Source of the DNA: a virus | DNA length: 34,462 nt | Reading direction: 5' to 3' (one strand) | Virus genome (UHGV): UHGV-1637875 | Shown here: positions 1 to 34,462 of the stretch, in pieces | Layout: each line of letters begins with the position of its first letter | Position numbering within the stretch: position 1 is the stretch's first letter | Program-made: the position numbers and the translations under genes | The notes under the pieces: model-generated | Told to the model about the DNA's origin: nothing | Seen by the model: only the letters and a program-made list of their open reading frames with translations | The model's database searches: none

Positions 1-506
1 TCCGATCTAGCGATACCGCCGCCACCGCCTCCTCCGCCACAAATTACTCCACCATTATTAATTCTTAACCGACCACCAATGTCATTTTGAATACAATGTC
101 CACCCTGTTGACCATTACCATCTCCACCAGAATGAGTCCATCCACCTTGTCCACCTCTGCCCCACATATGAGCTCCACCGCTAATATTCAACTGAACATA
201 TTCATTTGGTGTATCTCCATACATGAAGAATAAAGGAACATCTCTAGAATATGATACCAAATTTCCTGTGATATTAAACACTATAGGTGCACTACCTGCC
301 TCAAAACATCTATCTCGGAACCATTGACCATTGAAGTTATGGTCTGCTCCAAGCGTGTGAATAATTTCTCTTGAGCGACCTGCAAATTGACTCATCCAGC
401 AAGGAATACCCAATCTTAATTGACCAGCCGCTTGACTCATCCATCGTTGTCCTGTTTCATTTACGGATGAACTTCCAATCCAACCAGGAACACCAACTAC
501 TGCCAT
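1..506 (-). CDS. 38: Tail-fibre tip adhesin gp38, T2-type (partial; C-terminus runs off the window start)
   Basis: Minus-strand ATG at 506-504 with GGAG 6 nt upstream. My translation gives [63 protein letters not shown]...[30 protein letters not shown], matching the T2/K3/Ox2-type gp38 N-terminal domain followed by glycine-rich motifs. Lies directly downstream of gene 37. Confidence 0.85.
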
Positions 507-517
507 AATTTTCTCCA

Positions 518-534
518 AAGGGGCAAAGCCCCTT
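518..534 (-). promoter_or_regulatory. Intercistronic GC-rich hairpin between the gene 37 stop and the gene 38 ribosome-binding site
   Basis: Perfect palindrome aaggggc-aaa-gcccctt (7-bp stem, 3-nt loop) 4 nt after the gene 37 stop and just 5' of the GGAG for gene 38. No U-run follows, so probably an RNA stability or translational-coupling element rather than a terminator. Confidence 0.4.
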
Positions 535-538
535 GTTG

Positions 539-3505
539 TTAGAATTTAAAATAATTGCTAATTTTACGAGCAATTTTAGTGAAGAAAGGTGTTTTCAATT
601 CTTTAATTTCTTCACTCATTTCCTGAATAGCCTTAATTAAAAGAGCATTCACAGCAGAGTTAGAAATTGTCAGAACATCAGATCCATCAACTTCAACTTT
701 AGATACAGCTTCCGGTAATTCCTTTTCAAGGTCCTGAGCAATAATACCAACTTCACGTTTAATAACACTACGGTCTTTAATAGACTTAACTTTATCGTAA
801 ATATAAACTTTCAGTCGGCAAACTTTTTCGACCGCTCCATATTCTAATTCTTCTTTATTAATCTTGAGACGGGAGTCAGAACGAATATACACATCGCTAA
901 AGCTACCATTTCCTGGTGTATAAAAGAATCCATCATGATGGAATTCAAACACAGCTTGTGGGTGTTCAGCATCAGGAGAAGCCTCCGTGGATCCGACACG
1001 AATGATTGCTTGCCCCCACTGTGATGGAATACGACGCATACCAAAGTCAACAGCGGTGCTATATCCTTGATTGGTTATAACGCTTCTTGCTTTAAGAATA
1101 GGATAATAACATTCCTGTGAAACATAACCATGATCAACGAATAATGGAGCTTCTACTCGCCATTGGTTGCCCCAATCACCCGGTTGTCTAGCAATCCATC
1201 CAGAACCGTTAATGTGTACACGGTCACGGTTAACGTTAACCATTGCGGTATTTTGCGGGTTTAACGCAATCTCACCATTGTTTGTGATATGTACTGCCGC
1301 CTGAGAAGCATAGCTATAAAATGCTAGCGAATTATCAGCACCACCCTTACCAATATACCAGTTATTAGTCCCGTCTACGTCACCACGAATATACAAAGAA
1401 TTACTAGCAGGTGCTGATAATACAATAGAATCACCCGGACGTTTAATAATCAATCTACCATCGGATTCAACTTCACCAAAGAATTTAGTTTTAATTGCAC
1501 CAGTCGCTAAAGTACGTTCAGTAGAAAAATGAACTCCTTTGCTGTCTTCTAACTGAATAATGTTATCACGCGCATTATTACTATCACCCCAATGGTTAAA
1601 TTTAAAATAATCTCGTGATCCTAAACGTCCGGCGTCAAAAGTCATCAAGCCTTTTATATTAATATCACCACCAAAAAATGCGGTGAGAGAATCACGTTTT
1701 AATTTTAAAACGTTAGCACCACTAGTACCACCTAAAGTAACATCACCAGTTCTCAATTCATAACGGAAAGGTCTATTTGTATTAAAGTTTCCATCTTGAT
1801 CATCTTCGTCGGTGGAAAGAATATAAAGACTCTCTCCATCATTACGGAAAAATGTACCAAATTTTCCGCCATACAGGCGGAACGCATTCAATGCGCGAAA
1901 TTTAACTTCTGTATTAAAAGTTGTAGTTGATTTAAACGTGGTTGCAGCACCGAAGTTAACTGCGCCATTAAAATCTTGCTGCGCTGTCCATTTGTGGCGA
2001 CCATCTTCAAGAACAACACGACGAACTGTGCAAGTTCTATTTCCTGAATTACCGAATACACGAACGACAAAATAACGGTCGTTTGTCTGGGATACAGTAC
2101 CGCGCCAAACCTGAACAGTGCGCCCTGTGCTAGTATGTTCGCTAGGACCGACAGAAAACATAACCAAGTTTCCATTAATCGTCCCCCAATCCATATTTGC
2201 TGGCATGTTCTTTATTTTATTCAAAGGAACGCTAAACATACTACCAGGGACAAAATCAAAGGTTTGCCAATCTAACTCCGCTAATTGAGCTTTAATACCA
2301 CCCATACCCAAAGTAATTGGCAGAGAATAAGATGTATATACTTCGTTCCATGCACCCCAAACACCGCCGGTATATGCGCGCTCAAAAATACGATCGCGGG
2401 TAGTTGCACCCGTTCCGGCAGTAGTAAATTTTTGGAAAATAGCACCGCCAGAAGCACGCTGTTTAACTTCCAGCAAACCAACAATAACAGTCGGCAAACC
2501 TTCACCGGTAGGACAGTTAATAACGGCATCAGTGCCTAAAATATTATATAACCCAGGAGTTTTAAAATCATTCAGATCTCCATCATAAAAAGTCGCTGGT
2601 GTGACATTACCGACTTGTTGCCACGGTCCCCATTTAGGCGCAGAAGCATCCCACGCAGCAGCAAGACAGCGAGTATAAACAACACCAAATCTGGTCGTAT
2701 ATCTCTGTGTGCGAGAATAGTTTCCACCTTCATATACTTCTAAAAGTCCTTGAGCTGACGACCCCTCTTCTGGGAAATTTCTGTCAAAGGTAGCAATAGA
2801 ATTTGAACTATTTCGCCACAAACCAAAGTGTTCAGCGCCTCCTAGATCATTAAGATCAATTGTTGTTGACAGTGGACGAGTACCGGATTGAATATTTCGC
2901 CACACACTCCACGGACCATTTACTCCGTTCCATGTAGCAGTCAAGGAACGAATATAAACATTTCCGTATCTAGTTGTATATCTCTGAGTACCAGCAAATT
3001 GACCGGCCACAAATACTTCTAGCACACCTACAGCATTTTCTTCTGGAAATTTATTTGCTGGTTGAGCGTTGGTTGAAGTTGCTTTCGACCAAACACCAAG
3101 ATATTCTTCAACAGGCCCATACTCATCTAAATTAGCATCAACAGGTAATTCGCCATTATTTTTTATAAATGTTGTGCTATTGACATTTATGTCAGATGGA
3201 GTTAGCGTGATATCCTTTGACCCATCAAAGGATATACCATTAATTTTTCGTGCTGTTTTTAATTTCGTTGCAGTTGCAGCGTTACCTGTTAAATTTCCAA
3301 TTATATTTCCATTAACAGTTAAAGAACCATCAATTGTTCCTCCATATTTTAAACCTAATTCTATAACACTACCTGAGTCATCTTTTGTGAAAATTGTTTT
3401 ATCTTTTAAGTTTATAGCCAATTCACCTTCGGCTAATACTGAAGCAGCAGGACGTTGACCTGCAGTTTTGCTTCTTTTAAATTGTATTTGTTTTAAAGTA
3501 GCCAT
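539..3505 (-). CDS. 37: Long tail fibre distal subunit gp37 with C-terminal intramolecular chaperone domain
   Basis: 988-aa ORF. N-terminus [35 protein letters not shown] is the conserved gp37 N-terminus. The last ~113 aa (from [12 protein letters not shown]..., about 542-880) look like the self-cleaving intramolecular chaperone found in endosialidase-type tail fibres. The T4-type His-box tip is absent. Confidence 0.9.
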
Positions 3506-3513
3506 AAGTCCTC

Positions 3514-4164
3514 TTAATAATAGCCGAAATCTTGAACAGAATCCTTAATTACGATTTGGTCAAATCGTGGAACGTGTGAAGGTTGAGATGCAGGATTCTG
3601 TGAAAAAAGGTTTGGCGCAGTTAAATTTCCTGTCATAGTGTCTCCAGAGCGTAATACCCTAGAGTTTGCATTTGTTGTAACAGTATTTATTGCTCCATCA
3701 ACATAATCTTTACGAGTAACATCAGATGCTGCGGAAGGAGTAGATGTAACAGTTACAGATGGAGCCGTTACAGCCCTGGTAAATGTTGTCAAACCTTCTG
3801 GTGTAATAGTAATTTGTCCAGTAGTGATTTCACTACCTGCAGGTCTAAAACTAATACCGCCGGAAGAGCCACCAACTACAAGAGTATTACCGGTACCGCC
3901 ACCAGAACGAATTCGAATGGGGGTTTCATTATTACTTAATTGAAGATAACTATTTACCCCGTAATTAATAGTAATTGGACCGGTGTAAGTACCACCATTA
4001 GCTTTAGAAACGAAATCGTTATCAGCTGCCTGCGGTTTATTATATTCTGAATATATTTTAAATGATTTGTAGAGTACATCGTCACCGGCTGAATTCAATG
4101 GAAAATTTCCTTGATGCCAAATGACAGATCCACCTACAGTTGAACCTACTTTTAAATCAGCCAT
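3514..4164 (-). CDS. 36: Long tail fibre distal connector gp36
   Basis: 216-aa ORF (T4 gp36 is about 221 aa) between genes 35 and 37; start [12 protein letters not shown]; GAGGA ribosome-binding site; preceded by a late promoter. Confidence 0.85.
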
Positions 4165-4187
4165 TATATGCCCCTTTATTTTAATAT

Positions 4188-4195
4188 TATTTATA
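4188..4195 (-). promoter_or_regulatory. T4-type late promoter (TATAAATA) for gene 36
   Basis: Minus strand reads TATAAATA about 25 nt upstream of the gene 36 ATG, immediately after the gene 35 terminator hairpin. Confidence 0.6.
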
Positions 4196-4203
4196 AAGAA
4201 AAA

Positions 4204-4221
4204 GGGAACCCGAAGGCTCCC
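4204..4221 (-). terminator. Hairpin terminator after gene 35 (UUCG tetraloop)
   Basis: Minus-strand RNA GGGAGCC-UUCG-GGUUCCC (7-bp stem with one G-U pair) followed by UUUUUCUUU; sits 5 nt after the gene 35 stop. Confidence 0.6.
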
Positions 4222-4226
4222 TCAGT

Positions 4227-5342
4227 TTAAACTTCTCTAAATTCTTGCCCAAACACTTTGCCAGTTTTAGAAGAGGCTTGTGTAGGAAGTACCATTATAT
4301 CTGGAGGTGAAGCCGATTCGCAGACATAATTAACGCGAATACCGTTGACGCCAAATTCGGCAGGTTTTGAAATGCCGCCATTTCTTGATACTTCAGAAAA
4401 GCTTAAATTTCTCATGCCGCCTTGACCTGCTTGGGCAGTTCTTTGTGCATATATCGTAAATCCTACTGCATTTTCAGGAACAACTACATAATCTTCTTTT
4501 AATTCCCAAGACCCAGCTTGCCCAGTAAACTCAGCTTGGGTCGAGGAAATATATCCATTTGATGCATCATAAAAACGAATAGATATATTTGTAGTTCCAA
4601 GATCAAGTAAATCAGCATCAGCATATAGTTGTGCTTTAAGATAAAGAACATCACCAGGAATTAAATTGTAGTCAGAAAGTTTACTTATAGCAGCTGAAGT
4701 TGGCAATCGCGCAATTTCATTATTAGTTCCTCCAACCGCAGACATAAATTGCTCAACGCTTTCGTATGTTCTTTTAGGAAATCCTGTAGCTCCGACGTCT
4801 TCTAAACTATCAAATACAACATCTAACATAGTTTGATAGTCATCTGTGCTTTTTCTATTACTTAGTTTAACATGCTCTAATGCGATAGCTCTTTTAGAAG
4901 AAGTGTAAAAAGCAGCATATGACACGTCAAATCTTGACAATACTGAATCTGATGGAAAAACTGAAGTTCCTGCTCCCCTTAACCAAGATACCACTTCAGG
5001 AGGAAAATTAACCTTTCCGCTAGTTAATATAGCAACAAGTCTATTGTTTGACAAAGAATTCATGAAACTGACAAAAGCGGCAGATGTTGTATTGTTTGAA
5101 GCAGAAAAAGCATATGACTTGCTATCAACTAATGCTCCCGTAGAAGGGTCAAAAACTCTTAAATGAAGACCTGCACTAAATGTTTGATTTCCAACGGGAT
5201 TATCCTGAAATTTAACATATGGTCCCGCAGTAGAAAGCGGGCAAGAACCCGCTATGCTTATTTTATATCTTACTGAATTGCTTTCCGATAAAAATGGCGT
5301 TTGGACATATCCTTGTCCAAACTCTGCCATAAATTTTTCCAT
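4227..5342 (-). CDS. 35: Long tail fibre hinge/connector gp35
   Basis: 371-aa ORF (T4 gp35 is about 372 aa) between genes 34 and 36; AGAGG ribosome-binding site. Confidence 0.85.
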   Translation of the reverse strand: MEKFMAEFGQGYVQTPFLSESNSVRYKISIAGSCPLSTAGPYVKFQDNPVGNQTFSAGLHLRVFDPSTGALVDSKSYAFSASNNTTSAAFVSFMNSLSNNRLVAILTSGKVNFPPEVVSWLRGAGTSVFPSDSVLSRFDVSYAAFYTSSKRAIALEHVKLSNRKSTDDYQTMLDVVFDSLEDVGATGFPKRTYESVEQFMSAVGGTNNEIARLPTSAAISKLSDYNLIPGDVLYLKAQLYADADLLDLGTTNISIRFYDASNGYISSTQAEFTGQAGSWELKEDYVVVPENAVGFTIYAQRTAQAGQGGMRNLSFSEVSRNGGISKPAEFGVNGIRVNYVCESASPPDIMVLPTQASSKTGKVFGQEFREV

Positions 5343-5350
5343 AATACCTC

Positions 5351-8300
5351 TTATTCAATCCACTCAAATTTAACAGTTTTATTCACTGGGTCAGGAATAA
5401 TGCGAACATTACCAATTCGCAAGAAATCGCGAATAGTAAGATTACCTATTATTCCATTATCAGATGGGATCGCTCCTATATCTGAAGGTTGAGGAGGGTT
5501 ACCTCCGTCAAATACCTGAACAAAACTTGACCAAGAATTTTTAGTTTTCTGCCATGTACGTGTCCAGCGAGTGGTACGTGCTTCTGGGGTCGTTGGATAA
5601 GTAATCCAATCTTGGTAAAGTGAATCAAGTGTGTTACCAAACTGAGTCAATGTACCAGGAGATTTAACTTCTTCACCACGCTCCAAATAAGGAAGTCCAG
5701 TAACTTCGCTAGTTTTTTCAACCATTTTAAAATAACCTGGGAACTGGTTATAAGTAGCTGAATCATTAATATCAATTGACCAGAATCCTACAGTATCAGG
5801 TGTTGGCGCACGGGTATATAAATCAGAGGTTTTAGTACCCTGAGAACGAATTCTCGAGTTAACAGTCAAACCACCTGAATTTATAGTAGCACCTTTGGCG
5901 ATGATTAAGCTTTCACCAATCGTTACTTGACCAGATGCATTATTAATAGCTAATGGACGTAATCCATTAAATCCGCCACTCTGATCACCCGATGCAGTGA
6001 GCATAAAATTCGTTACTGACCCGTCATTGCGAACAATGAAACCATAATTTCCGTTAATAGCACGGAAAGCATTTGCGCTTCGAGAAATAATTTCACCAGT
6101 TGCAGTGACTGAATTACCAAATGTTGCTACACCATTTGCATTCAATGTTCCTGAAGCATTAACATTTATCGGTGTTACTGTGCCGTTGATATTAAATGTT
6201 ATATTTCCAGCTTTATTACGCTGAGAATAAAAATGACTAGACGTTTCATCACTAACTTCAAATACGGTAGAACGTGTTGTGTCTGATTCCCCGCTAAATT
6301 GATTTCCCCACACTCTGACTGTCATCGTTTGAGCTGGGTTCGTCCCAGTTTGAGGTCCTTTTTCAAAAATCAGACGAGTTGCCGTTCCAGTATTAGAAAT
6401 AGTTAGTGTACTATTTGCTGAAACTGATCCACCAAACGTAGCAGTACTAGATGATACAAGAGGGGCACTCAGGTTCGTTTGTTTGGTTAAGGTTAGTGAA
6501 CCATTAACTGTCTGGGCAATATCCCTACGAATGAACTGAGATGAATCTAGACCATCTAATAAATTTGCGTCAGCAGCTTTTGCTTTTAACGGCAAATAAT
6601 TTGCTAATACACGGTTTAATTCATATGGTGATACTGCATAACCATTTTTCTCATATAGTTCTAAGTCCTGCGTAGAACCAGCTGTATCATTACCAACGAA
6701 CGTAATTGAACCAGATGAGGTTTTAACAAAACCTCTTATCGCAGTAGTAGCTGCCCAAGTAGGTTCACTCTGCACAATCCATTTTAAATTTTTTGGAGAT
6801 ACAGCAGTATTTGCTGACGTTCCAGTCACGGTTTCAGACTGAGTTGCAACTTTAATAACACCTTCTTGCGATTCGGTAGATTTAGTACCTAAAAGCTTTT
6901 TAGGAGTTATTAAAACATTATCTAATTTTCCTGCAGCAGCTTCAACTTGTGTAGCTACACGAAGTGTACCACGTTGTGTCTCATTTGCTTCAAGAATATT
7001 AAGGGTATAATGGTCCCAGAGAGTTCCTGATTCAACTAATCCAGATAGAGCAACAACAGAAGTACGATCAGTACTATTAAATCTAGTTTTAATTTTTAAT
7101 GGTGTAGAGATACGAGTATCGTCGACGCCTGCGTCGAATTCAACTTGTGTAGCAATTTCAGCTATACCACTTAAACTTTCAGTTGCTCTACGGTTATTTA
7201 AAGTTTTAGGAGTGACTGCGCGAGTATAATCAGTTCCTGTATTAACTTCACTTTGCGTAGCAATTTCAATTAAACCAATTCTTCTATCAGTTGATGTCTT
7301 TTTATGTAACGTTTCTGGCGTTACAACCGCATTTGCCCATCCTTCTTGGCTTTGTCCAGCAATTACTTCACTTTCAACTGCTAAAATTACTGCACCTTGC
7401 TGTGTTGGAGTAGCTTTATACTGATCCAGTGCTTTAGGCGAAACAACTAAATTATTAGTGTTTTTATTGTAAACATTTGTACCATTTAATTCACGACTAG
7501 AAGCTGGGGTAGCTCCTGCGGTAGATACAAAAGTTACAATACCTGATAATGATTCAGAACCTTGACGAGCTTGAAGCTTTTTAGGAGTGATGATTGTAGT
7601 ATCATCGATACCTGTATTAGTTTCCTGCTGCGTAGCAATTTCAGCAACACCTCTACGAGTTTCTGTAGCAGTTCTTTCATTCAGCTTTTTAGGAGTGATG
7701 ATAAGGTCATCAGCAAAAGAGAATGTAGTGTTCTGATTTACTTGAGCAGTAGTTGCTATTCTTGCGATACCTCTACGAGTTTCTGTAGCAGTACGGTTAG
7801 CTAATGTTTCTGGAGTAATTGCTAATTCTTTTTGTGGAGAATTTTCTAAATCGACGTTAGCTTGGGCTTGTGTAGCTAAAGCAATTACGCCTAATCTTGC
7901 TCTAGTAGAATTATTTAAAGAATCGACTCTTTCAACTGTTGGAACGTTTTGTTGTACTACCCAGTATTTTCCGTCAGAATCTTCAATATAAGCAAGCTGT
8001 AAAACTGGAACATAATTAGTTTCACCGTTAAAAACTAATTCTTGAACAGTCACCCATTCAGCTTCAGGTTGATATTCTGAGCGTTTTGGGAATTGCAGCA
8101 ATTGAACTGAAGAAGCAATTTTATCTTCACCGGCAGCTTTGATTTTAACTGTTTGTCCTTTTCTCATGTAATTCATGGAAATTTTAACAGTATCACCAAC
8201 AGAAATATTAGTTGGAAGCTGAAGTTCAATCGTTTGAGTTGTTCCATTATTCGCACCAAATACCATAACTTCTTCATTTGGACGAATGTTTGAATTAGTC

Positions 8301-9220
8301 GTTATAATGCGTAAACGTGCTTTACTATCCCCGTCAAACAATCTCCATAATTTTTCACTATCATCAAACATCAAGAAACCGTCAATCGATGTACGGCCTT
8401 CAATGGAATGAGTTCCAACTTCTTGTACTGAAGTTGTTTCATCATATGTCGTGACAATTGTATGATAAAGTGGATTTAATTTATCTAAATCAACGAAATT
8501 AATAATATCGCCATGATTAGCAAATCTCGGAAGTTTAATATTAATCGGCGCTGCGGAAGTAAATCTACGCACGATAAAATCATTAGATTGTGCTTGATAT
8601 GCAGTCGATGGAGTAACAATTGCAGCTTCTCTGCTATAATCAGCAACATACATTTGCCACAAACGATTATTAAAAATGAATATCATCTGTGACTTTGGAT
8701 GAGTCATTAAAACTGAACGTACTTGTTCACCTCTAAAATTAACAATGCTCTGATTTGAAGAACTTATTTTAACCTGATTTATACCAGGTTTTCCACCGAT
8801 ATCTTGAATTATTACTGTTTCTCCATCGAGCGGAGAAGGTGGTAAAGTAAACTCAATGTCATTACCAACTGATGTATCTACTGAAATTGCTTTTCCGGAT
8901 TTTAATTGATATGGTCCAGATGATACAGTTGTATATACGGCATCAGTACGTAATGCTTTCCAACGAATTCTATTAAAATTTCCAGCAGGTTTTGGAATAT
9001 TATCCGTTGCTGCCCAAAAACGATTATTATAAATGATTACAAAATCTTTTAAATATCCACGAGTTGGATCATATTGCTGAACTGTGTTTTCTTGAATTAA
9101 GTAATCAACGTTAACACCGTCAGTTCCTACGGTACGATCAGCTAAAGCTACGTTGATTATTTTATCGCCACCTGCGTCCAGACCATCTTCTGCTCTGAAC
9201 TTTCTTTTAATCTCGGCCAT
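5351..9220 (-). CDS. 34: Long tail fibre proximal subunit gp34
   Basis: 1289-aa ORF, the same length as T4 gp34; contains multiple ~40-aa fibre repeats (TExxxG...ATQ...TPKxL); preceded by a late promoter. Confidence 0.9.
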   Translation of the reverse strand: MAEIKRKFRAEDGLDAGGDKIINVALADRTVGTDGVNVDYLIQENTVQQYDPTRGYLKDFVIIYNNRFWAATDNIPKPAGNFNRIRWKALRTDAVYTTVSSGPYQLKSGKAISVDTSVGNDIEFTLPPSPLDGETVIIQDIGGKPGINQVKISSSNQSIVNFRGEQVRSVLMTHPKSQMIFIFNNRLWQMYVADYSREAAIVTPSTAYQAQSNDFIVRRFTSAAPINIKLPRFANHGDIINFVDLDKLNPLYHTIVTTYDETTSVQEVGTHSIEGRTSIDGFLMFDDSEKLWRLFDGDSKARLRIITTNSNIRPNEEVMVFGANNGTTQTIELQLPTNISVGDTVKISMNYMRKGQTVKIKAAGEDKIASSVQLLQFPKRSEYQPEAEWVTVQELVFNGETNYVPVLQLAYIEDSDGKYWVVQQNVPTVERVDSLNNSTRARLGVIALATQAQANVDLENSPQKELAITPETLANRTATETRRGIARIATTAQVNQNTTFSFADDLIITPKKLNERTATETRRGVAEIATQQETNTGIDDTTIITPKKLQARQGSESLSGIVTFVSTAGATPASSRELNGTNVYNKNTNNLVVSPKALDQYKATPTQQGAVILAVESEVIAGQSQEGWANAVVTPETLHKKTSTDRRIGLIEIATQSEVNTGTDYTRAVTPKTLNNRRATESLSGIAEIATQVEFDAGVDDTRISTPLKIKTRFNSTDRTSVVALSGLVESGTLWDHYTLNILEANETQRGTLRVATQVEAAAGKLDNVLITPKKLLGTKSTESQEGVIKVATQSETVTGTSANTAVSPKNLKWIVQSEPTWAATTAIRGFVKTSSGSITFVGNDTAGSTQDLELYEKNGYAVSPYELNRVLANYLPLKAKAADANLLDGLDSSQFIRRDIAQTVNGSLTLTKQTNLSAPLVSSSTATFGGSVSANSTLTISNTGTATRLIFEKGPQTGTNPAQTMTVRVWGNQFSGESDTTRSTVFEVSDETSSHFYSQRNKAGNITFNINGTVTPINVNASGTLNANGVATFGNSVTATGEIISRSANAFRAINGNYGFIVRNDGSVTNFMLTASGDQSGGFNGLRPLAINNASGQVTIGESLIIAKGATINSGGLTVNSRIRSQGTKTSDLYTRAPTPDTVGFWSIDINDSATYNQFPGYFKMVEKTSEVTGLPYLERGEEVKSPGTLTQFGNTLDSLYQDWITYPTTPEARTTRWTRTWQKTKNSWSSFVQVFDGGNPPQPSDIGAIPSDNGIIGNLTIRDFLRIGNVRIIPDPVNKTVKFEWIE
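7570..7800 (-). repeat. Tandem direct DNA repeats (about 110-120-bp period) inside gene 34
   Basis: Perfect 24-bp repeat acctctacgagtttctgtagcagt at 7649-7672 and 7769-7792; agctttttaggagtgatgat at about 7574-7593 and 7683-7702. These encode the repeated fibre motif. Confidence 0.7.
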
Positions 9221-9254
9221 TCTCCCGGGCTCCTATTGTGTTTTCAATAATAAG

Positions 9255-9262
9255 TATTTATA
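9255..9262 (-). promoter_or_regulatory. T4-type late promoter (TATAAATA) for gene 34
   Basis: Minus strand reads TATAAATA about 35 nt upstream of the gene 34 ATG (9220). Confidence 0.6.
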
Positions 9263-9266
9263 CCTG

Positions 9267-9295
9267 TTTACTTTAAGATTTAGATAGTATATAAT
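9267..9295 (+). promoter_or_regulatory. Early promoter for rnh
   Basis: gTTTACT (-35), 17-bp spacer, TATAAT (-10 at 9290-9295), about 30 nt upstream of the rnh ATG. It is divergent from, and partly interleaved with, the gene 34 late promoter. Confidence 0.55.
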
Positions 9296-9324
9296 AGAAA
9301 TCTCACTAATTGAACGAGGTTCAT

Positions 9325-10242
9325 ATGGATTTAGAAATGATGCTGGATGAAGATTACAAAGAAGGAATTTGCTTTATTGACTTTAGTCAAATTGCTCTTT
9401 CAACTGCTCTGGTAAACTTCCCAGATAAAGAAAAAATTAATTTATCAATGGTTCGTCATTTGATATTGAACTCAATTAAGTTTAATGTCAAAAAAGCAAA
9501 AACGCTTGGATACACTAAAATTGTACTGTGTATTGATAACGCGAAATCTGGATACTGGCGTCGTGATTTCGCTTATTATTATAAGAAAAACCGTGGAAAA
9601 GCACGAGAAGAATCTACTTGGGACTGGGAAGGTTATTTTGAATCCAGTCATAAAGTTATAGATGAATTGAAAGCTTATATGCCATACATCGTTATGGATA
9701 TTGATAAGTATGAAGCAGATGACCATATTGCTGTTCTTGTTAAAAAGTTCTCTTTAGAAGGGCATAAGATTTTAATCATTTCATCGGATGGTGACTTTAC
9801 TCAACTTCACAAATACCCAAATGTTAAGCAATGGTCACCGATGCACAAGAAATGGGTTAAAATTAAAAGCGGTTCTGCTGAAATTGATTGTATGACTAAA
9901 ATTCTTAAGGGTGACAAAAAGGATAACGTTGCTTCAGTTAAAGTACGTTCTGACTTTTGGTTTACCAGAGTTGAAGGTGAACGGACTCCTTCAATGAAAA
10001 CTTCAATCGTTGAAGCTATTGCTAATGACCGTGAGCAAGCTAAGGTGCTTCTCACAGAATCTGAATATAATCGTTATAAAGAAAATTTAGTTCTAATTGA
10101 TTTTGATTATATTCCTGATAATATTGCTTCAAACATTGTGAATTACTATAATTCATATAAATTACCACTGCGTGGCAAAATTTATTCATATTTTGTAAAA
10201 GCAGGTCTTTCTAAATTAACTAATAGCATTAATGAATTTTGA
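9325..10242 (+). CDS. rnh: RNase H (5'-3' exonuclease / flap endonuclease)
   Basis: 305-aa product from the ATG at 9325 (MDLEMMLDEDYKEGICFIDF...), matching T4 RNase H in sequence and length; GAGG 5 nt upstream. The ORF-track start at 9310 is a TTG. Confidence 0.9.
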   Translation: MDLEMMLDEDYKEGICFIDFSQIALSTALVNFPDKEKINLSMVRHLILNSIKFNVKKAKTLGYTKIVLCIDNAKSGYWRRDFAYYYKKNRGKAREESTWDWEGYFESSHKVIDELKAYMPYIVMDIDKYEADDHIAVLVKKFSLEGHKILIISSDGDFTQLHKYPNVKQWSPMHKKWVKIKSGSAEIDCMTKILKGDKKDNVASVKVRSDFWFTRVEGERTPSMKTSIVEAIANDREQAKVLLTESEYNRYKENLVLIDFDYIPDNIASNIVNYYNSYKLPLRGKIYSYFVKAGLSKLTNSINEF

Positions 10243-10250
10243 GGTGAATA

Positions 10251-10520
10251 ATGGCTAAAAAAGAAATGGTTGAATTTGATGAAGCTATCCATGGCGAAGA
10301 CTTGGCTAAATTTATTAAAGAAGCATCTGACCATAAACTGAAAATTTCCGGTTATAATGAACTGATTAAAGATATTCGAATTCGTGCCAAAGATGAACTT
10401 GGCGTTGATGGTAAGATGTTTAATCGTCTATTAGCTTTGTATCATAAAGATAACCGTGATGTGTTTGAAGCTGAAACTGAAGAGGTAGTTGAACTTTATG
10501 ACACAGTTTTCTCTAAATGA
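10251..10520 (+). CDS. dsbA: Double-stranded DNA-binding protein DsbA
   Basis: 89 aa, MAKKEMVEFDEAIHGEDLAKFIKEASDHKLKISGYNELIKD..., in the position between rnh and gene 33. Confidence 0.85.
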   Translation: MAKKEMVEFDEAIHGEDLAKFIKEASDHKLKISGYNELIKDIRIRAKDELGVDGKMFNRLLALYHKDNRDVFEAETEEVVELYDTVFSK

Positions 10521-10836
10521 TATTCGTCCGGTCGATGAGACCGGTCTTTCAGAAAAAGAACTTTCAATTAAGAAAGAAAAGGATGAAATAGCAAAGCTTC
10601 TTGACCGCCAAGAAAATGGATTTATTATTGAAAAAATGGTAGAAGAGTTTGGAATGAGTTATCTCGAAGCTACAACAGCATTCTTAGAAGAAAATTCTAT
10701 TCCTGAAACTCAATTTGCTAAATTTATTCCTTCGGGTATAATTGAAAAAATTCAGTCAGAAGCTATTGACGAAAATCTTTTACGTCCTTCTGTTGTTCGT
10801 TGTGAAAAAACTAATACATTAGATTTTCTACTATGA
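10498..10836 (+). CDS. 33: Late-transcription accessory protein gp33
   Basis: 112 aa from the ATG at 10498 (MTQFSLNDIRPVDETGLSEKELSIKKEKDE...); overlaps the dsbA 3' end; ends in an ATGA overlap with gene 59. Confidence 0.85.
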   Translation: MTQFSLNDIRPVDETGLSEKELSIKKEKDEIAKLLDRQENGFIIEKMVEEFGMSYLEATTAFLEENSIPETQFAKFIPSGIIEKIQSEAIDENLLRPSVVRCEKTNTLDFLL

Positions 10837-11486
10837 TTAAACTCCGCATGCCTGCTGGTGGTGAAAGATACATTGATGGTAAATCAGTTTATAAATTATA
10901 CTTAATGATAAAACAACATATGAATGGAAAGTATGATGTTATTAAGTATAATTGGTGCATGCGGGTGTCTGATGCCGCTTATCAAAAGCGAAGGGATAAG
11001 TATTTTTTCCAGAAGTTATCAGAAAAATATAAATTAAAGGAACTTGCTTTAATCTTTATAAGCAATTTGGTTGCCAACCAAGATGCTTGGATTGGTGACA
11101 TCTCTGACGCTGATGCACTTGTGTTTTATCGTGAATATATCGGACGCTTAAAGCAAATTAAATTTAAGTTTGAAGAAGATATTCGCAACATTTATTATTT
11201 TAGTAAAAAAGTTGAAGTTTCTGCTTTTAAAGAAATCTTTGAGTATAATCCAAAAGTTCAATCAAGTTATATTTTTAAACTACTTCAATCAAATATAATT
11301 TCGTTTGAGACGTTTATCTTGCTTGATTCGTTTTTAAATATAATTGATAAACATGATGAACAGACTGATAATTTAGTCTGGAATAATTATTCTATAAAGT
11401 TAAAGGCTTATAGAAAAATTTTAAATATTGATTCACAGAAAGCTAAAAGTGTTTTCATTGAAACTGTGAAATCTTGTAAGTATTGA
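10833..11486 (+). CDS. 59: Helicase loader gp59
   Basis: 217 aa, the same length as T4 gp59; MIKLRMPAGGERYIDGKSVYKLYLMIKQHMNGKYD... Confidence 0.85.
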   Translation: MIKLRMPAGGERYIDGKSVYKLYLMIKQHMNGKYDVIKYNWCMRVSDAAYQKRRDKYFFQKLSEKYKLKELALIFISNLVANQDAWIGDISDADALVFYREYIGRLKQIKFKFEEDIRNIYYFSKKVEVSAFKEIFEYNPKVQSSYIFKLLQSNIISFETFILLDSFLNIIDKHDEQTDNLVWNNYSIKLKAYRKILNIDSQKAKSVFIETVKSCKY

Positions 11487-11487
11487 T

Positions 11488-12117
11488 ATGAATATAGTAT
11501 ATTGGTTTACATTTGAAGACCGTGTCAAAAATAAGACTCCGCCATACTACTATATCGGTAGTAAATTAAATTGCTCATTTGAGAACGGAATAATATATGA
11601 CTCTTCCAGAAAGGAATACTGGAGCTCATGTAAACAAAAAAGATTTTTGAATGCGCTAATGCTTCAAAAACCGAGCGTTAAAATAATTCAAATTGATGAT
11701 GACTTGGATGTTATTGAAGCAGAACGAAAATACCAACTTGAAGTAAATGCCAGAGATAATCCAGACTATTTTAATCTGGTATATGCTGGTGGTGGATTTG
11801 GTGTGAGTGGTGAAACTCATCCAGCCAAAGACCCGGAAGTTAGAGAGCATATGAGATTGGCTAATTATATGAACCGTGACGATTTTAGACCTTGGAAAAC
11901 ATCACGAGCTAATATAGAGTCTTGGAAATTATCTCATATTGCTTACGAGAATTATGTGTTATTATCCTCTAATCTGTACGGTAAAACTCCTGGATGGCGA
12001 AGAGTTAAAGGTAATATAAATATAACTGATACAACTGCTAAATCGATGGTAAAGTATTTCAACTCAGGTTGGATACCTCTCGAAGACCCAGAGTATTGCG
12101 AATTATGCCAGCTATGA
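11488..12117 (+). CDS. segG: Putative GIY-YIG-family homing endonuclease (SegG-like, between genes 59 and 32)
   Basis: 209-aa ORF with N-terminal IVYWFTF...YYYIGSK resembling a degenerate GIY...YIG module. It occupies the slot between genes 59 and 32 where T4 carries segG. Motif match is imperfect, so confidence is moderate. Confidence 0.5.
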   Translation: MNIVYWFTFEDRVKNKTPPYYYIGSKLNCSFENGIIYDSSRKEYWSSCKQKRFLNALMLQKPSVKIIQIDDDLDVIEAERKYQLEVNARDNPDYFNLVYAGGGFGVSGETHPAKDPEVREHMRLANYMNRDDFRPWKTSRANIESWKLSHIAYENYVLLSSNLYGKTPGWRRVKGNINITDTTAKSMVKYFNSGWIPLEDPEYCELCQL

Positions 12118-12166
12118 GGTAAAGTGTCATAGCACCAACTGTTAATTAAATTAAAAAGGAAATAAA
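12111..12166 (+). promoter_or_regulatory. Gene 32 translational operator (5' pseudoknot plus AU-rich unstructured leader)
   Basis: gctatga...tcatagc complementary stem (12111-12133) followed by ttaattaaattaaaaaggaaataaa ending at the gene 32 ATG; matches the known gp32 autoregulatory leader. Confidence 0.6.
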
Positions 12167-13072
12167 ATGTTTAAACGTAAATCTACTGCTGAACTTGCTG
12201 CACAAATGGCTAAACTGAATGGCAATAAAGGTTTTTCTTCTGAAGATAAAGGCGAGTGGAAACTGAAACTCGATAATGCGGGTAACGGTCAAGCAGTAAT
12301 TCGTTTTCTTCCGTCTAAAAATGATGAACAAGCACCATTCGCAATTCTTGTAAATCACGGTTTCAAGAAAAATGGTAAATGGTATATTGAAACATGTTCA
12401 TCTACCCACGGTGATTACGATTCTTGTCCAGTATGTCAATACATCAGTAAAAATGATCTGTACAACACTGACAATAAAGAGTACAGTCTTGTTAAACGTA
12501 AAACTTCTTACTGGGCTAATATTCTTGTTGTAAAAGACCCAGCTGCTCCAGAAAATGAAGGTAAAGTATTTAAATATCGTTTCGGTAAGAAAATCTGGGA
12601 TAAAATCAACGCGATGATTGCGGTTGATGTTGAAATGGGTGAAACTCCAGTTGATGTAACTTGTCCGTGGGAAGGTGCTAACTTTGTACTGAAAGTTAAA
12701 CAAGTTTCTGGTTTTAGTAACTACGACGAATCTAAATTCCTGAATCAATCTGCGATTCCAAACATTGATGATGAATCTTTCCAGAAAGAACTGTTCGAAC
12801 AAATGGTTGACCTTTCTGAAATGACTTCTAAAGATAAATTCAAATCGTTTGAAGAACTGAGCACTAAGTTCAGTCAAGTTATGGGAACTGCTGCTATGGG
12901 TGGTGCCGCAGCAACTGCCGCTAAGAAAGCTGATAAAGTTGCTGATGATTTGGATGCATTCAATGTTGATGACTTCAATACAAAAACTGAAGATGATTTT
13001 ATGAGCTCAAGCTCTGGCAGTTCATCTAGTGCTGATGACACGGACCTGGATGACCTTTTGAATGACCTTTAA
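12167..13072 (+). CDS. 32: Single-stranded DNA-binding protein gp32
   Basis: 301 aa, [49 protein letters not shown]..., acidic C-terminal tail ([22 protein letters not shown]); essentially T4 gp32. Confidence 0.95.
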
Positions 13073-13094
13073 TAGACTATATTACTAATTAATT

Positions 13095-13119
13095 GGGGAC
13101 CCTAGAGGTCCCCTTTTTT
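13095..13119 (+). terminator. Rho-independent terminator after gene 32
   Basis: ggggacc-ctaga-ggtcccc followed by tttttt. Confidence 0.8.
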
Positions 13120-13145
13120 ATTTCAAAAATTTTTTCACAAAACGG

Positions 13146-13174
13146 TTTACAACCAAAGCATACTGTGGTACTAT
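13146..13174 (+). promoter_or_regulatory. Early promoter
   Basis: gTTTACA, 17-bp spacer, TACTAT preceded by gtg; upstream of the 75-aa ORF. Confidence 0.5.
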
Positions 13175-13217
13175 ACAACTATCGGCAATACTGCTGATGA
13201 TTAAAGAGGAAAATAAT

Positions 13218-13445
13218 ATGGCTAAAATTGATATTGATGTTGTTGATTTTGAATATATTGAAGAAATTATTCGTAATCGTTATCCTGAACTTAGTATCAT
13301 AAGCGCACTAAATGATCCTAATTGTAATGTTTCAGTTGTTATTGAAGGTCCTTTAAATCGTCTTAAACAGTTTATGGTTAATGAATACTGCGACGGTATG
13401 GATGCTGAAGATATAGAATTTTACACAGGATTTATTGAACAGTAA
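13218..13445 (+). CDS. Small early hypothetical protein (frd-32 accessory region); paralog of the 13928-14143 ORF
   Basis: 75 aa from the ATG at 13218 with an AGAGGA ribosome-binding site; [26 protein letters not shown]...NEYCDGM.... Confidence 0.7.
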
Positions 13446-13451
13446 TTATCA

Positions 13452-13469
13452 AGGGGCTATCAAGCCCCT
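13452..13469 (+). promoter_or_regulatory. Intercistronic GC-rich hairpin
   Basis: aggggct-atca-agcccct, a perfect 7-bp stem with no U-run, between two small ORFs. Confidence 0.4.
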
Positions 13470-13489
13470 ATTAAAATGAGGAAAACGCA

Positions 13490-13870
13490 ATGTATACTGG
13501 TAAAAAGTATGAACTTATTCCAAGACTTATTGATACATTTATTAATTATAGCCCGTGTTCTAATTCATCAATAGTTAAAGCCATTCGAGATAATGGCGGA
13601 TGGTTTGAAGTTAAAGAAGTTTCCGTCGCTAATGGATATAAAGCAGTAAAACACATTGAATGCGCAAATGGAAAGCATTTTTACCTCAAAGATAGACTTT
13701 TAGAAATTTGCGAAGACGAATTTCATTGTTTTCGTGAGTATAAAGAACCGACTTCTGAAAAAGATGAAGTCAAAGACCCGGTTTCTGGCGTAACAAAAAT
13801 TCACTGCATTGTAGACGAAAACAATGTAGATGAAATCATTGAACTTTTGCGAAAAACTTTCAAAAAGTAG
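13490..13870 (+). CDS. Hypothetical early protein
   Basis: 126-aa ORF with GAGG 8 nt upstream of the ATG; cysteine-rich (several CxxC-like pairs), no family recognised. Confidence 0.65.
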   Translation: MYTGKKYELIPRLIDTFINYSPCSNSSIVKAIRDNGGWFEVKEVSVANGYKAVKHIECANGKHFYLKDRLLEICEDEFHCFREYKEPTSEKDEVKDPVSGVTKIHCIVDENNVDEIIELLRKTFKK

Positions 13871-13904
13871 TTTACAGAAGGGTAGTAGTGTGATACTATT
13901 ACCC
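13871..13904 (+). promoter_or_regulatory. Early promoter with -10 box nested in a stem-loop (PeSL-type)
   Basis: gTTTACA (13870-13876), 17-bp spacer, TACTAT (13894-13899); dyad gggtagtag (13880-13888) / ctattaccc (13896-13904). Confidence 0.6.
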
Positions 13905-13927
13905 TATCAATTACATGGGGAAAATAA

Positions 13928-14143
13928 ATGGCTAAGGTTAATATTGATATTGTTGATTTTGAATACACTTACGAAGTTATCCGCAATCGTTATCCTTCTT
14001 TGAGTATGGCTTACATTAAAGATACCCAATTCTTTAGTATTCAAATTGAAGTCCAAGGTCCTCTTGAAGACCTTATCAGTTTTATGACCAATGAGTATTG
14101 TGATGGCATGTATCCTGAAGATGCTAAATTTATATGGGCTTAA
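13928..14143 (+). CDS. Small early hypothetical protein; paralog of the 13218-13445 ORF
   Basis: 71 aa, [26 protein letters not shown]...NEYCDGM..., about half the residues shared with the 75-aa ORF. Confidence 0.7.
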
Positions 14144-14157
14144 TTCAAAAATAAATG

Positions 14158-14190
14158 TTTACAACAGGCTATGGTAATGATACTATAGCC
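14158..14190 (+). promoter_or_regulatory. Early promoter with -10 box nested in a stem-loop (PeSL-type)
   Basis: gTTTACA (14157-14163), 17-bp spacer, TACTAT (14181-14186); dyad ggctatggta (14167-14176) / tactatagcc (14181-14190). Confidence 0.6.
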
Positions 14191-14212
14191 TTATCAACTT
14201 GAGGAGAATAAA

Positions 14213-14455
14213 ATGAGATTACAACGCCATAGCATCAAAGATTCGGAAGTTAGAGGTAAATGGTATTTTAATATCATCGGTAAAGATTCTGAACTTGTTG
14301 AAAAAGCTGAACATCTTTTACGTGACATGGGATGGGAAGATGAATGTGATGGATGTCCTCTTTATGAAGACGGAGAAAGCGCAGGATTCTGGATTTACCA
14401 TTCTGACGTCGAGCAGTTTAAAGCTGATTGGAAAATTGTGAAAAAGTCTGTTTAA
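14213..14455 (+). CDS. Hypothetical early protein
   Basis: 80-aa ORF with a GAGGAG ribosome-binding site. Confidence 0.65.
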   Translation: MRLQRHSIKDSEVRGKWYFNIIGKDSELVEKAEHLLRDMGWEDECDGCPLYEDGESAGFWIYHSDVEQFKADWKIVKKSV

Positions 14456-14465
14456 GGAAAATAAT

Positions 14466-15292
<827 letters not shown>

Positions 15293-15312
15293 AATAACGC
15301 GTGGCGGAAAAT

Positions 15313-15660
15313 ATGAACTTTAATTATTACCCTATTCTATTAGAAAAAGACGCGAAACAACCAAAATGGCAGGGTCCTCAGTTTATTAAAGGCGTCTATC
15401 AATTAGTAGTTCCTAAAGACAAGATTTATAGTAGTTGTTTCACTGAATCCGCTTGCAGTATTTTCGGTAATAGTTCTCCGTATTGGAATTTTGATATAAA
15501 ACTGGATAGAAATATCGATATTTGGTTGAAAGCCATGGATATTGGCAATATTACGTTTGATGAGAATAATTATCATATTATTGGTCGCTTTTCTAAACGC
15601 GGTAAAGAATTATATTTCACTCCTGAAATCGAAAGAAAATTTGATGCTAAACCGTATTGA
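15313..15660 (+). CDS. Hypothetical protein encoded by an insertion between frd and td
   Basis: 115-aa ORF from the ATG at 15313 (MNFNYYPILLEKDAKQPKWQGPQF...); no motif recognised; weak ribosome-binding site. T4 has no gene here because frd and td overlap. Confidence 0.55.
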   Translation: MNFNYYPILLEKDAKQPKWQGPQFIKGVYQLVVPKDKIYSSCFTESACSIFGNSSPYWNFDIKLDRNIDIWLKAMDIGNITFDENNYHIIGRFSKRGKELYFTPEIERKFDAKPY

Positions 15661-15705
15661 TTATTTAGCTTCATAAAATGTATTATAATTTATATAAGGT
15701 ACTAA

Positions 15706-16566
15706 ATGAAACAATACCAAGATTTAATTAAAGACATTTTTGAAAATGGCTATGAAACCGATGATCGAACAGGCACAGGAACAATTGCTTTGTTCGGTAC
15801 TAAATTACGCTGGGATTTAAGTAAAGGTTTTCCTGCAGTAACAACTAAAAAGCTCGCCTGGAAAGCTTGCATTGCTGAGCTACTTTGGTTTTTATCAGGA
15901 AGCACAAATGTCAATGATTTACGATTAATTCAGCATGATTCATTAATTCAAGGCAAAACAGTCTGGGATGAAAATTACGAAAATCAAGCAAAAGATTTAG
16001 GATACCACATCGGTGAACTTGGTCCAATTTATGGAAAACAATGGCGTGATTTTGGCGGTGTAGACCAAATTGTAGAAGTTATTGATCGTATTAAAAAACT
16101 GCCGAATGATAGGCGACAAATTGTTTCTGCGTGGAATCCAGCTGAACTTAAATATATGGCATTACCGCCTTGTCATATGTTCTATCAGTTTAATGTGCGT
16201 AATGGCTATTTGGATTTGCAGTGGTATCAACGATCAGTAGATGTTTTTCTTGGTCTTCCATTTAATATTGCATCATATGCTGCGTTAGTTCATATTGTAG
16301 CTAAGATGTGTAATCTTATTCCTGGAGATTTGATATTTTCTGGCGGTAATACTCATATCTATATGAATCACGTAGAACAATGTAAAGAAATTTTACGTCG
16401 TGAACCTAAAGAGCTTTGTGAACTGGTAATAGGCGGATTGCCTTATAAATTCCGTTATCTTTCTACTAAAGAACAATTGGAATACATTCTTAAACTCAGG
16501 CCTAAAGATTTCGTTCTCAAAGATTATCAGTCCCACGGTGTCTTGAAAGGAAAAATGGCGGTATAA
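15706..16566 (+). CDS. td: Thymidylate synthase, intronless
   Basis: 286 aa, MKQYQDLIKDIFENGYETDDRTGTGTIALFG...; uninterrupted ORF, so the group I intron and its endonuclease ORF seen in T4 td are absent. Confidence 0.95.
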   Translation: MKQYQDLIKDIFENGYETDDRTGTGTIALFGTKLRWDLSKGFPAVTTKKLAWKACIAELLWFLSGSTNVNDLRLIQHDSLIQGKTVWDENYENQAKDLGYHIGELGPIYGKQWRDFGGVDQIVEVIDRIKKLPNDRRQIVSAWNPAELKYMALPPCHMFYQFNVRNGYLDLQWYQRSVDVFLGLPFNIASYAALVHIVAKMCNLIPGDLIFSGGNTHIYMNHVEQCKEILRREPKELCELVIGGLPYKFRYLSTKEQLEYILKLRPKDFVLKDYQSHGVLKGKMAV

Positions 16567-16589
16567 TTTTAATTTAATTGCGAGGATAT

Positions 16590-16853
16590 ATGATTTTACG
16601 ATTTAAAGATACTTCTGGTGTCGTTCTTTTTACACTTCCTAATCCAAGCGAGTTAGAAGTTCCAGGACCAAATCAGCCTATTATCATTTATGGCAAAAAA
16701 TATTATACTCATAAAATGACTCGTGAGTATTTTGATAATAAAATTTCTACAGTTAAAACTTCTTCAGATTGTTACTATGATATTACTGTTTTAACGGAAA
16801 AACAATATGACGAATTATCACCGCGCGGGCCGTCTATGCCAGGTAGTGAATAA
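16590..16853 (+). CDS. Hypothetical protein (td-nrdA accessory region)
   Basis: 87 aa from the ATG at 16590 (GAGGA 3 nt upstream; the track start at 16578 is a TTG). Overlaps the next ORF by 47 nt in a different frame. Confidence 0.5.
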
Positions 16854-17133
16854 ATATAAATCCGACTTTGATGTTAATATTCACCGTGGTACATTTTGGG
16901 GAAATTACGTCGGTAAAGATGCTGGCAGCCGGGAGGCTGCCATTGAATTATTCAAAAAAGATTTTATACGTCGAATTAAATCCGGAGAAATAACTAAAGC
17001 ACATTTAGAGCCTTTACGTGGAATGAGGCTAGGATGCACATGTAAACCAAAGCCGTGTCATGGTGATATAATAGCTCATATAGTTAACCGATTGTTTAAA
17101 GACGATTTTCAAGTTGAGGACTTATGCAATTAA
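16807..17133 (+). CDS. Hypothetical protein, cysteine/histidine-containing ([11 protein letters not shown])
   Basis: 108-aa ORF; weak ribosome-binding site; 3' end overlaps the nrdA start. Confidence 0.5.
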
Positions 17134-19388
17134 TTAATGTTATCAAAAGTAGTGGTGTTTCTCAAAGCTTTGACCCGCAAAAAATTATTAAAGTTTTATC
17201 TTGGGCAGCTGAAGGAACATCTGTAGATCCTTATGAATTATATGAAAATATTAAATCATATCTCCGTGATGGAATGACCACTGATGACATTCAAACCATT
17301 GTAATTAAGGCTGCTGCGAATTCTATTTCAGTTGAAGAGCCTGATTATCAATATGTAGCTGCGCGCTGTTTAATGTTTGCTCTTCGTAAGCATGTTTATG
17401 GACAATATGAACCACGTTCATTTATTGACCATATTTCTTACTGCGTAAATGAAGGTAAATATGACCCTGAATTGTTGTCAAAATATTCAGCAGAAGAAAT
17501 TACATTTTTAGAATCAAAAATTAAGCACGAGCGGGATATGGAATTTACTTATTCCGGGGCGATGCAATTAAAAGAAAAATATCTAGTTAAAGATAAAACC
17601 ACCGGTCAAATTTATGAAACTCCACAGTTTGCATTTATGACTATTGGAATGGCATTGCATCAAGATGAACCTGTTGATAGATTAAAACATGTTATCCGTT
17701 TTTATGAAGCGGTATCTACTCGACAGATTTCATTACCAACTCCTATTATGGCTGGTTGCCGTACTCCAACTCGGCAGTTTAGTTCATGCGTTGTTATTGA
17801 GGCAGGTGATTCATTAAAGTCTATCAATAAGGCTTCCGCTTCAATTGTTGAATATATCTCTAAACGCGCTGGAATTGGTATTAACGTTGGTATGATTCGT
17901 GCTGAAGGTTCTAAGATTGGCATGGGTGAAGTACGCCATACTGGTGTTATTCCTTTTTGGAAACATTTTCAGACTGCTGTTAAATCATGCTCACAGGGTG
18001 GAATTCGTGGCGGCGCTGCTACTGCTTATTATCCTATTTGGCATTTGGAAGTTGAAAATCTTCTTGTTTTGAAAAATAACAAAGGCGTAGAAGAAAACCG
18101 CATTCGTCATATGGATTATGGTGTTCAACTGAATGATTTGATGATGGAACGTTTTGGAAAGAACGATTACATTACTTTGTTCAGTCCCCATGAAATGGGC
18201 GGAGAGCTTTATTATTCTTATTTTAAAGACCAAGACCGTTTCCGTGAATTATACGAAGCAGCAGAAAAAGACCCTAATATTCGTAAAAAGCGTATTAAAG
18301 CCCGTGAACTATTTGAATTGCTCATGACTGAACGCTCAGGAACAGCAAGGATTTATGTACAGTTCATTGATAATACGAATAACTATACTCCGTTTATTCG
18401 TGAAAAGGCACCTATTCGTCAGAGTAACTTGTGCTGTGAAATTGCTATTCCAACAAATGATGTGAATAGTCCTGATGCTGAAATTGGATTGTGTACTCTC
18501 TCTGCATTCGTACTGGATAATTTTGACTGGCAAGACCAAGATAAAATTAATGAATTGGCAGAAGTCCAGGTTCGTGCTCTTGATAATCTTTTGGATTACC
18601 AAGGATATCCAGTTCCTGAAGCAGAAAAAGCTAAAAAGCGTCGTAACCTCGGTGTAGGTGTTACTAACTATGCAGCTTGGTTGGCAAGTAACTTTGCTTC
18701 TTATGAAGATGCTAACGATTTAACACATGAACTATTTGAGAGATTACAGTATGGACTCATTAAAGCATCCATTAAACTCGCCAAAGAAAAAGGACCTTGT
18801 GAATATTATTCAGACACTCGTTGGTCTCGAGGCGAATTACCTATCGACTGGTACAATAAAAAGATTGACCAAATCGCAGCTCCAAAATACGTTTGTGACT
18901 GGTCGTCGCTGCGGGAAGACCTTAAGCTCTTTGGCATCCGTAATAGCACATTATCAGCACTTATGCCATGTGAGTCATCTTCCCAAGTTTCTAACAGTAC
19001 AAACGGTATCGAGCCTCCACGTGGACCAGTCTCTGTTAAAGAATCAAAAGAGGGCTCCTTTAATCAAGTCGTGCCCAATATTGAGCATAACATAGACCTC
19101 TATGATTATACATGGAAATTAGCTAAGAAAGGTAATAAACCTTATCTTACGCAGGTAGCTATTATGCTGAAATGGGTATGTCAATCAGCTTCAGCGAATA
19201 CATATTATGACCCACAGATTTTTCCAAAAGGAAAGGTTCCAATGTCAATAATGATTGATGATATGCTATACGGATGGTATTATGGCATTAAAAATTTCTA
19301 TTATCATAATACCCGCGATGGTTCTGGTACTGATGATTATGAAATAGAAACTCCAAAAGCTGAAGATTGCGCAGCGTGTAAATTGTAA
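17124..19388 (+). CDS. nrdA: Aerobic ribonucleotide reductase large subunit
   Basis: 754 aa, the same length as T4 NrdA; N-terminal ATP-cone and a conserved NLCCEI active-site region; GAGGA ribosome-binding site. Confidence 0.95.
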   Translation: MQLINVIKSSGVSQSFDPQKIIKVLSWAAEGTSVDPYELYENIKSYLRDGMTTDDIQTIVIKAAANSISVEEPDYQYVAARCLMFALRKHVYGQYEPRSFIDHISYCVNEGKYDPELLSKYSAEEITFLESKIKHERDMEFTYSGAMQLKEKYLVKDKTTGQIYETPQFAFMTIGMALHQDEPVDRLKHVIRFYEAVSTRQISLPTPIMAGCRTPTRQFSSCVVIEAGDSLKSINKASASIVEYISKRAGIGINVGMIRAEGSKIGMGEVRHTGVIPFWKHFQTAVKSCSQGGIRGGAATAYYPIWHLEVENLLVLKNNKGVEENRIRHMDYGVQLNDLMMERFGKNDYITLFSPHEMGGELYYSYFKDQDRFRELYEAAEKDPNIRKKRIKARELFELLMTERSGTARIYVQFIDNTNNYTPFIREKAPIRQSNLCCEIAIPTNDVNSPDAEIGLCTLSAFVLDNFDWQDQDKINELAEVQVRALDNLLDYQGYPVPEAEKAKKRRNLGVGVTNYAAWLASNFASYEDANDLTHELFERLQYGLIKASIKLAKEKGPCEYYSDTRWSRGELPIDWYNKKIDQIAAPKYVCDWSSLREDLKLFGIRNSTLSALMPCESSSQVSNSTNGIEPPRGPVSVKESKEGSFNQVVPNIEHNIDLYDYTWKLAKKGNKPYLTQVAIMLKWVCQSASANTYYDPQIFPKGKVPMSIMIDDMLYGWYYGIKNFYYHNTRDGSGTDDYEIETPKAEDCAACKL

Positions 19389-20029
19389 TGAATTATCAAA
19401 AAATCTATAATGACCTAATTTCCCGAGCTCAGGCTCGGGAACCTTTATCCGAATATAAAGAGACTCATCATATAATCCCTAGATGTATGGGAGGTTCTGA
19501 TGATAAAGAAAATTTAGTTGAATTAACAGGTAGAGAGCATTTTATAGCTCATTGGCTTTTATGCAAAATATATGACACCCCAGGATTAAAGAAAGCTTTT
19601 GGTTTAATGTGCTTGACTGGTAAAAATCGCTCATATAAAATTTCTTCTCAACTATACGAATTAGGTAGACGACGTTTATCTGAAGCTGCTGTAGGACGTG
19701 AAGTTTCTATAGAAACCAGGGAAAAGATAAGTAGAGCTCTTAAAGGAAGGAAATTTACCAAAGAGCATTTAGCTCGCATGAGAAAACCTAAAACCGAAGA
19801 AGCTAAAAAGAATATAGCTGCTGCTAAAGTCGGCGTGCTTAATCCGATGTATGGTACAATCTCTCCGACAAGAGATGTTCCTCATACTAAAGAAACTCGT
19901 GATTTGATTTCTTTGAGAACTAAGCAAAGTATAGAGTATCCGCCTTGTCCGCATTGTGGCAAGAAAGTTAATAAAGGCAATGCTCTAAGATGGCATTATG
20001 ATAAATGTAAATTTAAGGATTCTAAATGA
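19388..20029 (+). CDS. mobE: HNH-family homing endonuclease (MobE-like) inserted between nrdA and nrdB
   Basis: 213 aa; HNH motif HHIIPRCMGGSDDKENLVELTGREHFIAHW; C-terminal CPHCGK zinc-finger-like motif; start overlaps the nrdA stop (TAATG) and stop overlaps the nrdB start (ATGA). Confidence 0.65.
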   Translation: MNYQKIYNDLISRAQAREPLSEYKETHHIIPRCMGGSDDKENLVELTGREHFIAHWLLCKIYDTPGLKKAFGLMCLTGKNRSYKISSQLYELGRRRLSEAAVGREVSIETREKISRALKGRKFTKEHLARMRKPKTEEAKKNIAAAKVGVLNPMYGTISPTRDVPHTKETRDLISLRTKQSIEYPPCPHCGKKVNKGNALRWHYDKCKFKDSK

Positions 20030-21204
20030 GTACAGTTTTTAATACATCCCCTGTTAATATTTTGACTGAGCCGATGTTTTTTGGTTCTGGATTGGGTTTA
20101 GCTCGATATGATATTCAACGGCATAGAGTATTTGAAGAACTTATTGAGAAATCTTTATCATTTTTCTGGCGTCCTGAAGAAGTAAACTTAATGATGGATG
20201 CTGCACAGTTTAATAAGCTTCCTCAATATCAGCAGAATATTTTTACTAATAATCTGAAGTATCAATCACTTCTAGATAGCATTCAGGGTCGTGCACCGTC
20301 TGCTGTACTTATGTCATTGATTTCAGACCCAAGCCTTGATACATGGGTTGCTACATGGACTTTTAGTGAAACCATTCACAGTCGTTCATACACTCATATT
20401 ATGCGAAATCTTTATACTGATCCGTCAAAGGTATTTGATGAGATTGTATTAGATAAAGCTATCATGAAACGTGCTGAATCTATTGGTCGTTATTATGATG
20501 ATGTTCTGGACAAGACACGTATTTGGGAAAACGCCAAAGAAAACTTTAGTTATTTTGCTGAAAATGAATATGATTTAGAAGCATATTCAAACAGTCTCAC
20601 TCATTTGGAAGAATGTAAACGAGACCTGATGAAGTCGCTTTATCTCTGTCTGCACGTTATCAATGCTCTGGAAGCTATTCGTTTTTATGTATCCTTTGCA
20701 TGTACTTTCAACTTCCATAAGAACATGGAAATCATGGAAGGTAATGCGAAGATTATGAAATTTATTGCACGTGATGAGCAGCTTCATCTTAAAGGTACAC
20801 AATATATTATTCGTCAACTTCAATCCGGTACTGATGGTGATGAATGGGTTAAAATTGCCAAAGAGTGTGAACAAGAAGCAGTTGATATTTTCATGGAAGT
20901 TAACCGCCAAGAAAAAGATTGGGCAGTTCATTTATTTAAAGATGGCGATGTTCCTGGATTAAATACAAATAGCATGTGGAGCTTTATTGATTACTTAACT
21001 GTATCTCGTATGAAACAGTGTGGTCTTCCATGCCCGATTACCGATGCTCCGGTTAAACATCCATATCCTTGGATTCGTGAATACCTTAATTCTGATAATG
21101 TTCAATCCGCGCCGCAAGAAGTAGAACTGTCATCTTATCTTGTTGCACAGATTGATAATGATGTTGATGATAAAGTTATGATGAGTTTAAAAAAATATTT
21201 TTAA
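20026..21204 (+). CDS. nrdB: Aerobic ribonucleotide reductase small subunit, intronless
   Basis: 392-aa uninterrupted ORF, MSTVFNTSPVNILTEPMFFGSGLGLARYDIQRH...; no intron. Confidence 0.95.
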   Translation: MSTVFNTSPVNILTEPMFFGSGLGLARYDIQRHRVFEELIEKSLSFFWRPEEVNLMMDAAQFNKLPQYQQNIFTNNLKYQSLLDSIQGRAPSAVLMSLISDPSLDTWVATWTFSETIHSRSYTHIMRNLYTDPSKVFDEIVLDKAIMKRAESIGRYYDDVLDKTRIWENAKENFSYFAENEYDLEAYSNSLTHLEECKRDLMKSLYLCLHVINALEAIRFYVSFACTFNFHKNMEIMEGNAKIMKFIARDEQLHLKGTQYIIRQLQSGTDGDEWVKIAKECEQEAVDIFMEVNRQEKDWAVHLFKDGDVPGLNTNSMWSFIDYLTVSRMKQCGLPCPITDAPVKHPYPWIREYLNSDNVQSAPQEVELSSYLVAQIDNDVDDKVMMSLKKYF

Positions 21205-21231
21205 GGAGTGGGCCGCAAGGCCCATTTTATT

Positions 21232-21234
<3 letters not shown>
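21204..21234 (+). promoter_or_regulatory. Split translation-initiation region for denA: Shine-Dalgarno, hairpin, AUG
   Basis: AGGAG (21204-21208), then hairpin tgggcc-gcaa-ggccca (21209-21224, 6-bp stem with GNRA loop), then 7 nt, then ATG at 21232. Linear SD-to-AUG distance is 23 nt; it becomes 7 nt if the hairpin forms. It may also attenuate read-through from nrdB. Confidence 0.45.
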
Positions 21235-22819
<1,585 letters not shown>

Positions 22820-22823
22820 GCTG

Positions 22824-22852
22824 TTTACAAGTCCCTCGTGTTGTGTTATAGT
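22824..22852 (+). promoter_or_regulatory. Early promoter for alc
   Basis: gTTTACA (22823-22829), 17-bp spacer, TATAGT (22847-22852); imperfect dyad agtccctc / gaggact flanks it. Confidence 0.5.
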
Positions 22853-22880
22853 AATCTTACTGACATAACATGAGGACTTT

Positions 22881-23387
22881 ATGATGGATTTGCAGCTTAT
22901 TACTACTGAAATGGTCGTTGAAGCATACGGTGATACTACAGATGGGATTTCTGTATTCAAAGGAAATCGTCGAGTTGGATATATCACCGATCTTAAGAAA
23001 GATTTAGCTAAGCAAGTCAAGCGGAAAACGACCATTAAAGAATATCGAAATCGTCGTCTTGAGCAAGCCCGTGATATGCTTCCTGATGCGGTTGAGGAGA
23101 TGAAAGTCTTTTTAGAAAATCAACTCGCTAAGTATGATTGTGAAGTGTTTATTAATCAGACTCAACCTAATGTTCATATCAATAGCTGCAAATGCTATAT
23201 CATCGTTAATCCTTTGACAGGAAAGCATCGTCTTGGAATTAGTAATCCAAATCGTAGCGCATCGGATATGGCAGAAGATGTTGCGGCGTGCTTTAAAATT
23301 TCTAAATCTCCGGCTGAACATCATATTTTAATTAACGGTCTTTCTCAAGACGATATTATAGAGGTTATTAAAACTTTATGCAATTAA
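22881..23387 (+). CDS. alc: Alc (blocks transcription elongation on cytosine-containing host DNA)
   Basis: About 167 aa, (M)MDLQLITTEMVVEAYGDTTDGISVFKGNRRVGYI...; tandem ATGs at 22881 and 22884, the second having the better spacing from GAGGA. Confidence 0.85.
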   Translation: MMDLQLITTEMVVEAYGDTTDGISVFKGNRRVGYITDLKKDLAKQVKRKTTIKEYRNRRLEQARDMLPDAVEEMKVFLENQLAKYDCEVFINQTQPNVHINSCKCYIIVNPLTGKHRLGISNPNRSASDMAEDVAACFKISKSPAEHHILINGLSQDDIIEVIKTLCN

Positions 23388-23731
23388 GTAATACGACAGC
23401 AGGTTTGCTATTACTTGTAATAGCAATTGGCGGAACATCTATTATTTTAAAAAATAAGGTAGAAAGATTAGAAACGTCTGTTGTAGAAATTACAAAAACG
23501 GCCAATGAAAATGCCTTAGCATTAAATAATTTGCGAATTCAGTATAATTATATTGATGCGATGAATAATAAAAATCGTGAGGCGATTGCTGCTATTGAGC
23601 GTGAAAATGAAAAACTGCGCAAAGATGCAAAGAAGGCGGATGTGGTGGCTCGTAAGCCAGGATTGGTTGAAAAACAAATCAACAACTCCTTCAACAAGTT
23701 CGCAGAAGACATCCAGGACCTTTCTAAATGA
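23378..23731 (+). CDS. pseT.3: Inner-membrane spanin component (Rz-like)
   Basis: 117 aa; N-terminal transmembrane helix (TAGLLLLVIAIGGTSIIL) followed by a charged, probably coiled-coil periplasmic region; directly followed by a lipoprotein gene. Confidence 0.75.
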   Translation: MQLSNTTAGLLLLVIAIGGTSIILKNKVERLETSVVEITKTANENALALNNLRIQYNYIDAMNNKNREAIAAIERENEKLRKDAKKADVVARKPGLVEKQINNSFNKFAEDIQDLSK

Positions 23732-24027
23732 TTAAATTATCTGCAGTAATATTATCTATTGGTCTTCTAGTTGGTTGTTCGACAAAGCCTCTAGAAGTAA
23801 AGAAAGAAACAGTTCATCCTAATTGGCCTGTGCAAATAAAGTCATATGACGAAGCTAAACTATCTTGGCAAGTTAAAGTTATTGATGGTAAAGCTTGGGT
23901 AGGTATGCCATTTGAAGATTCTCAGGAATTTCGTATTTGGCTTAATGATGTAAAACGATATGTACATGACCAGAAAACTATGATATGTTATTATCGTCAA
24001 GAGCTAAAAGAGGATAAATGTAAATGA
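23728..24027 (+). CDS. pseT.2: Outer-membrane lipoprotein spanin component (Rz1-like)
   Basis: 99 aa; signal peptide with lipobox LVGC (MIKLSAVILSIGLLVGCSTKP); overlaps the upstream spanin gene by 4 nt. Confidence 0.75.
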   Translation: MIKLSAVILSIGLLVGCSTKPLEVKKETVHPNWPVQIKSYDEAKLSWQVKVIDGKAWVGMPFEDSQEFRIWLNDVKRYVHDQKTMICYYRQELKEDKCK

Positions 24028-24250
24028 TTTCATGGTATCAATTTGAACATCTAAAAGGATTAATTTATGAATCCGAGATGGCTGCAATGATTTATGGACG
24101 ACAGATTCAACGATTAGAATCTTTACCTCCAACTAATGATGTTTTATTAGCTCAATCACGCGCTAATCTCAAAAATGAATATCAAAATAAGTGGGGTAAA
24201 GCATCTAAAGACCTGCATGATTATATTCAATCATTGGTTGAGAAAAATAA

Positions 24251-24254
<4 letters not shown>
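24024..24254 (+). CDS. Hypothetical protein
   Basis: 76-aa ORF, translationally coupled on both sides (ATGA overlaps). Confidence 0.6.
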
Positions 24255-25454
<1,200 letters not shown>

Positions 25455-25455
<1 letters not shown>

Positions 25456-25652
25456 TGGCGTGGCATCATGAAACTTGGGCTATTATTATTGTAAATAGTG
25501 GTTTAGTCGGTACTAGTAATGGGCAATTTTGTGTATTCACTAGTGAAATCAGAGCTTGGGAGGAATGCCTTAAATTAAGAGAAAAGAATCCTGATGTTGA
25601 ACTAACAGTAAAGAAAACTAAACTGCCTTTACCATGGAAAACTTATGAATAA
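25455..25652 (+). CDS. Hypothetical protein (pseT-cd accessory region)
   Basis: 65-aa ORF; start overlaps the pseT stop (TAATG). Confidence 0.55.
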
Positions 25653-25845
25653 CATAGAAAAGATTTATCGTCTTTGTGATAAAATTGAAAAAGAAAAGAA
25701 ATATCTATTTTGTTTATGGCCTATTGTTGATGGAAGAGTAGGTTTAGATGTTCTTGATTATGAAACAGAAGACAAAGTAGATGGTTCAACTTTTGATAAT
25801 GCGTTGGATGTTATTGATTGGCTCGAAGAAAATTATGTGAGGTAA
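25645..25845 (+). CDS. Hypothetical protein
   Basis: 66-aa acidic ORF. Confidence 0.55.
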   Translation: MNNIEKIYRLCDKIEKEKKYLFCLWPIVDGRVGLDVLDYETEDKVDGSTFDNALDVIDWLEENYVR

Positions 25846-25847
25846 AT

Positions 25848-26123
25848 ATGTTTCCGACTTATTCTAAAATTGTAGAAGTAGTGTTTAGTCAAATTATCGC
25901 TAATAATATGTTTGAAAAGCTTGATAACGCAGCCGAGCTTCGAATTCATGCTCAAGTGACTCATGTATTGAACACTTTGCTTCCAGACCAGGTGGATTCT
26001 GTTGCCATTACGCTGTATCCAGGTTCCGCGCATATCATTGTCGTATTCGGTCTTGATGCTGAGTTAGTTATCAAAGGCGATATTCGTTTTGAATCGCAGA
26101 CAGCAGAATTCAAAGCAATTTAA
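25848..26123 (+). CDS. Hypothetical protein
   Basis: 91 aa from the ATG at 25848 with GTGAGG 5 nt upstream (the track start at 25818 is a TTG). Confidence 0.6.
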   Translation: MFPTYSKIVEVVFSQIIANNMFEKLDNAAELRIHAQVTHVLNTLLPDQVDSVAITLYPGSAHIIVVFGLDAELVIKGDIRFESQTAEFKAI

Positions 26124-26126
26124 TAG

Positions 26127-26164
26127 TTTACTTTACGGTAGAGTTGTGATATTATGGCTCTACC
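26127..26164 (+). promoter_or_regulatory. Early promoter with -10 box nested in a stem-loop (PeSL-type)
   Basis: gTTTACT (26126-26132), 17-bp spacer, TATTAT (26150-26155); dyad ggtagag (26137-26143) / ctctacc (26158-26164). Confidence 0.6.
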
Positions 26165-26185
26165 AAACAAATGAGGAAATTGAAA

Positions 26186-26713
26186 ATGAGCGAATGGTTT
26201 GAAGAAGATAAGGTTTATCGCTTTAAAGCTGGATATAAAGATATTTTTAATGAAACTTGTGGGGCTAATAAACGAATTGCCCAGTTTATTGATGAAAATT
26301 CATTTAAAGTAAAAATTGATCCTGCGAAGAATGTTATTAGCATTAAACGTGAAATTGATGACTGTTGGTATAAAGCTGTTGATGTAATGGGCGAATGCTA
26401 TAAAGATAGCCCGTTATTTTCAATTACTTATATGTCAGAATATTATTTTTTCGAAGAAGTTCAAAAAGATGATTCTGTCAGTAAATTTGAAATTAAAACT
26501 GATAAAGAAATTAAGTGGAAAGTAGTAGGTATTACTGGTTGTATGTTCTATATCTATGCTCAAACTGATACGAAGGAAGAAGCTAAAAAGAAAGCTCTAG
26601 AATATCTTGAAGAGTATGAAGAAGGTCCGGTAATGATTACCCAAGATGCTGAATTAGTTTCTGTCAAATTAGTTAAAAACGTTGAAAGTAAGGAGCTAGG
26701 ATCAACATGCTAA
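26186..26713 (+). CDS. Hypothetical protein
   Basis: 175 aa from the ATG at 26186 with a GAGGAAA ribosome-binding site (an in-frame ATG at 26171 lacks one). Confidence 0.65.
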   Translation: MSEWFEEDKVYRFKAGYKDIFNETCGANKRIAQFIDENSFKVKIDPAKNVISIKREIDDCWYKAVDVMGECYKDSPLFSITYMSEYYFFEEVQKDDSVSKFEIKTDKEIKWKVVGITGCMFYIYAQTDTKEEAKKKALEYLEEYEEGPVMITQDAELVSVKLVKNVESKELGSTC

Positions 26714-26943
26714 GCGAAAAACCAATTACTGTTAAAGAATTCCAAGAAAAAGTTAAACTATTTGCTCAAGAATTGGTAAATAAGGTTTCTGAACGATTTC
26801 CTGAAACATCGGTTCGTGTTATTACCGAAACTCCTCGTTCAGTATTAGTAATTGTGAATCCAGGTGATGGCGATCAAATATCGCATCTTAAATTAGATTT
26901 TGATGGATTAGTTGAAGCACAAAGGGTGTATGGCGTACTATGA
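26707..26943 (+). CDS. Hypothetical protein
   Basis: 78-aa ORF with AGGAG upstream. Confidence 0.6.
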   Translation: MLSEKPITVKEFQEKVKLFAQELVNKVSERFPETSVRVITETPRSVLVIVNPGDGDQISHLKLDFDGLVEAQRVYGVL

Positions 26944-27278
26944 TGAATTTAACTGATATAATTGATAATTGTCTTGAAAATGATACTGGCGATCATAGAG
27001 CGCTTGACTCTGAAACAGCACAGTTCATTAGAATAACTTTAATGAATGACACTCTGGTAAATAGTATTCATCCTTCTGTATATGATGCTATTATTGTGAC
27101 GAAGTATCCAGTTGAGCTTCACAAAAAGATGGTTGGCGCAATTTTTATTGATAAGAAAAACCGCTTTAAAGATGGGCAGAATATAATTAGTTCTGTTATT
27201 AAAAGTATAACTAAACTTCGTCACGAAATTTATCGTGTTGAAACTGCTAAATCTGCTTATCTGGTGATTATGAAATGA
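26940..27278 (+). CDS. Hypothetical protein
   Basis: 112-aa ORF; overlaps neighbours on both sides by 4 nt. Confidence 0.6.
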   Translation: MMNLTDIIDNCLENDTGDHRALDSETAQFIRITLMNDTLVNSIHPSVYDAIIVTKYPVELHKKMVGAIFIDKKNRFKDGQNIISSVIKSITKLRHEIYRVETAKSAYLVIMK

Positions 27279-27856
27279 AAGCGAGTACAGTACTTCAAAT
27301 TGCATATTTAGTATCGCAGGAATCAAAATGTTGCTCCTGGAAGGTAGGAGCAGTAATTGAAAAGAATGGGCGTATTATTTCTACTGGGTATAATGGTTCA
27401 CCCGCAGGGGGTGTGAACTGTTGTGATTATGCTGCTGAGCAAGGTTGGTTATTGAATAAGCCTAAACATACTATCATTCAAGGTCATAAGCCTGAATGTG
27501 TATCATTTGGTTCAACTGATCGTTTTGTCTTGGCGAAAGAACACCGGAGCGCTCACTCTGAATGGTCGTCTAAAAATGAAATTCATGCTGAACTAAATGC
27601 AATTTTGTTTGCTGCACGAAATGGTTCTTCTATTGAAGGTGCTACTATGTATGTAACACTTTCTCCTTGTCCAGATTGTGCAAAAGCGATAGCTCAATCT
27701 GGTATTAAAAAACTGGTTTATTGCGAAACATACGATAAAAATAAACCTGGCTGGGATGATATTCTGCGAAATGCAGGTATTGAAGTGTTTAATGTTCCTA
27801 ATAAAAACTTGAATAAGTTAAACTGGGAAAATATCAACGAATTCTGTGGTGAATAA
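27275..27856 (+). CDS. cd: dCMP deaminase
   Basis: 193 aa; zinc-binding HAELNAI and SPCPDCA motifs; matches T4 Cd. Confidence 0.95.
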   Translation: MKASTVLQIAYLVSQESKCCSWKVGAVIEKNGRIISTGYNGSPAGGVNCCDYAAEQGWLLNKPKHTIIQGHKPECVSFGSTDRFVLAKEHRSAHSEWSSKNEIHAELNAILFAARNGSSIEGATMYVTLSPCPDCAKAIAQSGIKKLVYCETYDKNKPGWDDILRNAGIEVFNVPNKNLNKLNWENINEFCGE

Positions 27857-28092
27857 TGAAATTTCGTTTGGTAAAGCTTACAGCAATTAGTTCTTATTCT
27901 AACGAGAACATCTCGTTTGCTGTAGAGTATAAGAAATATTTTTTCTCTAAATGGAAACAGTATTATAAAACTGATTGGACTAGTATAGATAGACCATATA
28001 GTTGGAAATCTGATTTAGAAAAATGCCAAAAATTACTTTCCACCCTTAAAGAACGTGGAAGAACTCATATTAAAACTGTAATAGGTAAATAA
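27856..28092 (+). CDS. Hypothetical protein (cd-31 region)
   Basis: 78-aa ORF, basic and aromatic-rich; start overlaps the cd stop (TAATG). Confidence 0.6.
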   Translation: MKFRLVKLTAISSYSNENISFAVEYKKYFFSKWKQYYKTDWTSIDRPYSWKSDLEKCQKLLSTLKERGRTHIKTVIGK

Positions 28093-28401
28093 ATGAAACT
28101 GACAACTGAACAGAAAGTAGCAATTCGTGAAATTTTGAAAACTAAATTGTCCATGGGTATTTCAAACGTAGTTTTTGAAAAGTCTGATGGTACTATTCGT
28201 ACTATGAAAGGTACTCGCGATGCTGACTTTATGCCAACCATGCAAACTGGTAAATTGACTGAATCTACTCGGAAAGAATCTACTGATATGATTCCAGTAT
28301 TTGATGTTGAGCTTGGCGAGTGGCGAGGTTTTTCTATTGACAAATTGATTTCTGTTAATGGTATGAAAGTTGAGCATTTACTCCAATTTATTGGTAAATA
28401 A
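28093..28401 (+). CDS. Hypothetical protein (cd-31 region)
   Basis: 102-aa ORF. Confidence 0.6.
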   Translation: MKLTTEQKVAIREILKTKLSMGISNVVFEKSDGTIRTMKGTRDADFMPTMQTGKLTESTRKESTDMIPVFDVELGEWRGFSIDKLISVNGMKVEHLLQFIGK

Positions 28402-28427
28402 ATGCTTTAAGAATTATTTGTTATTAT
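28401..28427 (+). promoter_or_regulatory. Candidate MotA-dependent middle promoter for gene 31
   Basis: aaTGCTTtA (28401-28409) fits the MotA box consensus; 12-bp spacer; TATTAT (28422-28427). Confidence 0.4.
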
Positions 28428-28457
28428 TAATTCATCTGTTAACAAAAAGGAAAAACG

Positions 28458-28793
28458 ATGTCTGAAGTACAACAGCTACCAATTCGTGCTGTCGGTGAAT
28501 ATGTTATTTTAGTTTCTGAACCCGCACAAGCCGGTGATGAAGAAGTTACAGAATCAGGACTTATTATCGGTAAACGTGTTCAAGGTGAAGTTCCTGAACT
28601 GTGTGTAGTTCACTCTGTCGGTCCTGATGTTCCTGAAGGTTTCTGCGAAGTTGGTGATTTGACTTCTCTTCCAGTTGGTCAAATTCGAAATGTTCCGCAT
28701 CCTTTTGTAGCTCTGGGTCTTAAGCAGCCAAAAGAAATTAAACAAAAATTCGTTACCTGTCACTATAAAGCTATTCCGTGTCTTTATAAGTGA
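28458..28793 (+). CDS. 31: Co-chaperonin gp31 (GroES-like; capsid protein folding)
   Basis: 111 aa, [47 protein letters not shown]...; matches T4 gp31. Confidence 0.9.
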
Positions 28794-28801
28794 TATAAAT
28801 A
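28794..28801 (+). promoter_or_regulatory. Possible late promoter (TATAAATA) upstream of rIII
   Basis: Exact TATAAATA directly after the gene 31 stop, about 140 nt upstream of the rIII ATG. The motif is expected several times by chance in an AT-rich genome, so this is tentative. Confidence 0.35.
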
Positions 28802-28940
28802 ATAATATGAATTGGGTGTCGGAATAATAAGTTAACCGAACAATTCTATGTGGTAGTCTACAACTGAGAGATCTGTCGAAAGAAGATGAAATTCAGAAGA
28901 ACGTGACTACCGAGTTTTAATCTCTAACGAGAATTTTTAA

Positions 28941-29189
28941 ATGATTAAACAATTACAACACGCTCTTGAACTGCAACGAAACGCATGGAATAATGGTCAC
29001 GAAAACTATGGCGCATCTATTGATGTTGAAGCCGAAGCTCTTGAAATCCTGCGTTATTTCAAACATCTGAATCCTGCTCAAACTGCATTAGCTGCTGAGC
29101 TTCAGGAAAAAGATGAACTTAAGTATGCTAAGCCTCTGGCTTCTGCTGCACGAAAAGCAGTTCGTCACTTTGTGGTAACACTGAAGTAA
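28941..29189 (+). CDS. rIII: Lysis-inhibition accessory protein rIII
   Basis: 82 aa, MIKQLQHALELQRNAWNNGHENYGASIDVEAEALEILRYFKHLNPAQTALAAELQEKDELKYAKPLASAARKAVRHFVVTLK; matches T4 rIII in sequence and length. Confidence 0.85.
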   Translation: MIKQLQHALELQRNAWNNGHENYGASIDVEAEALEILRYFKHLNPAQTALAAELQEKDELKYAKPLASAARKAVRHFVVTLK

Positions 29190-29434
29190 TTTATTGGAGA
29201 TTCACTGCCTTAGTGTGAGCTAAAATCGAGGAGCCATCGAACTGTCTGATTAATGATTTGCGAATCATTATAGTTTTAAGACCCCGGCAGTTTTATGGTG
29301 TACCTCTTGAATGTGAATGATGACGGGTTTATGGTTATCCTGGTCGTTAAATATCCAAAAACCTATGTTCCCCTTGAGGGCTTGCGCAGGCAATGCCAAT
29401 AAGTCCTGCATTTTCATTTAAAAGAGAATTTATA

Positions 29435-29611
29435 ATGGCAAAACAAGCTAAAGCAAAGAAAGCAGTTGAAAAGAAAGTTGGTGATTCTAAACGCGCTGGC
29501 TACAAGCGTGGGTCGAACTCTCGTATCAATCAAACTGTTGAGAAGATCATGCGCCGAGCACGTGCGGTTCTTCGAGATGATGCTTCTCGTTTTGGTAAGC
29601 AGAAAGCATAA
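29435..29611 (+). CDS. Small basic hypothetical protein (first of nine ORFs between rIII and gene 30)
   Basis: 58 aa from the ATG at 29435 with AAAGAG upstream; lysine/arginine-rich (MAKQAKAKKAVEKKVGDSKRAGYKRG...); followed by a strong terminator. Confidence 0.55.
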   Translation: MAKQAKAKKAVEKKVGDSKRAGYKRGSNSRINQTVEKIMRRARAVLRDDASRFGKQKA

Positions 29612-29616
29612 GTTGA

Positions 29617-29640
29617 GGACTCCTTCGGGAGTCCTTTTTT
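29617..29640 (+). terminator. Rho-independent terminator (UUCG tetraloop)
   Basis: ggactcc-ttcg-ggagtcc followed by tttttt. Confidence 0.8.
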
Positions 29641-29665
29641 ATTTTCCAAAGATTGCATAAAGTTG

Positions 29666-29713
29666 TTTACAGTATGGTTCCTTTGTGATAGTATTATCTT
29701 ACACAAACAAAGG
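29666..29713 (+). promoter_or_regulatory. Early promoter with -10 box nested in a stem-loop (PeSL-type)
   Basis: gTTTACA (29665-29671), 17-bp spacer, TAGTAT (29689-29694); dyad cctttgt (29680-29686) / acaaagg (29707-29713), the right arm abutting the AGGAG of the next gene. Confidence 0.55.
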
Positions 29714-29721
29714 AGAATAAA

Positions 29722-30054
29722 ATGAAAACGATTAATCTGAACGCTGCAGTTAAAACTAAATGCTTCAATGGTAAATATGATGAAACTATGTGGTTCTTAA
29801 TGGCAGTTGAAGGTGATATTATTGAAGTAGAAACAACAGAAGGTATGGGAACAGATTTCACCTTTACAATTCAAGTTCATAATTTCTTTACTGGTTGGAT
29901 TTATGAATTGAATACAGTAATCGTTGGAAAAATTGAACAAAATGAATTAGGTGAATGGTATTATGTTACAGCCCGTCAACGTGCCGAACGCTTAATTGAG
30001 AAGATGAAAAAAGTTGGTAAACTTGACATGCAGCATTGGAAAGTAGTAAAATAA
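29722..30054 (+). CDS. Hypothetical protein
   Basis: 110-aa ORF with an AGGAGA ribosome-binding site. Confidence 0.65.
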   Translation: MKTINLNAAVKTKCFNGKYDETMWFLMAVEGDIIEVETTEGMGTDFTFTIQVHNFFTGWIYELNTVIVGKIEQNELGEWYYVTARQRAERLIEKMKKVGKLDMQHWKVVK

Positions 30055-30057
30055 TTG

Positions 30058-30096
30058 TTTACTTTGGTACAGGATATGATATTATATACCTGTACC
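30058..30096 (+). promoter_or_regulatory. Early promoter with -10 box nested in a stem-loop (PeSL-type)
   Basis: gTTTACT (30057-30063), 16-bp spacer, TATTAT (30080-30085); perfect 8-bp dyad ggtacagg (30066-30073) / cctgtacc (30089-30096). Confidence 0.6.
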
Positions 30097-30121
30097 GCAA
30101 TTAAACATCTTGGAGAATAAA

Positions 30122-30487
30122 ATGAACTACATTAACTTTGAACGTAAATATGTTTCTAATGGTATTGCAGGTTCTATTGATACTATTTGCCTTTGGAAAC
30201 ATCAAAATGGATCAGTATGCGAAATTGAACAGTATATGACTCCTAACTACGTTTATATGCGATTTGAAAATGGCATCACGGTTTCAATCACAATGGAAGG
30301 TTCAAACTTCAAAATCGCTCTGGATGATGATTTTCGTCAACGCGATTTAGGGACCCATCCTTGCTGGAATGGCGCTAATCGTAAGCTTCTGGTTAAAACT
30401 TGGATTCGTCATATTCTGAGTAACAGAGCTAAACCTGAGCATCTTGAAGCAATCTTTGATGTAGTTCTTAACGAATTTGATATTTAA
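30122..30487 (+). CDS. Hypothetical protein
   Basis: 121 aa from the ATG at 30122 with a GGAG ribosome-binding site. Confidence 0.65.
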   Translation: MNYINFERKYVSNGIAGSIDTICLWKHQNGSVCEIEQYMTPNYVYMRFENGITVSITMEGSNFKIALDDDFRQRDLGTHPCWNGANRKLLVKTWIRHILSNRAKPEHLEAIFDVVLNEFDI

Positions 30488-30495
30488 AATAAAAC

Positions 30496-30511
30496 AGGGG
30501 CTTCGGCCCCT
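30496..30511 (+). promoter_or_regulatory. Intercistronic UUCG-tetraloop hairpin
   Basis: aggggc-ttcg-gcccct; no U-run; sits between a stop codon and the GAGGA/ATG of the next ORF. Confidence 0.45.
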
Positions 30512-30527
30512 TACTGAGGAAAATACT

Positions 30528-30815
30528 ATGTTTATGACTACTTATTTTGATACCCGCAAAAATTTCTGTGAAGTTGTTTTCTCTAAGGCGCCTAAAGACC
30601 TTCCTGCTCATTTGCAACCTACCAGTGAATCGATTAAAAATTATGTTGATGTGGTTTGTCCTTTAGAATTCCGTACAGTAAATGGGCGTGATACTTTAGC
30701 TATCGCTAAACTTAATCGTGAAATTGACATTGACCCTTCAATTGCGCGTGAAATTAATATTTCTGATATTGGCGGCGGTAATGTTAAATCACACGGCTTT
30801 CAGATGAGGTTCTGA
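30528..30815 (+). CDS. Hypothetical protein
   Basis: 95 aa from the ATG at 30528 with GAGGA 7 nt upstream (the track start at 30477 is a TTG lying inside the hairpin region). Confidence 0.6.
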   Translation: MFMTTYFDTRKNFCEVVFSKAPKDLPAHLQPTSESIKNYVDVVCPLEFRTVNGRDTLAIAKLNREIDIDPSIAREINISDIGGGNVKSHGFQMRF

Positions 30816-31012
30816 TGAAATTCTTTTTAGGTCAAACTGTTGAATTAAAGGGAGTTGGTATACCTGGATTAATTTCTAAGGTTCTACCTCCATTTAAATG
30901 GAGTGGTGTTCAAATAAAAGAGGCTTATATTGTTTCCTGGGTAGATGGAAATGAAGACCTTCGTATGGGTGATGAATTATCTCCTATTTACGGATTAAAG
31001 GAATTAGTATGA
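30815..31012 (+). CDS. Hypothetical protein
   Basis: 65-aa ORF with a GAGGT ribosome-binding site. Confidence 0.6.
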   Translation: MKFFLGQTVELKGVGIPGLISKVLPPFKWSGVQIKEAYIVSWVDGNEDLRMGDELSPIYGLKELV

Positions 31013-31215
31013 ATATAATTAATAAGATTTTTGGAATTCAGTACATTAAGGTCACATATAAAGTAACAGATAAAAATCCATATACTGATGAACATGAAGA
31101 ACCACAAGTTAAGTCTATTATATTAGAAAAGGACCCTAACTGGCCAGTTGAATTTCGTCTTCCTTGCTATGGTCATTGGGCTGATGTTGAAATTATAAGT
31201 ATTGAAAATGCCTGA
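31009..31215 (+). CDS. Hypothetical protein
   Basis: 68-aa ORF with an AAGGAA ribosome-binding site. Confidence 0.6.
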   Translation: MNIINKIFGIQYIKVTYKVTDKNPYTDEHEEPQVKSIILEKDPNWPVEFRLPCYGHWADVEIISIENA

Positions 31216-31666
31216 GTTAGAGATAAGAAGCAATTTCAAATGGCCATCATGCGCATTAAGTAATTTCGCCCAATGGCCTTTTGTTATGGATGGTATCCAA
31301 TTTGGAGGTCTTGAAGGATTTCTCCAAGGATGTAAGGTGAAAAATGTTGAACAGCAGCGTCGTGTATTTGGGTTATCCGGGCTTGCCGCCCAACAAGCTG
31401 GAAGGTCTTATGCTAGAGCTCAGGACCGTGGGACCCTCTTCTGGCTCGGAGTTCCGTTTTCAAGATACTCTCCAGCGTGGAAAGAATTATACACAAATGC
31501 GTATTTTGAGGCAGCGATTCAAAACAAGGGCTTTCGTGATGCATTACAAGCCTCGAAAGGAAAAGTTTTGAAGCACAGCATGGCTAGTAGTCTAACAAAA
31601 GATGATACAATACTAACCGAAGCTGAATTTATTGATGTGTTAAACCTATTAAGAGACTCTCTATGA
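31208..31666 (+). CDS. NADAR-family (YbiA-like) protein, putative ADP-ribose/N-glycosidic hydrolase
   Basis: 152 aa from the ATG at 31208. N-terminal SNF...WPF...DG...F...GCK resembles the YbiA/NADAR signature. Seventh of the nine ORFs between rIII and gene 30, positionally equivalent to T4 30.3. Confidence 0.6.
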   Translation: MPELEIRSNFKWPSCALSNFAQWPFVMDGIQFGGLEGFLQGCKVKNVEQQRRVFGLSGLAAQQAGRSYARAQDRGTLFWLGVPFSRYSPAWKELYTNAYFEAAIQNKGFRDALQASKGKVLKHSMASSLTKDDTILTEAEFIDVLNLLRDSL

Positions 31667-32499
31667 AGCCTACTATTTTGACTGATATTGATGGTGTATG
31701 TTTAAGCTGGCAATCAGGTCTTCCTTATTTTGCCCAAAAATATAATCTTCCGTTAGAACATATTTTAAAAATGATTCAGGACGAAAAATTTATTTCTCCT
31801 GGTAAGCTCTTTAATTGCGATGAAGAACTTGGTGTTAAATTAATCGAAAAGTATAATCGTTCAGATTTTATTCGCTATTTGTCTCCGTATAAAGATGCCC
31901 TGTGTGTAATTAACAAATTAAAAGAAGATTATAATTTTGTAGCTGTTACAGCATTGGGTGATTCTATTGACGCTCTGCTAAATCGTCAATTTAATTTGAA
32001 TGCTCTTTTTCCTGGTGCCTTCTCAGAAGTATTGATGTGTGGTCATGATTCTTCAAAAGAAGAGTTGTTCAAAAAGGCAAAAGAGAAATATAACGTAATT
32101 TGTTATATTGACGATCTCGCTCACCACTGCGATCACGCGAGTGAAATATTAAATGTTCCTGTTTATTGGATGGCTCGAGGGGAGCGTGACAGTATTCCAA
32201 AAACTGCGCAGCGAGTTTATACATGGAATGATGTAGAGAATAAGCTTTTTCCATCGAAGGAAAATAAAGAAAGTTTTGATAGTGAAAAAGCTATAAAAGA
32301 TGTAATTGAAAAGATGATTAAAAACGATTCTTTTCCTTGGAACACTACCTGGAGAACTCCTGGATTTAATCCTTATAATCTATATCATCCATATCAGACG
32401 CATCCGTTTCAGACATGGAACTATATTAAACCCGGTGGCATAGAGTATTTGTATAATAGACCTACTAGTGGTGATAATATTTTCCAAGGAGCATTCTAA
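31663..32499 (+). CDS. HAD-superfamily-like hydrolase (putative phosphatase) with C-terminal extension
   Basis: 278 aa; N-terminal ILTDIDGV fits HAD motif I (DxDG); a later CYIDD resembles motif IV; start overlaps the NADAR stop (ATGA). Confidence 0.55.
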   Translation: MKPTILTDIDGVCLSWQSGLPYFAQKYNLPLEHILKMIQDEKFISPGKLFNCDEELGVKLIEKYNRSDFIRYLSPYKDALCVINKLKEDYNFVAVTALGDSIDALLNRQFNLNALFPGAFSEVLMCGHDSSKEELFKKAKEKYNVICYIDDLAHHCDHASEILNVPVYWMARGERDSIPKTAQRVYTWNDVENKLFPSKENKESFDSEKAIKDVIEKMIKNDSFPWNTTWRTPGFNPYNLYHPYQTHPFQTWNYIKPGGIEYLYNRPTSGDNIFQGAF

Positions 32500-32768
32500 T
32501 GTTTGTTGTTCATACTATTTATGAAAATGAAGGTAATACTACACGTGATTACGGTCATGTAAATCAATTTTTTAGATGCAATCCAGAATTCCGAGCTCAA
32601 AAAGACGAACGAATTTTTAAAAAATGTGTAGAGCAAGGTTTCATTTACGTCAAGCACTGGATGCAAGGAAATAAAGTTAGAACCACGTACCACAAGTCTT
32701 TGACTGAGCTTAATGATGAATTGATTTATAATAGAGCTGTAAACCAAACTCTAAAGGATGAACAATGA
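32499..32768 (+). CDS. Hypothetical protein
   Basis: 89-aa ORF with an AAGGA ribosome-binding site, immediately upstream of the ligase gene. Confidence 0.6.
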   Translation: MFVVHTIYENEGNTTRDYGHVNQFFRCNPEFRAQKDERIFKKCVEQGFIYVKHWMQGNKVRTTYHKSLTELNDELIYNRAVNQTLKDEQ

Positions 32769-34228
32769 TTCTTAAAATTCTGAACGAAATAGCATCTATT
32801 GGTTCAACTAAGCAGAAGCAAGCAATTCTTGAAAAGAATAAAGATAATGAATTGCTTAAACGAGTATATCGTCTGACTTATTCTCGTGGGTTACAGTATT
32901 ATATCAAGAAATGGCCTAAACCTGGTATTGCTACCCAGAGTTTTGGAATGTTGACTCTTACCGATATGCTTGACTTCATTGAATTCACGTTAGCTACTCG
33001 GAAATTGACCGGAAATGCGGCAATTGAGGAATTAACTGGATATATTGCTGACGGTAAAAAAGATGATGTTGAAGTTTTGCGTCGGGTGATGATGCGAGAC
33101 CTTGAATGCGGTGCTTCAGTATCTATTGCAAACAAAGTTTGGCCAGGTTTAATTCCTGAACAACCTCAAATGCTGGCAAGTTCTTATGATGAAAAAGGCA
33201 TTAGTAAGAATATCAAGTTTCCAGCTTTTGCGCAGTTAAAAGCTGATGGAGCTCGGTGCTTTGCTGAAGTCAGAGGTGATGAATTAGATGATGTTCGTCT
33301 TTTATCACGAGCTGGTAATGAATATCTAGGATTAGATCTTCTCAAGGAAGAGTTAATCAAAATGACTGCAGAAGCTCGCCAGATTCATCCAGAAGGTGTG
33401 TTAATTGATGGCGAATTGGTATACCATGAGCAAGTTGAAAAGGAACCAGAAGGCCTAGATTTTCTTTTTGATGCTTATCCTGAAATTAGTAAAGCTAAAG
33501 AATTCGCCGAAGTAGCTGAATCACGTACTACTTCTAATGGAATCGCTAATAAATCTTTAAAGGGAACCATTTCTGAAAAAGAAGCTCAATGCATGAAGTT
33601 TCAGGTCTGGGATTATGTCCCGTTGGTAGAAATATACGGTCTTCCTGCATTTCGTTTGAAATATGATGTACGTTTTTCTAAACTAGAACAAATGACATCA
33701 GGTTATGATAAAGTAATTTTAATTGAAAACCAGGTAGTAAATAACCTAGATGAAGCTAAGGTAATTTATAAAAAGTATATTGACCAAGGTCTTGAAGGTA
33801 TTATTCTCAAAAATATCGATGGATTATGGGAAAATGCTCGTTCAAAAAATCTTTATAAATTTAAAGAAGTAATTGATGTTGATTTAAAAATTGTAGGAAT
33901 TTATCCTCACCGTAAAGACCCTACTAAAGCGGGTGGATTTATTCTTGAGTCAGAGTGTGGAAAAATTAAAGTAAATGCTGGTTCAGGCTTAAAAGATAAA
34001 GCTGGTGTAAAATCGCATGAACTTGACCGTACTCGCATTATGGAAAACCAAAATTATTATATTGGAAAAATTCTAGAGTGCGAATGCAACGGTTGGTTAA
34101 AATCTGATGGCCGCACTGATTACGTTAAATTATTTCTTCCGATTGCGATTCGTTTACGTGAAGATAAAACTAAAGCTAATACATTCGAGGATGTATTTGG
34201 CGATTTTCATGAGGTAACTGGTTTATGA
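32765..34228 (+). CDS. 30: ATP-dependent DNA ligase
   Basis: 487 aa, the same length as T4 ligase; adenylation motif KADGAR; MILKILNEIASIGSTKQKQAILEKNKDNELLKRVYRLTYSRGLQYYIKK.... Confidence 0.95.
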   Translation: MILKILNEIASIGSTKQKQAILEKNKDNELLKRVYRLTYSRGLQYYIKKWPKPGIATQSFGMLTLTDMLDFIEFTLATRKLTGNAAIEELTGYIADGKKDDVEVLRRVMMRDLECGASVSIANKVWPGLIPEQPQMLASSYDEKGISKNIKFPAFAQLKADGARCFAEVRGDELDDVRLLSRAGNEYLGLDLLKEELIKMTAEARQIHPEGVLIDGELVYHEQVEKEPEGLDFLFDAYPEISKAKEFAEVAESRTTSNGIANKSLKGTISEKEAQCMKFQVWDYVPLVEIYGLPAFRLKYDVRFSKLEQMTSGYDKVILIENQVVNNLDEAKVIYKKYIDQGLEGIILKNIDGLWENARSKNLYKFKEVIDVDLKIVGIYPHRKDPTKAGGFILESECGKIKVNAGSGLKDKAGVKSHELDRTRIMENQNYYIGKILECECNGWLKSDGRTDYVKLFLPIAIRLREDKTKANTFEDVFGDFHEVTGL

Positions 34229-34413
34229 AAGCTTACTTAGAAACAATTGTCATTGCTCAAAAAGAAGGTGGAGATGTTTCTACTTCTGTATCACAAGTCA
34301 TTCTCGAATTTGTAGATGCATATGCTTACAATAAATTTACAGAAACATTTGATGCCTATGAAAAAGGACCAAAGTTTGAAATATATCGTGCTCTCTTACC
34401 ACTAGATTACTAA
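34225..34413 (+). CDS. Hypothetical protein downstream of ligase
   Basis: 62-aa ORF with a GAGGT ribosome-binding site; ATGA overlap with the ligase stop; followed by a hairpin. Confidence 0.6.
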   Translation: MKAYLETIVIAQKEGGDVSTSVSQVILEFVDAYAYNKFTETFDAYEKGPKFEIYRALLPLDY

Positions 34414-34435
34414 AGGCCTTCGGGCCTTTAATTTT
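34413..34435 (+). terminator. Hairpin terminator (UUCG tetraloop) at the end of the early ligase transcription unit
   Basis: aaggcc-ttcg-ggcctt followed by taatttt; could terminate in both directions. Confidence 0.55.
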
Positions 34436-34462
34436 ATAAATAGAATAAACACTAGAGAGAGA

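Follow-up and report, generated by a model that had tools for sequence, protein, structure and literature searches.

Does this phage recognise its host with the C-terminal tip of gp37, in the T4-type arrangement where gp38 is an assembly chaperone only and is absent from the virion, or with a gp38 adhesin carried on the end of gp37? The window, by which we mean the whole stretch of 34,462 nucleotides analysed here (UHGV virus genome UHGV-1637875), begins within the genes that bear on this question. Very probably, these genes form the distal end of a long-tail-fibre operon (36-37-38, with a late promoter) in an adhesin-tip Tequatrovirus, and their products would work by a mechanism of four steps that we describe below.

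The genes lie on the minus strand in the order 36-37-38. Gene 36 (3514..4164; 216 aa, Pfam Phage_T4_gp36) is the first gene of the late transcription unit, and its product is 100% identical to gp36 of Shigella phage ESh25 and 66% identical to that of T4. Upstream of gene 36 is a T4-type late promoter box, TATAAATA (4188..4195, minus strand), preceded by a terminator-like UUCG hairpin after gene 35 (4223-4202, minus strand). The same arrangement of terminator and late promoter is annotated in fPS-2. Gene 37 (539-3505, minus strand) is an ORF of 988 aa. Gene 38 starts 32 bases past the gene 37 stop codon, with its ATG at 506..504, and the spacer between the two genes (507..538, minus strand) contains a GGAG ribosome-binding site for gene 38 (513-516) and a GC-rich hairpin, AAGGGGC-UUU-GCCCCUU in RNA (518-534). 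Compared with shuffled sequence, this hairpin is not significant alone (MFE -14.9 kcal/mol, z -1.33). T4, T2, S16, fFiEco06 and fPS-2 all have a hairpin of differing sequence at the equivalent 37-38 position, and only this conserved position argues for a role.

gp37 matches phrog_1699 ("long tail fiber protein distal subunit") from end to end (PHROG, E 6e-227). The mature protein, residues 1-875 (881..3505, minus strand), would make up the distal half-fibre. It begins with a conserved gp36-joining N-terminus (residues 1-66; 3308-3505, minus strand) and carries a Gp34_trimer-like domain (residues 506-581) and a gp37_trimer domain (residues 698-749), both from Pfam. What these genes have in common with T4, and what could be taken to favour a T4-type tip, is the map position of 37 and 38 and a set of backbone proteins 97-100% identical to those of T4. 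The backbone proteins are equally close to T2, so the statement that the rest of the window is nearly T4-identical holds as to the degree of identity and fails as to T4 in particular; the backbone is best read as generic Tequatrovirus. The fibre proteins themselves depart from T4. A good match between gp37 and its T4 counterpart is confined to the first 66 residues (79%), and the one other match, over 454-592, is at 22%. HxH motifs number eight in T4 gp37, seven of them within residues 883-998, and there are none in the gp37 of the window. The gene 38 fragment has no BLASTP match to T4 gp38 at E 1e-3, and Pfam assigns adhesin families and an S74 chaperone instead. A T4-type tip is refuted by the lack of HxH motifs and of similarity to T4 gp38, and we give it next to no probability, in agreement with the sequence-only reading, which had set this phage apart from T4 on both its His-box tip and its gp38 chaperone.

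The last 113 of the 988 residues of gp37, from S876 to the stop codon (542..880, minus strand), lie downstream of the Gp34_trimer and gp37_trimer domains and form a C-terminal intramolecular chaperone of the Peptidase_S74 type. A self-cleaving-type chaperone domain of about this length had been proposed at exactly these coordinates. Peptidase_S74 (PF13884) matches residues 876-934 with 39.7 bits (E 6e-10, model positions 1-57 of 58) against a curated Pfam cut-off of 22 bits; this match and those of the gene 38 fragment are far above chance. Autocleavage is predicted between R875 and S876, in DVYIR^SDSRLK, with S876 (window 878-880) and K881 (863-865) as the predicted catalytic residues. S-D-x-R-x-K also opens the last 113 residues in T6, fPS-2 and fFiEco06, and in S16 it lies 112 residues from the end. 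A homologue search using the C-terminal 200 residues of gp37 yielded 23 proteins, mostly fragments, that gave shallow alignments; 22 of the 23 carry Peptidase_S74 in precomputed annotation. Among 22 aligned homologues, S876 and K881 are nearly invariant or invariant, and the surrounding NDVYIRSDxRLKIN is nearly invariant. The two residues align with the site DLNVS^SDRRIKK of S16 gp37, whose cleavage was mapped experimentally and releases a chaperone of 113 residues, and cleavage has been predicted at DVYIR^SDGRLKI in the fPS phages (PMC7917993).

One could instead suppose that the S74-like domain has no catalytic activity and stays on gp37 as a relic, with gp38 attached elsewhere or not forming the tip. 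The structure models of the chaperone region, whose family has a fold of beta-hairpins and a long C-terminal helix making a trimeric coiled coil, leave some room for this, as both AlphaFold models, from shallow alignments, are of low confidence (mean pLDDT 46 and 51) and fold matches obtained from them are supportive only. In a PDB profile search with this region, only S16 gp37 was significant (E 2e-6), MyRF and 8jov being weak. Against a relic stand a dyad and surroundings that hardly vary across homologues and that align with the mapped S16 site, and the tryptophan prongs of gp38, which need an exposed tip, are conserved as well. We consider a relic very unlikely and prefer a chaperone that would cut itself off. 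Endosialidase-type chaperones (K1F endoNF 3GW6, GA-1 3GUD, T5 pb1 4UW8 and MyRF ICA 7DC3) share 8-19% sequence identity with it, and differ in that the end exposed here would serve for the docking of another protein, the adhesin, and would not be the functional tip itself.

That adhesin would be the product of gene 38, of which the window holds codons 1-166 of 266 (9..506, minus strand); the ORF then runs off the left end of the window. Its identification as a glycine-rich adhesin is borne out by GP38 (PF05268; 161.7 bits, E 3e-47) and Gp38_N (PF21721; 72.8 bits, E 2e-20), for which the curated Pfam cut-off is 25 each, by phrog_2056 ("tail fiber protein; host specificity"; E 3e-82), and by PDB matches to gp38 of PP01 (9v85, 1e-58) and S16 (6f45_D, 3e-38). 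Aligned with S16 gp38, the N-terminal attachment domain comprises residues 1-45 (372..506, minus strand) and includes W9 (480-482), W22 (441-443) and W37 (396-398), all three of which are in conserved columns. In the gp37-gp38 tip complex of S16 (Dunne et al. 2018, as described in PMC6851490 and PMC7917993), the three N-terminal tryptophans of gp38 plug into the gp37 tip (PMC6851490). The likeness of S16 (PDB 6F45) lies in its gp37, a trimer whose C-terminal chaperone is autocleaved at the Ser of S-D-x-R-x-K, and in its gp38, a monomer that combines a beta-helix, a polyglycine-II sandwich and three Trp prongs. S16 differs in having a shorter gp37 (749 aa) and in sequence: the gp38 fragment is about 48% identical, the gp37 chaperone region 29%. 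S16 belongs to the genus Gelderlandvirus and its receptor is Salmonella OmpC. By analogy with S16, T6, RB32 and PP01, gp38 would sit at the fibre tip of the virion and act as the receptor determinant.

The first polyglycine extension of gp38 (99..161, minus strand) consists of GRGGQGG (residues 116-122), the loop WTHSGGDGN (123-131) and GQQGG (132-136). From the alignments, this stretch is the start of the first hypervariable segment (HVS1) and is equivalent to distal receptor-binding loop 1 of S16 gp38, between polyglycine helices 1 and 2 of that protein. An insertion of 5 residues sets the loop apart from those of T6, T2, S16, fPS-2 and PP01, and the loop is identical in RB32, ESh25 and fFiEco06. 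In the numbering of PMC12032242, where the reference adhesin is fFiEco06 gp38, HVS1 covers aa 122-158; we found no receptor of fFiEco06 stated in that paper. HVS1 is therefore inside the window, and the earlier claim that the hypervariable segments of gp38 lie beyond its edge holds for HVS2-4. The glycine-rich string quoted in support of that claim's adhesin corresponds to residues 135-164 approximately (window 15-104) and ends with a (Gly)8 run, residues 157-164 (15..38, minus strand), equivalent to polyglycine-II helix 3 of S16 (151-GGGGGGGG-158; PMC6851490). The contig breaks two codons past this run.

Is gene 38 then truly truncated or disrupted, a pseudogene or the end of the genome? The ORF does leave the sequence after 166 codons, and the two codons that follow (RS) are absent from all relatives. 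The bases responsible, window 1..8, read TCCGATCT, or AGATCGGA on the minus strand. We take AGATCGGA to be the start of an Illumina adapter, and the eight bases to be a non-phage remnant of it. At the junction, the window reads GGTATCGCT|AGATCGGA where ESh25 reads GGTATCGCT|TATCGTCC, and matching ends at position 9 in all GenBank relatives and in the public metagenome scaffold ERZ28587752 GEVE14-1 scaffold_28. Exact 30- and 40-mers from the window start had no match in viral, metagenome or genome contig collections because these first eight bases are adapter. Genuine gp38 sequence in the window thus comprises residues 1-166, and the final RS is not phage sequence. The last three bases at the other end of the window, AGA, also deviate from the scaffold. 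The scaffold is 100% identical to window 9-7505 (7,497 bases) and runs into an intact gene 38 of 266 aa, and the next gene carries Phage_holin_T (holin t). Against this evidence the probability of a truly truncated gene is practically negligible. The truncation is an assembly break with an adapter remnant rather than an arbitrary window edge. One improbable reason for the break in gene 38 is that more than one allele of HVS2-4 was present in the population sampled. The adapter remnants at the ends of the contig call for caution over data quality, and the last two "codons" of the fragment must not be mistaken for novel hypervariable sequence.

The complete gene, which the sequence-only reading had wanted for comparison with adhesins of known receptor, has the glycine-rich and hypervariable architecture that was anticipated, judged by five glycine-rich motifs (GRM) alternating with four HVS and by the ten polyglycine-II helices of S16. 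GP38 covers model positions 1-218 of 218 at 229 bits (Pfam), further glycine-rich motifs follow (GGGGGRPFG, etc.), and the protein aligns with S16 gp38 over residues 5-263. Over its 266 aa, gp38 is 99.6% identical to gp38 of ESh25 and 97.4% identical to that of RB32, from which it differs at 7 positions; one of these is in HVS2, an N for K in SGA[N/K]WQDI.

To which branch of the adhesin-tip phages does this module belong? Window 1-3350 has no match of at least 100 bases to T4 or T2 DNA, and the module was therefore typed by protein and against T6 and RB32. T6-, T2- and K3-like subtypes of the "lock and key" between gp37 tip and gp38 attachment domain have been distinguished (Trojet et al. 2011). 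A T2 subtype was rejected, since the attachment domain is 62% identical to that of T2 and 98% to that of T6 (56% to that of PP01), and gp37 is 90.4% identical to T6 gp37 (AP018814) end to end. T6 also has the identical cleavage-site context SFSDVYIR^, a 113-residue chaperone and the same gene order, 36-37-38-t. T2 (AP018813) resembles this phage in having an adhesin gp38 and a gp37 with a C-terminal S-D-x-R-x-K domain, and is unlike it in gp38 (47%) and in a gp37 of 1341 aa that matches strongly only at its ends and weakly elsewhere. The matching parts are the first 67 residues and 852-975, the latter mainly chaperone domain at 41.6% identity. T2 and PP01 tip parts are reportedly incompatible, a barrier that is lifted by swapping the gp38 N-terminus (PMC12892980). 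The name "T2-type" given to the module in the sequence-only reading is correct in the generic sense of the literature and incorrect strictly. Beyond the attachment domain the likeness to T6 is lost. Residues 114-166 of gp38 are 70% identical to T6, with the 5-residue insertion noted above, and in the part beyond the window, T6 and ESh25 share 48% identity. The fragment as a whole, residues 1-166, is 100% identical to ESh25 gp38 and 97.6% identical to gp38 of RB32/RB33 (DQ904452), with an identical HVS1. The module is of the T6 subtype, with a T6-like gp37 and attachment domain and an RB32-like specificity domain.

The close relatives in GenBank are the Tequatroviruses ESh25, Escherichia phages ES12/ES26, and fFiEco06. 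DNA identity to ESh25 is 95.9% over window 9-3505, and gp37 is 94% identical to both ESh25 and fFiEco06. gp37 diverges from ESh25 in a recombinant distal patch, residues 701-900 (806-1405, minus strand), where block-wise identities are 58-84%. Up to residue 700 the protein is ESh25-like, at 751-800 fFiEco06 is the best match, and at 801-900 T6 is. The comparison suggests that the shaft just above the adhesin (~700-875) is a patchwork from three donors, ESh25-like, fFiEco06-like and T6-like. The fibre module had been called mosaic from its sequence, and this mosaicism extends into gp37 itself. Host range may be set by more than gp38 alone, and residues ~700-875 could be under diversifying selection through contact with LPS or O-antigen, but we regard this as improbable.

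T6 uses Tsx as its receptor, and T2 uses FadL/OmpF. For the present phage, near-identity to the RB32 adhesin points to OmpA, with LPS dependence, as the most probable receptor. RB32 requires OmpA, shows LPS sensitivity and passes this specificity on to RB5 when its HVS segment is placed there (Trojet et al. 2011, PMC3157838); this is the only paper that our literature search on RB32-type adhesins found. The receptor can be predicted from adhesin phylogeny when the N-terminus is left out (PMC12032242). Of the records that match window 9-200 at 89.6% identity or more, all 32 carry a 3′ half of the RB32/ESh25 type. Nevertheless, OmpA is probable rather than certain, because one HVS2 residue (N, with K in RB32) differs and single HVS substitutions can alter receptor specificity (PMC3157838). 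These two points, together with a gp37 and gp38 attachment domain that resemble those of T6, are the grounds for thinking that the adhesin might bind something other than OmpA (Tsx, OmpC, OmpF or FadL, for example) despite its RB32-like sequence. Such a receptor seems unlikely, though it deserves some weight, given that the part of gp38 beyond the window is, in ESh25 (99.6% identical over the full gp38), 96% identical to RB32 and 48% to T6. The RB32 gp37 is a different protein for much of its length (1027 aa; 69% identity overall, 12-20% in blocks 701-850), so whatever gp37 may add to LPS sensitivity would not necessarily accompany OmpA recognition.

Taken by homology to these systems, assembly and function of the tip would proceed as follows. 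gp37 (988 aa) would trimerise, helped by its own 113-residue Peptidase_S74 intramolecular chaperone. Once the trimer has folded, the Ser876/Lys881 dyad would cut the Arg875-Ser876 bond, and the chaperone would leave, exposing a flat trimeric tip that ends in DVYIR. One monomer of gp38 (266 aa) would then dock on this tip through W9, W22 and W37 of its N-terminal helical domain. Finally, the polyglycine-II "sandwich" of gp38 would present its hypervariable loops to an outer-membrane protein, most probably OmpA, in an LPS-dependent manner.

None of this architecture is new. Adhesin tips of relatives such as T6, RB32 and S16 are known at the level of sequence, genetic dissection and solved structure, and chaperone cleavage, the mode of docking and the hypervariable loops have already been described for S16, T6, RB32, PP01 and the fPS phages. 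Among T-even phages the adhesin type is the most common form of tip, and another instance matters little as a discovery. Its value is one of annotation: a T6-type gp37 paired with an adhesin of the RB32 type, for which OmpA is the probable receptor, may serve host-range prediction and supply parts for fibre engineering.

The window is a segment of a Tequatrovirus (T4-like) genome in the orientation opposite to the T4 map. The fibre genes lie on the minus strand: gene 38 (starting at 506 and continuing past the left end), gene 37 (539-3505, 988 aa), gene 36 (3514-4164), gene 35 (4227-5342) and gene 34 (5351-9220). From 9310 the plus strand carries rnh, dsbA, 33, 59, segG, 32, frd, td, nrdA, nrdB, denA, rnlA and others, through to DNA ligase. 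T4-type late promoter boxes (TATAAATA) stand upstream of gene 36 (4188-4195) and gene 34 (9255-9262). With a terminator-like UUCG hairpin after gene 35, the promoter before gene 36 makes genes 36-37-38 a late transcription unit, as they are likewise annotated in fPS-2. A GC-rich hairpin, AAGGGGC-UUU-GCCCCUU (518-534, minus strand), follows the stop codon of gene 37 and precedes the ribosome-binding site of gene 38. T4, T2, S16, fFiEco06 and fPS-2 have a hairpin of another sequence at this site, with a UUCG loop in T4 and T2; the fold energy of the 518-534 hairpin is not significant by itself (z -1.33).

The fibre tip encoded here consists of a gp37 with a C-terminal chaperone and a separate gp38 adhesin, as the sequence-only reading had proposed, and the Pfam and PHROGs families agree. 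gp37 matches the PHROGs family "long tail fiber protein distal subunit" from end to end, and residues 876-934 are Peptidase_S74 ("chaperone of endosialidase") by Pfam (39.7 bits against a cut-off of 22). The 12-residue string and domain of about 113 aa picked out earlier were accurately placed: the domain starts at S876 (878-880) and runs exactly 113 residues to the stop (window 542-880). In an alignment of 22 sequences NDVYIRSDxRLKIN hardly varies, and S876 and K881 are both conserved. The S-D-x-R-x-K motif lies 113 residues from the gp37 end in T6, fPS-2, fFiEco06 and ESh25, 112 in S16, 111 in PP01 and 99 in T2.

In S16 gp37, the last 113 residues form an intramolecular chaperone, whose autocleavage between the two serines in DLNVS^SDRRIKK exposes the gp38 docking surface (Salem et al., PMC7917993). 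For the fPS phages, cleavage is predicted after DVYIR, in DVYIR^SDGRLKI (PMC7917993); the window site reads DVYIR^SDSRLKI. The chaperone region aligns with the S16 gp37 chain in PDB 6F45 (E 0.001 with a single sequence, 2e-6 with a profile). AlphaFold models of this region were poor (pLDDT 46 and 51), though their only significant PDB matches in Foldseek were to the MyRF ICA domain. Judged by sequence, membership of the Peptidase_S74 chaperone family can be taken as established; the fold match is supporting evidence, and we infer that gp37 is autocleaved. One 303-aa E. coli database protein has Peptidase_S74, Gp38_N and GP38 together; the end of gene 37 may be read through into gene 38 or fused to it there, or the protein may be an artefact of gene calling.

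The gp38 fragment (residues 1-166, window 9-506) matches Pfam GP38 (E 3e-47) and Gp38_N (E 2e-20), the PHROGs family "tail fiber protein; host specificity", and the solved gp38 structures of PP01 (9V85, E 1e-58) and S16 (6F45_D, E 3e-38). Three tryptophans of S16 gp38 plug into the gp37 tip (PMC6851490), and W9, W22 and W37 are their conserved counterparts in our alignment. The fragment contains GRGGQGG, a 14-residue loop, a 20-residue beta-helix turn and a (Gly)8 run, the counterpart of S16 polyglycine helix 3. The hypervariable segments had been thought to lie entirely beyond the window edge. This does not hold for the first of the four, HVS1 (distal loop 1 in S16 terms), which Lutz et al. 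(PMC12032242) number aa 122-158 and which falls within the window. Its loop is five residues longer than those of T6, T2, S16, fPS-2 and PP01, and is identical in RB32, ESh25 and fFiEco06.

The match to every relative ends at window position 9. Window 1-8, TCCGATCT, reads AGATCGGA on the coding (minus) strand, matching the opening 8 bases of the Illumina adapter. An exact protein look-up with gp37 led to the ENA metagenome scaffold ERZ28587752 GEVE14-1_SAMN02674966_METAG-scaffold_28 (169,953 bp), which matches window 9-7505 (7,497 bases, 0 mismatches) and 31265-34459 with 100% identity. The last three bases, AGA (34460-34462), differ from the scaffold and could again be the start of the adapter, although three bases are too few to say so. 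The window is probably an entire contig, its terminal adapter left untrimmed. Since it spans the scaffold ends, it looks like an independent, complete contig of this same phage that breaks off directly behind the (GGN)8 run in gene 38. From the scaffold comes gene 38 in full, with holin t as the next gene: its 266 aa span the Pfam GP38 model completely and are 99.6% identical to ESh25, 97.4% to RB32 and 67.7% to T6. Residues 58-112 of the fibre hinge protein gp35 match Pfam ILEI ("interleukin-like EMT inducer"; E 7e-8, passing the curated cut-off), a match also precomputed for gp35 of the identical scaffold.

Attachment domains come in T6-, T2- and K3-like forms, each coupled to a matching gp37 C-terminus (Trojet et al., PMC3157838). 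The window domain is the T6 form, with 98% identity to that of T6 gp38; the window gp37 is 90.4% identical to T6 gp37 from end to end, and the context of the cleavage site does not differ. The label "T2-type" given earlier is apt in a generic sense, but not strictly, as T2 gp38 is only 47% identical, and T2 gp37 matches the window gp37 strongly only over the latter's first 67 residues and its residues 852-975 (41.6%, mainly chaperone domain). From HVS1 on, the adhesin is RB32-type by sequence comparison, the fragment being 97.6% identical to RB32. The tip is indeed unlike that of T4: the window gp37 has no HxH boxes, against eight in T4 gp37, and the gp38 fragment has no similarity to T4 gp38.

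The fibre module is mosaic, as had been suspected. Divergence from T4 and T2 starts in gene 36 (66% and 62%) and continues through gene 37 past codon 66 and the whole of gene 38. A finer mosaic lies within gp37: ESh25 is almost identical over residues 1-700, and the distal shaft, 701-900 (window 806-1405), is a patchwork, 58-84% identical to ESh25, with fFiEco06 the best match at 751-800 (96%) and T6 at 801-900 (98%). RB32, whose gp38 is nearly the same, has a gp37 with only 69% identity. That these genes are exchanged at T-even fibre loci is on record (PMC3157838; PMC7917993).

The proteins of the backbone show 97-100% identity to T4 (gp32 99.0%, RnlA 99.2%, DenA 99.3%), in line with the near-identity noted earlier, and T2 is equally close. 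At the DNA level, no GenBank phage exceeds about 96% identity over the backbone.

The backbone mixes T4-like and T2-like accessory genes (all on the plus strand where strand is given below). A 209-aa ORF in the gene 59/32 interval (11488-12117, plus) is 99% identical to the T4 homing endonuclease SegG; segG and ORF 29722-30054 are shared with T4 and absent from T2, segG being missing from T2 at this position. Small ORFs at 14466-14711, 15301-15660 and 24251-24553 (plus) are common to T2 (81-100%) and absent from the T4 stretch. T4 td and nrdB are interrupted by group I introns carrying I-TevI and I-TevIII, whereas td (15706-16566, plus, 286 aa) and nrdB (20026-21204, plus, 392 aa) are uninterrupted here, like in T2. 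Between nrdA and nrdB, where T2 has nothing, a 213-aa ORF (19388-20029, plus) has HNH and NUMOD3 motifs and belongs to phrog_655 (homing endonuclease); T4 mobE gives no DNA match to its first ~390 bases, and over its last 78 residues it shares 97% identity with the T4 nrdB.1 region. A 180-aa ORF (26171-26713, plus) belongs to phrog_3710 (unknown function), with no Pfam match and no counterpart in the compared T4 and T2 stretches.

The finding is correct and ordinary. Architecture, cleavage site, docking mode and hypervariable-loop logic have all been published for close relatives, and GenBank has near-identical proteins. What is usefully added is the subtype, a T6-type gp37 and attachment domain with an RB32-type adhesin, along with the adapter at the first 8 bases, the full gene 38 from the identical scaffold, and a probable receptor. 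RB32 depends on OmpA and is affected by the composition of the LPS, and moving its HVS block into RB5 transferred that specificity (PMC3157838). Each of the 32 GenBank records that match window 9-200 at 89.6% identity or more also has the RB32/ESh25-type 3' half. Together with the near-identity to RB32 gp38, these points predict OmpA as the probable receptor. Our confidence is moderate, because the full gp38 differs from RB32 at one HVS2 residue and a change at a single HVS position can alter specificity (PMC3157838).

Follow-up and report, generated by a model that had tools for sequence, protein, structure and literature searches.

The window, the whole stretch of 34,462 nucleotides of virus genome UHGV-1637875 that was analysed, is a segment of a Tequatrovirus genome in T4 gene order and contains the block for replication and nucleotide metabolism that is standard in a T4-like coliphage. 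Within this block lie two free-standing homing endonuclease genes and intron-free alleles of td and nrdB. The genes concerned are the following:

10833-11486, + strand: gene 59 (helicase loader), the 5' neighbour of segG; Pfam T4_Gp59_N and T4_Gp59_C (E = 1e-53 and 5e-52), phrog_269.
11488-12117, + strand: segG, free-standing GIY-YIG homing endonuclease gene, 209 aa; 99% identity to T4 SegG, flanked by genes 59 and 32.
12167-13072, + strand: gene 32 (ssDNA-binding protein), the known target gene of SegG (Table 1 of PMC2988022); Pfam gp32 (E = 1.5e-66).
15706-16566, + strand: td, intron-free, 286 aa, with an empty insertion site at 16254/16255; Pfam Thymidylat_synt over its full length (E = 2.5e-95).
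17124-19388, + strand: nrdA, with a stop codon that overlaps the start of mobE (TAATGA in the sequence); Pfam ribonucleotide reductase (RNR) large-subunit domains.
19388-20029, + strand: mobE, T6/LZ7 allele, free-standing HNH homing (nicking) endonuclease gene, 213 aa; recognised by Pfam, identity to T6 and locus.
20026-21204, + strand: nrdB, intron-free, 392 aa, with an empty insertion site at 20701/20702; Pfam Ribonuc_red_sm and alignment to the T4 exons.

Both endonuclease ORFs match PHROG homing-endonuclease families (E = 1.9e-131 and 6.5e-67), and their proteins are 99 and 98% identical to named T4 and T6 genes, so that a chance observation can be dismissed. The original prediction had placed an ORF at the segG position between genes 59 and 32, an HNH ORF with overlapping start and stop codons at the mobE position between nrdA and nrdB, and td and nrdB genes devoid of the T4 group I introns; all of this was borne out at the stated coordinates.

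Judged by its sequence and its flanks, the 209-aa ORF is segG itself, the free-standing ortholog of T4 segG (formerly ORF 32.1). It begins one base past the gene 59 stop codon, with the same one-base spacer as in T4. The protein differs from T4 SegG by one substitution (G41R) and one missing leucine (209 versus 210 aa). The gene 32 leader is 6 nt shorter than that of T4, and a T4-like 5' end of gene 32 accompanies segG in the window. In T4, SegG makes a site-specific double-strand cut in gene 32 of phages lacking segG and is preferentially inherited, as reported by Liu et al. (2003), cited in PMC2988022 and PMC2330249. T4 segG also harbours the promoters of gene 32 and a portion of its operator (PMC2988022).

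The profile search proposed as confirmation of both folds gave a divided answer. MobE passes the Pfam cut-off for HNH (PF01844; 24.4 bits versus 21.4), whereas SegG matched no Pfam profile up to E = 10, and none of the 25 members of its family matched the GIY-YIG profile. The experimentally active T4 SegG, being 99% identical, should likewise miss this profile, which suggests that the Pfam GIY-YIG test is insensitive for the Seg subgroup. Comparisons of SegG with the PDB, by phmmer and with the family profile, returned chance matches only. The N-terminal domain nevertheless has the alpha/beta fold of GIY-YIG nucleases, with a weak Foldseek match (E = 0.94). Among 25 homologues, V4-Y5-W6, Y22-I23-G24-S25, E79 and N96 show little or no variation, and the position of G41R is variable, with arginine also in one homologue. 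When the family was compared with I-TevI by hhalign, E79 and N96 were paired with E75 and N90 (E = 0.13, suggestive and not significant); an invariant arginine equivalent to I-TevI R27 was sought among the 25 homologues, and none could be assigned with confidence. The I-TevI catalytic domain (PDB 1LN0) shares 15% identity with SegG and has 10-11 residues between the two motif tyrosines, as opposed to 16 in SegG. In addition, I-TevI is intron-encoded, while SegG is free-standing and without a Pfam match.

By protein identity and locus, the 213-aa HNH ORF is mobE itself, in its T6/LZ7 allele. The T6 and LZ7 records (MH550421.1, AY262134.2, DQ178119.1) are annotated as mobE and encode a protein of the same length; 209 of the 213 residues (98%) are identical to T6 MobE, leaving four amino-acid differences. 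In these phages, mobE is positioned as in the window, overlaps nrdA and nrdB in the same way and adjoins an intron-free nrdB. However, T6 lacks segG and carries the td intron, and the window is the opposite at both loci. The ATG of mobE and the TAA of nrdA have one base in common, and the mobE TGA overlaps the nrdB ATG (ATGA). Occupation of the mobE site by another endonuclease, for example Hef, was ruled out by sequence, since the protein has 98% identity to T6 MobE and both of its ends are common to T4 MobE. Its C-terminal DNA-binding part matches Pfam NUMOD3 (PF07460; 34.5 bits versus a cut-off of 20.4), and phmmer comparison with the PDB gave weak HNH-motif matches only. Three features lie inside the gene:

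19420-19441, + strand: terminator-like hairpin internal to mobE, with a 9-bp stem and a 4-nt loop; identical to T4 in alignment.
19553-19778, + strand: central module of mobE specific to this allele (residues ~56-130), in place of a different T4 module that is 19 aa longer.
19835-19860, + strand: candidate MotA-type middle promoter for nrdB in the 3' part of mobE (TGCTTA box, then TACAAT).

T4 MobE (232 aa), the experimentally studied allele, is 71% identical overall to the window protein. The two alleles occupy the same locus and have in common the gene overlaps and the internal hairpin. Their N-terminal HNH regions (residues 1-55) and C-terminal ~85 residues are almost the same; the HNH motif region of the window protein (HHIIPRCMGGSDDKENLVEL-x3-EH) is that of T4 MobE save for A48G. 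Their central modules differ: that of the window has one NUMOD3 repeat fewer, and blastn aligned none of its 226 nt with T4, while 36 phage records, T6 and LZ7 among them, contain this module at 96.5% identity or above. The nrdB nick-region sequence linked to T4 mobE also differs from that of the window. In T4, moreover, an nrdB intron lies downstream and is mobilised in trans by MobE (PMC2790892), whereas the window is without such an intron.

With regard to regulation, the UAAUGA overlap with nrdA and a terminator hairpin 27 nt past the AUG are features of T4 mobE (PMC2988022, PMC2790892) that are present in the window. The hairpin, whose function has been demonstrated for T4 (PMC2790892), has a folding energy of -16.7 kcal/mol (z = -3.56). 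A middle promoter for nrdB sits in the 3' region of T4 mobE (PMC2790892), and the TGCTTA/TACAAT candidate, which occurs once in the window and is conserved with T4, probably corresponds to it.

Divergence is unusually low over a short tract around each endonuclease gene. Both tracts stop within the respective target gene, as repair-driven co-conversion predicts:

10389-12408, no strand assigned: low-divergence tract to T4 around segG, from gene 33 into the first ~240 nt of gene 32.
19370-20190, no strand assigned: low-divergence tract with KAW1E185, a phage with T6-type mobE, covering mobE and the first ~165 nt of nrdB.

Divergence in the two tracts, which are centred on the endonuclease genes, is ~0.6%. 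Around segG, differences to T4 rise to 2.5% upstream and 4.5% downstream, with a sharp change at 12409, and the polymorphisms at the 5' end of gene 32 are common to T4 but not to KAW1E185 and T2, which lack segG. From this pattern, 10389-12408 may be read as a conversion tract. The mobE tract contains 5 differences in about 820 nt, and dense differences flank it on both sides.

The second tract includes the segment of nrdB that corresponds to the region where MobE acts:

20139-20181, - strand: homolog of the region of T2 nrdB nicked by MobE (nt 114-131) together with the FFWRPEE block, placed by alignment.

In experiments with the T4 allele, MobE nicked one particular strand of the nrdB of mobE-less phage, at nt 122-126, and codon-42 variants, including AAA, have been reported in mobE-containing phages (PMC2790892). 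The window nrdB is polymorphic in this region, with AAA as codon 42 (20149-20151), and FFWRPEE, the proposed binding block (20161-20181), is identical across all phages compared. Over nt 114-131, the T6-type sequence is GAGAAATCTTTA, that of T4 is GAGCGGCAGATC and that of T2 is GAAAAGCAGTTG. T6-type mobE is associated with its own nrdB 5' haplotype in 36 of 36 carrier records; conversely, this haplotype was found at 96% or more in 38-39 records, including the 36 with T6-type mobE and Aplg8, and the next value is 87.8%.

This linkage is a small, testable lead on allele-specific immunity. T4-type and T6-type mobE may not be interchangeable, as a result of diverged target preference or self-immunity: the T6-type enzyme would have changed its spacing or sequence preference, each allele would attack the nrdB of the other, and the two would compete for the same locus. 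A parallel is offered by I-HmuI and I-HmuII, which compete in Bacillus phages. The swapped central module, 19 aa shorter and one NUMOD3 repeat poorer, points in this direction, as does the finding that each allele accompanies its own sequence at nrdB nt 114-131, with linkage in 36 of the 38-39 records. However, the N-terminal catalytic region, the C-terminal residues and the FFWRPEE block are nearly or fully the same for both alleles, and plain co-conversion with unchanged specificity also predicts the linkage. A functionally distinct T6-type MobE is rather doubtful.

The tracts and the linkage also bear on whether the two genes are still mobile. One or both could be inactive passengers, retained for the regulatory signals of the essential genes downstream. 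Embedded promoters and their role in retention have been described for T4 (PMC2988022, PMC2790892), and both the hairpin and the MotA-like promoter within mobE are conserved in the window. SegG departs from its T4 counterpart at two points, and the nicking work in PMC2790892 concerns T4 MobE, not the T6-type enzyme. However, neither ORF is truncated or interrupted; MobE differs from T4 within its HNH motif region only at A48G, the motif residues of SegG are invariant, and G41R falls at a variable position where one homologue also has arginine. The fresh-looking tracts and the strict association of mobE with its target haplotype likewise favour ongoing mobility, and loss of function in either gene appears quite unlikely.

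Both td and nrdB are continuous ORFs whose exon junctions are base-exact in alignment to T4. Bases 16479-17494 of the T4 sequence L001 (the td intron, 1016 nt) are absent between window positions 16254 and 16255, and T4 bases 21984-22581 (the nrdB intron, 598 nt) between 20701 and 20702. An Rfam scan found no group I introns in the window, but in the T4 control it failed to detect either intron; the absence therefore rests on the alignments and not on Rfam. One further feature is relevant to the td site:

16228-16232, + strand: CAACG cleavage motif of td, intact in alignment.

The empty sites could be resistant variants, in which silent changes in td or nrdB protect the phage from I-TevI or I-TevIII. 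Compared with the T4 exons, the td homing-site region has seven silent differences and one amino-acid change, and the nrdB intron site differs from that of T2 at three nearby positions. However, 151 nt around the td site match T2 at 100% identity, and T2 was reportedly the classical td intron recipient when crossed with T4 (Quirk et al., 1989). The cleavage motif is preserved. Moreover, I-TevI is sequence-tolerant (PMC2988022), and resistance of this kind is very unlikely.

The best explanation, in which we have high confidence, is a T4-like block that carries segG and T6-type mobE as homing endonucleases and intron-free alleles of td and nrdB. It draws on what was observed here, namely the gene identities together with their fold and motifs, introns missing to the base, tracts of low divergence and a mobE allele linked to its nrdB haplotype; nuclease activity, target sites, homing and marker exclusion would extend to the window phage by analogy with experiments on T4. 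On this basis, SegG would cut gene 32 of co-infecting phages that lack segG, and repair off segG-bearing genomes would copy segG and adjacent gene 32 sequence into the victim. Similarly, MobE would nick the non-coding strand of nrdB near codon 42 in mobE-less phages, and the ensuing repair would copy mobE together with the 5' portion of nrdB. Both genes would behave as promoterless cassettes transcribed from the upstream gene; translation of mobE is probably coupled to that of nrdA through UAAUGA, and its output would be damped by the internal hairpin. With intron-free td and nrdB alleles, as in most relatives, the phage would be an intron recipient upon co-infection with a carrier of I-TevI or of an intact I-TevIII. 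The role of SegG and MobE in marker exclusion is textbook knowledge (PMC2988022, PMC2790892). As a discovery the locus carries little weight: the positions and regulation of segG and mobE, marker exclusion and the patchy occurrence of the td and nrdB introns have already been described.

The configuration is also less unusual than the original prediction had implied. In the phage collection, intron-free td is the commoner state (274 records with a continuous junction versus 197 with the full intron). Escherichia phage FL08 (PP400785.1) displays the same four states as the window, with segG and T6-type mobE present and td and nrdB intron-free; the two share about 95% nucleotide identity over the region, and each has its own complement of small frd.x ORFs. 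Two known free-standing homing endonuclease genes beside intron-free td and nrdB are thus an ordinary, already known combination, present in public phage genomes. Other combinations of segG, the td intron, mobE and the nrdB intron occur in relatives, and the window is a clean natural illustration of how these four selfish elements assort independently among close relatives. A 119-aa ORF between frd and td was considered as a third mobile element and rejected, as it matches a PHROG of unknown function and bears no nuclease signature. T4 is without this ORF, which is found in T2, T6, KAW1E185, VEc20 and FL08.

On the + strand of the window, the ORF list and profile searches recover the T4 gene order; gp34 lies upstream, on the strand opposite to the replication and nucleotide genes. 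The features are:

5' of gene 59, + strand, rnh, dsbA and 33 (ORF list and profile searches)
10833-11486, + strand, gene 59
11488-12117, + strand, 209-aa ORF (segG)
12167-13072, + strand, gene 32
between gene 32 and frd, + strand, small frd.x ORFs
14711-15292, + strand, frd
between frd and td, + strand, 119-aa ORF
15706-16566, + strand, td
between td and nrdA, + strand, nrdA.2 and nrdA.1
17124-19388, + strand, nrdA
19388-20029, + strand, 213-aa ORF (mobE)
20026-21204, + strand, nrdB
after nrdB, + strand, denA and rnlA

The 10.5-kb region aligns colinearly with T4 and matches more than 1000 phage records, mainly of Tequatrovirus, the best at about 95% identity.

Judged by its sequence, the 209-aa ORF is SegG. 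The original prediction had put a GIY-YIG-like ORF at the segG position between genes 59 and 32, and the annotated T4 segG indeed occupies the same place with 99% identity; the window protein departs from T4 SegG only by G41R and one missing Leu. Copies with at least 95% identity occur in about 141 phage records. Sequence methods gave no significant match to the GIY-YIG fold. In Pfam, at E-values up to 10, SegG of the window had no match and none of 25 homologues had a GIY-YIG match, and PDB searches by sequence and with the SegG family profile gave nothing significant. Profile alignment of the SegG family with I-TevI, the td intron endonuclease, was weak (E 0.13); in it the I-TevI catalytic residues E75 and N90 align with SegG E79 and N96. 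The gene 32 leader (12118-12166, from the segG stop to the gene 32 start) lacks 6 nt of its T4 counterpart, one ATTAA repeat and one A. Both are missing from the A/U-rich operator region, which follows the pseudoknot sequence overlapping the segG 3' end.

The 213-aa ORF is identified in the same way as mobE, in the allele of phages T6 and LZ7. It exceeds the Pfam cut-offs for both HNH and NUMOD3. The predicted overlaps hold: the mobE start codon and the nrdA stop codon have one base in common (TAATGA), and the mobE stop overlaps the nrdB start (ATGA), as described for T4 (PMC2988022). The T4 protein (232 aa) is 71% identical to window MobE, and the two are near-identical at both ends, in the HNH region (residues 1-55) and over the C-terminal ~85 residues; in the centre, the T4 segment is replaced by a shorter one with fewer NUMOD3 repeats. 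This central segment (226 nt, 19553-19778) has counterparts of at least 96.5% identity in 36 phage records, including those of T6 and LZ7, where the gene that carries it is annotated mobE, and T6 MobE (also 213 aa) shares 209/213 residues with the window protein. All mobE features known from T4 are present: besides the overlaps, a stable hairpin (9-bp stem, 4-nt loop, -16.7 kcal/mol, z -3.56) 27 nt after the AUG, the same as the internal hairpin described in T4 mobE (PMC2790892), and, in the conserved 3' part, a MotA-like promoter sequence (19835-19860), from which we infer a candidate nrdB middle promoter.

The td and nrdB genes were predicted to be free of the T4 group I introns, and alignment to T4 demonstrates this with base-exact junctions: 1016 nt of T4 are missing from td between window positions 16254 and 16255, and 598 nt from nrdB between 20701 and 20702, and in both genes the exons run on in frame. 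An Rfam scan of the window also found no group I intron, but is not used as evidence because a T4 control was equally negative; at the gathering threshold the scan misses the T4 td and nrdB introns (T4 locus, 15000-24000), which hold large endonuclease ORF inserts, and therefore cannot call such introns absent. The 151 nt around the td insertion site, with its CAACG cleavage motif intact, are 100% identical to phage T2, the classical td-intron recipient in T4 x T2 crosses. At the nrdB site, three nearby positions differ from T2. The window, T2, KAW1E185 and T4 differ from one another over ~120 nt of nrdB (20502-20625), a stretch 3' of the MobE nick region and 5' of the empty insertion site (20701/20702); identity there is 72-78% (200-nt bins, indels present), as against more than 95% in the flanks.

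Both endonuclease genes lie in low-divergence tracts, read as traces of homing. Over 10389-12408, which spans genes 33 and 59, segG and the 5'-most ~240 nt of gene 32, the window diverges from T4 by about 0.6%; divergence is 2.5% before this tract and 4.5% after it, and the shift at 12409 is abrupt. At the gene 32 5' polymorphisms, including a 3-nt deletion, the window agrees with T4, unlike the segG-less T2 and KAW1E185. Over 19370-20190, only 5 positions differ from KAW1E185, a phage with T6-type mobE, and differences are dense on either side. Within this tract lies nrdB nt 114-131, a polymorphic stretch that surrounds the MobE nick site as mapped in T2 (PMC2790892); it reads GAGAAATCTTTA in the window (codon 42 = AAA), GAGCGGCAGATC in T4 and GAAAAGCAGTTG in T2; AAA is among the codon-42 variants reported in mobE-bearing phages (PMC2790892), and the FFWRPEE block downstream is identical in all phages compared. 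Matches of at least 96% identity to the 150-nt nrdB 5' haplotype come from 38-39 records (the next identity is 87.8%), namely the 36 T6-type mobE records and phage Aplg8. Co-conversion of an endonuclease gene together with its protected target would be expected to give such linkage, which alone does not demonstrate altered specificity. A functional difference between T6-type and T4-type mobE alleles seems improbable. Aplg8 (KT184308.1/NC_054902.1; haplotype identity 97.3%), outside the 36 records with the T6-type centre, may have lost mobE or carry another allele.

Across the phage collection, 197 records have the complete td intron, 274 an uninterrupted td junction and about 118 the nrdB intron.

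Distribution of the four elements (segG; td intron; mobE; nrdB intron)
T2: absent; absent; absent; absent
T4: present; present; T4-type; present
T6: absent; present; T6-type; absent
KAW1E185: absent; absent; T6-type; absent
VEc20, G2540: present; present; T6-type; absent
FL08: present; absent; T6-type; absent
Window: present; absent; T6-type; absent

Among these relatives, each of the four elements varies independently of the others, and the predicted combination of free-standing endonuclease genes with empty intron sites already exists in a public genome, FL08. The observation is confirmed and its interpretation supported; their content is known biology.

Cleavage by SegG and MobE and localized marker exclusion are known from T4 work (PMC2988022, PMC2790892, PMC2330249). 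By analogy, SegG of the window phage would cut both strands of gene 32 when the co-infecting phage has no segG, and MobE would nick nrdB near codon 42, around nt 122-126, on the non-coding strand; the endonuclease gene and flanking markers would then be copied from the window phage during repair, resulting in localized marker exclusion. Both genes would lack promoters of their own and be transcribed from upstream, and gene 32 promoters inside segG and an nrdB promoter inside mobE would disfavour deletion of either. T4 MobE additionally mobilises the defunct nrdB intron in trans; the window phage has no such intron.

Several smaller features were noted in the same region. The frd-td gap is filled by an ORF of ~115-119 aa (15301-15660, +; likely true start ATG 15314), missing in T4, where frd and td overlap (ATGA), and present in T2, T6 (annotated 'RB32ORF229c'), KAW1E185, VEc20 and FL08. 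It hits phrog_1928 (unknown function) but nothing in Pfam, and none of the searches run indicated a nuclease. Immediately 5' of frd, an 81-aa ORF (14466-14711, +; phrog_3183, unknown function) is shared with T2 and T6 ('RB32ORF231c') but not with T4. Two frd.3-like paralogues (13197-13445 and 13928-14143, +) both hit phrog_1764 in its C-terminal part; the second, with ~75% DNA identity to T4 frd.3, replaces the T4 sequence there. The nrdA.1 gene (16807-17133, +) matches Pfam DUF4326 (E 1.3e-21) and overlaps the nrdA start by 10 nt. The td stop/nrdA.2 start region is a further mosaic boundary: over 16401-16600 (td 3' end and td-nrdA.2 junction), identity dips to 84% with T4 and 56% with KAW1E185, and the two genes overlap in some relatives and are apart in others.

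Follow-up and report, generated by a model that had tools for sequence, protein, structure and literature searches.

The window analysed here, a stretch of 34,462 nucleotides from virus genome UHGV-1637875, is a segment of a Tequatrovirus (T4-like) genome, and its interval between gene 32 (12167–13072) and frd (14711–15292) is an already known variable (hyperplastic) region of T4-like phages. The interval contains two copies of frd.3, the second of which appears, from comparison with related phages, to derive from a different phage genus and to have arrived through recombination within promoter-early-stem-loop (PeSL) elements. Our preferred reading, which we consider probable, is that a PeSL-bounded second frd.3 was acquired from a Gaprivervirus/Dhakavirus-like phage and that the PeSL hairpins act at the RNA level. 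The mechanism is already described, and the locus is a good example of it. Support for the PeSL model comes chiefly from three pairs of phages (RB49/phi1, T4/PST, and KVP40/nt-1). The present locus provides a clean, sequence-resolved case, with a filled site, many empty sites carrying the predicted chimeric PeSL, and the donor-type arrangement in another genus, and it suggests that PeSL-mediated exchange operates between genera.

Gene order and conservation of the five ORFs

Five small, co-oriented ORFs (75, 126, 71, 80, and 81 aa, all on the plus strand) lie between gene 32 and frd, where T4 has three (frd.3, frd.2, and frd.1), as an earlier note on this DNA had described. The order in the window is 32, frd.3, frd.2, second frd.3, frd.1, ORF5, frd, compared to 32-frd.3-frd.2-frd.1 before frd in T4 and 32-frd.2-orf-frd.3-frd.1 in VR7 and JS98. 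ORF1 (13218–13445; 75 aa, or 82 aa if the upstream ATG is used) is the frd.3 copy at the T4 position; its allele is 99 per cent identical to that of JB75 but only 81 per cent identical to those of T4 and VEc74, and its product shares 69 per cent amino-acid identity with the T4 homolog. ORF2 (13490–13870; 126 aa) is frd.2, a gene that is near-universal in these phages and has divergent alleles (64 per cent amino-acid identity between ORF2 and T4 Frd.2). ORF3 (13928–14143; 71 aa) is the second frd.3 copy, of the Gaprivervirus/Dhakavirus type. ORF4 (14213–14455; 80 aa) is frd.1, with a Tequatrovirus-type allele (98 per cent nucleotide identity to T4 and 73–74 per cent to VR7). The nearest relatives change from module to module, as in a mosaic: JB75 for ORF1, REP4 and JLBYU24 for ORF2 (96 per cent), and VEc74 for ORF3.

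ORF5 (14466–14711; 81 aa; phrog_3183, no Pfam match) overlaps the start of frd (ATGA) and is found in 458 phage records. Through an internal deletion, T4 has been left with ~23 nt from its start and ~20 nt from its end. For annotation, ORF5 is a common Tequatrovirus gene that T4 lost, and T4 itself has an unannotated 22-codon ORF. The ORF5 homologs fall into eight clusters and are near-identical, and the structure model of the protein is unusable (pLDDT 53).

The earlier note had seen no recognizable domain in any of these proteins, which turned out to be incorrect for four of the five. Phage_FRD3 (PF05798; gathering cut-off 28.1) matches both ORF1 (110.5 bits) and ORF3 (111.6 bits), FRD2 (PF03197; cut-off 29) matches ORF2 (115.3 bits), and DUF5417 (PF17438; cut-off 23.9) matches ORF4 (114.2 bits), with E-values of 1e-32 to 1e-33; all of these families are of unknown function. 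In common with the T4 frd genes, ORF4, ORF2, and ORF1/ORF3 match these families over their length (E about 1e-32), and ORF1, ORF2, and ORF4 stand in the T4 order. The locus differs from T4 in the number of FRD3 copies (two versus one) and in the C-terminus of ORF3, which is frameshifted: the T run at 14129–14131 appears to have lost 1 nt, which replaces the conserved FYMGLIQK with FIWA, so that ORF3 covers only Phage_FRD3 positions 1–68 of 75. Rfam gave no family match anywhere in the window.

Origin of the second frd.3 copy

ORF3 is the only strain-specific ORF of the five. In the 730 phage records that contain an frd.3 homolog, it was found at this position in one other Tequatrovirus, VEc74, which has the same five ORFs and an ORF3 that is 99 per cent identical; two frd.3 copies are present in at most 4 of the 730 records. 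The junction of an ORF3-type frd.3, PeSL-R, and a Tequatrovirus frd.1 was also found in an ENA scaffold and a Logan contig. The slot itself is polymorphic: some T4-like phages have a 22-codon ORF there (197 records), and others have an ORF254c-like gene immediately upstream of it (203 records).

In the window, ORF3 is flanked by two PeSLs, PeSL-L (13858–13927) and PeSL-R (14144–14212), both on the plus strand. ORF3 and PeSL-R are 90–92 per cent identical to their Gaprivervirus/Dhakavirus counterparts (90.3 and 91.4 per cent, respectively, to VR7), and PeSL-R shares 91–93 per cent identity with the element that precedes frd.1 in VR7 and JS98. Identity to VR7 falls in the flanks, to 73 per cent in frd.1 and 65–71 per cent in the frd.2 tail and PeSL-L, and the 3' part of PeSL-L resembles the PeSL upstream of VR7 frd.3. 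At third codon positions, identity to VR7 is 82 per cent for ORF3 and 37–62 per cent for gene 32, ORF1, ORF2, ORF4, ORF5, frd, and td. As identity to the closest candidate donor reaches just 90 per cent, either the transfer is not a recent one or its source lineage has not been sampled. About 119 Tequatrovirus records have an ORF254c-like gene that likewise shows about 90 per cent identity to Dhakavirus/Gaprivervirus genes, and a larger block may therefore have moved once and been trimmed differently later.

In JB75 and REP4, the empty site holds one PeSL, whose 5' 41 nt are identical to PeSL-L and whose Shine-Dalgarno (SD)/ATG end is identical to PeSL-R. Alignment to JB75 extends up to window position 13928 and resumes at 14144, the same 69 nt of JB75 being used twice, and the crossovers map to about 12 nt on the left and about 22 nt on the right. 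These comparative data support a role of PeSLs in shuffling at this locus, in agreement with the earlier note's PeSL interpretation of the two junctions. ORF3 and its downstream PeSL would have come from a Gaprivervirus/Dhakavirus-like phage, in which frd.3 directly precedes frd.1, with homologous recombination taking place in the 3' part of the PeSLs, which is their most conserved stretch (TATCAAC start site–SD–ATG). Homology for the exchange would be supplied by the conserved blocks of promoter, start site, and SD, and the cassette may have entered by two crossovers in a co-infected cell or by integration of a PeSL mini-circle. Exchange in the opposite direction, between PeSL-L and PeSL-R, would delete ORF3 and leave the single chimeric PeSL of most Tequatroviruses. 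In this genome, the exact runs shared by PeSL-L and PeSL-R are only 6–10 nt long, and excision here would thus be inefficient.

SegG, a homing endonuclease, is associated with marker exclusion next to gene 32 and drives gene conversion in its neighborhood. The segG gene in the window (11488–12117) is 99 per cent identical to T4 SegG. Gene 32, ORF1, and ORF2, which separate segG from ORF3, are of the Tequatrovirus type, and we therefore rejected SegG-driven co-conversion as an explanation for ORF3.

Promoters, hairpins, and PeSL anatomy

A PeSL combines an AT-rich tract, in which the stop codon of the upstream gene lies, with a sigma-70-like promoter, a stem-loop, an SD sequence, and an ATG, the stem-loop mostly being located in the −35/−10 spacer or over the −10 element (PMC2839356); the promoter consensus from T4/PST is TTTACW-N17-TAYWAT (PMC4122927). 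Three matches of the form TTTACA-N17-TACTAT with an extended TG are present at 13146–13174, 13871–13899, and 14158–14186 (0.37 expected; three reached in 0 of 100 shuffles). Their activity as promoters is predicted from the consensus and from T4 orthologs, and GenBank T4 records annotate no promoter in this interval. The proposal that each ORF lies behind its own stem-loop early promoter is thus correct in part: three of the five ORFs have a promoter, two of them with a significant hairpin, but ORF2 and ORF5 have none. The ORF4–ORF5 gap (10 nt) contains no promoter, and the ORF1–ORF2 gap contains only a promoterless hairpin on the plus strand (13452–13469; AGGGGCU-AUCA-AGCCCCU; −12.9 kcal/mol, z −3.0), whose stem is kept and whose loop varies among the 10 phages compared.

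The 13871 and 14158 elements are PeSLs by the definition of Arbiol 2010/Comeau 2014, and the dyads that had been noticed over their −10 elements at 13880–13904 and 14167–14190 are indeed located there. PeSL-L has an AT-rich tract that includes the frd.2 stop codon, a −35 element (13871–13876), a −10 element (13894–13899), a predicted start at A13906, and the SD sequence GGGG (13917–13920); its dyad (13880–13889/13895–13904) folds at −15.9 kcal/mol (z −4.5; 0 of 200 shuffles as stable). PeSL-R likewise has an AT-rich tract, a −35 element (14158–14163), a −10 element (14181–14186), a predicted start at A14193, and the SD sequence GAGGAG before the frd.1 ATG at 14213; its dyad (14166–14176/14181–14191) folds at −14.7 kcal/mol (z −5.5; 0 of 200 shuffles as stable). 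The AT-rich tracts with the upstream stop codon lead into the −35 elements as TTCAAAAAGTAG-TTTACA and TTCAAAAATAAATG-TTTACA, and the SD sequences and ATGs at the 3' ends of the PeSLs read GGGGAAAATAAATG and GAGGAGAATAAAATG. The folds in the window were evaluated over 13875–13910, 14162–14197, 26131–26166, 30060–30100, and 29670–29712.

The predicted early promoter of frd.3 (13146–13174, plus strand) has no significant dyad (dyad score 4.0; fold −3.8 kcal/mol). It is preceded by the gene 32 intrinsic terminator (13095–13113, plus strand; GGGGACC-CTAGA-GGTCCCC followed by T6), which was called by the terminator scan, is conserved in T4, VEc74, JB75, and contig L012, and is the sole sense-strand intrinsic terminator located in an intergenic gap of 12900–15400. 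This terminator would stop upstream transcription right before the frd.3 promoter, and the two together make up a PeSL in the 'stem-loop upstream of −35' class. In T4, the frd.3 transcript belongs to the abundant NAD-capped RNAs (bioRxiv 10.1101/2024.04.04.588121), from which we infer a start site upstream of frd.3.

Under our preferred reading, transcription would start at the three sigma-70-type early promoters, and the two that directly adjoin an upstream ORF would carry a 10–11 bp hairpin that reaches from the spacer across the −10 element. Each hairpin lies wholly upstream of its own start site and would therefore form only in read-through RNA from the upstream gene, where it most likely attenuates, ends, or stabilizes the upstream message and so insulates the cassette. 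Because the PeSL hairpins lack a U tract (TATCAA... comes next) and were not called by the intrinsic-terminator scan on either strand, termination in the strict sense is doubtful. GTTTACW promoters carry dyads more often than the background does (7 of 18 versus 4.5 per cent; binomial 8e-6). In five of five independent stems, a small sample, the sense fold is more stable than the antisense fold owing to G.U pairs. This sense-strand bias, together with the absence of dyads after canonical terminators, is compatible with an RNA-level role. Both terminator-preceded promoters, at 13146 and 29666, are without a dyad; such mutual exclusion of dyad and upstream terminator holds in the window and is not significant overall (Fisher p 0.25). 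Across phages, stems of three types without sequence relationship (GGGTAGTAGT, AGGCTATGGTA, and GGTCTATAG) occupy the same slot, and each of them pairs with the fixed −10 element and its own 3' partner. The three stem types sit in different registers. An IMG/VR scan with frd.1 yielded 5 loci, too few for column-wise covariation.

Other PeSL sites in the window

The earlier note had reported the same architecture at three further places, and it recurs at two of them. The PeSL at 26127–26164 (plus strand; z −4.8) is the ortholog of a T4 early promoter, named Pe133295 in the T4 record, and precedes a 180-aa ORF (26171–26713) that T4 lacks. The PeSL at 30058–30096 (plus strand; z −5.8), with the dyad GGTACAGG.../...CCTGTACC, lies upstream of the 30.7 homolog and is not accompanied by an indel relative to T4. 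At the third place, the predicted early promoter upstream of the 30.8 homolog (29666–29713, plus strand) has a canonical terminator ahead of it (about 29612–29640), and its dyad is no better than those of shuffled sequences (z −0.46; matched in stability by 59 of 200 shuffles). Across the window, three of the four significant dyads adjoin an indel relative to T4, and only 2 of about 8 indels in the comparison with T4 adjoin a PeSL; other indels at the locus (ORF5, DUF7247) have no PeSL. The locus thereby also indicates limits of the PeSL model, as most ORFs are conserved and several indels occur without a PeSL.

Alternative explanations

That the region consists of five independently mobile PeSL cassettes, each encoding a strain-specific host-takeover or anti-defense protein, as the earlier note had envisaged, is very improbable. 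The rarity and PeSL-flanked position of ORF3 and the polymorphism of its slot would fit such a picture, which is contradicted for the other four ORFs by their conservation and the missing promoters: frd.3, frd.2, and frd.1 are syntenic and conserved in about 730–755 phage records, and ORF5 is common as well. The functional part of the proposal found no support either. The FRD3 model is a ferredoxin-like fold of a generic kind that matched no characterized inhibitor, and comparison with known anti-defense and host-takeover proteins gave no resemblance in sequence or fold. What has been published on Frd.2, a predicted LSm-like fold (PMC12152347) and its standing as the sole 'Fit' gene of unknown function in a T4 CRISPRi-ART screen (PMC11879866), hints at RNA biology and phage fitness rather than defense. 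The second frd.3 could alternatively descend from an ancient tandem duplication, if the T-even ancestor had both copies and differential loss spared them in this phage and VEc74. Tequatroviruses would then mostly have lost the second copy, and Gaprivervirus and Dhakavirus phages the first. The two copies are true paralogs (51 per cent amino-acid identity; 77 per cent identity over the first 98 nt), and each sits at the position that is standard for one genus. However, vertical descent predicts equal divergence, which is at odds with the elevated third-position identity of ORF3 to VR7 relative to its neighbors; the scarcity of records with two copies and the sharp ends of the high-identity tract within the PeSLs also argue against a duplication, which we regard as improbable. 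An assembly artifact, in which a mixed Tequatrovirus and Gaprivervirus sample was misjoined at repeated PeSLs, could explain why the junctions fall within repeated elements and why ORF3 has a homopolymer-length frameshift, but it has a negligible probability. The architecture is the same in the independently sequenced VEc74, and the ORF3/frd.1 junction recurs in two unrelated metagenomic contigs; given three independent occurrences, we rejected this explanation.

With regard to the hairpins, it is rather unlikely that the −10-overlapping dyads function as DNA, whether as cruciforms, as sites for dimeric proteins, or as recombination or replication-stalling hot spots that generate indels. Each dyad lies wholly in promoter DNA (about −27 to −3) and is absent from its own transcript, most of the significant dyads in the window adjoin indels, and Arbiol et al. 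speculated about a stem-loop-binding recombination protein and cited T4 deletions at GGGC/GCCC repeats (PMC2839356). Against this, the stem sequences are unrelated between sites, which disfavors a sequence-specific binding protein; the stem imperfections on the sense strand (4 G.T versus 0 A.C) and the more stable sense folds fit RNA better than duplex extrusion; and the crossovers fall in the block from start site to SD, outside the stems.

Extending the import reading, PeSLs might represent a general, integrase-free system of cassette exchange across Tevenvirinae genera, of which this locus shows one cycle; we consider this unlikely. In such a cycle, a foreign frd.3 would be imported, two diverged FRD3 paralogs would be kept, perhaps with different targets, and recombination between the paralogs would finally delete frd.2 and fuse the copies, as in Logan contig L012. 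If so, frd.2 would be dispensable in some natural backgrounds, and FRD3 and Frd.2 could be functionally linked.

Comparison with known systems

The closest known systems are the described PeSL cassettes (PMC2839356, PMC4122927), with which the locus shares the composite of promoter, stem-loop over −10, SD, and ATG, as well as the hyperplastic region. Other shared features are the two copies around one small ORF, the single chimeric element kept by close relatives without the ORF, and crossovers between −10 and SD, as in sequenced mini-circles. Here, in contrast, the exchange seems to cross genera (from Gaprivervirus/Dhakavirus to Tequatrovirus), the acquired gene adds a second member to a family already resident, and the hairpins have no U tract.

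Integron cassettes, which can circularize and reinsert at a like site, are also small single-ORF units bounded by imperfect inverted repeats. The likeness is one of resemblance only: the locus has no integrase and no attC/attI, its element carries a promoter, and PeSL exchange is attributed to the general homologous recombination of the phage. In lambdoid morons, as summarized in PMC2839356, a single accessory gene brings along its promoter and an element that insulates transcription (Hendrix et al. 2000). ORF3 similarly is an accessory gene with a predicted promoter and a putative insulating element placed between resident genes. Unlike in morons, the flanking regulatory elements here are conserved linkers that would provide homology for insertion and deletion, and the cassette is co-oriented with its neighbors.

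Gene content of the gene 32–frd interval

The window comes from a Tequatrovirus (T4-like) genome, and its plus strand is equivalent to the minus strand of T4. Its closest public matches (VEc20, BCH953P4, and RB3) are about 96 per cent identical over 24.7 kb, and no identical public record was found. The gene order runs from tail-fibre genes through rnh, dsbA, 33, 59, segG (99 per cent identical to T4 SegG), and gene 32 (12167–13072, plus strand) to a five-ORF interval and frd (14711–15292, plus strand).

All five small ORFs that the earlier note placed between gene 32 and frd were found on the plus strand: ORF1 (13218–13445, 75 aa), ORF2 (13490–13870, 126 aa), ORF3 (13928–14143, 71 aa), ORF4 (14213–14455, 80 aa), and ORF5 (14466–14711, 81 aa). 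The same note correctly gave T4 three (frd.3, frd.2, and frd.1) but saw no recognizable domain in any of the five, which does not hold for four of them: ORF1 and ORF3 match Phage_FRD3, ORF2 matches FRD2, and ORF4 matches DUF5417 (T4 frd.1), each with a Pfam E-value of about 1e-32. ORF5 has no Pfam match and belongs to phrog_3183. The interval's ORFs belong to known families of T4 genes, and ORF1 and ORF3 are paralogues with 51 per cent amino-acid identity, a relationship absent from the note. For Frd.2, an LSm-like fold has been predicted (PMC12152347), and frd.2 was the sole 'Fit' gene of unknown function in a T4 CRISPRi-ART screen (PMC11879866). The frd.3 mRNA ranks among the most abundant NAD-capped T4 RNAs (bioRxiv 10.1101/2024.04.04.588121), from which we infer a start site upstream of frd.3.

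The note saw here, and at its other sites, the likeliest places for strain-specific host-takeover or anti-defence genes. An anti-defence function gains no support from the data, and strain specificity is true of ORF3 only; homologues of the other four are widespread in phage records. In the phage collection, FRD3 homologues occur at 734 places in 730 records, and two copies per genome are therefore rare; FRD2 homologues occur in 755 records. ORF5 DNA is present in 458 records, mostly at 95–99 per cent identity, and T4 retains just its first ~23 and last ~20 nt, which makes T4 a deletion variant. In most Tequatroviruses, the set comprises four ORFs (frd.3, frd.2, frd.1, and ORF5, e.g. in JB75), and VEc74 was the sole record found to have all five in this arrangement.

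Probable origin and entry of ORF3

Besides VEc74, the best DNA matches of the ORF3 cassette are frd.3 genes of Gaprivervirus (VR7, VR5, and NC-G; 90 per cent), followed by those of Dhakavirus (JS98, JS10, and WG01; 86–88 per cent), whereas identity to Tequatrovirus frd.3 genes is only about 75 per cent. VR7 and JS98 have the order 32, frd.2, orf, frd.3, frd.1, in which frd.3 normally lies directly upstream of frd.1, in the position of ORF3; the window therefore fills both the Tequatrovirus and the Gaprivervirus/Dhakavirus slots. Promoter-early stem-loop (PeSL) elements lie on either side of ORF3: PeSL-L (13858–13927) and PeSL-R (14144–14212). Identity to VR7 is 65 per cent in the frd.2 tail, 71 per cent in PeSL-L, 90 per cent in ORF3, 91 per cent in PeSL-R, and 73 per cent in frd.1. 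At third codon positions, it reaches 82 per cent in ORF3, compared to 37–62 per cent in gene 32, ORF1, ORF2, ORF4, ORF5, frd, and td. Constraint at the protein level cannot explain this excess, which argues for horizontal acquisition of ORF3 rather than an old duplication.

The empty site is seen in JB75 and REP4, which lack ORF3 and have a single PeSL between frd.2 and frd.1. The first 41 nt of this element (GTTTACAGAAGGGTAGTAGTGTGATACTATTACCCTATCAA) are exactly those of PeSL-L, and at its SD/ATG end (GAGGAGAATAAAATGAGA) it has the sequence of PeSL-R; the alignment of JB75 to the window breaks off at 13928 and resumes at 14144, with one 69-nt JB75 stretch used twice. The 3′ part of the left PeSL of VEc74 (TATCAACTACATGAGGAAAATAAAATG) exactly matches the PeSL upstream of VR7 frd.3, from which the window copy differs by two substitutions and a 1-nt deletion, and PeSL-R tracks the VR7 element upstream of frd.1 as far as the frd.1 ATG, beyond which the sequence is of Tequatrovirus type. 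The chimeric empty-site PeSL and the VR7-like segments place both crossovers in a block that begins at the predicted start (TATCAAC), includes the SD, and ends at the ATG, the zone in which Arbiol et al. found crossovers in some sequenced PeSL mini-circles (PMC2839356). ORF3 would have entered by a double crossover in a mixed infection or by integration of a mini-circle, routes that yield an identical product and are inseparable by sequence.

Compared to VEc74, VR7, and JS98, a T run in ORF3 (14129–14131) lacks one base; the resulting frameshift gives the C-terminus FIWA instead of FYMGLIQK, with loss of the conserved YMGLIQK. Either this change is a sequencing error, or the imported copy has begun to decay.

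A contig from a short-read assembly (Logan SRR29999948) has the order 32, frd.3, frd.1, DUF7247, ORF5, frd, without frd.2. Its frd.3 (3001–3249) is chimeric, with the 5′ two-thirds of T4 type and the 3′ third of ORF3 type, running through PeSL-R. The contig looks like the outcome expected when the two FRD3 paralogues recombine in a genome with all five ORFs. OQ031495 (MRostami-2023e) matches Frd.2 over its final 27 residues only, possibly as a further case of frd.2 deletion.

Promoters and hairpins

The whole window holds exactly three copies of the motif TTTACA-N15–19-TAYWAT (13146, 13871, and 14158), all within the five-ORF interval (0.37 expected from shuffling; none of 100 shuffles reached three). 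Each promoter has an extended TG, in agreement with the T4 early −10 motif TGTG(A/G)TA(C/T)(A/T)AT (bioRxiv 10.1101/2024.04.04.588121). Dyads lie exactly where the earlier note put them, at 13880–13904 and 14167–14190 (−15.9 and −14.7 kcal/mol; z = −4.5 and −5.5 against shuffles), and the elements show every sequence-level feature of PeSLs (PMC2839356, PMC4122927). The note's wider claim that each ORF follows its own stem-loop promoter fails at three ORFs: the ORF1 promoter, located after the gene 32 terminator (13095–13113), has no significant dyad; the ORF1–ORF2 gap holds a conserved hairpin (13452–13469) and no promoter; and ORF4 and ORF5 are 10 nt apart, with ORF5 overlapping frd. Recurrences of the architecture were borne out at 26127 (z = −4.8) and 30058 (z = −5.8) but not at 29666 (z = −0.46). 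The hairpin at 13452–13469 (AGGGGCU-loop-AGCCCCU) keeps its stem across ten Tequatroviruses, and its loop varies in length and sequence.

Both dyads span from the spacer to 2 nt ahead of the predicted start (A13906, A14193) and are therefore absent from the promoter's own transcript; only read-through RNA or single-stranded DNA can fold. Across phages, the same slot holds three unrelated stems in slightly shifted registers, each complementary both to the fixed −10 and to a partner specific to it, a sign that pairing, not sequence, is under selection. Among GTTTACW promoters of the window and 50 kb of T4, 7 of 18 have a dyad score of at least 7, versus 4.5 per cent of random windows (binomial P = 8e-6). 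Imperfections of strong dyads on the sense strand are G.T in four cases and A.C in none. For all five independent stems, folding is more stable on the sense than on the antisense strand, which, in this small sample, favours a role at the RNA level. That the hairpin attenuates the upstream message or marks its 3′ end is, within the overall explanation, a proposal we regard as evenly balanced. An intrinsic-terminator scan did not call the PeSL hairpins, which have no U tract. In the window, a dyad is missing from both promoters after a canonical terminator (13146 and 29666) and present at all four that abut an ORF, an exclusivity that is not significant once T4 is included (P = 0.25).

Mosaicism of the locus

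Mosaicism extends to the window: the identity of ORF1 is 99 per cent to JB75 but 81 per cent to VEc74 and T4, that of ORF2 is 96 per cent to REP4 and JLBYU24 but 76 per cent to T4, and ORF3 is practically that of VEc74. A hydrophobic ORF of 22 codons, with an SD of its own, takes the ORF3 slot in T4 and 196 further records. This ORF (MFAPYIMAAVMLVCLYLLIKAC; T4 NC_000866, about 146015–146083, minus strand) lies directly after the PeSL downstream of frd.2, ahead of frd.1, and is missing from the T4 reference annotation; the 111-nt segment carrying it is at least 95 per cent identical in 197 phage records. An ORF254c-like gene just upstream of the PeSL is found in 203 records, about 119 of them (Tequatrovirus) at 95 per cent identity or above; its Dhakavirus and Gaprivervirus counterparts are about 90 per cent identical (JLBYU24, 1102–1362, compared to VR7 and JS98). 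Since this level is that of ORF3, both genes may stem from one block transfer, later trimmed differently.

Identical flanking genes are joined by different PeSL stems in JLBYU24 (GGGTAGTAGT) and two other comparison records (AGGCTATGGTA), which implies exchange inside the elements. The indels of ORF5 and of a DUF7247 gene between frd.1 and ORF5 (243 records) have SD-only junctions, and at 17–34 kb of the window, compared to T4, only a 180-aa ORF (26171–26713) adjoins a PeSL. PeSLs are thus involved in some indels, not all, and the indel pattern of the window reproduces the published PeSL model (Arbiol 2010; Comeau 2014).

Taken as a whole, the observation of the earlier note is partly confirmed and its interpretation partly supported. 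The PeSL elements, the indel model, and the ORF families were already known; new are the apparent import across genera, by which a resident family is duplicated, the mapping of the crossovers, the putative paralogue-mediated loss of frd.2, and the frameshifted ORF3 C-terminus. The locus is a useful clean example and would not surprise a T4 specialist.

Other differences from T4

The 180-aa ORF is not in T4, has no Pfam match, and directly follows a PeSL whose T4 orthologue is the early promoter Pe133295. A 100-aa ORF between the pseT.1 and pseT homologues (24251–24553), also not in T4 and with no Pfam match, is translationally coupled and without a PeSL. The frd–td gap holds a 115–119 aa ORF (15301–15660, phrog_1928) that is present in JB75, VEc74, the frd.2-less contig, and another comparison record (L011) and missing in T4, where frd and td overlap. 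At 15706–16566, 19388–20029, and 20026–21204, td and nrdB are free of group I introns, the nrdB segment being intronless in the T4 comparison, and an HNH + NUMOD3 homing-endonuclease ORF lies between nrdA and nrdB in a region unlike T4 mobE/nrdB.1. Rfam families gave no match at any position of the window. The rIII homologue is flanked by non-coding stretches of 147 nt (28794–28940) and 203 nt (29190–29392).

Follow-up and report, generated by a model that had tools for sequence, protein, structure and literature searches.

Two allele lineages of the early gene frd.3 in one T4-like phage genome, probably brought together by lateral recombination of a promoter-bounded unit

When two small homologous genes stand close together in the early region of a phage, did the second arise from the first in place, or was it brought in from elsewhere? 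We addressed this question for a pair of genes in a stretch of 34,462 nt from the virus genome UHGV-1637875 (hereafter the window), which belongs to a Tequatrovirus (T4-like coliphage): ∼95% of its first 24 kb aligns to phages such as ES12 and VEc20 at ∼96% identity. An earlier note on this DNA had described two homologous ORFs of 75 and 71 aa that share about half of their residues, are separated by one unrelated ORF and each have a promoter of their own, and it had read them as tandem duplicates that diverged, as expected of a factor under host-driven diversifying selection. The description stands, in that the genes are full-length homologs with their own early promoters and belong to a family of unusual allelic diversity; duplication in place does not.

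The two ORFs were recovered at 13218–13445 and 13928–14143 and are referred to here as copies 1 and 2 of frd.3. In a BLASTP comparison, 35 of 68 residues are identical (51%) and 47 of 68 are positives in an ungapped alignment with an E value of 1e-25, and pairwise and profile alignments place the similarity across residues 1–68, with no low-complexity sequence and with no restriction to the N-terminus. Both copies match the Pfam model PF05798 (Phage_FRD3, T4 Frd.3), with scores of 110.5 bits for copy 1 and 111.6 bits for copy 2 against a gathering cut-off of 28.1 bits, and both match phrog_1764. Copy 1 covers positions 1–75 of the 75-position PF05798 profile and copy 2 only positions 1–68; in place of the family's conserved C-terminal motif F-Y-x-G-L-I, copy 2 has IWA for YMGLIQK, and its length of 71 aa results from a 1-nt deletion (relatives are 75 aa). 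We place the start of copy 1 at 13218, behind AAAGAGGAAA and with the N-terminus MAK(V/I)(D/N)ID of the family; an in-frame ATG is also present upstream at 13197. The ORF between the copies encodes Frd.2 (PF03197), and an hhalign comparison of Frd.2 with Frd.3 gave a probability of 0.2%. Both copies lie where the family is typically found, in a variable part of the early region bounded by gene 32 and frd. In Mosigvirus the Frd.3 family is located elsewhere; the gene 32–frd position is typical, not universal.

Each copy is preceded by a match to the T4-type early promoter consensus (Pe1 and Pe2), and a third match (Pe3) precedes frd.1. The pattern GTTTAC-N18-TAYWAT occurs at five sites in the 34-kb window, all on the + strand, where 0.04 would be expected by chance, and three of the five are Pe1, Pe2 and Pe3. 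These three also fit the PST/T4 early-promoter consensus TTTACW-N17-TAYWAT (PMC4122927) and are followed by a Shine-Dalgarno sequence and a start codon. No MotA box or late promoter was found in 13050–14260. With no separate promoter ahead of frd.2, this gene shares Pe1 and a single transcription unit with copy 1. The parts of the locus are as follows.

12167–13072, gene 32 (PF08804)
13095–13113, + strand, hairpin of the intrinsic gene 32 terminator, GGGGACC-CTAGA-GGTCCCC with a T run after it (−14.3 kcal/mol), which is also the stem-loop of the first promoter/stem-loop element
13145–13174, + strand, early promoter Pe1 (GTTTACA, N17, TG-extended TACTAT; consensus match), serving copy 1 and frd.2
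13218–13445, + strand, frd.3 copy 1, 75 aa, between gene 32 and frd.2 (the T4 slot)
13452–13469, + strand, GC-rich hairpin in the gap between copy 1 and frd.2, without a T run (−12.9 kcal/mol, z −2.4), probably an RNA stability or attenuation element within the Pe1 transcript
13490–13870, + strand, frd.2, 126 aa
13870–13899, + strand, early promoter Pe2 (consensus match), serving copy 2; its spacer and −10 box lie within a hairpin at 13877–13908 (−15.9 kcal/mol)
13909–14212, + strand, putative imported segment of Dhakavirus/Gaprivervirus type, with junctions placed from diagnostic sites; it holds copy 2 with its leader, followed by Pe3 and the leader of frd.1, CTTGAGGAG
13928–14143, + strand, frd.3 copy 2, 71 aa, upstream of frd.1; codons 1–68 intact, tail frameshifted
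14129–14131, + strand, T run with the 1-nt deletion (TTT here, TTTT in every relative)
14157–14186, + strand, early promoter Pe3 (consensus match), serving frd.1; hairpin at 14166–14191 (−14.7 kcal/mol, z −3.1)
14213–14455, + strand, frd.1, 80 aa (DUF5417), its coding sequence of Tequatrovirus type; borders the cassette on the right
between frd.1 and frd, + strand, ORF of 81 aa
14711–15292, + strand, frd (DHFR)

The two copies point the same way, 710 bp from each other and behind similar leaders, as a tandem duplication of frd.3 in this lineage would leave them, but copy 2 is much closer to the gene of other genera than to copy 1. It is 88–91% identical in nucleotides and 84–91% in amino acids to frd.3 of Dhakavirus and Gaprivervirus, which have one copy, versus 64% in nucleotides to copy 1 and 73–76% to other Tequatrovirus alleles. 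In a tblastn search, the next-best matches after VEc74 (84–91% in amino acids, 86–90% in nucleotides) include JS98, JS10, VR7, VR25, IME341, and TH15, which belong to those two genera. Copies made in tandem should be closer to each other than to orthologs in another genus, and this comparison came out against duplication. Gene order points the same way. Tequatrovirus and S16-like phages have the order 32-frd.3-frd.2-frd.1 and Dhakavirus and Gaprivervirus the order 32-frd.2-(orf)-frd.3-frd.1; both frd.3 slots are occupied in the window, in VEc74 and in the metagenomic contigs L035 and L036, and copy 2, just upstream of frd.1, occupies the native slot of Dhakavirus and Gaprivervirus. In a neighbor-joining tree, copy 2 (from the window, VEc74, and an ENA contig) is nested in the Dhakavirus/Gaprivervirus clade, with a bootstrap value of 100 for the clade that excludes JS98/QL01; the direction of transfer is read from the topology of this tree, which was built from a gene of just 204 nt.

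Synonymous divergence separates copy 2 from its surroundings. Between copy 2 and the frd.3 genes of Dhakavirus and Gaprivervirus, dS is 0.33–0.46, whereas for gp32, frd.1, frd.2, frd, and td against the same phages it ranges from 0.74 to saturation; for frd.1 it is 0.12 against RB14 and 1.2–1.6 against Dhakavirus/Gaprivervirus. Between copies 1 and 2, dS is ∼1.0, about as high as for the backbone genes of different genera, which argues against duplication. Copy 1 is the resident Tequatrovirus allele, and the same allele is found in the single-copy phage ECO78. Given its closeness to the Dhakavirus/Gaprivervirus genes, its position in their slot and its low dS, we regard copy 2 as a laterally acquired allele. 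The frd.3 pair would thus consist of two old allele lineages that lateral recombination of a promoter-bounded unit has brought into one genome, a reading to which we assign a probability of roughly 0.8. The donor of copy 2 was not found in the databases, and because the nearest Dhakavirus/Gaprivervirus genes differ from it by ∼9–12% in DNA, the transfer was not recent.

A tblastn search with copy 2 returned 733 phage records but 736 places, so that two copies are exceptional. A Dhakavirus-type copy in a Tequatrovirus backbone was identified in one of the 733 GenBank phages, VEc74 (MT932213.1), in which vec74_232 to vec74_229 have the order frd.3–frd.2–frd.3′–frd.1, as well as in metagenomic contigs. 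The two-copy contigs are L035 (63 kb) and L036 (168 kb), the latter collinear with the window at 97.4%, and L019 (partial) probably also belongs here. Copy 2 of VEc74 is identical to that of the window over 68 aa, with one synonymous difference; unlike the window's, it is intact (75 aa), and copy 1 of VEc74 differs from the window's in being the RB14-type allele, with 76% amino acid identity. All four VEc74 genes are annotated merely as hypothetical proteins. In the two-copy metagenome contigs the copy 1 alleles vary (window type, RB14 type, and a T4/window mosaic), and the copy 2 sequences of two-copy genomes are nearly identical (dS ≤0.03).

This distribution bears on two further explanations. 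The two-copy state could be ancestral to T-even-like phages, with most Tequatroviruses having dropped slot 2, Dhakavirus and Gaprivervirus having dropped slot 1, and the window having kept both. The right half of the window's arrangement (frd.2–promoter–frd.3–promoter–frd.1) is indeed collinear with Gaprivervirus TH15, and losses through recombination, whether at the promoters or between the two copies, do occur. Against ancestral retention stand the dS of copy 2, which is far below that of frd.1 and of the saturated frd.2 in the same genomes, the nesting of copy 2 in, rather than as sister to, the Dhakavirus/Gaprivervirus clade, and the restriction of both copies to one record and a few contigs with nearly identical copy 2 sequences. 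The low dS refutes ancestral two-copy retention for this copy, and we consider this explanation unlikely overall. Alternatively, reads from a co-occurring Dhakavirus could have been merged into a Tequatrovirus assembly at shared promoter sequences, and the junctions do lie in short conserved motifs, where assemblers may switch template; however, the same arrangement and junctions recur in the isolate VEc74 and in the independent assemblies L035, L036, and L019 (partial), copy 2 is ∼9–12% removed from every sequenced Dhakavirus and Gaprivervirus, and a natural chimera of copies 1 and 2 exists (described later). An assembly artefact is accordingly barely credible.

Lateral acquisition leads to the question of how copy 2 entered the slot. 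The insertion or deletion is bounded by promoter elements: RB14 lacks precisely the promoter-to-promoter unit, ECO78 lacks exactly this unit as well and has an identical Pe2 that directly drives frd.1, and in L008 and L013 an unrelated ORF occupies the same slot. Pe2 and Pe3 form a direct repeat with a spacing of 287 bp. Past CCTATCAA, the sequence of the window changes to the donor-type leader TTACATG(A/G)GGAAAATAAATG, and at the other end the frd.1 leader is of donor type and the frd.1 coding sequence of Tequatrovirus type. From these sites we infer a double crossover. In a mixed infection, homologous recombination would have carried a segment of ∼300 bp into a Tequatrovirus, from the leader of copy 2 through frd.3 itself and the early promoter that follows to the leader of frd.1. 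Both crossovers would have fallen in short sequences common to all these early units: on the left downstream of the −10 box but ahead of the Shine-Dalgarno sequence, on the right at the Shine-Dalgarno/ATG of frd.1. The recipient would have ended with two old alleles, one per slot, each behind its own early promoter.

Crossover zones from the −10 box to the Shine-Dalgarno/ATG have been reported for exchanges mediated by PeSLs (promoter-early stem-loops; PMC2839356), and the locus resembles the PeSL shuffling described previously (PMC2839356, PMC4122927) in having a gene between repeated early-promoter/Shine-Dalgarno elements that is present or absent among close relatives, in the position of its crossovers and in promoters that fit the PST/T4 consensus. 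It differs in three respects. First, the window's insert is a homolog of a gene already there, so that alleles are stacked. Second, PeSLs in the strict definition have a stem-loop upstream of the promoter and give rise to excised mini-circles (PMC2839356); the hairpins of Pe2 and Pe3 span the spacer and the −10 box and are not upstream, whereas Pe1 does have an upstream stem-loop (13095–13113). Third, because the frd.1 leader is of donor type as well, insertion of a mini-circle is the less likely route of entry, and exchange with a co-infecting genome by double crossover is favored. The class of mechanism, PeSL-type promoter-bounded modular shuffling, is clear; the exact junctions, and whether there was one double crossover or several steps, are uncertain because the promoter/leader modules upstream of frd.1 are mosaic among Tequatroviruses.

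Once in place, the two copies would act as a diverged direct repeat. Recombination between copy 1 and copy 2 would remove frd.2 and make chimeric alleles; if it took place between the promoters or leaders on either side, copy 2 would be lost. Two sequences match these outcomes. L034 carries a single chimeric frd.3 that is of slot-1 T4 type until the shared TTTATG (codons 52–53) and of slot-2 type thereafter, followed by Pe3-frd.1, with frd.2 missing; this chimera is the product expected from recombination between copies 1 and 2. L023 has frd.1 joined to a leader of copy 2 type, an apparent trace of excision. Repeat-driven loss fits the rarity of the two-copy arrangement.

The condition of copy 2 in the window raises the possibility that the imported allele is now a non-functional, decaying remnant, which would be compatible with its lateral origin. 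The 68-codon body of copy 2 is identical to that in L035 and L036, and its leader differs from theirs by three substitutions and a 1-nt deletion, one substitution altering the Shine-Dalgarno sequence from GAGG to GGGG. The deletion at 14129–14131, unique to the window, replaces the last seven residues, including the near-invariant Y69 and the invariant I73; the ancestral stop codon would lie at 14152–14154. AlphaFold2 predicts that the fold is kept, with the confidence for the final helix lowered to 63 from 95. The leader changes, the lost residues and the less confident helix speak for decay, but 68 of the 75 codons and the promoter hexamers are intact, with zero nonsynonymous change in the former, the model still shows the fold, and a lone homopolymer indel could be a sequencing error. 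Such an error is disfavored as the source of the frameshift: this is the only single-nucleotide indel inside coding sequence in the 5.25 kb compared with L036, and the frameshift is therefore probably real. On balance we regard loss of function as possible but less likely than not.

What Frd.3 does bears on why two alleles might be kept. Frd.3 is an 8.8-kDa protein with pI values of 4.05 and 4.13 for the two copies and net charges of −11.5 (copy 1) and −7.5 (copy 2). AlphaFold2 predicts for copy 1, with a pLDDT of 93, a two-layer β-α-β-β-α-α fold (β1 2–8, α1 11–21, β2 26–32, β3 38–44, α2 46–57, and α3 63–70). Invariant residues include the charged D7, D10, E12, E16, R19, R21, E56, E64, and D65 as well as Y13, Y57, and C58. 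Fold searches returned only generic ferredoxin-like or split β-α-β matches and other Straboviridae Frd.3 proteins; there was no match in the PDB and nothing significant in NCBIfam or PADLOC, and no relatives were found in bacterial genomes. The family is tiny and confined to phages, an exhaustive profile search yielding only nine representatives. One of the nine, a Cys-rich tandem-repeat protein of 2,044 aa, matches through its repeated Y-x-S-x-K-Y-C-E-A-M motif and was judged spurious.

Arn and Ocr are small acidic early anti-restriction/host-takeover proteins of T-even and T7 phages. As a lead only, Frd.3 resembles them in being early, small, strongly acidic, dispensable in laboratory hosts and confined to phages; no sequence similarity was found, and no such protein was among the top fold matches listed. 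We found no paper on the function of Frd.3 in the literature. In T4, both the RNA and the protein of frd.3 appear early (PMC9697503, supplementary files 4 and 6). The frd.3 transcript ranks with the most abundant of the NAD-capped T4 RNAs (bioRxiv 10.1101/2024.04.04.588121), and knock-down of the gene was scored “Not Fit” (fitness −0.49, p 0.86), that is, with no laboratory fitness cost (PMC11879866, supplementary file 15). The neighboring frd.2, whose product belongs to a family with an LSm-like fold (PMC12152347), was scored “Fit” (contributing to fitness) in the same genome-wide CRISPRi-ART screen, alone among the T4 genes of unknown function (PMC11879866).

Sequence variability in the family is focused in one hairpin: entropy is concentrated in residues 26–44 (β2-turn-β3), at 1.2–1.6 bits versus 0.3–0.6 in conserved elements. 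This focus, and an omega of 3.7 for the hairpin in one allele pair, are what rapid divergence under host-driven diversifying selection would predict. The dN/dS analysis did not demonstrate such selection, giving an omega below 1 overall: whole-gene values range from 0.11 to 0.52 across pairs, with 0.40 between copies 1 and 2 and 0.11–0.15 within the copy 2 clade. Values near or above 1 occur only in the β2-β3 hairpin and only in some allele pairs (0.9 and 3.7); across pairs, omega of this segment spans 0.04–3.7, and the excess over 1 in the best case (3.7) is not robust (Fisher p 0.04–0.17). Some Tequatrovirus alleles are distinguished by this patch alone. Between the RB14 and T4 types, for instance, the N and C segments show 0 amino acid and 0–2 synonymous differences, and the hairpin patch has an omega of 0.94 with raised dS. 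A difference limited to a patch with raised dS points to patch-wise recombination, and part of the hairpin variation clearly arose in this way. Selection on Frd.3 is thus mostly purifying; the tests were made on a small sample and a small gene, with which weak episodic selection is compatible, and diversifying selection on Frd.3 is possible. As an explanation of the pair itself, tandem duplication with rapid divergence under host-driven selection is very unlikely, given also the relationships and slot of copy 2.

For the protein we offer two proposals. Tentatively, Frd.3 may bind a host or phage macromolecule without enzymatic activity: an invariant charged surface, made up of the nine charged residues given earlier together with Y57 and C58, would make the contact, and the hypervariable β2-β3 hairpin would tune specificity. 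If the hairpin does tune specificity, two alleles could widen the range of hosts or targets covered. It is more doubtful whether Frd.3 is a host-specificity or counter-defense factor whose hairpin reads a polymorphic host target, with alleles and patches exchanged across genera and occasionally stacked to cover two variants, selection for breadth balancing recombinational loss.

Compared with T4 Frd.3 (UniProt P39508), the window's genes agree in family, size, early promoter context and gene 32–frd neighborhood. They differ in that T4 and nearly all its relatives have one copy whereas the window phage has two, from two allele lineages, and in that copy 2 of the window lacks the conserved C-terminal seven residues of the family. 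The pair is an ordinary further instance of known cassette shuffling, and current understanding is unchanged, since public records already contain the family and the mechanism, and in VEc74 also the arrangement itself. Frd.3 is nevertheless a cheap experimental target, being 75 aa long, early and abundant, with a confidently predicted fold and an invariant charged face. The locus provides a clean, datable example of how T4-type phages accumulate accessory early genes: a promoter-bounded unit crossed genera and landed beside its own homolog, and the resulting repeat yields chimeric alleles and deletes frd.2.

Relative to its nearest two-copy relatives, the second frd.3 copy of the window (copy 2, the Dhakavirus/Gaprivervirus-type allele in the slot before frd.1) differs only in its leader (13878-13925) and by one frameshift at the 3' end (14129-14131). 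Among the leader changes are the loss of 1 nt from an A run and a Shine-Dalgarno sequence that reads GGGG in place of GAGG. The 204 nt of the coding body show no differences from the same relatives. These changes may mean that the gene is attenuated or has begun to decay. Pe2, the early promoter of copy 2, contains an internal hairpin at 13877-13908 (GGGTAGTAG...CTATTACCC), and the frd.3 promoter of the Dhakavirus/Gaprivervirus group also forms one (GGTCTATGG...TATAGACC; L005:2460-2500 and L003:2470-2510). The stem is retained in both promoters despite their different sequences, which hints that the hairpin structure itself is under selection.

Rearranged forms of the locus were found in other genomes. 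A natural Tequatrovirus contig (Logan SRR29999948_7620, L034:3001-3560) carries a single, chimeric frd.3 that is of the T4 slot-1 type before a shared TTTATG and of the slot-2 type beyond it. On this contig frd.1 lies directly 3' of the chimeric gene and frd.2 is deleted, even though a T4 knock-down screen scored frd.2 as a gene that contributes to fitness. In another locus (OIWM01000017.1, L023), the frd.1 leader, approximately 75 nt upstream of frd.1, is made up of a Pe2-type promoter and a copy 2-type leader, CTACATGAGGA, fused to frd.1 at the Shine-Dalgarno sequence; it looks like a scar left by an excised copy 2. Across Tequatroviruses, several combinations of promoter spacers and leaders are found upstream of frd.1.

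Four further ORFs of the window lie near the locus:

11488-12117, 209-aa ORF at the position of the T4 homing endonuclease gene segG, between genes 59 and 32
14466-14711, plus strand, 81-aa ORF (phrog_3183), very acidic, net charge -13
15301-15660, 119-aa ORF between frd and td
15706-16566, thymidylate synthase, 286 aa, uninterrupted

The 209-aa ORF had no Pfam match; it is found in the two-copy metagenome contig L036 and is absent from the two-copy phage VEc74 and from the single-copy phages RB14 and ECO78. The 81-aa and 119-aa ORFs are two further variable small ORFs close to frd.3: T4 coordinates leave no space for the former, in whose place RB14 has another ORF, and the RB14 annotation gives a 9-bp repeat at the flanks of its counterpart of the latter. 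In the closest metagenomic relatives (L034-L036) the thymidylate synthase gene is split (about 5100-6249); in L035 and L036 a GIY-YIG endonuclease gene of the I-TevI type, corresponding to the td intron, comes after its first part, and in L034 only the two halves are visible.

An exhaustive profile search with Frd.3 also returned P0047, a Cys-rich protein of 2044 aa in which a unit of about 90 aa is repeated in tandem, with 11 matched stretches. The match depends on a repeated K-Y-C-E-A-M motif similar to the NEYCDGM motif of Frd.3 and was judged spurious. The Mosigvirus homologue of frd.3 (L032:3001-3228, Mosigvirus ST0; also L029 and L030) has none of gp32, frd.2, and frd.1 within 2.5-3 kb. 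This is a third genomic context, and the frd.3 unit has therefore changed slots more than once. Many Dhakavirus/Gaprivervirus loci (L003:1458-2216, L005, L013, L014, L017, and L018) carry two copies of frd.2, such as frd.2a and frd.2b of JS98, and changes in the copy number of small early genes are thus common in this region.

Follow-up and report, generated by a model that had tools for sequence, protein, structure and literature searches.

The analysed window, a stretch of 34,462 nucleotides of viral DNA, comes from the genome of a T4-like phage (Tequatrovirus). Table 1 lists its genes and the features discussed below. The product of td is a full-length thymidylate synthase (Pfam PF00303, E 2.5e-95). 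No record identical to the window was found in the phage collection; there the best matches to td were Shigella phage ESh25 and Salmonella phage Jbel (99.2%), and the best match across 8.5 kb was about 96% identical.

In phage T4 (NC_000866) td consists of two joined pieces over 1878 nt: exon 1 of 549 nt, ending in ...TTCTTGGGT, and exon 2 of 312 nt, starting with CTACCGTTTAAT, separated by an intron of 1017 nt that starts with TAATTGAGGCC and ends in ...CATAATG. The td gene of the window (861 nt) was aligned with spliced T4 td without gaps, giving 796 identical positions out of 861 (92.4%) and 65 mismatches, and the sequences corresponding to exon 1 and exon 2 are contiguous at the position of the T4 intron. 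The T4 td intron sequence was absent from the whole window in a local blastn search (word size 7), as was any relative of I-TevI in a tblastn search (best E 0.19). Judged by the presence of an intron and/or an I-TevI ORF, this is not a group I intron-containing td. The initial annotation had described td as uninterrupted, and both the colinearity with spliced T4 td and the lack of intron and I-TevI sequences in the window bear this out.

A scan of the window with Rfam at the gathering threshold also reported no group I intron. This negative was discounted because a positive control, the same scan of the T4 td and nrdB introns (T4 locus L001, 3900-11200), came out blank as well, and the absence of the intron rests on the alignment and local BLAST rather than on Rfam. 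The failure of Rfam on the two T4 group I introns is presumably due to their large ORF insertions; for ORF-containing phage introns negative results of this kind are not trustworthy.

Table 1. Genes and features of the td region of the window, and substitutions relative to T4 around the intron insertion site (signed positions are counted from the insertion site)
Feature	Position	Strand	Remarks
gp32	12167-13072		
frd	14711-15292		upstream of td
Additional small ORF	15301-15660		between frd and td
td, thymidylate synthase, uninterrupted	15706-16566	+	286 aa; ORF list, Pfam PF00303, gap-free alignment with T4
nrdA.2 and nrdA.1 homologues			between td and nrdA
nrdA	17124-19388		
HNH endonuclease gene	19388-20029		between nrdA and nrdB
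nrdB	20026-21204		
Unoccupied I-TevI-type homing site, -27 to +11	16228-16265	+	38 bp; 32/38 identical to T4, 38/38 identical to T2
Cleavage motif 5′-CAACG-3′, -27 to -23	16228-16232	+	identical to T4
Approximate primary binding region of the I-TevI DNA-binding domain	16247-16266	+	20 bp; 15/20 identical to T4; exact limits approximated
Exon-1 partner of intron helix P1, -7 to -1	16248-16254	+	TCTTGGT in place of CTTGGGT
Intron insertion site	16254/16255	+	exon 1 ends at 16254 (GGT, Gly183), exon 2 starts at 16255 (CTT, Leu184); exon boundaries mapped from NC_000866
Substitution (T4 > window)	-22		C>A
Substitution (T4 > window)	-7		C>T
Substitution (T4 > window)	-6		T>C
Substitution (T4 > window)	-4		G>T
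Substitution (T4 > window)	+3		A>T
Substitution (T4 > window)	+6		G>A
Substitution (T4 > window)	+18		G>A
Substitution (T4 > window)	+28		A>G; the sole protein change, Thr193Ala

Since the alignment with spliced T4 td is free of gaps, the junction lies after nucleotide 16254, exactly where the initial annotation had put it (codon Gly183), and the mapped T4 exon 1 and exon 2 ends meet there as GGT/CT. All positions are numbered from this insertion site, with -1 at 16254 and +1 at 16255; the 38-bp extent of the recognised site was taken from published work (PMC2988022). The T4 homing site as given in that annotation proved correct against NC_000866, and the resemblance to it "with a few substitutions" amounts to 52 matches out of 60 between -30 and +30. 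The eight substitutions in this interval, seven of them synonymous, are given in Table 1, and there are no insertions or deletions relative to T4 between -27 and +30. Alignment with the I-TevI homing site, which had been proposed as a check, left the bases of the cleavage motif and the spacing unaltered. As judged from the sequences, this resemblance reflects orthology in a conserved coding region and not chance. An allele of T4 td from which the intron has been deleted, the canonical I-TevI homing site, shares with the window the gene, the insertion point Gly183/Leu184, CAACG and the spacing; the window differs from it by six substitutions in 38 bp (eight in 60 bp) and by an exon end that does not pair with the guide sequence of the intron. 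No phage record with a natural uninterrupted T4-type junction was found; apart from spliced mRNA, only laboratory constructs contain it.

It is known that I-TevI binds its 38-bp site as a monomer and that its nicks lie upstream of the insertion site, at distances of 25 and 23 nt (PMC5009752; PMC2988022). The nicks fall in CA^AC^G, and C1 and G5 of 5′-CNNNG-3′ are critical (PMC5009752). In the window C-27, G-23 and the native AAC triplet are all present, and the native 23/25-nt distance from cleavage site to insertion site, which is subject to a distance rule (PMC2988022), is kept. From the published nick positions (PMC5009752), cleavage is predicted at 16229/16230 in the bottom strand and at 16231/16232 in the top strand, which would leave a 2-nt 3′ overhang. 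We also surveyed 80 td loci from viral contigs, in 36 of which the site could be located. In all 36 the Gln-Arg codons read CA[AG][CA]G; the protein sequence therefore constrains CNNNG and prevents its loss by drift.

The 15-bp spacer differs from that of T4 by one change, at its first position (-22). Experiments with a Tev-TALE fusion showed that single spacer substitutions are largely tolerated and that the sensitive positions are 2, 6 and 8, together with the change C3T, and not position 1 (PMC4065259). Binding by I-TevI involves a region of 20 bp that has the insertion site at its centre and is contacted via the minor groove, and the enzyme generally tolerates base changes (PMC2988022). 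Five differences from T4 fall in the approximately 20-bp binding region of the window, at -7, -6, -4, +3 and +6, and the block CC-TTTAATA at +4 to +13 is intact. For comparison, the T4 homing site was aligned to the intron stretch ahead of the I-TevI ORF that matched it best, which is probably the I-TevI operator; the operator is bound by I-TevI with an affinity equal to that of the homing site (PMC2988022). The putative operator and the T4 homing site have 15 of 28 positions in common, centred on CC-TTTAATA. They depart from each other at -7, +3 and +6; at -6 and -4 the two agree with each other but not with the window. The window site may have lost some affinity for I-TevI relative to T4, but the operator alignment is weak evidence either way and is outweighed by crosses made with phage T2.

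All phage T2 records agree with the window at 100% of the 80 bp at 16215-16294, and so do SV76, ESh25, ESh29 and Jbel. Between -213 and +140 T2 td and the window td are without difference. Overall, T2 td (NC_054931, AY262132, AY310907) matches the window at 80/80 positions at the site and at 828/861 positions of the gene, and nearly all of the 33 substitutions are located in the last 170 nt of td. The two phages also have in common a 413-bp spacer between frd and td that carries the extra ORF. They differ in that nrdA of the window is followed by a MobE-like HNH gene, whereas mobE is described as absent from T2 (PMC2790892).

Wilson and Edgell used T2 as the recipient in T2 x T4 crosses and scored the progeny with an I-TevI probe (PMC2790892, Table 2). 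In the cross with wild-type T4 the ratios to input were 2.1 ± 0.3 for I-TevI, 2.1 ± 0.2 for mobE and 2.0 ± 0.3 for I-TevIII; with a T4 mobE deletion they were 2.1 ± 0.3, 1.5 ± 0.3 and 1.6 ± 0.4, respectively (PMC2790892). The 1.5 level was ascribed by the authors to the general exclusion of T2 markers by T4 (PMC2790892). As the I-TevI ratio stays at 2.1 in the mobE deletion cross, entry of the td intron is super-Mendelian and independent of MobE, and it takes place at a site identical to that of the window. These crosses included no I-TevI-null control, and it is the td homing literature at large on which their attribution to I-TevI is based (PMC2790892; PMC2988022). The proposal that this phage would be "a recipient for td intron homing" is thus supported by the intact motif and spacing and by the 2.1-fold recovery of I-TevI at the T2-identical site; with T2 as a strong proxy, we infer that I-TevI would cut exactly this sequence.

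The exons of T4 and of eight further intron-bearing alleles from phage records were then compared with the window. Spliced RB3 td differs from the window td at 19 of 861 positions (842/861 identical), and between -245 and +141 the differences are confined to -7, -6, -4, +3 and +28. Allele a48 is closer still around the site, with differences between -100 and +69 at -7, -6, -4 and +28 only. The window bases -22 A, +3 T, +6 A and +18 A occur in intron-bearing alleles of the RB3 group (RB3, KarlGJung, a48, HP3), and +28 G is found in other intron-bearing alleles (sutha, HMD-9, F1). On this comparison of sequences it is T4, and not the window, that is the unusual allele. Up to the intron, the exons of RB3, T6, PST, KarlGJung and a48 resemble those of the window, with -22 A, +6 A and +18 A among the shared bases; these alleles differ from the window in having a 1016-nt intron with I-TevI and P1-compatible bases (C/T/G) at -7/-6/-4. 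When a chimeric query, composed of the end of exon 1 of the window and the start of the T4 intron, was used, at least 188 phage records covered the junction, with a best identity of 97.5%, and therefore none of these records keeps the window-type exon end. Their exon 1-intron junction is that of window exon 1 save for the P1 bases. The intron-bearing alleles RB3 and a48 would represent natural "after" states of homing into window-like alleles.

Degenerate td introns were observed at the same insertion site in HP3 (L008, about 320 nt), HMD-9 (L009, about 254 nt) and F1 (L010, about 446 nt). All or most of the I-TevI ORF is gone from them, yet no stop interrupts the translated td exons. These introns are stages in the decay of the endonuclease gene.

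Taken together, these comparisons show an ordinary td allele without intron, like that of T2, whose I-TevI homing site is empty and can very probably be cleaved. We consider it very likely that the site would serve as a functional recipient. That the td intron is variably present among T-even phages, and that it homes into intron-less relatives such as T2, has been textbook knowledge since the late 1980s. The allele is thus of a kind already known, one more intron-less td that is identical to T2 at the site, and beyond correct annotation the finding has little importance.

A different reading of the same site is that the allele has partial or full resistance to I-TevI, the synonymous changes at -7, -6, -4, +3 and +6 having been selected for lower affinity, so that the phage would be a poor recipient. 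Five of the 20 bases of the binding region do differ from T4, the window has changed bases at -6 and -4, where the probable operator agrees with the T4 homing site, and the differences from T4 are clustered, with eight between -22 and +28 and none between -123 and -23. However, four of the eight variant bases are present in RB3-group intron-bearing alleles and +28 G in others; the apparent cluster is therefore largely a matter of T4 being the outlier. The remaining three variants are explained by P1 pairing. Local excess of divergence as a sign of selection for resistance was on these grounds (four bases in the RB3 group, +28 G elsewhere, three P1 bases) rejected as the main reading. Moreover, the identical site of T2 receives I-TevI at about 2.1 times input, above the background of 1.5-1.6, and the cleavage motif cannot be lost as long as the Gln-Arg codons are retained. 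The group does contain alleles that look refractory, as shown by the relative RB32 with its heavily recoded site (CAAAGAAGTGTTGACGTG...). For the window we regard resistance as unlikely.

The td gene of RB32 (locus L002, 6358-7218, minus strand) is recoded exactly over the I-TevI site, which reads CAAAG AAGTGTTGACGTGTTCTTGGGC/TTGCCATTCAAC, with the protein motif unchanged. This recoding fits the reduced activity of the Tev-TALE fusion on the RB32 sequence (PMC4065259), and RB32 td is a candidate endonuclease-refractory allele. RB32 and the window are both intron-less in td and encode the same protein motif, WYQRSVDVFLGLPFNIASY, but 14 bases between -24 and +12 differ, including the cleavage motif (CAAAG in RB32) and the Arg and Ser codons. 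Judged by these bases, the window site is not of the RB32 type.

Among the differences from T4, those at -7, -6 and -4 affect the exon part of the intron helix P1, in which -7 to -1 pair with intron positions 15 to 9. Folding of the exon end with the intron start (RNAfold) predicted an 8-bp P1 in 11 out of 11 intron-bearing alleles, at -6.5 to -9.0 kcal/mol; no P1 was predicted by RNAfold for the window exon combined with the T4 intron. Two of the seven pairs between the window exon and the T4 intron guide are broken, -6 C x A14 and -4 U x U12. Substitutions in intron-bearing alleles keep the pairing: A-U replaces G.U at the -4 pair in sutha and L076, U-A replaces U.G at the -5 pair in HP3, and U.G replaces U-A at the -6 pair in STP4-a. 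A P1-compatible version is present in every intron-bearing allele examined. The window codon for Leu182 belongs to the form CTY, which is also found in the intron-less Tequatrovirus alleles AR1, SF2-1, PP01, SH7 and teqhad. In this clade the P1 exon bases differ systematically between intron-less and intron-bearing alleles.

The P1 mismatch need not hinder homing. Positions -7, -6 and -4 sit between the I-TevI cut and the insertion site. Because the cut is made upstream of the insertion site, -22 to -1 would be rewritten from the donor, and the P1 incompatibility would therefore be no barrier to homing; cutting upstream could in this way guarantee a compatible exon context for the newly inserted intron. 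The triple synonymous change at -7/-6/-4 (TTT CTT GGT, as in T2 and the window) could alternatively have been selected as an anti-intron feature rather than have arisen by neutral drift. It abolishes P1 pairing and lies under the zinc-finger/linker footprint of I-TevI; if such selection had operated, either the affinity for I-TevI would be lower or introns brought in with short conversion tracts would be unable to splice, and spread of the td intron in this lineage would be slowed. We consider this very improbable.

Recent precise loss of a td intron, for instance through recombination with a spliced cDNA, would also give an uninterrupted gene, and the ORF-less degenerate td introns of close relatives (about 446, 320 and 254 nt) do indicate that the intron decays in this lineage, but precise loss would leave the P1-compatible CTTGGGT, so that TCTTGGT in the window argues against it, no phage record has an uninterrupted T4-type junction, and the occurrence of the CTY codon for Leu182 in other intron-less Tequatrovirus alleles suggests an old intron-less lineage, which together make recent loss, as opposed to an allele never invaded, extremely unlikely.

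For the intron-less, T2-type allele with an empty homing site, the fate of the site can be outlined by analogy with the established td homing pathway, from which cleavage, homing and co-conversion in this phage are deduced. Co-infection with an intron-bearing relative (T4, T6 or RB3-like) would bring in I-TevI, and a monomer of the enzyme would bind around 16247-16266. It would nick both strands within CAACG at 16228-16232, which lies upstream of the insertion site, at distances of 23 and 25 nt. Resection of the break would be followed by repair from the donor allele, with the intron copied in between 16254 and 16255. In the course of this repair the donor sequence TTC TTG GGT would replace TTT CTT GGT of the window, and the new intron could then form P1 and splice.

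Several differences from T4 were noted at neighbouring loci. In T4 the stop of frd overlaps the start of td; compared with this arrangement, the window has an insertion of 417 bp between these genes (15286-15711). A 9-bp direct repeat, TAAATGAAA, bounds the insertion (at 15286-15294 and 15703-15711) and duplicates the T4 frd/td junction; this repeat was found by direct pattern search. The ORF of the insertion encodes 119 aa (phrog_1928) and has no Pfam match. The same insert is present between frd and td in T2 and RB32, and the RB32 annotation describes it as "flanked by 9 bp repeat". RB3, KarlGJung and a48 have a 348-nt ORF in the same place upstream of td.

Like td, nrdB is uninterrupted in the window: positions 1-662 and 1263-1765 of T4 nrdB match it contiguously, the T4 nrdB intron (I-TevIII) is absent from the window, and the empty site lies near 20699-20702. 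The HNH gene located directly after nrdA occupies the position of T4 mobE and encodes a homing endonuclease of 213 aa with HNH and NUMOD3 domains (phrog_655). The first 47 residues of its product are those of T4 MobE, after which the two diverge (65% over 119 aa), and the product is 72 aa longer; the gene may represent either a variant of MobE or a replacement of the Hef type. The 5′ part of nrdB is 83% identical to T4, compared with 96% for the 3′ part, and this divergent 5′ end could be a self-protection footprint of the adjacent HNH endonuclease.

Follow-up and report, generated by a model that had tools for sequence, protein, structure and literature searches.

The junction between nrdB and denA raises the question of how ribosomes find the denA start codon, given that the sole Shine-Dalgarno (SD)-like element 5′ of it lies far upstream with a hairpin in between. 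Hairpin-bridged ribosome binding sites are textbook curiosities with very few natural cases, the usual examples being T4 genes 38 and 25. We read the junction base by base in a window of 34,462 nt of UHGV-1637875, in which denA would encode endonuclease II, which we take to be a toxic nuclease of host DNA. From its sequence, the junction is probably a split translation initiation region of the gene 38/25 type, in which a hairpin brings the SD and the start codon together.

Layout of the nrdB–denA junction

The junction reads ...tttTAAGGAGtgggccgcaaggcccattttattATGaaa in the window, with the features listed in Table 1. The TAA stop codon of nrdB (21202–21204) overlaps the denA SD by its last two bases, and the hairpin stem starts 4 nt after this stop codon. 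The first-pass annotation had placed AGGAG 23 nt from the denA ATG, which is right to the base (exactly 23 nt from the 3′ end of the SD to the A of ATG), and its claim that the hairpin would shorten this gap to about 7 nt also holds, as subtracting the 16-nt hairpin leaves 7 nt. No alternative SD was found in the 7-nt tail or elsewhere upstream of the denA ATG. The SD accordingly lies beyond about 15 nt from the start codon with no other SD at normal distance, and the stable hairpin lies wholly between the two, cutting the spacing to within the functional range of 5–11 nt.

Table 1. Features of the nrdB–denA junction, in window coordinates
Feature	Position	Strand	Description
nrdB CDS	20026..21204	+	392 aa, uninterrupted in the ORF list; ribonucleotide reductase beta subunit in matching phage records
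denA Shine-Dalgarno AAGGAG	21203..21208	+	Identified from sequence; AGGAG at 21204–21208; sole SD-like element 5′ of the ATG
In-frame GTG	21208..21210	+	denA start in RefSeq T4 (144-aa product); rejected
Hairpin UGGGCC-GCAA-GGCCCA	21209..21224	+	6-bp stem (tgggcc 21209–21214, ggccca 21219–21224) with GNRA tetraloop gcaa (21215–21218); predicted bridge between SD and start codon
U-rich spacer UUUUAUU	21225..21231	+	SD-free; effective 7-nt SD-to-AUG spacer; possible terminator U-tract
denA (endonuclease II, GIY-YIG nuclease)	21232..21642	+	136 aa from ATG 21232–21234

Several observations support ATG 21232 as the denA start, as the first-pass annotation had it. The denA protein matches endonuclease II in PDB 2WSH (E = 1.5e-87), a construct whose native sequence begins MKEIATEY after the tag; Met1 is nearly invariant, and the protein alignment of 13 genera begins there. 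The gap upstream of it differs in length among genera by amounts not divisible by 3. On the minus strand, the reverse complement of the hairpin lacks a U-tract, and the sole ORF overlapping it (21201–21326) encodes 41 aa at a place where matching records have no gene. Separately, ribosomes that finish nrdB 27 nt upstream and then reinitiate could reach denA without a bridge.

We propose that denA would be translated from ATG 21232 on a polycistronic nrdB–denA mRNA, on which AAGGAG, at 23 nt from the ATG, would be too distant to function if the RNA were linear. The 16-nt tetraloop hairpin would instead stay folded on the 30S subunit and loop out the excess, leaving about 7 nt between SD and AUG, in the usual working range; we infer that ribosomes use this bridged geometry. 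Ribosomes ending nrdB 4 nt before the stem may melt the hairpin, which would then refold, and this would couple denA initiation to nrdB translation. In a secondary role, the hairpin and U-tract may terminate a fraction of transcripts or protect the 3′ ends of nrdB mRNA. Our search of the accessible literature returned no mutational, probing or toeprint data on denA and no prior description of a split site at this gene, although older T4 papers may mention one.

Folding and conservation of the proposed bridging hairpin

The hairpin alone folds with −11.6 kcal/mol, and in a 141-nt context its core pairs have probabilities of 0.99–1.0. In a 76-nt context the fold has a z-score of −3.31, with equally good folds in 0 of 200 shuffles. 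Rfam returned no family reaching its gathering threshold anywhere in the window, and near the site gave only sub-threshold, chance-level matches (e.g. L20_leader, with 25 bits where the gathering score is 58.7).

We compared 22 distinct junctions from about 10 genera of Tevenvirinae, with the boundaries of SD, stem and tail set by explicit segmentation and checked against the sequences. T4 is identical to the window throughout the segment from SD through hairpin to ATG. Across the 22 junctions, 94.7% of the cells of the core stem are paired, and four of its six pairs show compensatory changes in which both sides differ. The covariation score of 0.436 compares with 0.173 in shuffles (0 of 500 reach it) and with at most 0.236 in slid controls, so the arrangement is conserved in related phages with compensatory changes in the stem. 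The loop alternates among relatives between two extra-stable tetraloops, UUCG and GCAA, a swap pointing to a compact, stable hairpin, and not the loop sequence itself, as the selected feature.

The elements flanking the stem are constrained in spacing. AAGG(A/G) stands directly 5′ of the hairpin in 20 of the 22 junctions (AGGAG and AAGAG in the other two) and is kept at the nrdB stop codon while the stem and tail sequences drift. The tail measures 6–10 nt in every junction and never contains an SD. The linear distance from SD to AUG is 21–28 nt (median 23.5), and formation of the hairpin cuts it to an effective 6–10 nt (median 8) in all but one of the 22 junctions; the outlier is the S16 lineage, with AAGG only and an effective spacing of 14 nt. 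In CkP1 (GAGG + 6 nt + ATG) and Krischvirus MIZ4 (GAGGAAAGGA) the start codon lies farther from the hairpin, with an ordinary SD in between, 3′ of the hairpin. Krischvirus also carries AAGG 5′ of its hairpin, which is unable to act as a bridge, and so AAGG before a hairpin is by itself no proof of its use as an SD.

Likeness to T4 genes 38 and 25

The comparison with structure-assisted initiation at T4 genes 38 and 25, which the first-pass annotation had drawn, is borne out by a review (PMC3014915). In gene 38 the SD and AUG are split and bridged by a hairpin, as validated experimentally, and the split site of gene 25 at the gene 26–25 junction was described by Nivinskas 1999 and Malys & Nivinskas 2009; mutations that destabilise the structure lower initiation at both genes (all summarised in PMC3014915). 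Mutational support belongs to these two genes, whereas the denA bridge is predicted from its sequence.

Gene 38, whose site reads UAAGGAG-AGGGGCUUCGGCCCUU-CUAAAU-AUG (in short, UAAGGAG, hairpin, 8 nt and AUG), is built very much like denA. In both, AAGGAG shares bases with the stop codon of the preceding gene and runs straight into a GC-rich stem capped by an extra-stable tetraloop, from which a short SD-free tail leads to the start codon. The linear spacing is 22 nt in gene 38 and 23 nt in denA, the folded spacing about 5 and 7 nt, and the cost of freeing the SD is similar (5.9 and 4.4 kcal/mol). The two differ in timing and neighbour, gene 38 being late and downstream of gene 37, denA prereplicative and downstream of nrdB; in the loop, which is UUCG in gene 38 and in denA of other genera but GCAA in T4-type denA; and in the tail, which is terminator-like in denA (UUUUAUU) but not in gene 38 (UUCUAAAU).

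Gene 25 resembles denA in having its SD far upstream (27 nt), brought to 11 nt by an intervening hairpin, and in that the arrangement is conserved among close T-even phages, as that of denA is among its relatives. Its SD, however, is GAGG, and the hairpin after it is a weak, AU-rich one (−6.4 kcal/mol) lacking any special tetraloop, whereas the denA hairpin is far more stable and also looks like a terminator. The gene 25 start codon overlaps the gene 26 stop codon, whereas that of denA lies after the nrdB stop codon.

A covariance model built from denA junctions only and searched against the whole T4 genome found gene 38 as its best non-self match (33.9 bits, E = 1.2e-3). A rule-based scan of all T4 start codons returned denA, gene 38, gene 25 and two weak matches that are not gene starts. 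Under a strong rule, requiring an SD at most 3 nt from a hairpin of −10 kcal/mol or better, an SD-free tail of 4–11 nt, a start codon and an ORF, the real T4 genome gave two matches (denA and gene 38) against 0.025 per genome in dinucleotide shuffles (n = 40). The computation as a whole, comprising the covariation, the conserved AAGG(A/G), the absence of an SD from the tail, the 6–10 nt spacing and the match to gene 38, therefore speaks for the split site that had been proposed from the window alone.

If this reading is correct, denA would be the third case after genes 38 and 25, covarying across about 10 genera, and the design would be recurrent in compact phage genomes. The relatives would also provide a natural series of stems (12–18 nt) for testing how much RNA the 30S subunit can loop out, and sites of this kind will be mis-scored by any gene finder or RBS calculator built on linear spacing.

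Transcription termination and other readings of the hairpin

The hairpin also has the features of an intrinsic terminator: a GC-rich 6-bp stem (five G-C pairs) capped by a stable tetraloop and, immediately 3′ of it, UUUUAUUA, in which 6 of 8 nt are U. The homologous hairpins carry terminator annotations in GenBank (MK373779, −15.3; MK373775, −12.4), the U-rich tail is kept in most relatives, and hairpins of this kind occur at many gene junctions in T4-type genomes. A similar hairpin, inside T4 mobE (19420–19441 in the window), is a mapped terminator with 30–50% efficiency (PMC2790892). Terminators and intercistronic tetraloop hairpins of T4-type phages as a class share with denA a GC-rich tetraloop hairpin, a short U-tract and a position at a gene boundary. 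A consensus terminator scan of the window did not list the denA hairpin, probably owing to the extension of the stem into the T-tract by G-T pairs and not to absence of the feature.

It is conceivable, though we think it unlikely, that the hairpin serves chiefly for intrinsic termination or for stabilising nrdB transcript 3′ ends, that AAGGA is incidental and that denA is translated at a low level by other routes, through S1-dependent loading at the U-rich tail or by ribosomes that reinitiate after ending at the nrdB stop codon, 27 nt upstream. The denA hairpin is unlike such terminators in that it stands 4 nt after the stop codon of a translated gene, with an SD-less start codon within 7 nt. 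A translating ribosome represses terminators lying a few bp past a gene almost completely (PMC4824070), and the denA hairpin would not be free of the terminating ribosome, a consideration that applies only if translation is closely coupled to transcription. Between nrdB and denA a consensus scan detected nothing promoter-like, and denA would thus need read-through from nrdB. Among relatives the 8 nt that follow the stem contain between 2 and 7 U, mostly U-rich but 2–4 in several genera, and the hairpin and AAGGA are kept even where the U-tract is poor; the validated gene 38 bridge is built alike, again with a poor U-tract. Nor would a terminator account for denA being the one place where the SD precedes its hairpin. 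In the window, gene starts also follow intergenic tetraloop hairpins at 13452, 14166, 26137 and 30496, and in all four of these the SD comes after the hairpin; the order seen at denA is thus not the local default.

Termination and hairpin-bridged initiation are, moreover, not mutually exclusive. Attenuation of nrdB read-through by the hairpin and U-tract, also raised in the first-pass annotation, is plausible in view of the terminator labels given by other annotators, but any such attenuation is probably weak, because the stem lies 4 nt past the stop codon, where ribosomes would repress it, and because denA has no promoter-like site of its own. No 3′-end mapping of the T4 nrdB–denA junction was found in the searchable literature. 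More generally, this case is a warning against calling a hairpin a terminator whenever it lies at a gene junction and has a U-tract. In a more speculative combination of the two functions, which we put forward only tentatively, the hairpin would act as a ribosome-gated switch that terminates transcription unless nrdB is translated to its stop codon; the arriving ribosome would suppress termination, and the refolded hairpin would present SD and AUG to that same 30S subunit, obligatorily tying endonuclease II synthesis to nrdB translation. The module of stop-overlapping AAGGAG, tetraloop hairpin, 7–8 nt and AUG would then be a reusable cassette with at least two uses in T4-type phages (37/38 and nrdB/denA).

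The fold could conversely be inhibitory, with GGAG paired to UUUU and the AUG covered by long-range pairing, keeping translation of a toxic endonuclease low. The minimum free energy structure lengthens the stem to 10 pairs by weak G-U and A-U pairing that sets GGAG against the UUUU tract, so the SD would be partly paired in free RNA (probability of being unpaired in the 141-nt fold, 0.03–0.6 for the SD bases and 0.01 for the AUG) and the structure could also dampen initiation. Unfolding the whole denA site would cost 23 kcal/mol. Freeing the SD, however, costs 4.4 kcal/mol, below the 5.9 of the gene 38 site, which is translated, and removing the structure cannot improve the site, because the SD would then lie 23 nt from the AUG. 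Across relatives, 72% of cells permit the outer GGAG:UUUU helix, but this is what a run of purines opposite a run of U would give in any case. We rejected it as a conserved structure: it consists mostly of G-U pairs, and both sides change in just one of its four pairs, in a single sequence. A mainly inhibitory role thus appears highly improbable to us.

A further candidate that we rejected as the main explanation is cleavage by the RegB endoribonuclease, which acts on GGAG in the SD sequences of early genes and whose target is an 11-nt single-stranded stretch beginning with GGA (PMC1702504). GGAG is present at 21205–21208, but the next 8 nt lie in the stem (pairing probability 0.99–1.0), and GGAG is not conserved, being replaced by GGAA or GGAU in most relatives.

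Finally, the in-frame GTG is annotated as the denA start in T4 (NC_000866.4, 137517..137951, 435 nt) and the ORF is open from there, which would make the hairpin coding sequence, but we give this almost no credence, since the GTG overlaps the final base of AGGAG and so has neither a spacer nor an SD of its own, is absent outside T4-like phages (the upstream ATG or GTG codons of other genera lie in varying frames), is at odds with compensatory stem changes that indicate conservation at the RNA and not the protein level, and competes with the ATG used by the crystallised enzyme and most other records. The RefSeq T4 start is thus probably wrong, placing a GTG inside the SD and hairpin, and some automated annotations of relatives are similar.

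The nrdB–denA junction and the start of denA

Across the nrdB–denA junction the window reads ...tttTAAGGAGtgggccgcaaggcccattttattATGaaa, with 23 nt separating the denA Shine-Dalgarno (SD) sequence from its ATG, or 7 nt once the intervening 16-nt hairpin is looped out. The first-pass annotation had read these elements as a split initiation site joined by the hairpin; the positions and spacings it gave for the SD, hairpin and ATG are all correct when checked against the sequence, and comparative and anatomical evidence lends good support to a putative split translation initiation region that, as in gene 38, is bridged by a hairpin. By itself the hairpin folds at -11.6 kcal/mol, its core pairs have probabilities of 0.99–1.0 in a 141-nt context, and its 76-nt context (z = -3.31) is more stable than 200 of 200 dinucleotide shuffles. 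In the minimum free energy structure of the site GGAG also pairs weakly with the UUUU tract, and this extension of the stem is probably why the hairpin was missing from the results of a terminator scan of the window. A stretch of 801 bases around the site is 98–99.9% identical to many Tequatrovirus (T4-like) genomes (best match Shigella phage ESh25, 99.9%; T4, 98%), with the local gene order nrdA, mobE, nrdB, denA, rnlA. T4 is identical to the window from SD through hairpin to ATG, and our conclusions on this site therefore hold for T4.

Features of the denA initiation site and tetraloop hairpins of the window
Feature	Position	Strand	Location
nrdB stop TAA	21202-21204		
AGGAG (AAGGAG from 21203)	21204-21208		
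Stem 5' arm, tgggcc	21209-21214		
GNRA loop, gcaa	21215-21218		
Stem 3' arm, ggccca	21219-21224		
ttttatt	21225-21231		
denA ATG	21232-21234		
Tetraloop hairpin ahead of a gene start	13452-13469	+	intergenic
Tetraloop hairpin ahead of a gene start	14166-14191	+	intergenic
Tetraloop hairpin ahead of a gene start	26137-26164	+	intergenic
Tetraloop hairpin ahead of a gene start	30496-30511	+	intergenic
UUCG-loop hairpin, plain-terminator look	29615-29636	+	
UUCG-loop hairpin, plain-terminator look	34411-34430	+	

The denA ORF corresponds to T4 endonuclease II (PDB 2WSH, E = 1.5e-87), and the crystallised construct reads MKEIATEY right after the tag, which places its N-terminus at ATG 21232. RefSeq T4 (NC_000866.4, denA at 137517..137951, positions 2018-2452 of the retrieved sequence L002; 435 nt, 144 aa) begins at the equivalent of the in-frame GTG 21208-21210; most other records, like 2WSH, start 24 nt downstream at the ATG (136 aa). 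The final base of the SD falls within this GTG, which lacks an SD of its own and is not present outside T4-like phages, other genera having ATGs after AAGGA in differing frames. The distance from nrdB stop to denA ATG is 26–32 nt among annotated phages, changing by numbers of nucleotides not divisible by 3, and a protein alignment of 13 genera starts at the Met of ATG 21232. Because of the 2WSH N-terminus, the lack of an SD for the GTG, the non-triplet steps and the alignment start, we take ATG 21232 as the denA start, and the RefSeq start is probably a longest-ORF artefact. The annotated denA of phage fDHCT2 (OR427838) also begins at an ATG that immediately follows AAGGA, probably an artefact of the same kind.

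Conservation and covariation of the hairpin

Among 15 annotated phages of different genera and 36 IMG/VR contigs, we found a common architecture in every Tevenvirinae-type genome examined except Citrobacter phage CkP1, including Tequatrovirus, Mosigvirus, Kagamiyamavirus, Gelderlandvirus, Winklervirus, Gaprivervirus, Kanagawavirus, Karamvirus (ZX13), Marfavirus, several Klebsiella phages and IMG/VR lineages. The nrdB TAA overlaps or abuts AAGG(A/G) and is followed 0–2 nt on (4 in S16) by a GC-rich hairpin, a U-rich, SD-free tail of 6–10 nt, and ATG. In 22 distinct junctions the hairpin is 12–18 nt long and the linear SD–AUG distance 21–28 nt (median 23.5). Without the hairpin this distance falls to 6–10 nt in 21 of the 22 (median 8), and only Salmonella phage S16 departs from this, having just AAGG and 14 nt. 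CkP1 (Karamvirus) has an ordinary SD behind its hairpin (GAGG, 6 nt, ATG), in Krischvirus (RB49-like) a hairpin with a GAAA loop lies 26 nt ahead of the start and GAGGAAAGGA follows it, and in Aeromonas phages and one IMG/VR lineage the hairpin is missing and denA either overlaps the upstream stop codon or directly adjoins it (ATGA or TAATG). Thus a start codon close to the 3' side of the hairpin goes with an SD on the 5' side, and an SD on the 3' side goes with a more distant start, with the caveat that the Krischvirus hairpin is also preceded by an AAGG, unable to act as SD.

The arrangement is conserved with covariation across T-even-like genera. The stems vary (UGGGCC/GGCCCA, GGGAC/GUCCC, GGGAGAC/GUCUCCC, GGGGC/GCCCC, GAGGGC/GCCCUC), and in the 22 aligned junctions the six core pairs are standard in 94.7% of cells, with both-sided changes in four of the six (19 cells). 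The covariation score is 0.436, above 500 of 500 column shuffles (mean 0.173), and slid controls reach at most 0.236. Nearly all genera have a UUCG loop, the T4-like group has GCAA, and UUAG, UUUG and CUUGA occur rarely; this use of two different extra-stable tetraloops argues that selection acts on the compactness and stability of the hairpin, not on the loop sequence. We rejected the outer helix between SD and U-tract as a selected structure, as it can form in 72% of cells but chiefly by G-U pairs, with a both-sided change in one of four pairs and in a single sequence.

The GGAG at 21205-21208 is also the core of RegB endoribonuclease sites. RegB requires ~11 single-stranded nt beginning at GGA (PMC1702504), and the bases 3' of the denA GGA are held in the stem, such that the hairpin might incidentally shield the SD; in most relatives GGAA or GGAU replaces GGAG.

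Resemblance to T4 genes 38 and 25

The structure-assisted initiation that had been cited for T4 genes 38 and 25 is borne out by a review (PMC3014915), which makes no mention of denA: RNA structure between SD and AUG shortens an extended spacing to a functional distance, from 22 to 5 nt in gene 38 and from 27 to 11 nt in gene 25, destabilising mutations lower initiation, and the gene 25 arrangement was confirmed by reporter assays and DMS probing. The gene 38 site reads gcaUAAGGAGAGGGGCUUCGGCCCUUCUAAAUAUG: AAGGAG shares bases with a stop codon and is followed by a GC/UUCG hairpin, from which a short tail leads to the AUG. It is built in the same way as denA, and its sequence is very similar to the Karamvirus ZX13 denA junction. 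When a covariance model built from denA junctions only was searched against the complete T4 genome, the best non-self match was the gene 37/38 junction (33.9 bits, E = 1.2e-3). Independently, we scanned both T4 strands, at every ATG, GTG and TTG that opens an ORF of 25 codons or more, for an SD at most 3 nt 5' of a hairpin (-5 kcal/mol or better) followed by a 4–11 nt SD-free tail, which gave five matches: denA (-14.9), gene 38 (-13.0), gene 25 (-6.4) and two weak ones at codons not annotated as starts. At -10 kcal/mol or better there were 2 matches, vs 0.025 per genome in 40 dinucleotide shuffles. The energy needed to free the SD is 4.4 kcal/mol for denA and 5.9 kcal/mol for gene 38, and that for unfolding the whole site is 23 and 19 kcal/mol, respectively. 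By analogy, we infer that the ribosome would accommodate the folded hairpin at denA. We rate denA as a probable further case of the known hairpin-bridged initiation type, after genes 38 and 25; no published description of the denA site was found in the searchable literature, although the classic T4 sources lie outside it and an earlier mention is possible.

The second-best non-self match of the model lies at the T4 39.1/39 junction (5369-5410, minus strand, of the retrieved sequence L056; 30.9 bits, E = 0.005), where UAAAUAAAAGGCC-UUCG-GGCCUUUAGCUUUAUG forms a hairpin just past the stop codon of 39.1 and an AUG follows at 7 nt; no clear AAGGA is present, and gene 39 is annotated to begin another 44 nt downstream.

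Possible termination at denA and other hairpins of the window

The denA hairpin may also act as a partial, translation-sensitive attenuator, which would be compatible with its bridging function. With its UUUUAUU it fits an intrinsic terminator, homologous hairpins are annotated as terminators in two GenBank records, and a comparable hairpin in T4 mobE (19420-19441 in the window) was mapped as a 30–50% terminator (PMC2790892). Against a strong terminator, the stem begins 4 nt past the translated nrdB stop, and an in vivo study (PMC4824070) saw the function of terminators a few bp from a gene end almost completely repressed. Moreover, no promoter-like site between nrdB and denA turned up in a scan, so that denA depends on read-through, and the U-tract of relatives varies in quality from 2 to 7 U in 8 nt, all keeping hairpin and AAGGA. 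No 3'-end mapping of this junction was found in the literature searched.

Among the window's intergenic tetraloop hairpins, denA alone has an SD upstream of the hairpin on the coding strand. All four other hairpins ahead of gene starts have a normal GAGG-type SD behind them and then an ATG 15–25 nt downstream, and their usual stop–hairpin–SD–start layout is opposite to that of denA. Of the two UUCG-loop hairpins, both of which have tails resembling those of terminators, 29615-29636 is followed by TTTTATTTTCC and 34411-34430 by the late-promoter-like motif TATAAATA.

The nrdB gene (20026-21204) is a single unbroken 392-aa ORF; in T4 the gene is interrupted by a group I intron carrying I-TevIII. 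Rfam detected no group I intron in the window at the gathering threshold, and the nrdB intron is therefore absent from this phage. A 9-bp hairpin, TTCCCGAGC-TCAG-GCTCGGGAA (19420-19441), lies ~30 nt inside the upstream mobE-like ORF and agrees in position and form with the weak intrinsic terminator that was mapped within T4 mobE (PMC2790892). This single 213-aa, HNH-type ORF (19388-20029) fills the interval between nrdA and nrdB, overlapping the nrdB start, and the same interval in T4 holds mobE (426 nt) and nrdB.1 (252 nt).

Follow-up and report, generated by a model that had tools for sequence, protein, structure and literature searches.

The intergenic region between rIII and gene 30.9

Is the stretch between rIII and gene 30.9 of T4-type phages an empty gap, the remnant of a gene, or a functional RNA region? 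The window analyzed here, a 34,462-nt stretch of the virus genome UHGV-1637875, is a T4-type segment with the genes cd, 31.2, 31.1, 31, rIII, 30.9, and 30.8 on the plus strand. In the first-pass annotation, the 245 nt at positions 29190-29434 were described as the longest non-coding stretch of their region, with a perfect 8-bp palindrome, no obvious promoter, and a single 35-codon ORF. The gap is real, since rIII ends at 29189 and the conserved gene 30.9 starts at 29435, and in terms of plus-strand ORF cover it is indeed the longest in the plus-strand-coded part of the window; the second-longest such gap, between gene 31 and rIII, has 147 nt. In the records examined, the interval is either left unannotated or called hypothetical. 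The features of the locus are:

28941..29189, plus strand: rIII (82 aa), with its stop codon 5 nt 5' of the ToxI-like unit
29190..29434, plus strand: rIII-30.9 intergenic region, 245 nt, in the same orientation as both genes, a mosaic of RNA modules
29195..29228, plus strand: probable ToxI-family (type III antitoxin) pseudoknot, single unit UGGAGAUUCACUGCCUUAGUGUGAGCUAAAAUCG, identified by covariance model and by identity to plasmid ToxI
29228..29306, plus strand: irregular hairpin of 79 nt with 25 consensus pairs, identified by fold energy and RNAalifold
29295..29402, plus strand: 35-codon ORF, rejected as a gene, spanning two RNA modules
29314..29315, no strand assigned: cassette site, empty in the window, with inserts in close relatives
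29315..29372, plus strand: conserved H-type pseudoknot, referred to as module B, identified by covariance model R2, both helices covarying
29370..29434, plus strand: gene 30.9 leader, invariant among T4-type relatives
29435..29611, plus strand: gene 30.9 (58 aa), with the conserved start MAKQ... and an intrinsic terminator 3' of the gene

The spacer is 98-100% identical in T4 and its close relatives and is matched by 768 phage records, in 646 of which at least 80% of it is covered. Its length varies from 121 to 416 nt among relatives, with rIII and gene 30.9 remaining in place throughout, and in distant T4-like phages it appears as a mosaic of short conserved blocks that vary in order and presence. 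The comparison with T4 and its relatives, proposed as a check together with the first-pass annotation, revealed both this conservation and the covariation of the RNA modules described below. The fold of the whole spacer is ordinary (z -1.0). Rfam scans of the spacer and of its long version from TB004 yielded nothing significant, with no family gathering threshold reached, and a tRNA search of four T4-type relatives, long versions included, found none.

The spacer is a real, conserved, multi-part structured RNA region, and it is best explained as a co-transcribed array of structured RNA modules, not a gap. A structured RNA had been among the options proposed earlier, and it is borne out by three covarying RNA structures and the leader of gene 30.9. 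That annotation was centered on the 8-bp palindrome and missed the two features that are most informative, the pseudoknots at 29195-29228 (ToxI-like) and 29315-29372 (H-type).

A ToxI-like unit downstream of rIII

A library of bacterial ToxI was compiled by collecting ToxN homologs and extracting the tandem repeats located upstream, which gave 42 distinct natural ToxI units. The ToxN scan of the genome collection returned mostly distant Firmicutes loci and served as a source of ToxI units, not as a survey of enterobacterial hosts. In the alignment of 31 of the 42 natural units, both pseudoknot stems are 94% paired, and stem 2 covaries (0.34 vs 0.156, 0 of 500 shuffles); natural ToxI arrays comprise at least 1.9 units.

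The covariance model R1, which was built from bacterial ToxI only and includes stem 2, matches 29195-29228 over its full length with 23.7 bits and an E-value of about 0.0012, the E-values of this model being rough because its calibration was short. On both strands of the 34 kb this plus-strand site is the top match of R1, the second-best reaching 13.9 bits. The best match in the window to an nhmmer sequence profile of the bacterial ToxI units is located at 29196-29225 on the plus strand (E 0.0094, rising to 0.077 once the closest bacterial unit is left out). An earlier profile, derived from non-T4 phage alleles alone, missed the window unit; this miss was overturned by the bacterial ToxI models, but it makes the sequence evidence moderate, not overwhelming.

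Both crossing stems that define ToxI are present in the unit: stem 1 (29196-29199 with 29206-29209; G-C, G-C, A.G, G.U) with two G-C pairs, and stem 2 (29202-29205 with 29215-29218; U-A, C-G, A-U, C-G) with four standard pairs. The third pair of stem 1 is A.G, and the GGAG...UGCC form of this stem also occurs in natural arrays (L099, L123, L137, and L154). Six of the seven conserved ToxI nucleotides (G5, A6, U12, A20, G21, and U22) are found in the unit, as are the two stem-1 G-C pairs. The remaining one, A19, is missing because the linker, UUA as opposed to UUAA or GUUAA in natural units, is 1-2 nt shorter than in natural E. coli units. At its 3' end the unit has an A-rich tail, AAAAUCG(A)GGAG, similar to a natural junction between units, and an A-run cleavage site is absent on the 5' side.

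Each phage locus holds one unit, with only the beginning of a second (AUCGAGGAG) downstream, and thus no tandem array. The window contains no ToxN-like ORF, and the unit is flanked by rIII and gene 30.9. In the absence of a toxN neighbor, 29195-29228 is an orphan unit, not a toxIN locus; like a phage pseudo-ToxI, it is a ToxI-like sequence in an intergenic position without toxN. On the basis of sequence and predicted fold, we consider the unit very probably homologous to ToxI.

Searched directly by BLAST, the window spacer had no match in plasmids or E. coli genomes, and the ToxI connection surfaced only via the alleles of relatives and synthetic tandem queries. Rfam 15 fails on genuine ToxI arrays, and the negative result of the Rfam scans therefore says nothing about ToxI. 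The RegB cleavage motif GGAG occurs twice in this part of the spacer, at 29196-29199, where it makes up the first four stem-1 bases of the ToxI-like unit, and at 29230-29233. GGAG is a known target of RegB, and the RIII protein has been reported to inhibit RegB activation (PMC9409239).

Plasmid counterparts and allelic types

In the Klebsiella-type relatives, the block GGTGATTTGCTACCAAAGTGCAGCTAGAAAT is nearly identical to the published 36-nt ToxI repeat AGGTGATTTGCTACCTTTAAGTGCAGCTAGAAATTC (PMC8610362). Small plasmids of E. coli, Salmonella, and Klebsiella hold tandem arrays that match this block; in pNMEC-O75B, a 5.6-copy array is located immediately upstream of the annotated ToxN/AbiQ toxin gene. 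The Idiomarina ToxI array (L099) and a synthetic tandem of the T4-type unit match arrays of E. coli IncF plasmids, Serratia, Pantoea, Shewanella, and Vibrio, and a tandem copy of the phage unit recovers plasmid ToxI arrays with E-values from 1e-18 to 1e-7. On the E. coli IncF plasmids CP057296 and OQ420462, a promoter is followed by 2-2.9 ToxI units, a terminator, and the annotated ToxN/AbiQ toxin gene. The units of the IncF array are AGGTGAGTCACTACCGTTAAGTGTGAAGTTAAAAAATC and GGAGAGTCGCTACCGTTAAGTGCGAAGTTAAAACAATC, and the identity to IncF ToxI unit 1 amounts to 28/33 for the window, 30/33 for PM105, and 32/32 for L079. By sequence identity, the window unit is closest to the ToxI type found upstream of toxN on E. 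coli IncF plasmids.

The bacterial ToxI model matched 18 of 44 T4-like loci with scores of 16-36 bits, always on the plus strand and inside the rIII-30.9 spacer, and none of these 18 loci shows unit expansion. In other T4-like phages this site is occupied by ToxI units of different types that reach higher scores, and canonical and T4-type units are swapped between otherwise matching loci (L045 and the window; L065 and L079). The type AUACGC...GCGAACUUGAAAAA is found only in Enterobacter phages (13 records) and matches ToxI on conjugative plasmids of Enterobacter and Citrobacter. The type UUUGC...GCAGCUAGAAAU, present in 168 phages of Klebsiella and Raoultella, matches ToxI of small plasmids from Klebsiella, E. 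coli, and Salmonella, and the T4 type of Escherichia, Shigella, and Yersinia phages matches the E. coli IncF arrays. Stems 1 and 2 of the phage units are maintained by compensatory changes, with at least four types observed. A ToxI-like unit is retained in most of the 768 related records; that of L011 is degraded (13 bits, stem 1 broken). The allelic, host-matched series together with the compensatory changes speaks for a working RNA under selection and against a scar.

The central hairpin and module B

The palindrome that had attracted attention to the spacer, taatgatt-tgcg-aatcatta, is located exactly as reported, at 29251-29270. Taken alone it is unremarkable, as perfect 8-bp hairpins are not rare in themselves (17 matches in the window, about 11 of them distinct, vs 6.4 +/- 3.2 in shuffles). 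It is a real structure because it forms the A+T-rich tip of a larger hairpin that covaries in relatives. This irregular 79-nt hairpin (29228-29306), with the GGAG of 29230-29233 at its base, has a minimum free energy of -23.1 kcal/mol (z -3.28, 0 of 200 shuffles). RNAalifold detected compensatory changes in 5 of its 25 pairs, including two in the 8-bp tip (L049), and position 29236/29296 is occupied by G-C, G-U, or A-U among near-identical phages. A search of plasmids and E. coli genomes found no natural counterpart of the hairpin.

Module B (29315-29372) consists of helix P1, formed by 29322-29327 with 29339-29345, helix P2, in which the loop GGUU (29333-29336) pairs with AACC (29360-29363), and a conserved A-rich connecting loop GUUAAAUAUCCAAA (29346-29359). 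The covariance model R2 detects one copy per locus, that of the window with 57.3 bits. P1 is 87.5% paired, with compensatory changes in three pairs and a covariation of 0.424 vs 0.164 (0 of 500). For P2, cognate loop-tail pairing exceeds non-cognate pairing (permutation p < 1e-4), and about eight different helix sequences occur in register; in T4 this helix comprises just GGUU/AACC.

[quoted passage not shown] In contrast to them, neither tandem repeats nor a natural array adjoining a toxin gene were found, and module B lacks sequence similarity to CptI of E. rectale. Searches of plasmids and E. coli genomes yielded no natural array or counterpart of module B, and its synthetic tandem matched plasmids only at chance level. 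Since no matching natural array was found, the likeness to CptI and TenpI, compared by description, is an architectural analogy only. On plasmid NZ_CP056218, cited for TenpN in PMC12283969, no recognizable toxin was found. Both module B and the 79-nt hairpin are conserved structured RNAs, and either of them could be a further decoy or a processing or stability element that separates units.

The gene 30.9 leader and the downstream terminator

The leader of gene 30.9 (29370-29434) begins with the hairpin CCCC-UUGA-GGG (29370-29380), which is followed by the stem GCAGG/CCUGC (29386-29390 with 29405-29409) and by UUUUC (29411-29415), which is able to pair with the Shine-Dalgarno region GAGAA (29424-29428). 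In L027 and L031 the stem has changed to ACUGG/CCAGU and thus covaries, and in RB32 the leader is retained despite the loss of the 5' half of the spacer. As the fold energy of the leader is ordinary (z +0.44), its structure is weakly supported, and RNAalifold gave no useful consensus for it because the stems differ in length. An upstream in-frame ATG at 29393, the start of the 72-aa gene 30.9 in the records of RB32, ASO78A, and PM105, sits in the leader stem-loop. This codon is ACG in L040 and is absent in L027, and since it is not conserved, the 58-aa gene starting at 29435 is the conserved form.

Gene 30.9 is followed at 29615-29636 by a strong intrinsic terminator, GAGGACTCC-TTCG-GGAGTCCTT with a T run, where the transcription unit containing the spacer likely ends. 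A weak Rfam match to Atu_C8 (31 bits, below threshold) falls on this terminator. An early-type promoter, TTTACA-17-TAGTAT (29666-29694), is located directly after it and ahead of gene 30.8, the two forming a terminator-promoter cassette at 29615-29694.

Possible function of the ToxI-like unit

The reading that we prefer, with a probability of about 55%, is that the spacer is an array of RNA modules whose first unit is an orphan antitoxin mimic like pseudo-ToxI of phage phiTE, an RNA that suppresses ToxN (Blower et al. 2012, PMC3475682). In a toxIN-carrying cell, the short-lived ToxI, the RNA antitoxin of the type III toxIN abortive infection system, would hold ToxN inactive. As T4 shuts off host transcription, ToxI would decay, its half-life being 3-4 min (PMC5772629), and the freed ToxN would cut phage mRNA. 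The ToxI-like unit provided by the phage rIII-30.9 transcript may then replenish the antitoxin, so that cognate ToxN would stay inactive. The unit is co-oriented with rIII and gene 30.9, and there is no internal terminator. The analysis shows the homology to ToxI, the RNA structures, and the allelic, host-matched distribution; expression of the unit as a stable RNA, ToxN binding, and protection are inferred.

A decoy function of 29195-29228, considered by itself, is a tentative assignment that falls slightly short of an even chance. A single CptI repeat is fully antitoxic if over-expressed (PMC4627078), Pectobacterium ToxI needed 2.5 repeats (PMC5086642), and wild-type phiTE with 1.5 repeats was still aborted (PMC3475682). 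The presence of one copy, the altered linker, the lack of a 5' cleavage site, and the dispensability of the unit in RB32 count against the decoy reading. The E. coli ToxIN of the work by Guegler and Laub reportedly restricts wild-type T4, whose escape is said to need amplification of TifA. The ToxI of that system reportedly belongs to a type other than that of the T4 unit, so that this sensitivity neither supports nor excludes activity of the T4 unit. The literature on T4 transcripts and searches with literal sequence strings provided no expression or processing data for the interval, and no ToxI-like sequence in T4 or in the spacer was described in the incompletely covered literature on toxIN and phage escape, TifA, and tenpIN.

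Like pseudo-ToxI of phiTE, which acts by RNA mimicry of a type III antitoxin, the T4 unit is phage-encoded, intergenic, and devoid of toxN. Escape of phiTE requires that its 1.5 repeats expand to 4.5-5.5 or give way to real ToxI, whereas the T4 locus has one unit. The T4 unit further differs from that of phiTE in its location, 5 nt past the rIII stop codon within a multi-module RNA array, and in forming part of an allelic series of at least four ToxI types across T4-like genera. For E. coli, five clusters of toxIN loci have been described and the conserved ToxI nucleotides listed (Manikandan et al. 2022, PMC8860590). With the E. coli ToxI arrays the T4 unit shares the pseudoknot core, the conserved nucleotides (bar A19), and a natural-looking 3' junction; it differs in its shorter linker and replaced A19, and it is solitary, whereas the E. 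coli toxIN loci have 2-5.6 tandem units with their own promoter, terminator, and toxN. Protein factors directed against toxin-antitoxin systems are also known in T4-like phages, namely Dmd, TifA, and an orphan DarG-like antitoxin (PMC10853763, PMC11825919). They represent the same strategy, a phage-supplied substitute inhibitor acting against a host toxin-antitoxin defense, but they are proteins, whereas the T4 unit would be an RNA. The first module of the spacer is best read as a putative new addition, carried by T4, to the antitoxin-mimic RNAs of phages, a class already known.

Another explanation, which we consider unlikely, is that the spacer is a purely cis-acting leader or processing region, whose structures set stability, processing by RegB or RNases, and translation, the resemblance to ToxI having no functional consequence. 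The invariance of the 3' half, kept even in RB32, the ability of the Shine-Dalgarno region to pair with the upstream UUUUC, the GGAG targets of RegB (PMC9409239) at 29196 and 29230, and the position of the modules on the mRNA strand between two genes are all consistent with such a role. However, the leader fold is unexceptional (z +0.44), the shuffling of modules between phages while rIII and gene 30.9 stay constant is hard to fit to one integrated leader, and the host-matched ToxI types are left unexplained. The latter imply repeated acquisition or selection and thus also speak against a recombination relic, an explanation slightly less likely still, in which the unit would be a non-functional scar of exchange with a toxIN plasmid (compare the hijack in phiTE-F) that drifts in a hyper-plastic region. 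The single copy, the shortened linker of the T4 type, the degraded unit of L011, and the existence of deletion variants point in the direction of a relic; the unit is nevertheless kept in most of the 768 related records, and both stems are maintained through compensatory changes across at least four types.

That the spacer is a cassette with a promoter or terminator, like the promoter-stem-loop cassettes elsewhere in T4-like genomes, is very improbable. Such a cassette exists just downstream of gene 30.9, but neither a sigma-70-like promoter, in agreement with the first-pass annotation, nor an intrinsic terminator was found within 29190-29434, and the 8-bp palindrome is rich in A+T and forms part of a larger hairpin. 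The least probable explanation, to which we give hardly any credence, is a small protein gene (the 35- or a 34-codon ORF) or the remnant of a lost gene. ORFs of 34-49 codons are present on both strands of the spacer, and hypothetical proteins are annotated in some database records. The 35-codon ORF itself exists, at 29295-29402 including the stop codon, one base away from the position first given. Its ATG at 29295 is ACG in T4 strain 147, PM105, and ASO78A, it is split in close relatives by cassettes of 43 or 153 nt, and the 398-nt version of the spacer contains no intact ORF. The ACG start, the variation in length, with indels that are not multiples of three or split the ORFs, and the lack of an intact ORF in the longer versions practically rule out a gene or gene remnant, and the covariation is of the RNA type. 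Hence the initial interpretation stands with respect to a structured RNA and falls with respect to a decayed gene.

The antitoxin-mimic reading concerns T4, the reference lytic phage. If the unit works, T4-like phages carry an RNA counter-defense against type III toxin-antitoxin abortive infection, and the type of the unit would help to predict which toxIN cluster is tolerated, a matter relevant to host range and to selecting phages for therapy. The natural allelic swaps at a single site and the matching toxIN plasmids in E. coli, Klebsiella, and Enterobacter offer a ready experimental system, and at least three further conserved structured RNAs without a known family are flagged by this analysis.

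Cassette variability around rIII

Close relatives differ from the window at the site 29314/29315, where TB004 and PM105 have a 153-nt insert (module A) and ASO78A has a 43-nt insert, UGCGUCAGCAAAAGGUUAGCUGUCUAAGAC, that is also found in L015 and L029. RB32 keeps just the 3' 121 nt of the spacer, and VIPECOOM03 is without the tip of the central hairpin; as these phages lack all or part of the 5' half, this half is dispensable.

The structured RNA called module A, about 145 nt long (L002:1325-1478 in TB004), has the invariant core GCTAACGGTGTGCAACAGAT and is also present in L013, L016, L020-L023, L026, L030, L032, and L067. A single copy per genome is present in 405 records of phages of Klebsiella, Escherichia, Enterobacter, Yersinia, and others, with 91-95% identity across genera; RNAalifold predicts 45 pairs, with compensatory changes in 23 of them. 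For module A, a candidate for a new non-coding RNA of phages, no match was found in Rfam and no counterpart in E. coli or on plasmids.

The gene 31-rIII spacer contains a hairpin (28846-28922) with the conserved core CUACAAC.GA.AGA.CUGUCGAAAGAAG.UGAA..UC.GAAGAACGUG. The same core is found inside the gene 30.9 leader stem of L016, L021, L030, and L054, with compensatory changes in the inner stems, and the shared core indicates that the spacer upstream of rIII draws on the same pool of RNA cassettes. A more speculative possibility, doubtful on present evidence, is that the regions flanking rIII in T4-like phages form a hyper-variable "RNA anti-defense island". Its interchangeable RNA cassettes might each be a decoy or inhibitor of another host system that depends on an RNA partner, and might include the ToxI units of several specificities, 29315-29372, the 79-nt hairpin, module A, and 28846-28922. 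If such an island exists, the ToxI unit would be the sole cassette with a target that can be named today.

Two loci, L080 and L081, depart from the usual arrangement. From position 1323, a truncated rIII is followed by TTTATTGGAGATT, the first bases of the ToxI-like unit, and then by an apparent run of tRNA genes (recognized by eye); in L080, module B (L080:1117-1174) precedes the truncated rIII. The order suggests a rearrangement whose junction lies inside the ToxI-like unit.

Smaller elements were also observed in relatives. One covarying cassette has the order outer stem, GCCCAC, inner stem, loop UGUACG, inner stem, GGUAAC, and outer stem, and is found in L016 and L025 (1137-1170), L024, L023, and L067. 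Small hairpins of the forms UUGCC-GNAA-GGCAA and UGAGAGGU-NNNN-ACCUCUCA are present as well.

Follow-up and report, generated by a model that had tools for sequence, protein, structure and literature searches.

Gene 30.3 (adfN) and gene 30.2 of a T4-like phage: an AdfN orthologue and a predicted HAD-superfamily phosphatase encoded by adjacent and very probably independent early genes

Identification of the two genes and their setting

The window, a stretch of viral DNA of 34,462 nucleotides (UHGV virus genome UHGV-1637875), is from a T4-like phage (Tequatrovirus), and the interval studied here very probably holds two independent early genes in a string of overlapping ORFs, adfN (gene 30.3) and the HAD phosphatase gene 30.2. 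A first-pass annotation made from the letters alone had read the two as a translationally coupled NADAR-like and HAD-like pair that could form one module reversing DNA modification by ADP-ribosylating toxins. Both family assignments were borne out, but the two-gene module was not supported, because 30.2 is neutral under DarTG1, the two genes do not stay together across T4-like phages, and overlapping junctions are generic in this region.

The 3.5 kb around 30.3 and 30.2 showed 99.9% nucleotide identity to Phage NBEco003 and 97-99% identity to hundreds of Tequatrovirus genomes. The gene order in the window was that of RB14 and T4 (31.1, 31, rIII, 30.9 to 30.4, 30.3, 30.2, 30.1, 30 encoding DNA ligase, and alt.1), and the first ORF of the pair (ORF 1) was therefore identified as T4 gene 30.3 and the second (ORF 2) as T4 gene 30.2 (Table 1). 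ORF 1 extends from the ATG at 31208 to the TGA at 31664-31666. The program that listed the ORFs started it at an upstream TTG (31202); the T4 and RB14 annotations use the ATG at 31208, which also gives the published residue numbering E36 and K43. ORF 2 extends from the ATG at 31663-31665 to the TAA at 32497-32499. The ORF coordinates, the motifs that had been quoted (...ALSNFAQWPFVMDGIQFGGLEGFLQGCK... in ORF 1 and ILTDIDGV in ORF 2) and the ATGA overlap between the two ORFs were all present in the sequence. The pair had also been placed next to the ligase gene, which does lie downstream, but not in direct adjacency, as gene 30.1 intervenes. Overlaps were likewise found at 30.5/30.4 (ATGA), 30.4/30.3 (8 nt), 30.2/30.1 (TAATG), 30.1/30 (ATGA) and 30/alt.1; because every junction from 30.5 to alt.1 overlaps, the ATGA at 30.3/30.2 says little about a shared function. 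A scan of positions 28400-34462 for sigma-70 promoters and terminators returned 22 sites against 20.5 expected from shuffled sequence, and it delimited no transcription unit around 30.3 and 30.2.

A nested ORF in an alternative frame, 30.3′, lies inside adfN. It is annotated in T4 as 'internal translation, in a different reading frame, within gene 30.3', and its frame was open in close relatives only.

Table 1. Features of the 30.4 to 30 interval of the window (positions are those of the whole stretch).
Feature	Coordinates	Strand	Description	Basis
Gene 30.4	31009..31215	+	68 aa; stop overlaps the adfN start by 8 nt	phrog_2042
Gene 30.3 (adfN)	31208..31666	+	152 aa; NADAR-fold DNA ADP-ribosylglycohydrolase (anti-DarT factor NADAR), assigned by orthology	Profile, T4 identity, model
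E36 and K43 codons of adfN	31313..31336	+	Catalytic residues; E36 at 31313-31315, K43 at 31334-31336	Read from sequence; invariant in 53 homologues
30.3′	31344..31571	+	Nested alternative-frame ORF, 75 aa, inside adfN	ORF list
H123 codon of adfN	31574..31576	+	Last beta-strand; marks the phage gp30.3 NADAR subfamily	Alignment; strand 120-123 of model
30.3/30.2 junction	31663..31666	+	ATGA overlap of the 30.3 stop and the 30.2 start	Sequence read
Gene 30.2	31663..32499	+	278 aa; N-terminal C1-capped HAD phosphatase domain (about aa 1-200), NT5C-like clade, then disordered C-terminal tail	
HAD motif I of gp30.2	31684..31692	+	D8 (predicted nucleophile), I9, D10 (predicted acid/base)	D8, D10 and G11 invariant in 44 homologues
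HAD motif II of gp30.2	31948..31950	+	T96	At least 90% conserved in 44 homologues; end of core strand 91-96
HAD motif III of gp30.2	32056..32058	+	K132	Invariant in 44 homologues and in 45 distant relatives
HAD motif IV of gp30.2	32110..32115	+	D150-D151 (predicted Mg2+ ligands)	At least 90% conserved in 44 homologues; D151 invariant in 45 distant relatives; end of strand 145-150
Tail motif of gp30.2	32440..32466	+	IEYLYNRPT, conserved short motif in a disordered, variable tail	Alignment
Gene 30.1	32499..32768	+	DUF3045; between 30.2 and the ligase gene	Pfam PF11243, E = 1e-63
Gene 30	32765..34228	+	ATP-dependent DNA ligase; conserved downstream neighbour of 30.2	Pfam PF01068, E = 3e-32; phrog_114

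Gene 30.3 encodes an orthologue of T4 AdfN

The product of gene 30.3 was identical to T4 gp30.3 at 147 of 152 residues (97%) over the full length, and none of the five substitutions relative to T4 (P2S, K11R, V53I, M125I and S128G) falls on a catalytic or invariant position. It generated a hit on Phage_30_3 (PF08010) in Pfam with an E value of 6.1e-70 and 233.8 bits (cut-off 36), covering profile positions 1-138 of 138. Searches with the single sequences of either window protein against PDB sequences returned noise only (E 0.5-1), and family profiles were needed; the profile built from the gp30.3 alignment, which contains 53 homologues down to 36% identity, reached E. coli YbiA among the PDB sequences with an E value of 0.0037. 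The AlphaFold2 model of the protein (pLDDT 92.7, pTM 0.88) was compared with the PDB using Foldseek, and the top three matches were E. coli YbiA (2b3w; E = 6e-5, TM 0.69), PnNADAR from Phytophthora (8bau) and the G. lovleyi NADAR (8bat), with no PDB match at E < 2 beyond these three. TM scores against the YbiA/NADAR structures ranged from 0.58 to 0.69. The NADAR fold was thus obtained both from profiles and from structure prediction, confirming the family to which ORF 1 had been assigned from a motif. The window protein has E36, K43 and H123, all of which were invariant across the 53-homologue alignment; a histidine in the last strand is the signature of the phage gp30.3 subfamily of NADARs (PMC11125620, PMC11825919). 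The C-terminal helix is also intact in the window protein, which retains all 152 aa (helix 138-151 in the model).

The function of the T4 protein is on record. T4 gp30.3 acts in vitro as a hydrolase of ADP-ribose linked to guanine in DNA (Toxins 2024, PMC11125620), was named AdfN and is necessary for resistance of T4 to DarTG1 (Johannesman et al., Nat Commun 2025, PMC11825919), and the need for it under DarTG1 was reproduced by a T4 transposon screen (bioRxiv 10.1101/2025.11.20.689424). Full activity of T4 AdfN was lost in E36A and K43A, and the RB69 allele, C-terminally truncated and lacking the helix, is inactive, while AdfN-T4 works in trans in RB69 (PMC11825919). The same authors consider that an additional T-even protein is probably needed for full activity of AdfN (PMC11825919).

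By orthology with this 97%-identical protein, we infer that AdfN of the window phage hydrolyses guanine-ADP-ribose and protects against DarTG1. With an active site predicted to consist of E36, K43 and the subfamily histidine H123, it would cleave the N-glycosidic linkage that joins ADP-ribose to guanine in phage DNA after modification by host DarT1; release of the ADP-ribose would restore a replicable template and thereby allow growth of the phage on DarTG1 hosts. The suggestion that ORF 1 reverses guanine ADP-ribosylation of the DarT type is accordingly one already established by experiment for T4 AdfN, and the anti-DarT function of gene 30.3 is not new, having been published for T4 in 2024-2025.

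Gene 30.4 under DarTG1

In the T4 transposon sequencing data (sheet 'Control_vs_DarTG1'; bioRxiv 10.1101/2025.11.20.689424), exactly two genes were significant genome-wide. Insertions in 30.3 were lost approximately 370-fold (log2FC -7.25, q = 0), and those in 30.4, the gene immediately upstream, were depleted approximately 3.5-fold (log2FC -1.79, q = 0.014), 30.4 being neutral in the comparison of LB with M9 (bioRxiv 10.1101/2025.11.20.689424). The 30.4 signal could be real, in that adfN acts as a two-gene unit with the upstream gp30.4 and not with gp30.2. Besides the screen, the distribution of the gene agrees with this, as gp30.4-like ORFs occurred only beside adfN of the Tevenvirinae type, for which a requirement for a T-even factor has been reported, and the authors of the screen argue against widespread polar effects (bioRxiv 10.1101/2025.11.20.689424). 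The depletion of 30.4 is nevertheless slight next to that of 30.3, and the restricted distribution may reflect nothing but recent common ancestry.

The sequence around the adfN start also offers a plainer account. The start codon is not preceded by a recognisable Shine-Dalgarno sequence, and it lies 3 nt before the 30.4 stop; because no Shine-Dalgarno sequence is visible, adfN probably relies on coupling to translation of 30.4, and truncation of 30.4 would therefore lower the amount of AdfN through loss of that coupling. Polarity of this kind is the simplest explanation of the 30.4 signal under DarTG1, and we regard a genuine 30.4-adfN unit as unlikely, though it fares better than the other alternatives to two independent genes. 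The wider proposal, that gp30.4 is the T-even factor of AdfN, so that the pair is 30.4-30.3 rather than 30.3-30.2, and that gp30.2 is separately a nucleotidase functionally tied to DNA ligase, is doubtful to the same degree.

Gene 30.2 encodes a predicted capped HAD phosphatase

The gp30.2 sequence matched phrog_420 (E = 7e-93), a score that, like that of gp30.3 against PF08010, chance does not explain. By itself it matched zero Pfam families at E ≤ 0.1, hence neither NT5C (PF06941) nor any curated HAD profile, and NCBIfam gave nothing useful, a thiamine diphosphokinase hit at E = 0.01 being far below the cut-off. No functional or biochemical study of gp30.2 was found in the literature under several names. 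The family was instead recognised through relatives and a structural model. A full scan of 1.8 billion representatives retrieved 1402 relatives of gp30.2, and conservation was read from two alignments, one of 44 homologues and the other of 45 much more distant relatives. The ILTDIDGV sequence is HAD motif I, carries D8 and D10 and is preceded in the model by a strand (4-7); D8, D10 and K132 remained invariant in the 45 distant relatives, and all four HAD motifs could be located (Table 1).

The AlphaFold2 model was confident for residues 1-190, and the last approximately 80 residues were disordered. In the confident part, a helical C1 cap (helices 16-72) is inserted into a Rossmann-like core, after motif I and before the second strand of the core. 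Foldseek returned 105 PDB hits at E ≤ 0.001, and those listed were all HAD enzymes, the top match being the mouse cytosolic 5′(3′)-deoxyribonucleotidase. The HAD assignment of ORF 2, previously proposed from motif I only, is therefore upheld by four motifs, a C1-capped Rossmann-like core and HAD enzymes throughout the listed structural matches, the fold having been obtained by way of the family profile and the model.

The subfamily was approached in the same manner. The sole near-significant match of the gp30.2 family profile among PDB sequences was the cytosolic deoxyribonucleotidase cdN (2jao, E = 0.028), in an alignment that pairs DxDGVxxxW-x-SGL with DGVLADF-ESGL. NT5C (PF06941) was matched by 18 of 45 sampled distant homologues (best E = 4e-10), and PF00702 and PF13419 were matched by relatives from the profile search. 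With moderate confidence, an NT5C-like nucleotidase is the best subfamily call for gp30.2.

Taken as such an enzyme, gp30.2 would be a Mg2+-dependent phosphatase of the HAD superfamily, in which D8 and D10 are the predicted nucleophile and acid/base, phosphate binding is predicted for T96 and K132, and Mg2+ binding for D150/D151. In HAD enzymes, a closed helical C1 cap favours small substrates over macromolecular ends. Because gp30.2 has a helical C1 cap and its closest relatives appear to be 5′(3′)-deoxyribonucleotidases, its substrate is probably a small phosphoester, most likely a (deoxy)nucleoside monophosphate.

The tail that follows the phosphatase domain contains the pattern G-x-G-IEY[LW]-x-x-[QR]-PT in many gp30.2 homologues and is absent from others. 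The model had pLDDT < 50 around IEYLYNRPT, the form of the motif in the window protein.

Position of gene 30.2 relative to the ligase gene

Synteny was investigated in 159 IMG/VR loci centred on either gene and collapsed at 90% identity, giving 37 gp30.2 loci and 49 gp30.3-centred loci. In 35 of the 37 non-redundant loci, a DNA ligase gene followed gp30.2 at a distance of at most 1.6 kb; the NADAR gene shows no such link with ligase. The conserved place of 30.2 before the ligase gene may indicate a role connected with ligation or with the processing of ends, although the cap speaks against DNA ends as the substrate.

A specific form of such a role would make gp30.2 a DNA-end-healing 3′-phosphatase that readies nicks or breaks for the adjacent ligase, like the HAD domain of PNKP. 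The persistence of ligase directly downstream in very divergent T4-like phages fits this, as do a weak match of one distant gp30.2 relative to HAD_PNKP in Pfam (E = 0.003) and the disordered tail, whose conserved short motif could dock a partner protein. The synteny by itself is weak evidence, because T4-like replication modules tend to keep their gene order anyway, and the remaining observations point the other way. The C1 cap in the gp30.2 model is closed and helical, and the neighbours of gp30.2, both by sequence and by Foldseek, appear to be nucleotidases and not PNKP. T4 already has PseT for 3′-phosphatase activity, and the window encodes PseT at 24550-25455. Transposon insertions in T4 grown in LB hit 72 of 72 sites in 30.2, which is thus fully non-essential, and the gene was also neutral in minimal medium (bioRxiv 10.1101/2025.11.20.689424), whereas ligase is essential. 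An end-healing role for gp30.2 is accordingly improbable, and a nucleotidase acting on small substrates is preferred.

A joint module of genes 30.3 and 30.2 is not supported

The data that implicate 30.3 and 30.4 leave 30.2 untouched: over 71 TA sites, insertions in 30.2 were neutral under DarTG1 (log2FC -0.12, p = 0.61, q = 1; bioRxiv 10.1101/2025.11.20.689424). Conserved adjacency was not found either. In the synteny sample, gp30.3 abutted gp30.2 in 8 of the 37 non-redundant gp30.2 loci and lay within 5 kb in 16 of the 37, gp30.2 was present in only 9 of the 49 gp30.3-centred loci, and the two genes were 54-69 kb apart in several complete genomes. Homologues of gp30.2 were found in 1453 records and those of gp30.3 in 1511; because both are near-universal in T4-like phages, their co-occurrence at the level of genomes is uninformative either way.

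The least probable of the alternatives is that gp30.3 and gp30.2 form a joint reversal module, in which gp30.2 would, for example, act on the ADP-ribose once released or on a phosphorylated intermediate, or would itself be the T-even factor of AdfN: the ATGA overlap in the window phage and T4, the 16 loci with the genes abutting or at most 5 kb apart (some from distant Acinetobacter- and Morganella-type phages), the additional T-even protein called probably required in the AdfN paper (PMC11825919) and the origin of RB69, where AdfN-T4 works in trans, from a lineage with 30.2 in its genomes can be cited for it, but 30.2 is outside the two DarTG1-significant genes, adfN homologues lie far from 30.2 in most lineages, overlaps are generic from 30.5 to alt.1, and AdfN works alone in vitro, with no phosphatase requirement reported (PMC11825919, PMC11125620). 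As a candidate for the missing cofactor of AdfN in particular, gp30.2 was rejected on its neutrality under DarTG1 together with the synteny.

The first-pass proposal of a 30.3-30.2 module is thus contradicted both by the transposon data and by the loci compared, and two independent genes are the reading we retain. Gene 30.2 is dispensable in the laboratory and plays no necessary part in resistance to DarTG1, and its evolutionary association is with the DNA ligase gene, not with adfN.

Discussion

An orphan, antitoxin-like NADAR with which a phage clears DarT1-made ADP-ribosylation from its DNA is real, yet it has been published for T4, and the window carries a 97%-identical orthologue. What the present analysis adds is a firmer annotation of the long-hypothetical gene 30.2 as a capped HAD phosphatase of a deoxyribonucleotidase-like clade, strongly syntenic with DNA ligase, and the separation of this gene from the anti-DarT function. 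It also draws attention to 30.4 as the only other DarTG1-conditional gene of T4, which could bear on the question of which T-even factor potentiates AdfN.

The closest known counterpart of the window AdfN is T4 AdfN (gp30.3), its orthologue, with the same length, the same position in the 30.x string, E36, K43, H123 and the C-terminal helix; the window protein differs in carrying five substitutions. The DarG1 and other DarT1-associated NADAR antitoxins (G. lovleyi NADAR, 8bat) and E. coli YbiA (2b3w) have in common with the window AdfN the YbiA/NADAR fold and, according to the literature, the guanine-ADP-ribose glycohydrolase chemistry (PMC11825919, PMC11125620). AdfN differs in being without the N-terminal extension of DarG1, in having a histidine in the last strand in place of Asp or Glu, and in being an orphan with no linked toxin. 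In uninfected cells, AdfN is further reported to give no rescue from DarT1 toxicity (PMC11825919, PMC11125620).

For gp30.2, the nearest structures appear to be those of the mammalian cytosolic and mitochondrial 5′(3′)-deoxyribonucleotidases (cdN, 2jao and 2i7d; mdN, 1q92). It shares with them the C1-capped HAD fold, a motif I of the form DxDGV and, at the eighth position past the nucleophile, an aromatic residue with S-G-L behind it. Identity to these enzymes is only 14-18%, and gp30.2 has an extra disordered tail of approximately 80 aa. A phage precedent is Dtm of Bacillus phage PBS1, a dTMP phosphatase of PF06941 that removes dTMP for dU-DNA synthesis (Adv Sci 2025, PMC12697855). Like gp30.2, Dtm is a HAD enzyme encoded by a phage; it belongs to the NT5C family and acts on a dNMP, and it sets a precedent for deoxyribonucleotidases of phages reshaping nucleotide pools. 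The homologues of gp30.2, on the other hand, are spread over 1453 phage records with hosts from Escherichia to Vibrio and Acinetobacter, and no equivalent base-exclusion role is evident. A function of gp30.2 in base exclusion like that of Dtm was considered and informally judged unlikely because the homologues span very diverse T4-like phages.

The 3′-phosphatase domain of T4 Pnkp (PseT) is a further HAD-superfamily phosphatase, encoded by the same phage and associated with a ligase-dependent repair pathway. The phosphatase domain of Pnkp has no cap, and its substrates are polynucleotide ends. In comparison, gp30.2 is capped and resembles mononucleotidases, and HAD_PNKP was touched, weakly, by one of 45 relatives.

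A probable coupled early-gene string and a possible role of gene 30.4

The block from 30.5 to alt.1 looks like a single translationally coupled early-gene string, with adjoining genes overlapping at every junction: ATGA at 30.5/30.4, 8 nt at 30.4/30.3 (the adfN start), ATGA at 30.3/30.2, TAATG at 30.2/30.1, and ATGA at both 30.1/30 and 30/alt.1. In a published transposon screen of T4 (bioRxiv 10.1101/2025.11.20.689424), 30.3 and 30.4 were the only genes significantly depleted under selection by the host toxin-antitoxin defence DarTG1 (30.4, log2FC -1.79, q = 0.014), and 30.4 was neutral in the LB versus M9 comparison. The 30.4 signal under DarTG1 may be a polar effect, or gp30.4 may be the factor that potentiates AdfN. 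The gp30.4-like ORFs were found only beside adfN of the Tevenvirinae type.

Features in and near the adfN region (window coordinates unless stated)
Feature	Coordinates	Strand	Description
Overlapping genes 30.5 to alt.1	30815-34413		
Gene 30.4	31009-31215	+	68-aa ORF upstream of adfN
30.3'	31344-31571	+	75-aa ORF nested in adfN, alternative frame
gp30.2 C-terminal tail	32263-32496	+	residues about 201-278, predicted disordered
gp30.2 tail motif	32440-32466		
alt	6667-8760 of L001 (RB14)		ADP-ribosyltransferase; two genes 3' of ligase, just past the window's right end

Gene neighbours of gp30.3 and features of the coding sequences

As alt lies two genes past the ligase gene, a phage ADP-ribosylating enzyme and the ADP-ribose-removing NADAR protein share an early region, which has already been remarked on in the literature. 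NADAR-ligase adjacency also arises without the HAD gene, since two metagenomic viral contigs from the synteny set (L097 and L134, both gp30.3-centred) carry a DNA ligase homologue directly downstream of the gp30.3 homologue with no intervening gp30.2. Many homologues of gp30.2 lack the tail or have a different one. Even so, many tails close with the conserved motif G-x-G-IEY[LW]-x-x-[QR]-PT, which might be a docking peptide for a partner. The 30.3' frame, labelled 'internal translation' in the T4 annotation, is open in close relatives, in some from a second Met only, and was absent as an open frame from the distant gp30.3 homologues examined.

Natural variants of gp30.3

Truncation, or fusion to adjacent ORFs, was found in many natural gp30.3 variants, and in one phage, UViG_2974742932, 30.4 is apparently split (database homologues P0104-P0107, P0113-P0118 and P0150; viral loci L013, 4636-5001, and L004/L085, 4354-4550). 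The gp30.3 variants resemble the inactive frameshift allele of gp30.3 in RB69, and these observations suggest that anti-DarT function has been lost recurrently.
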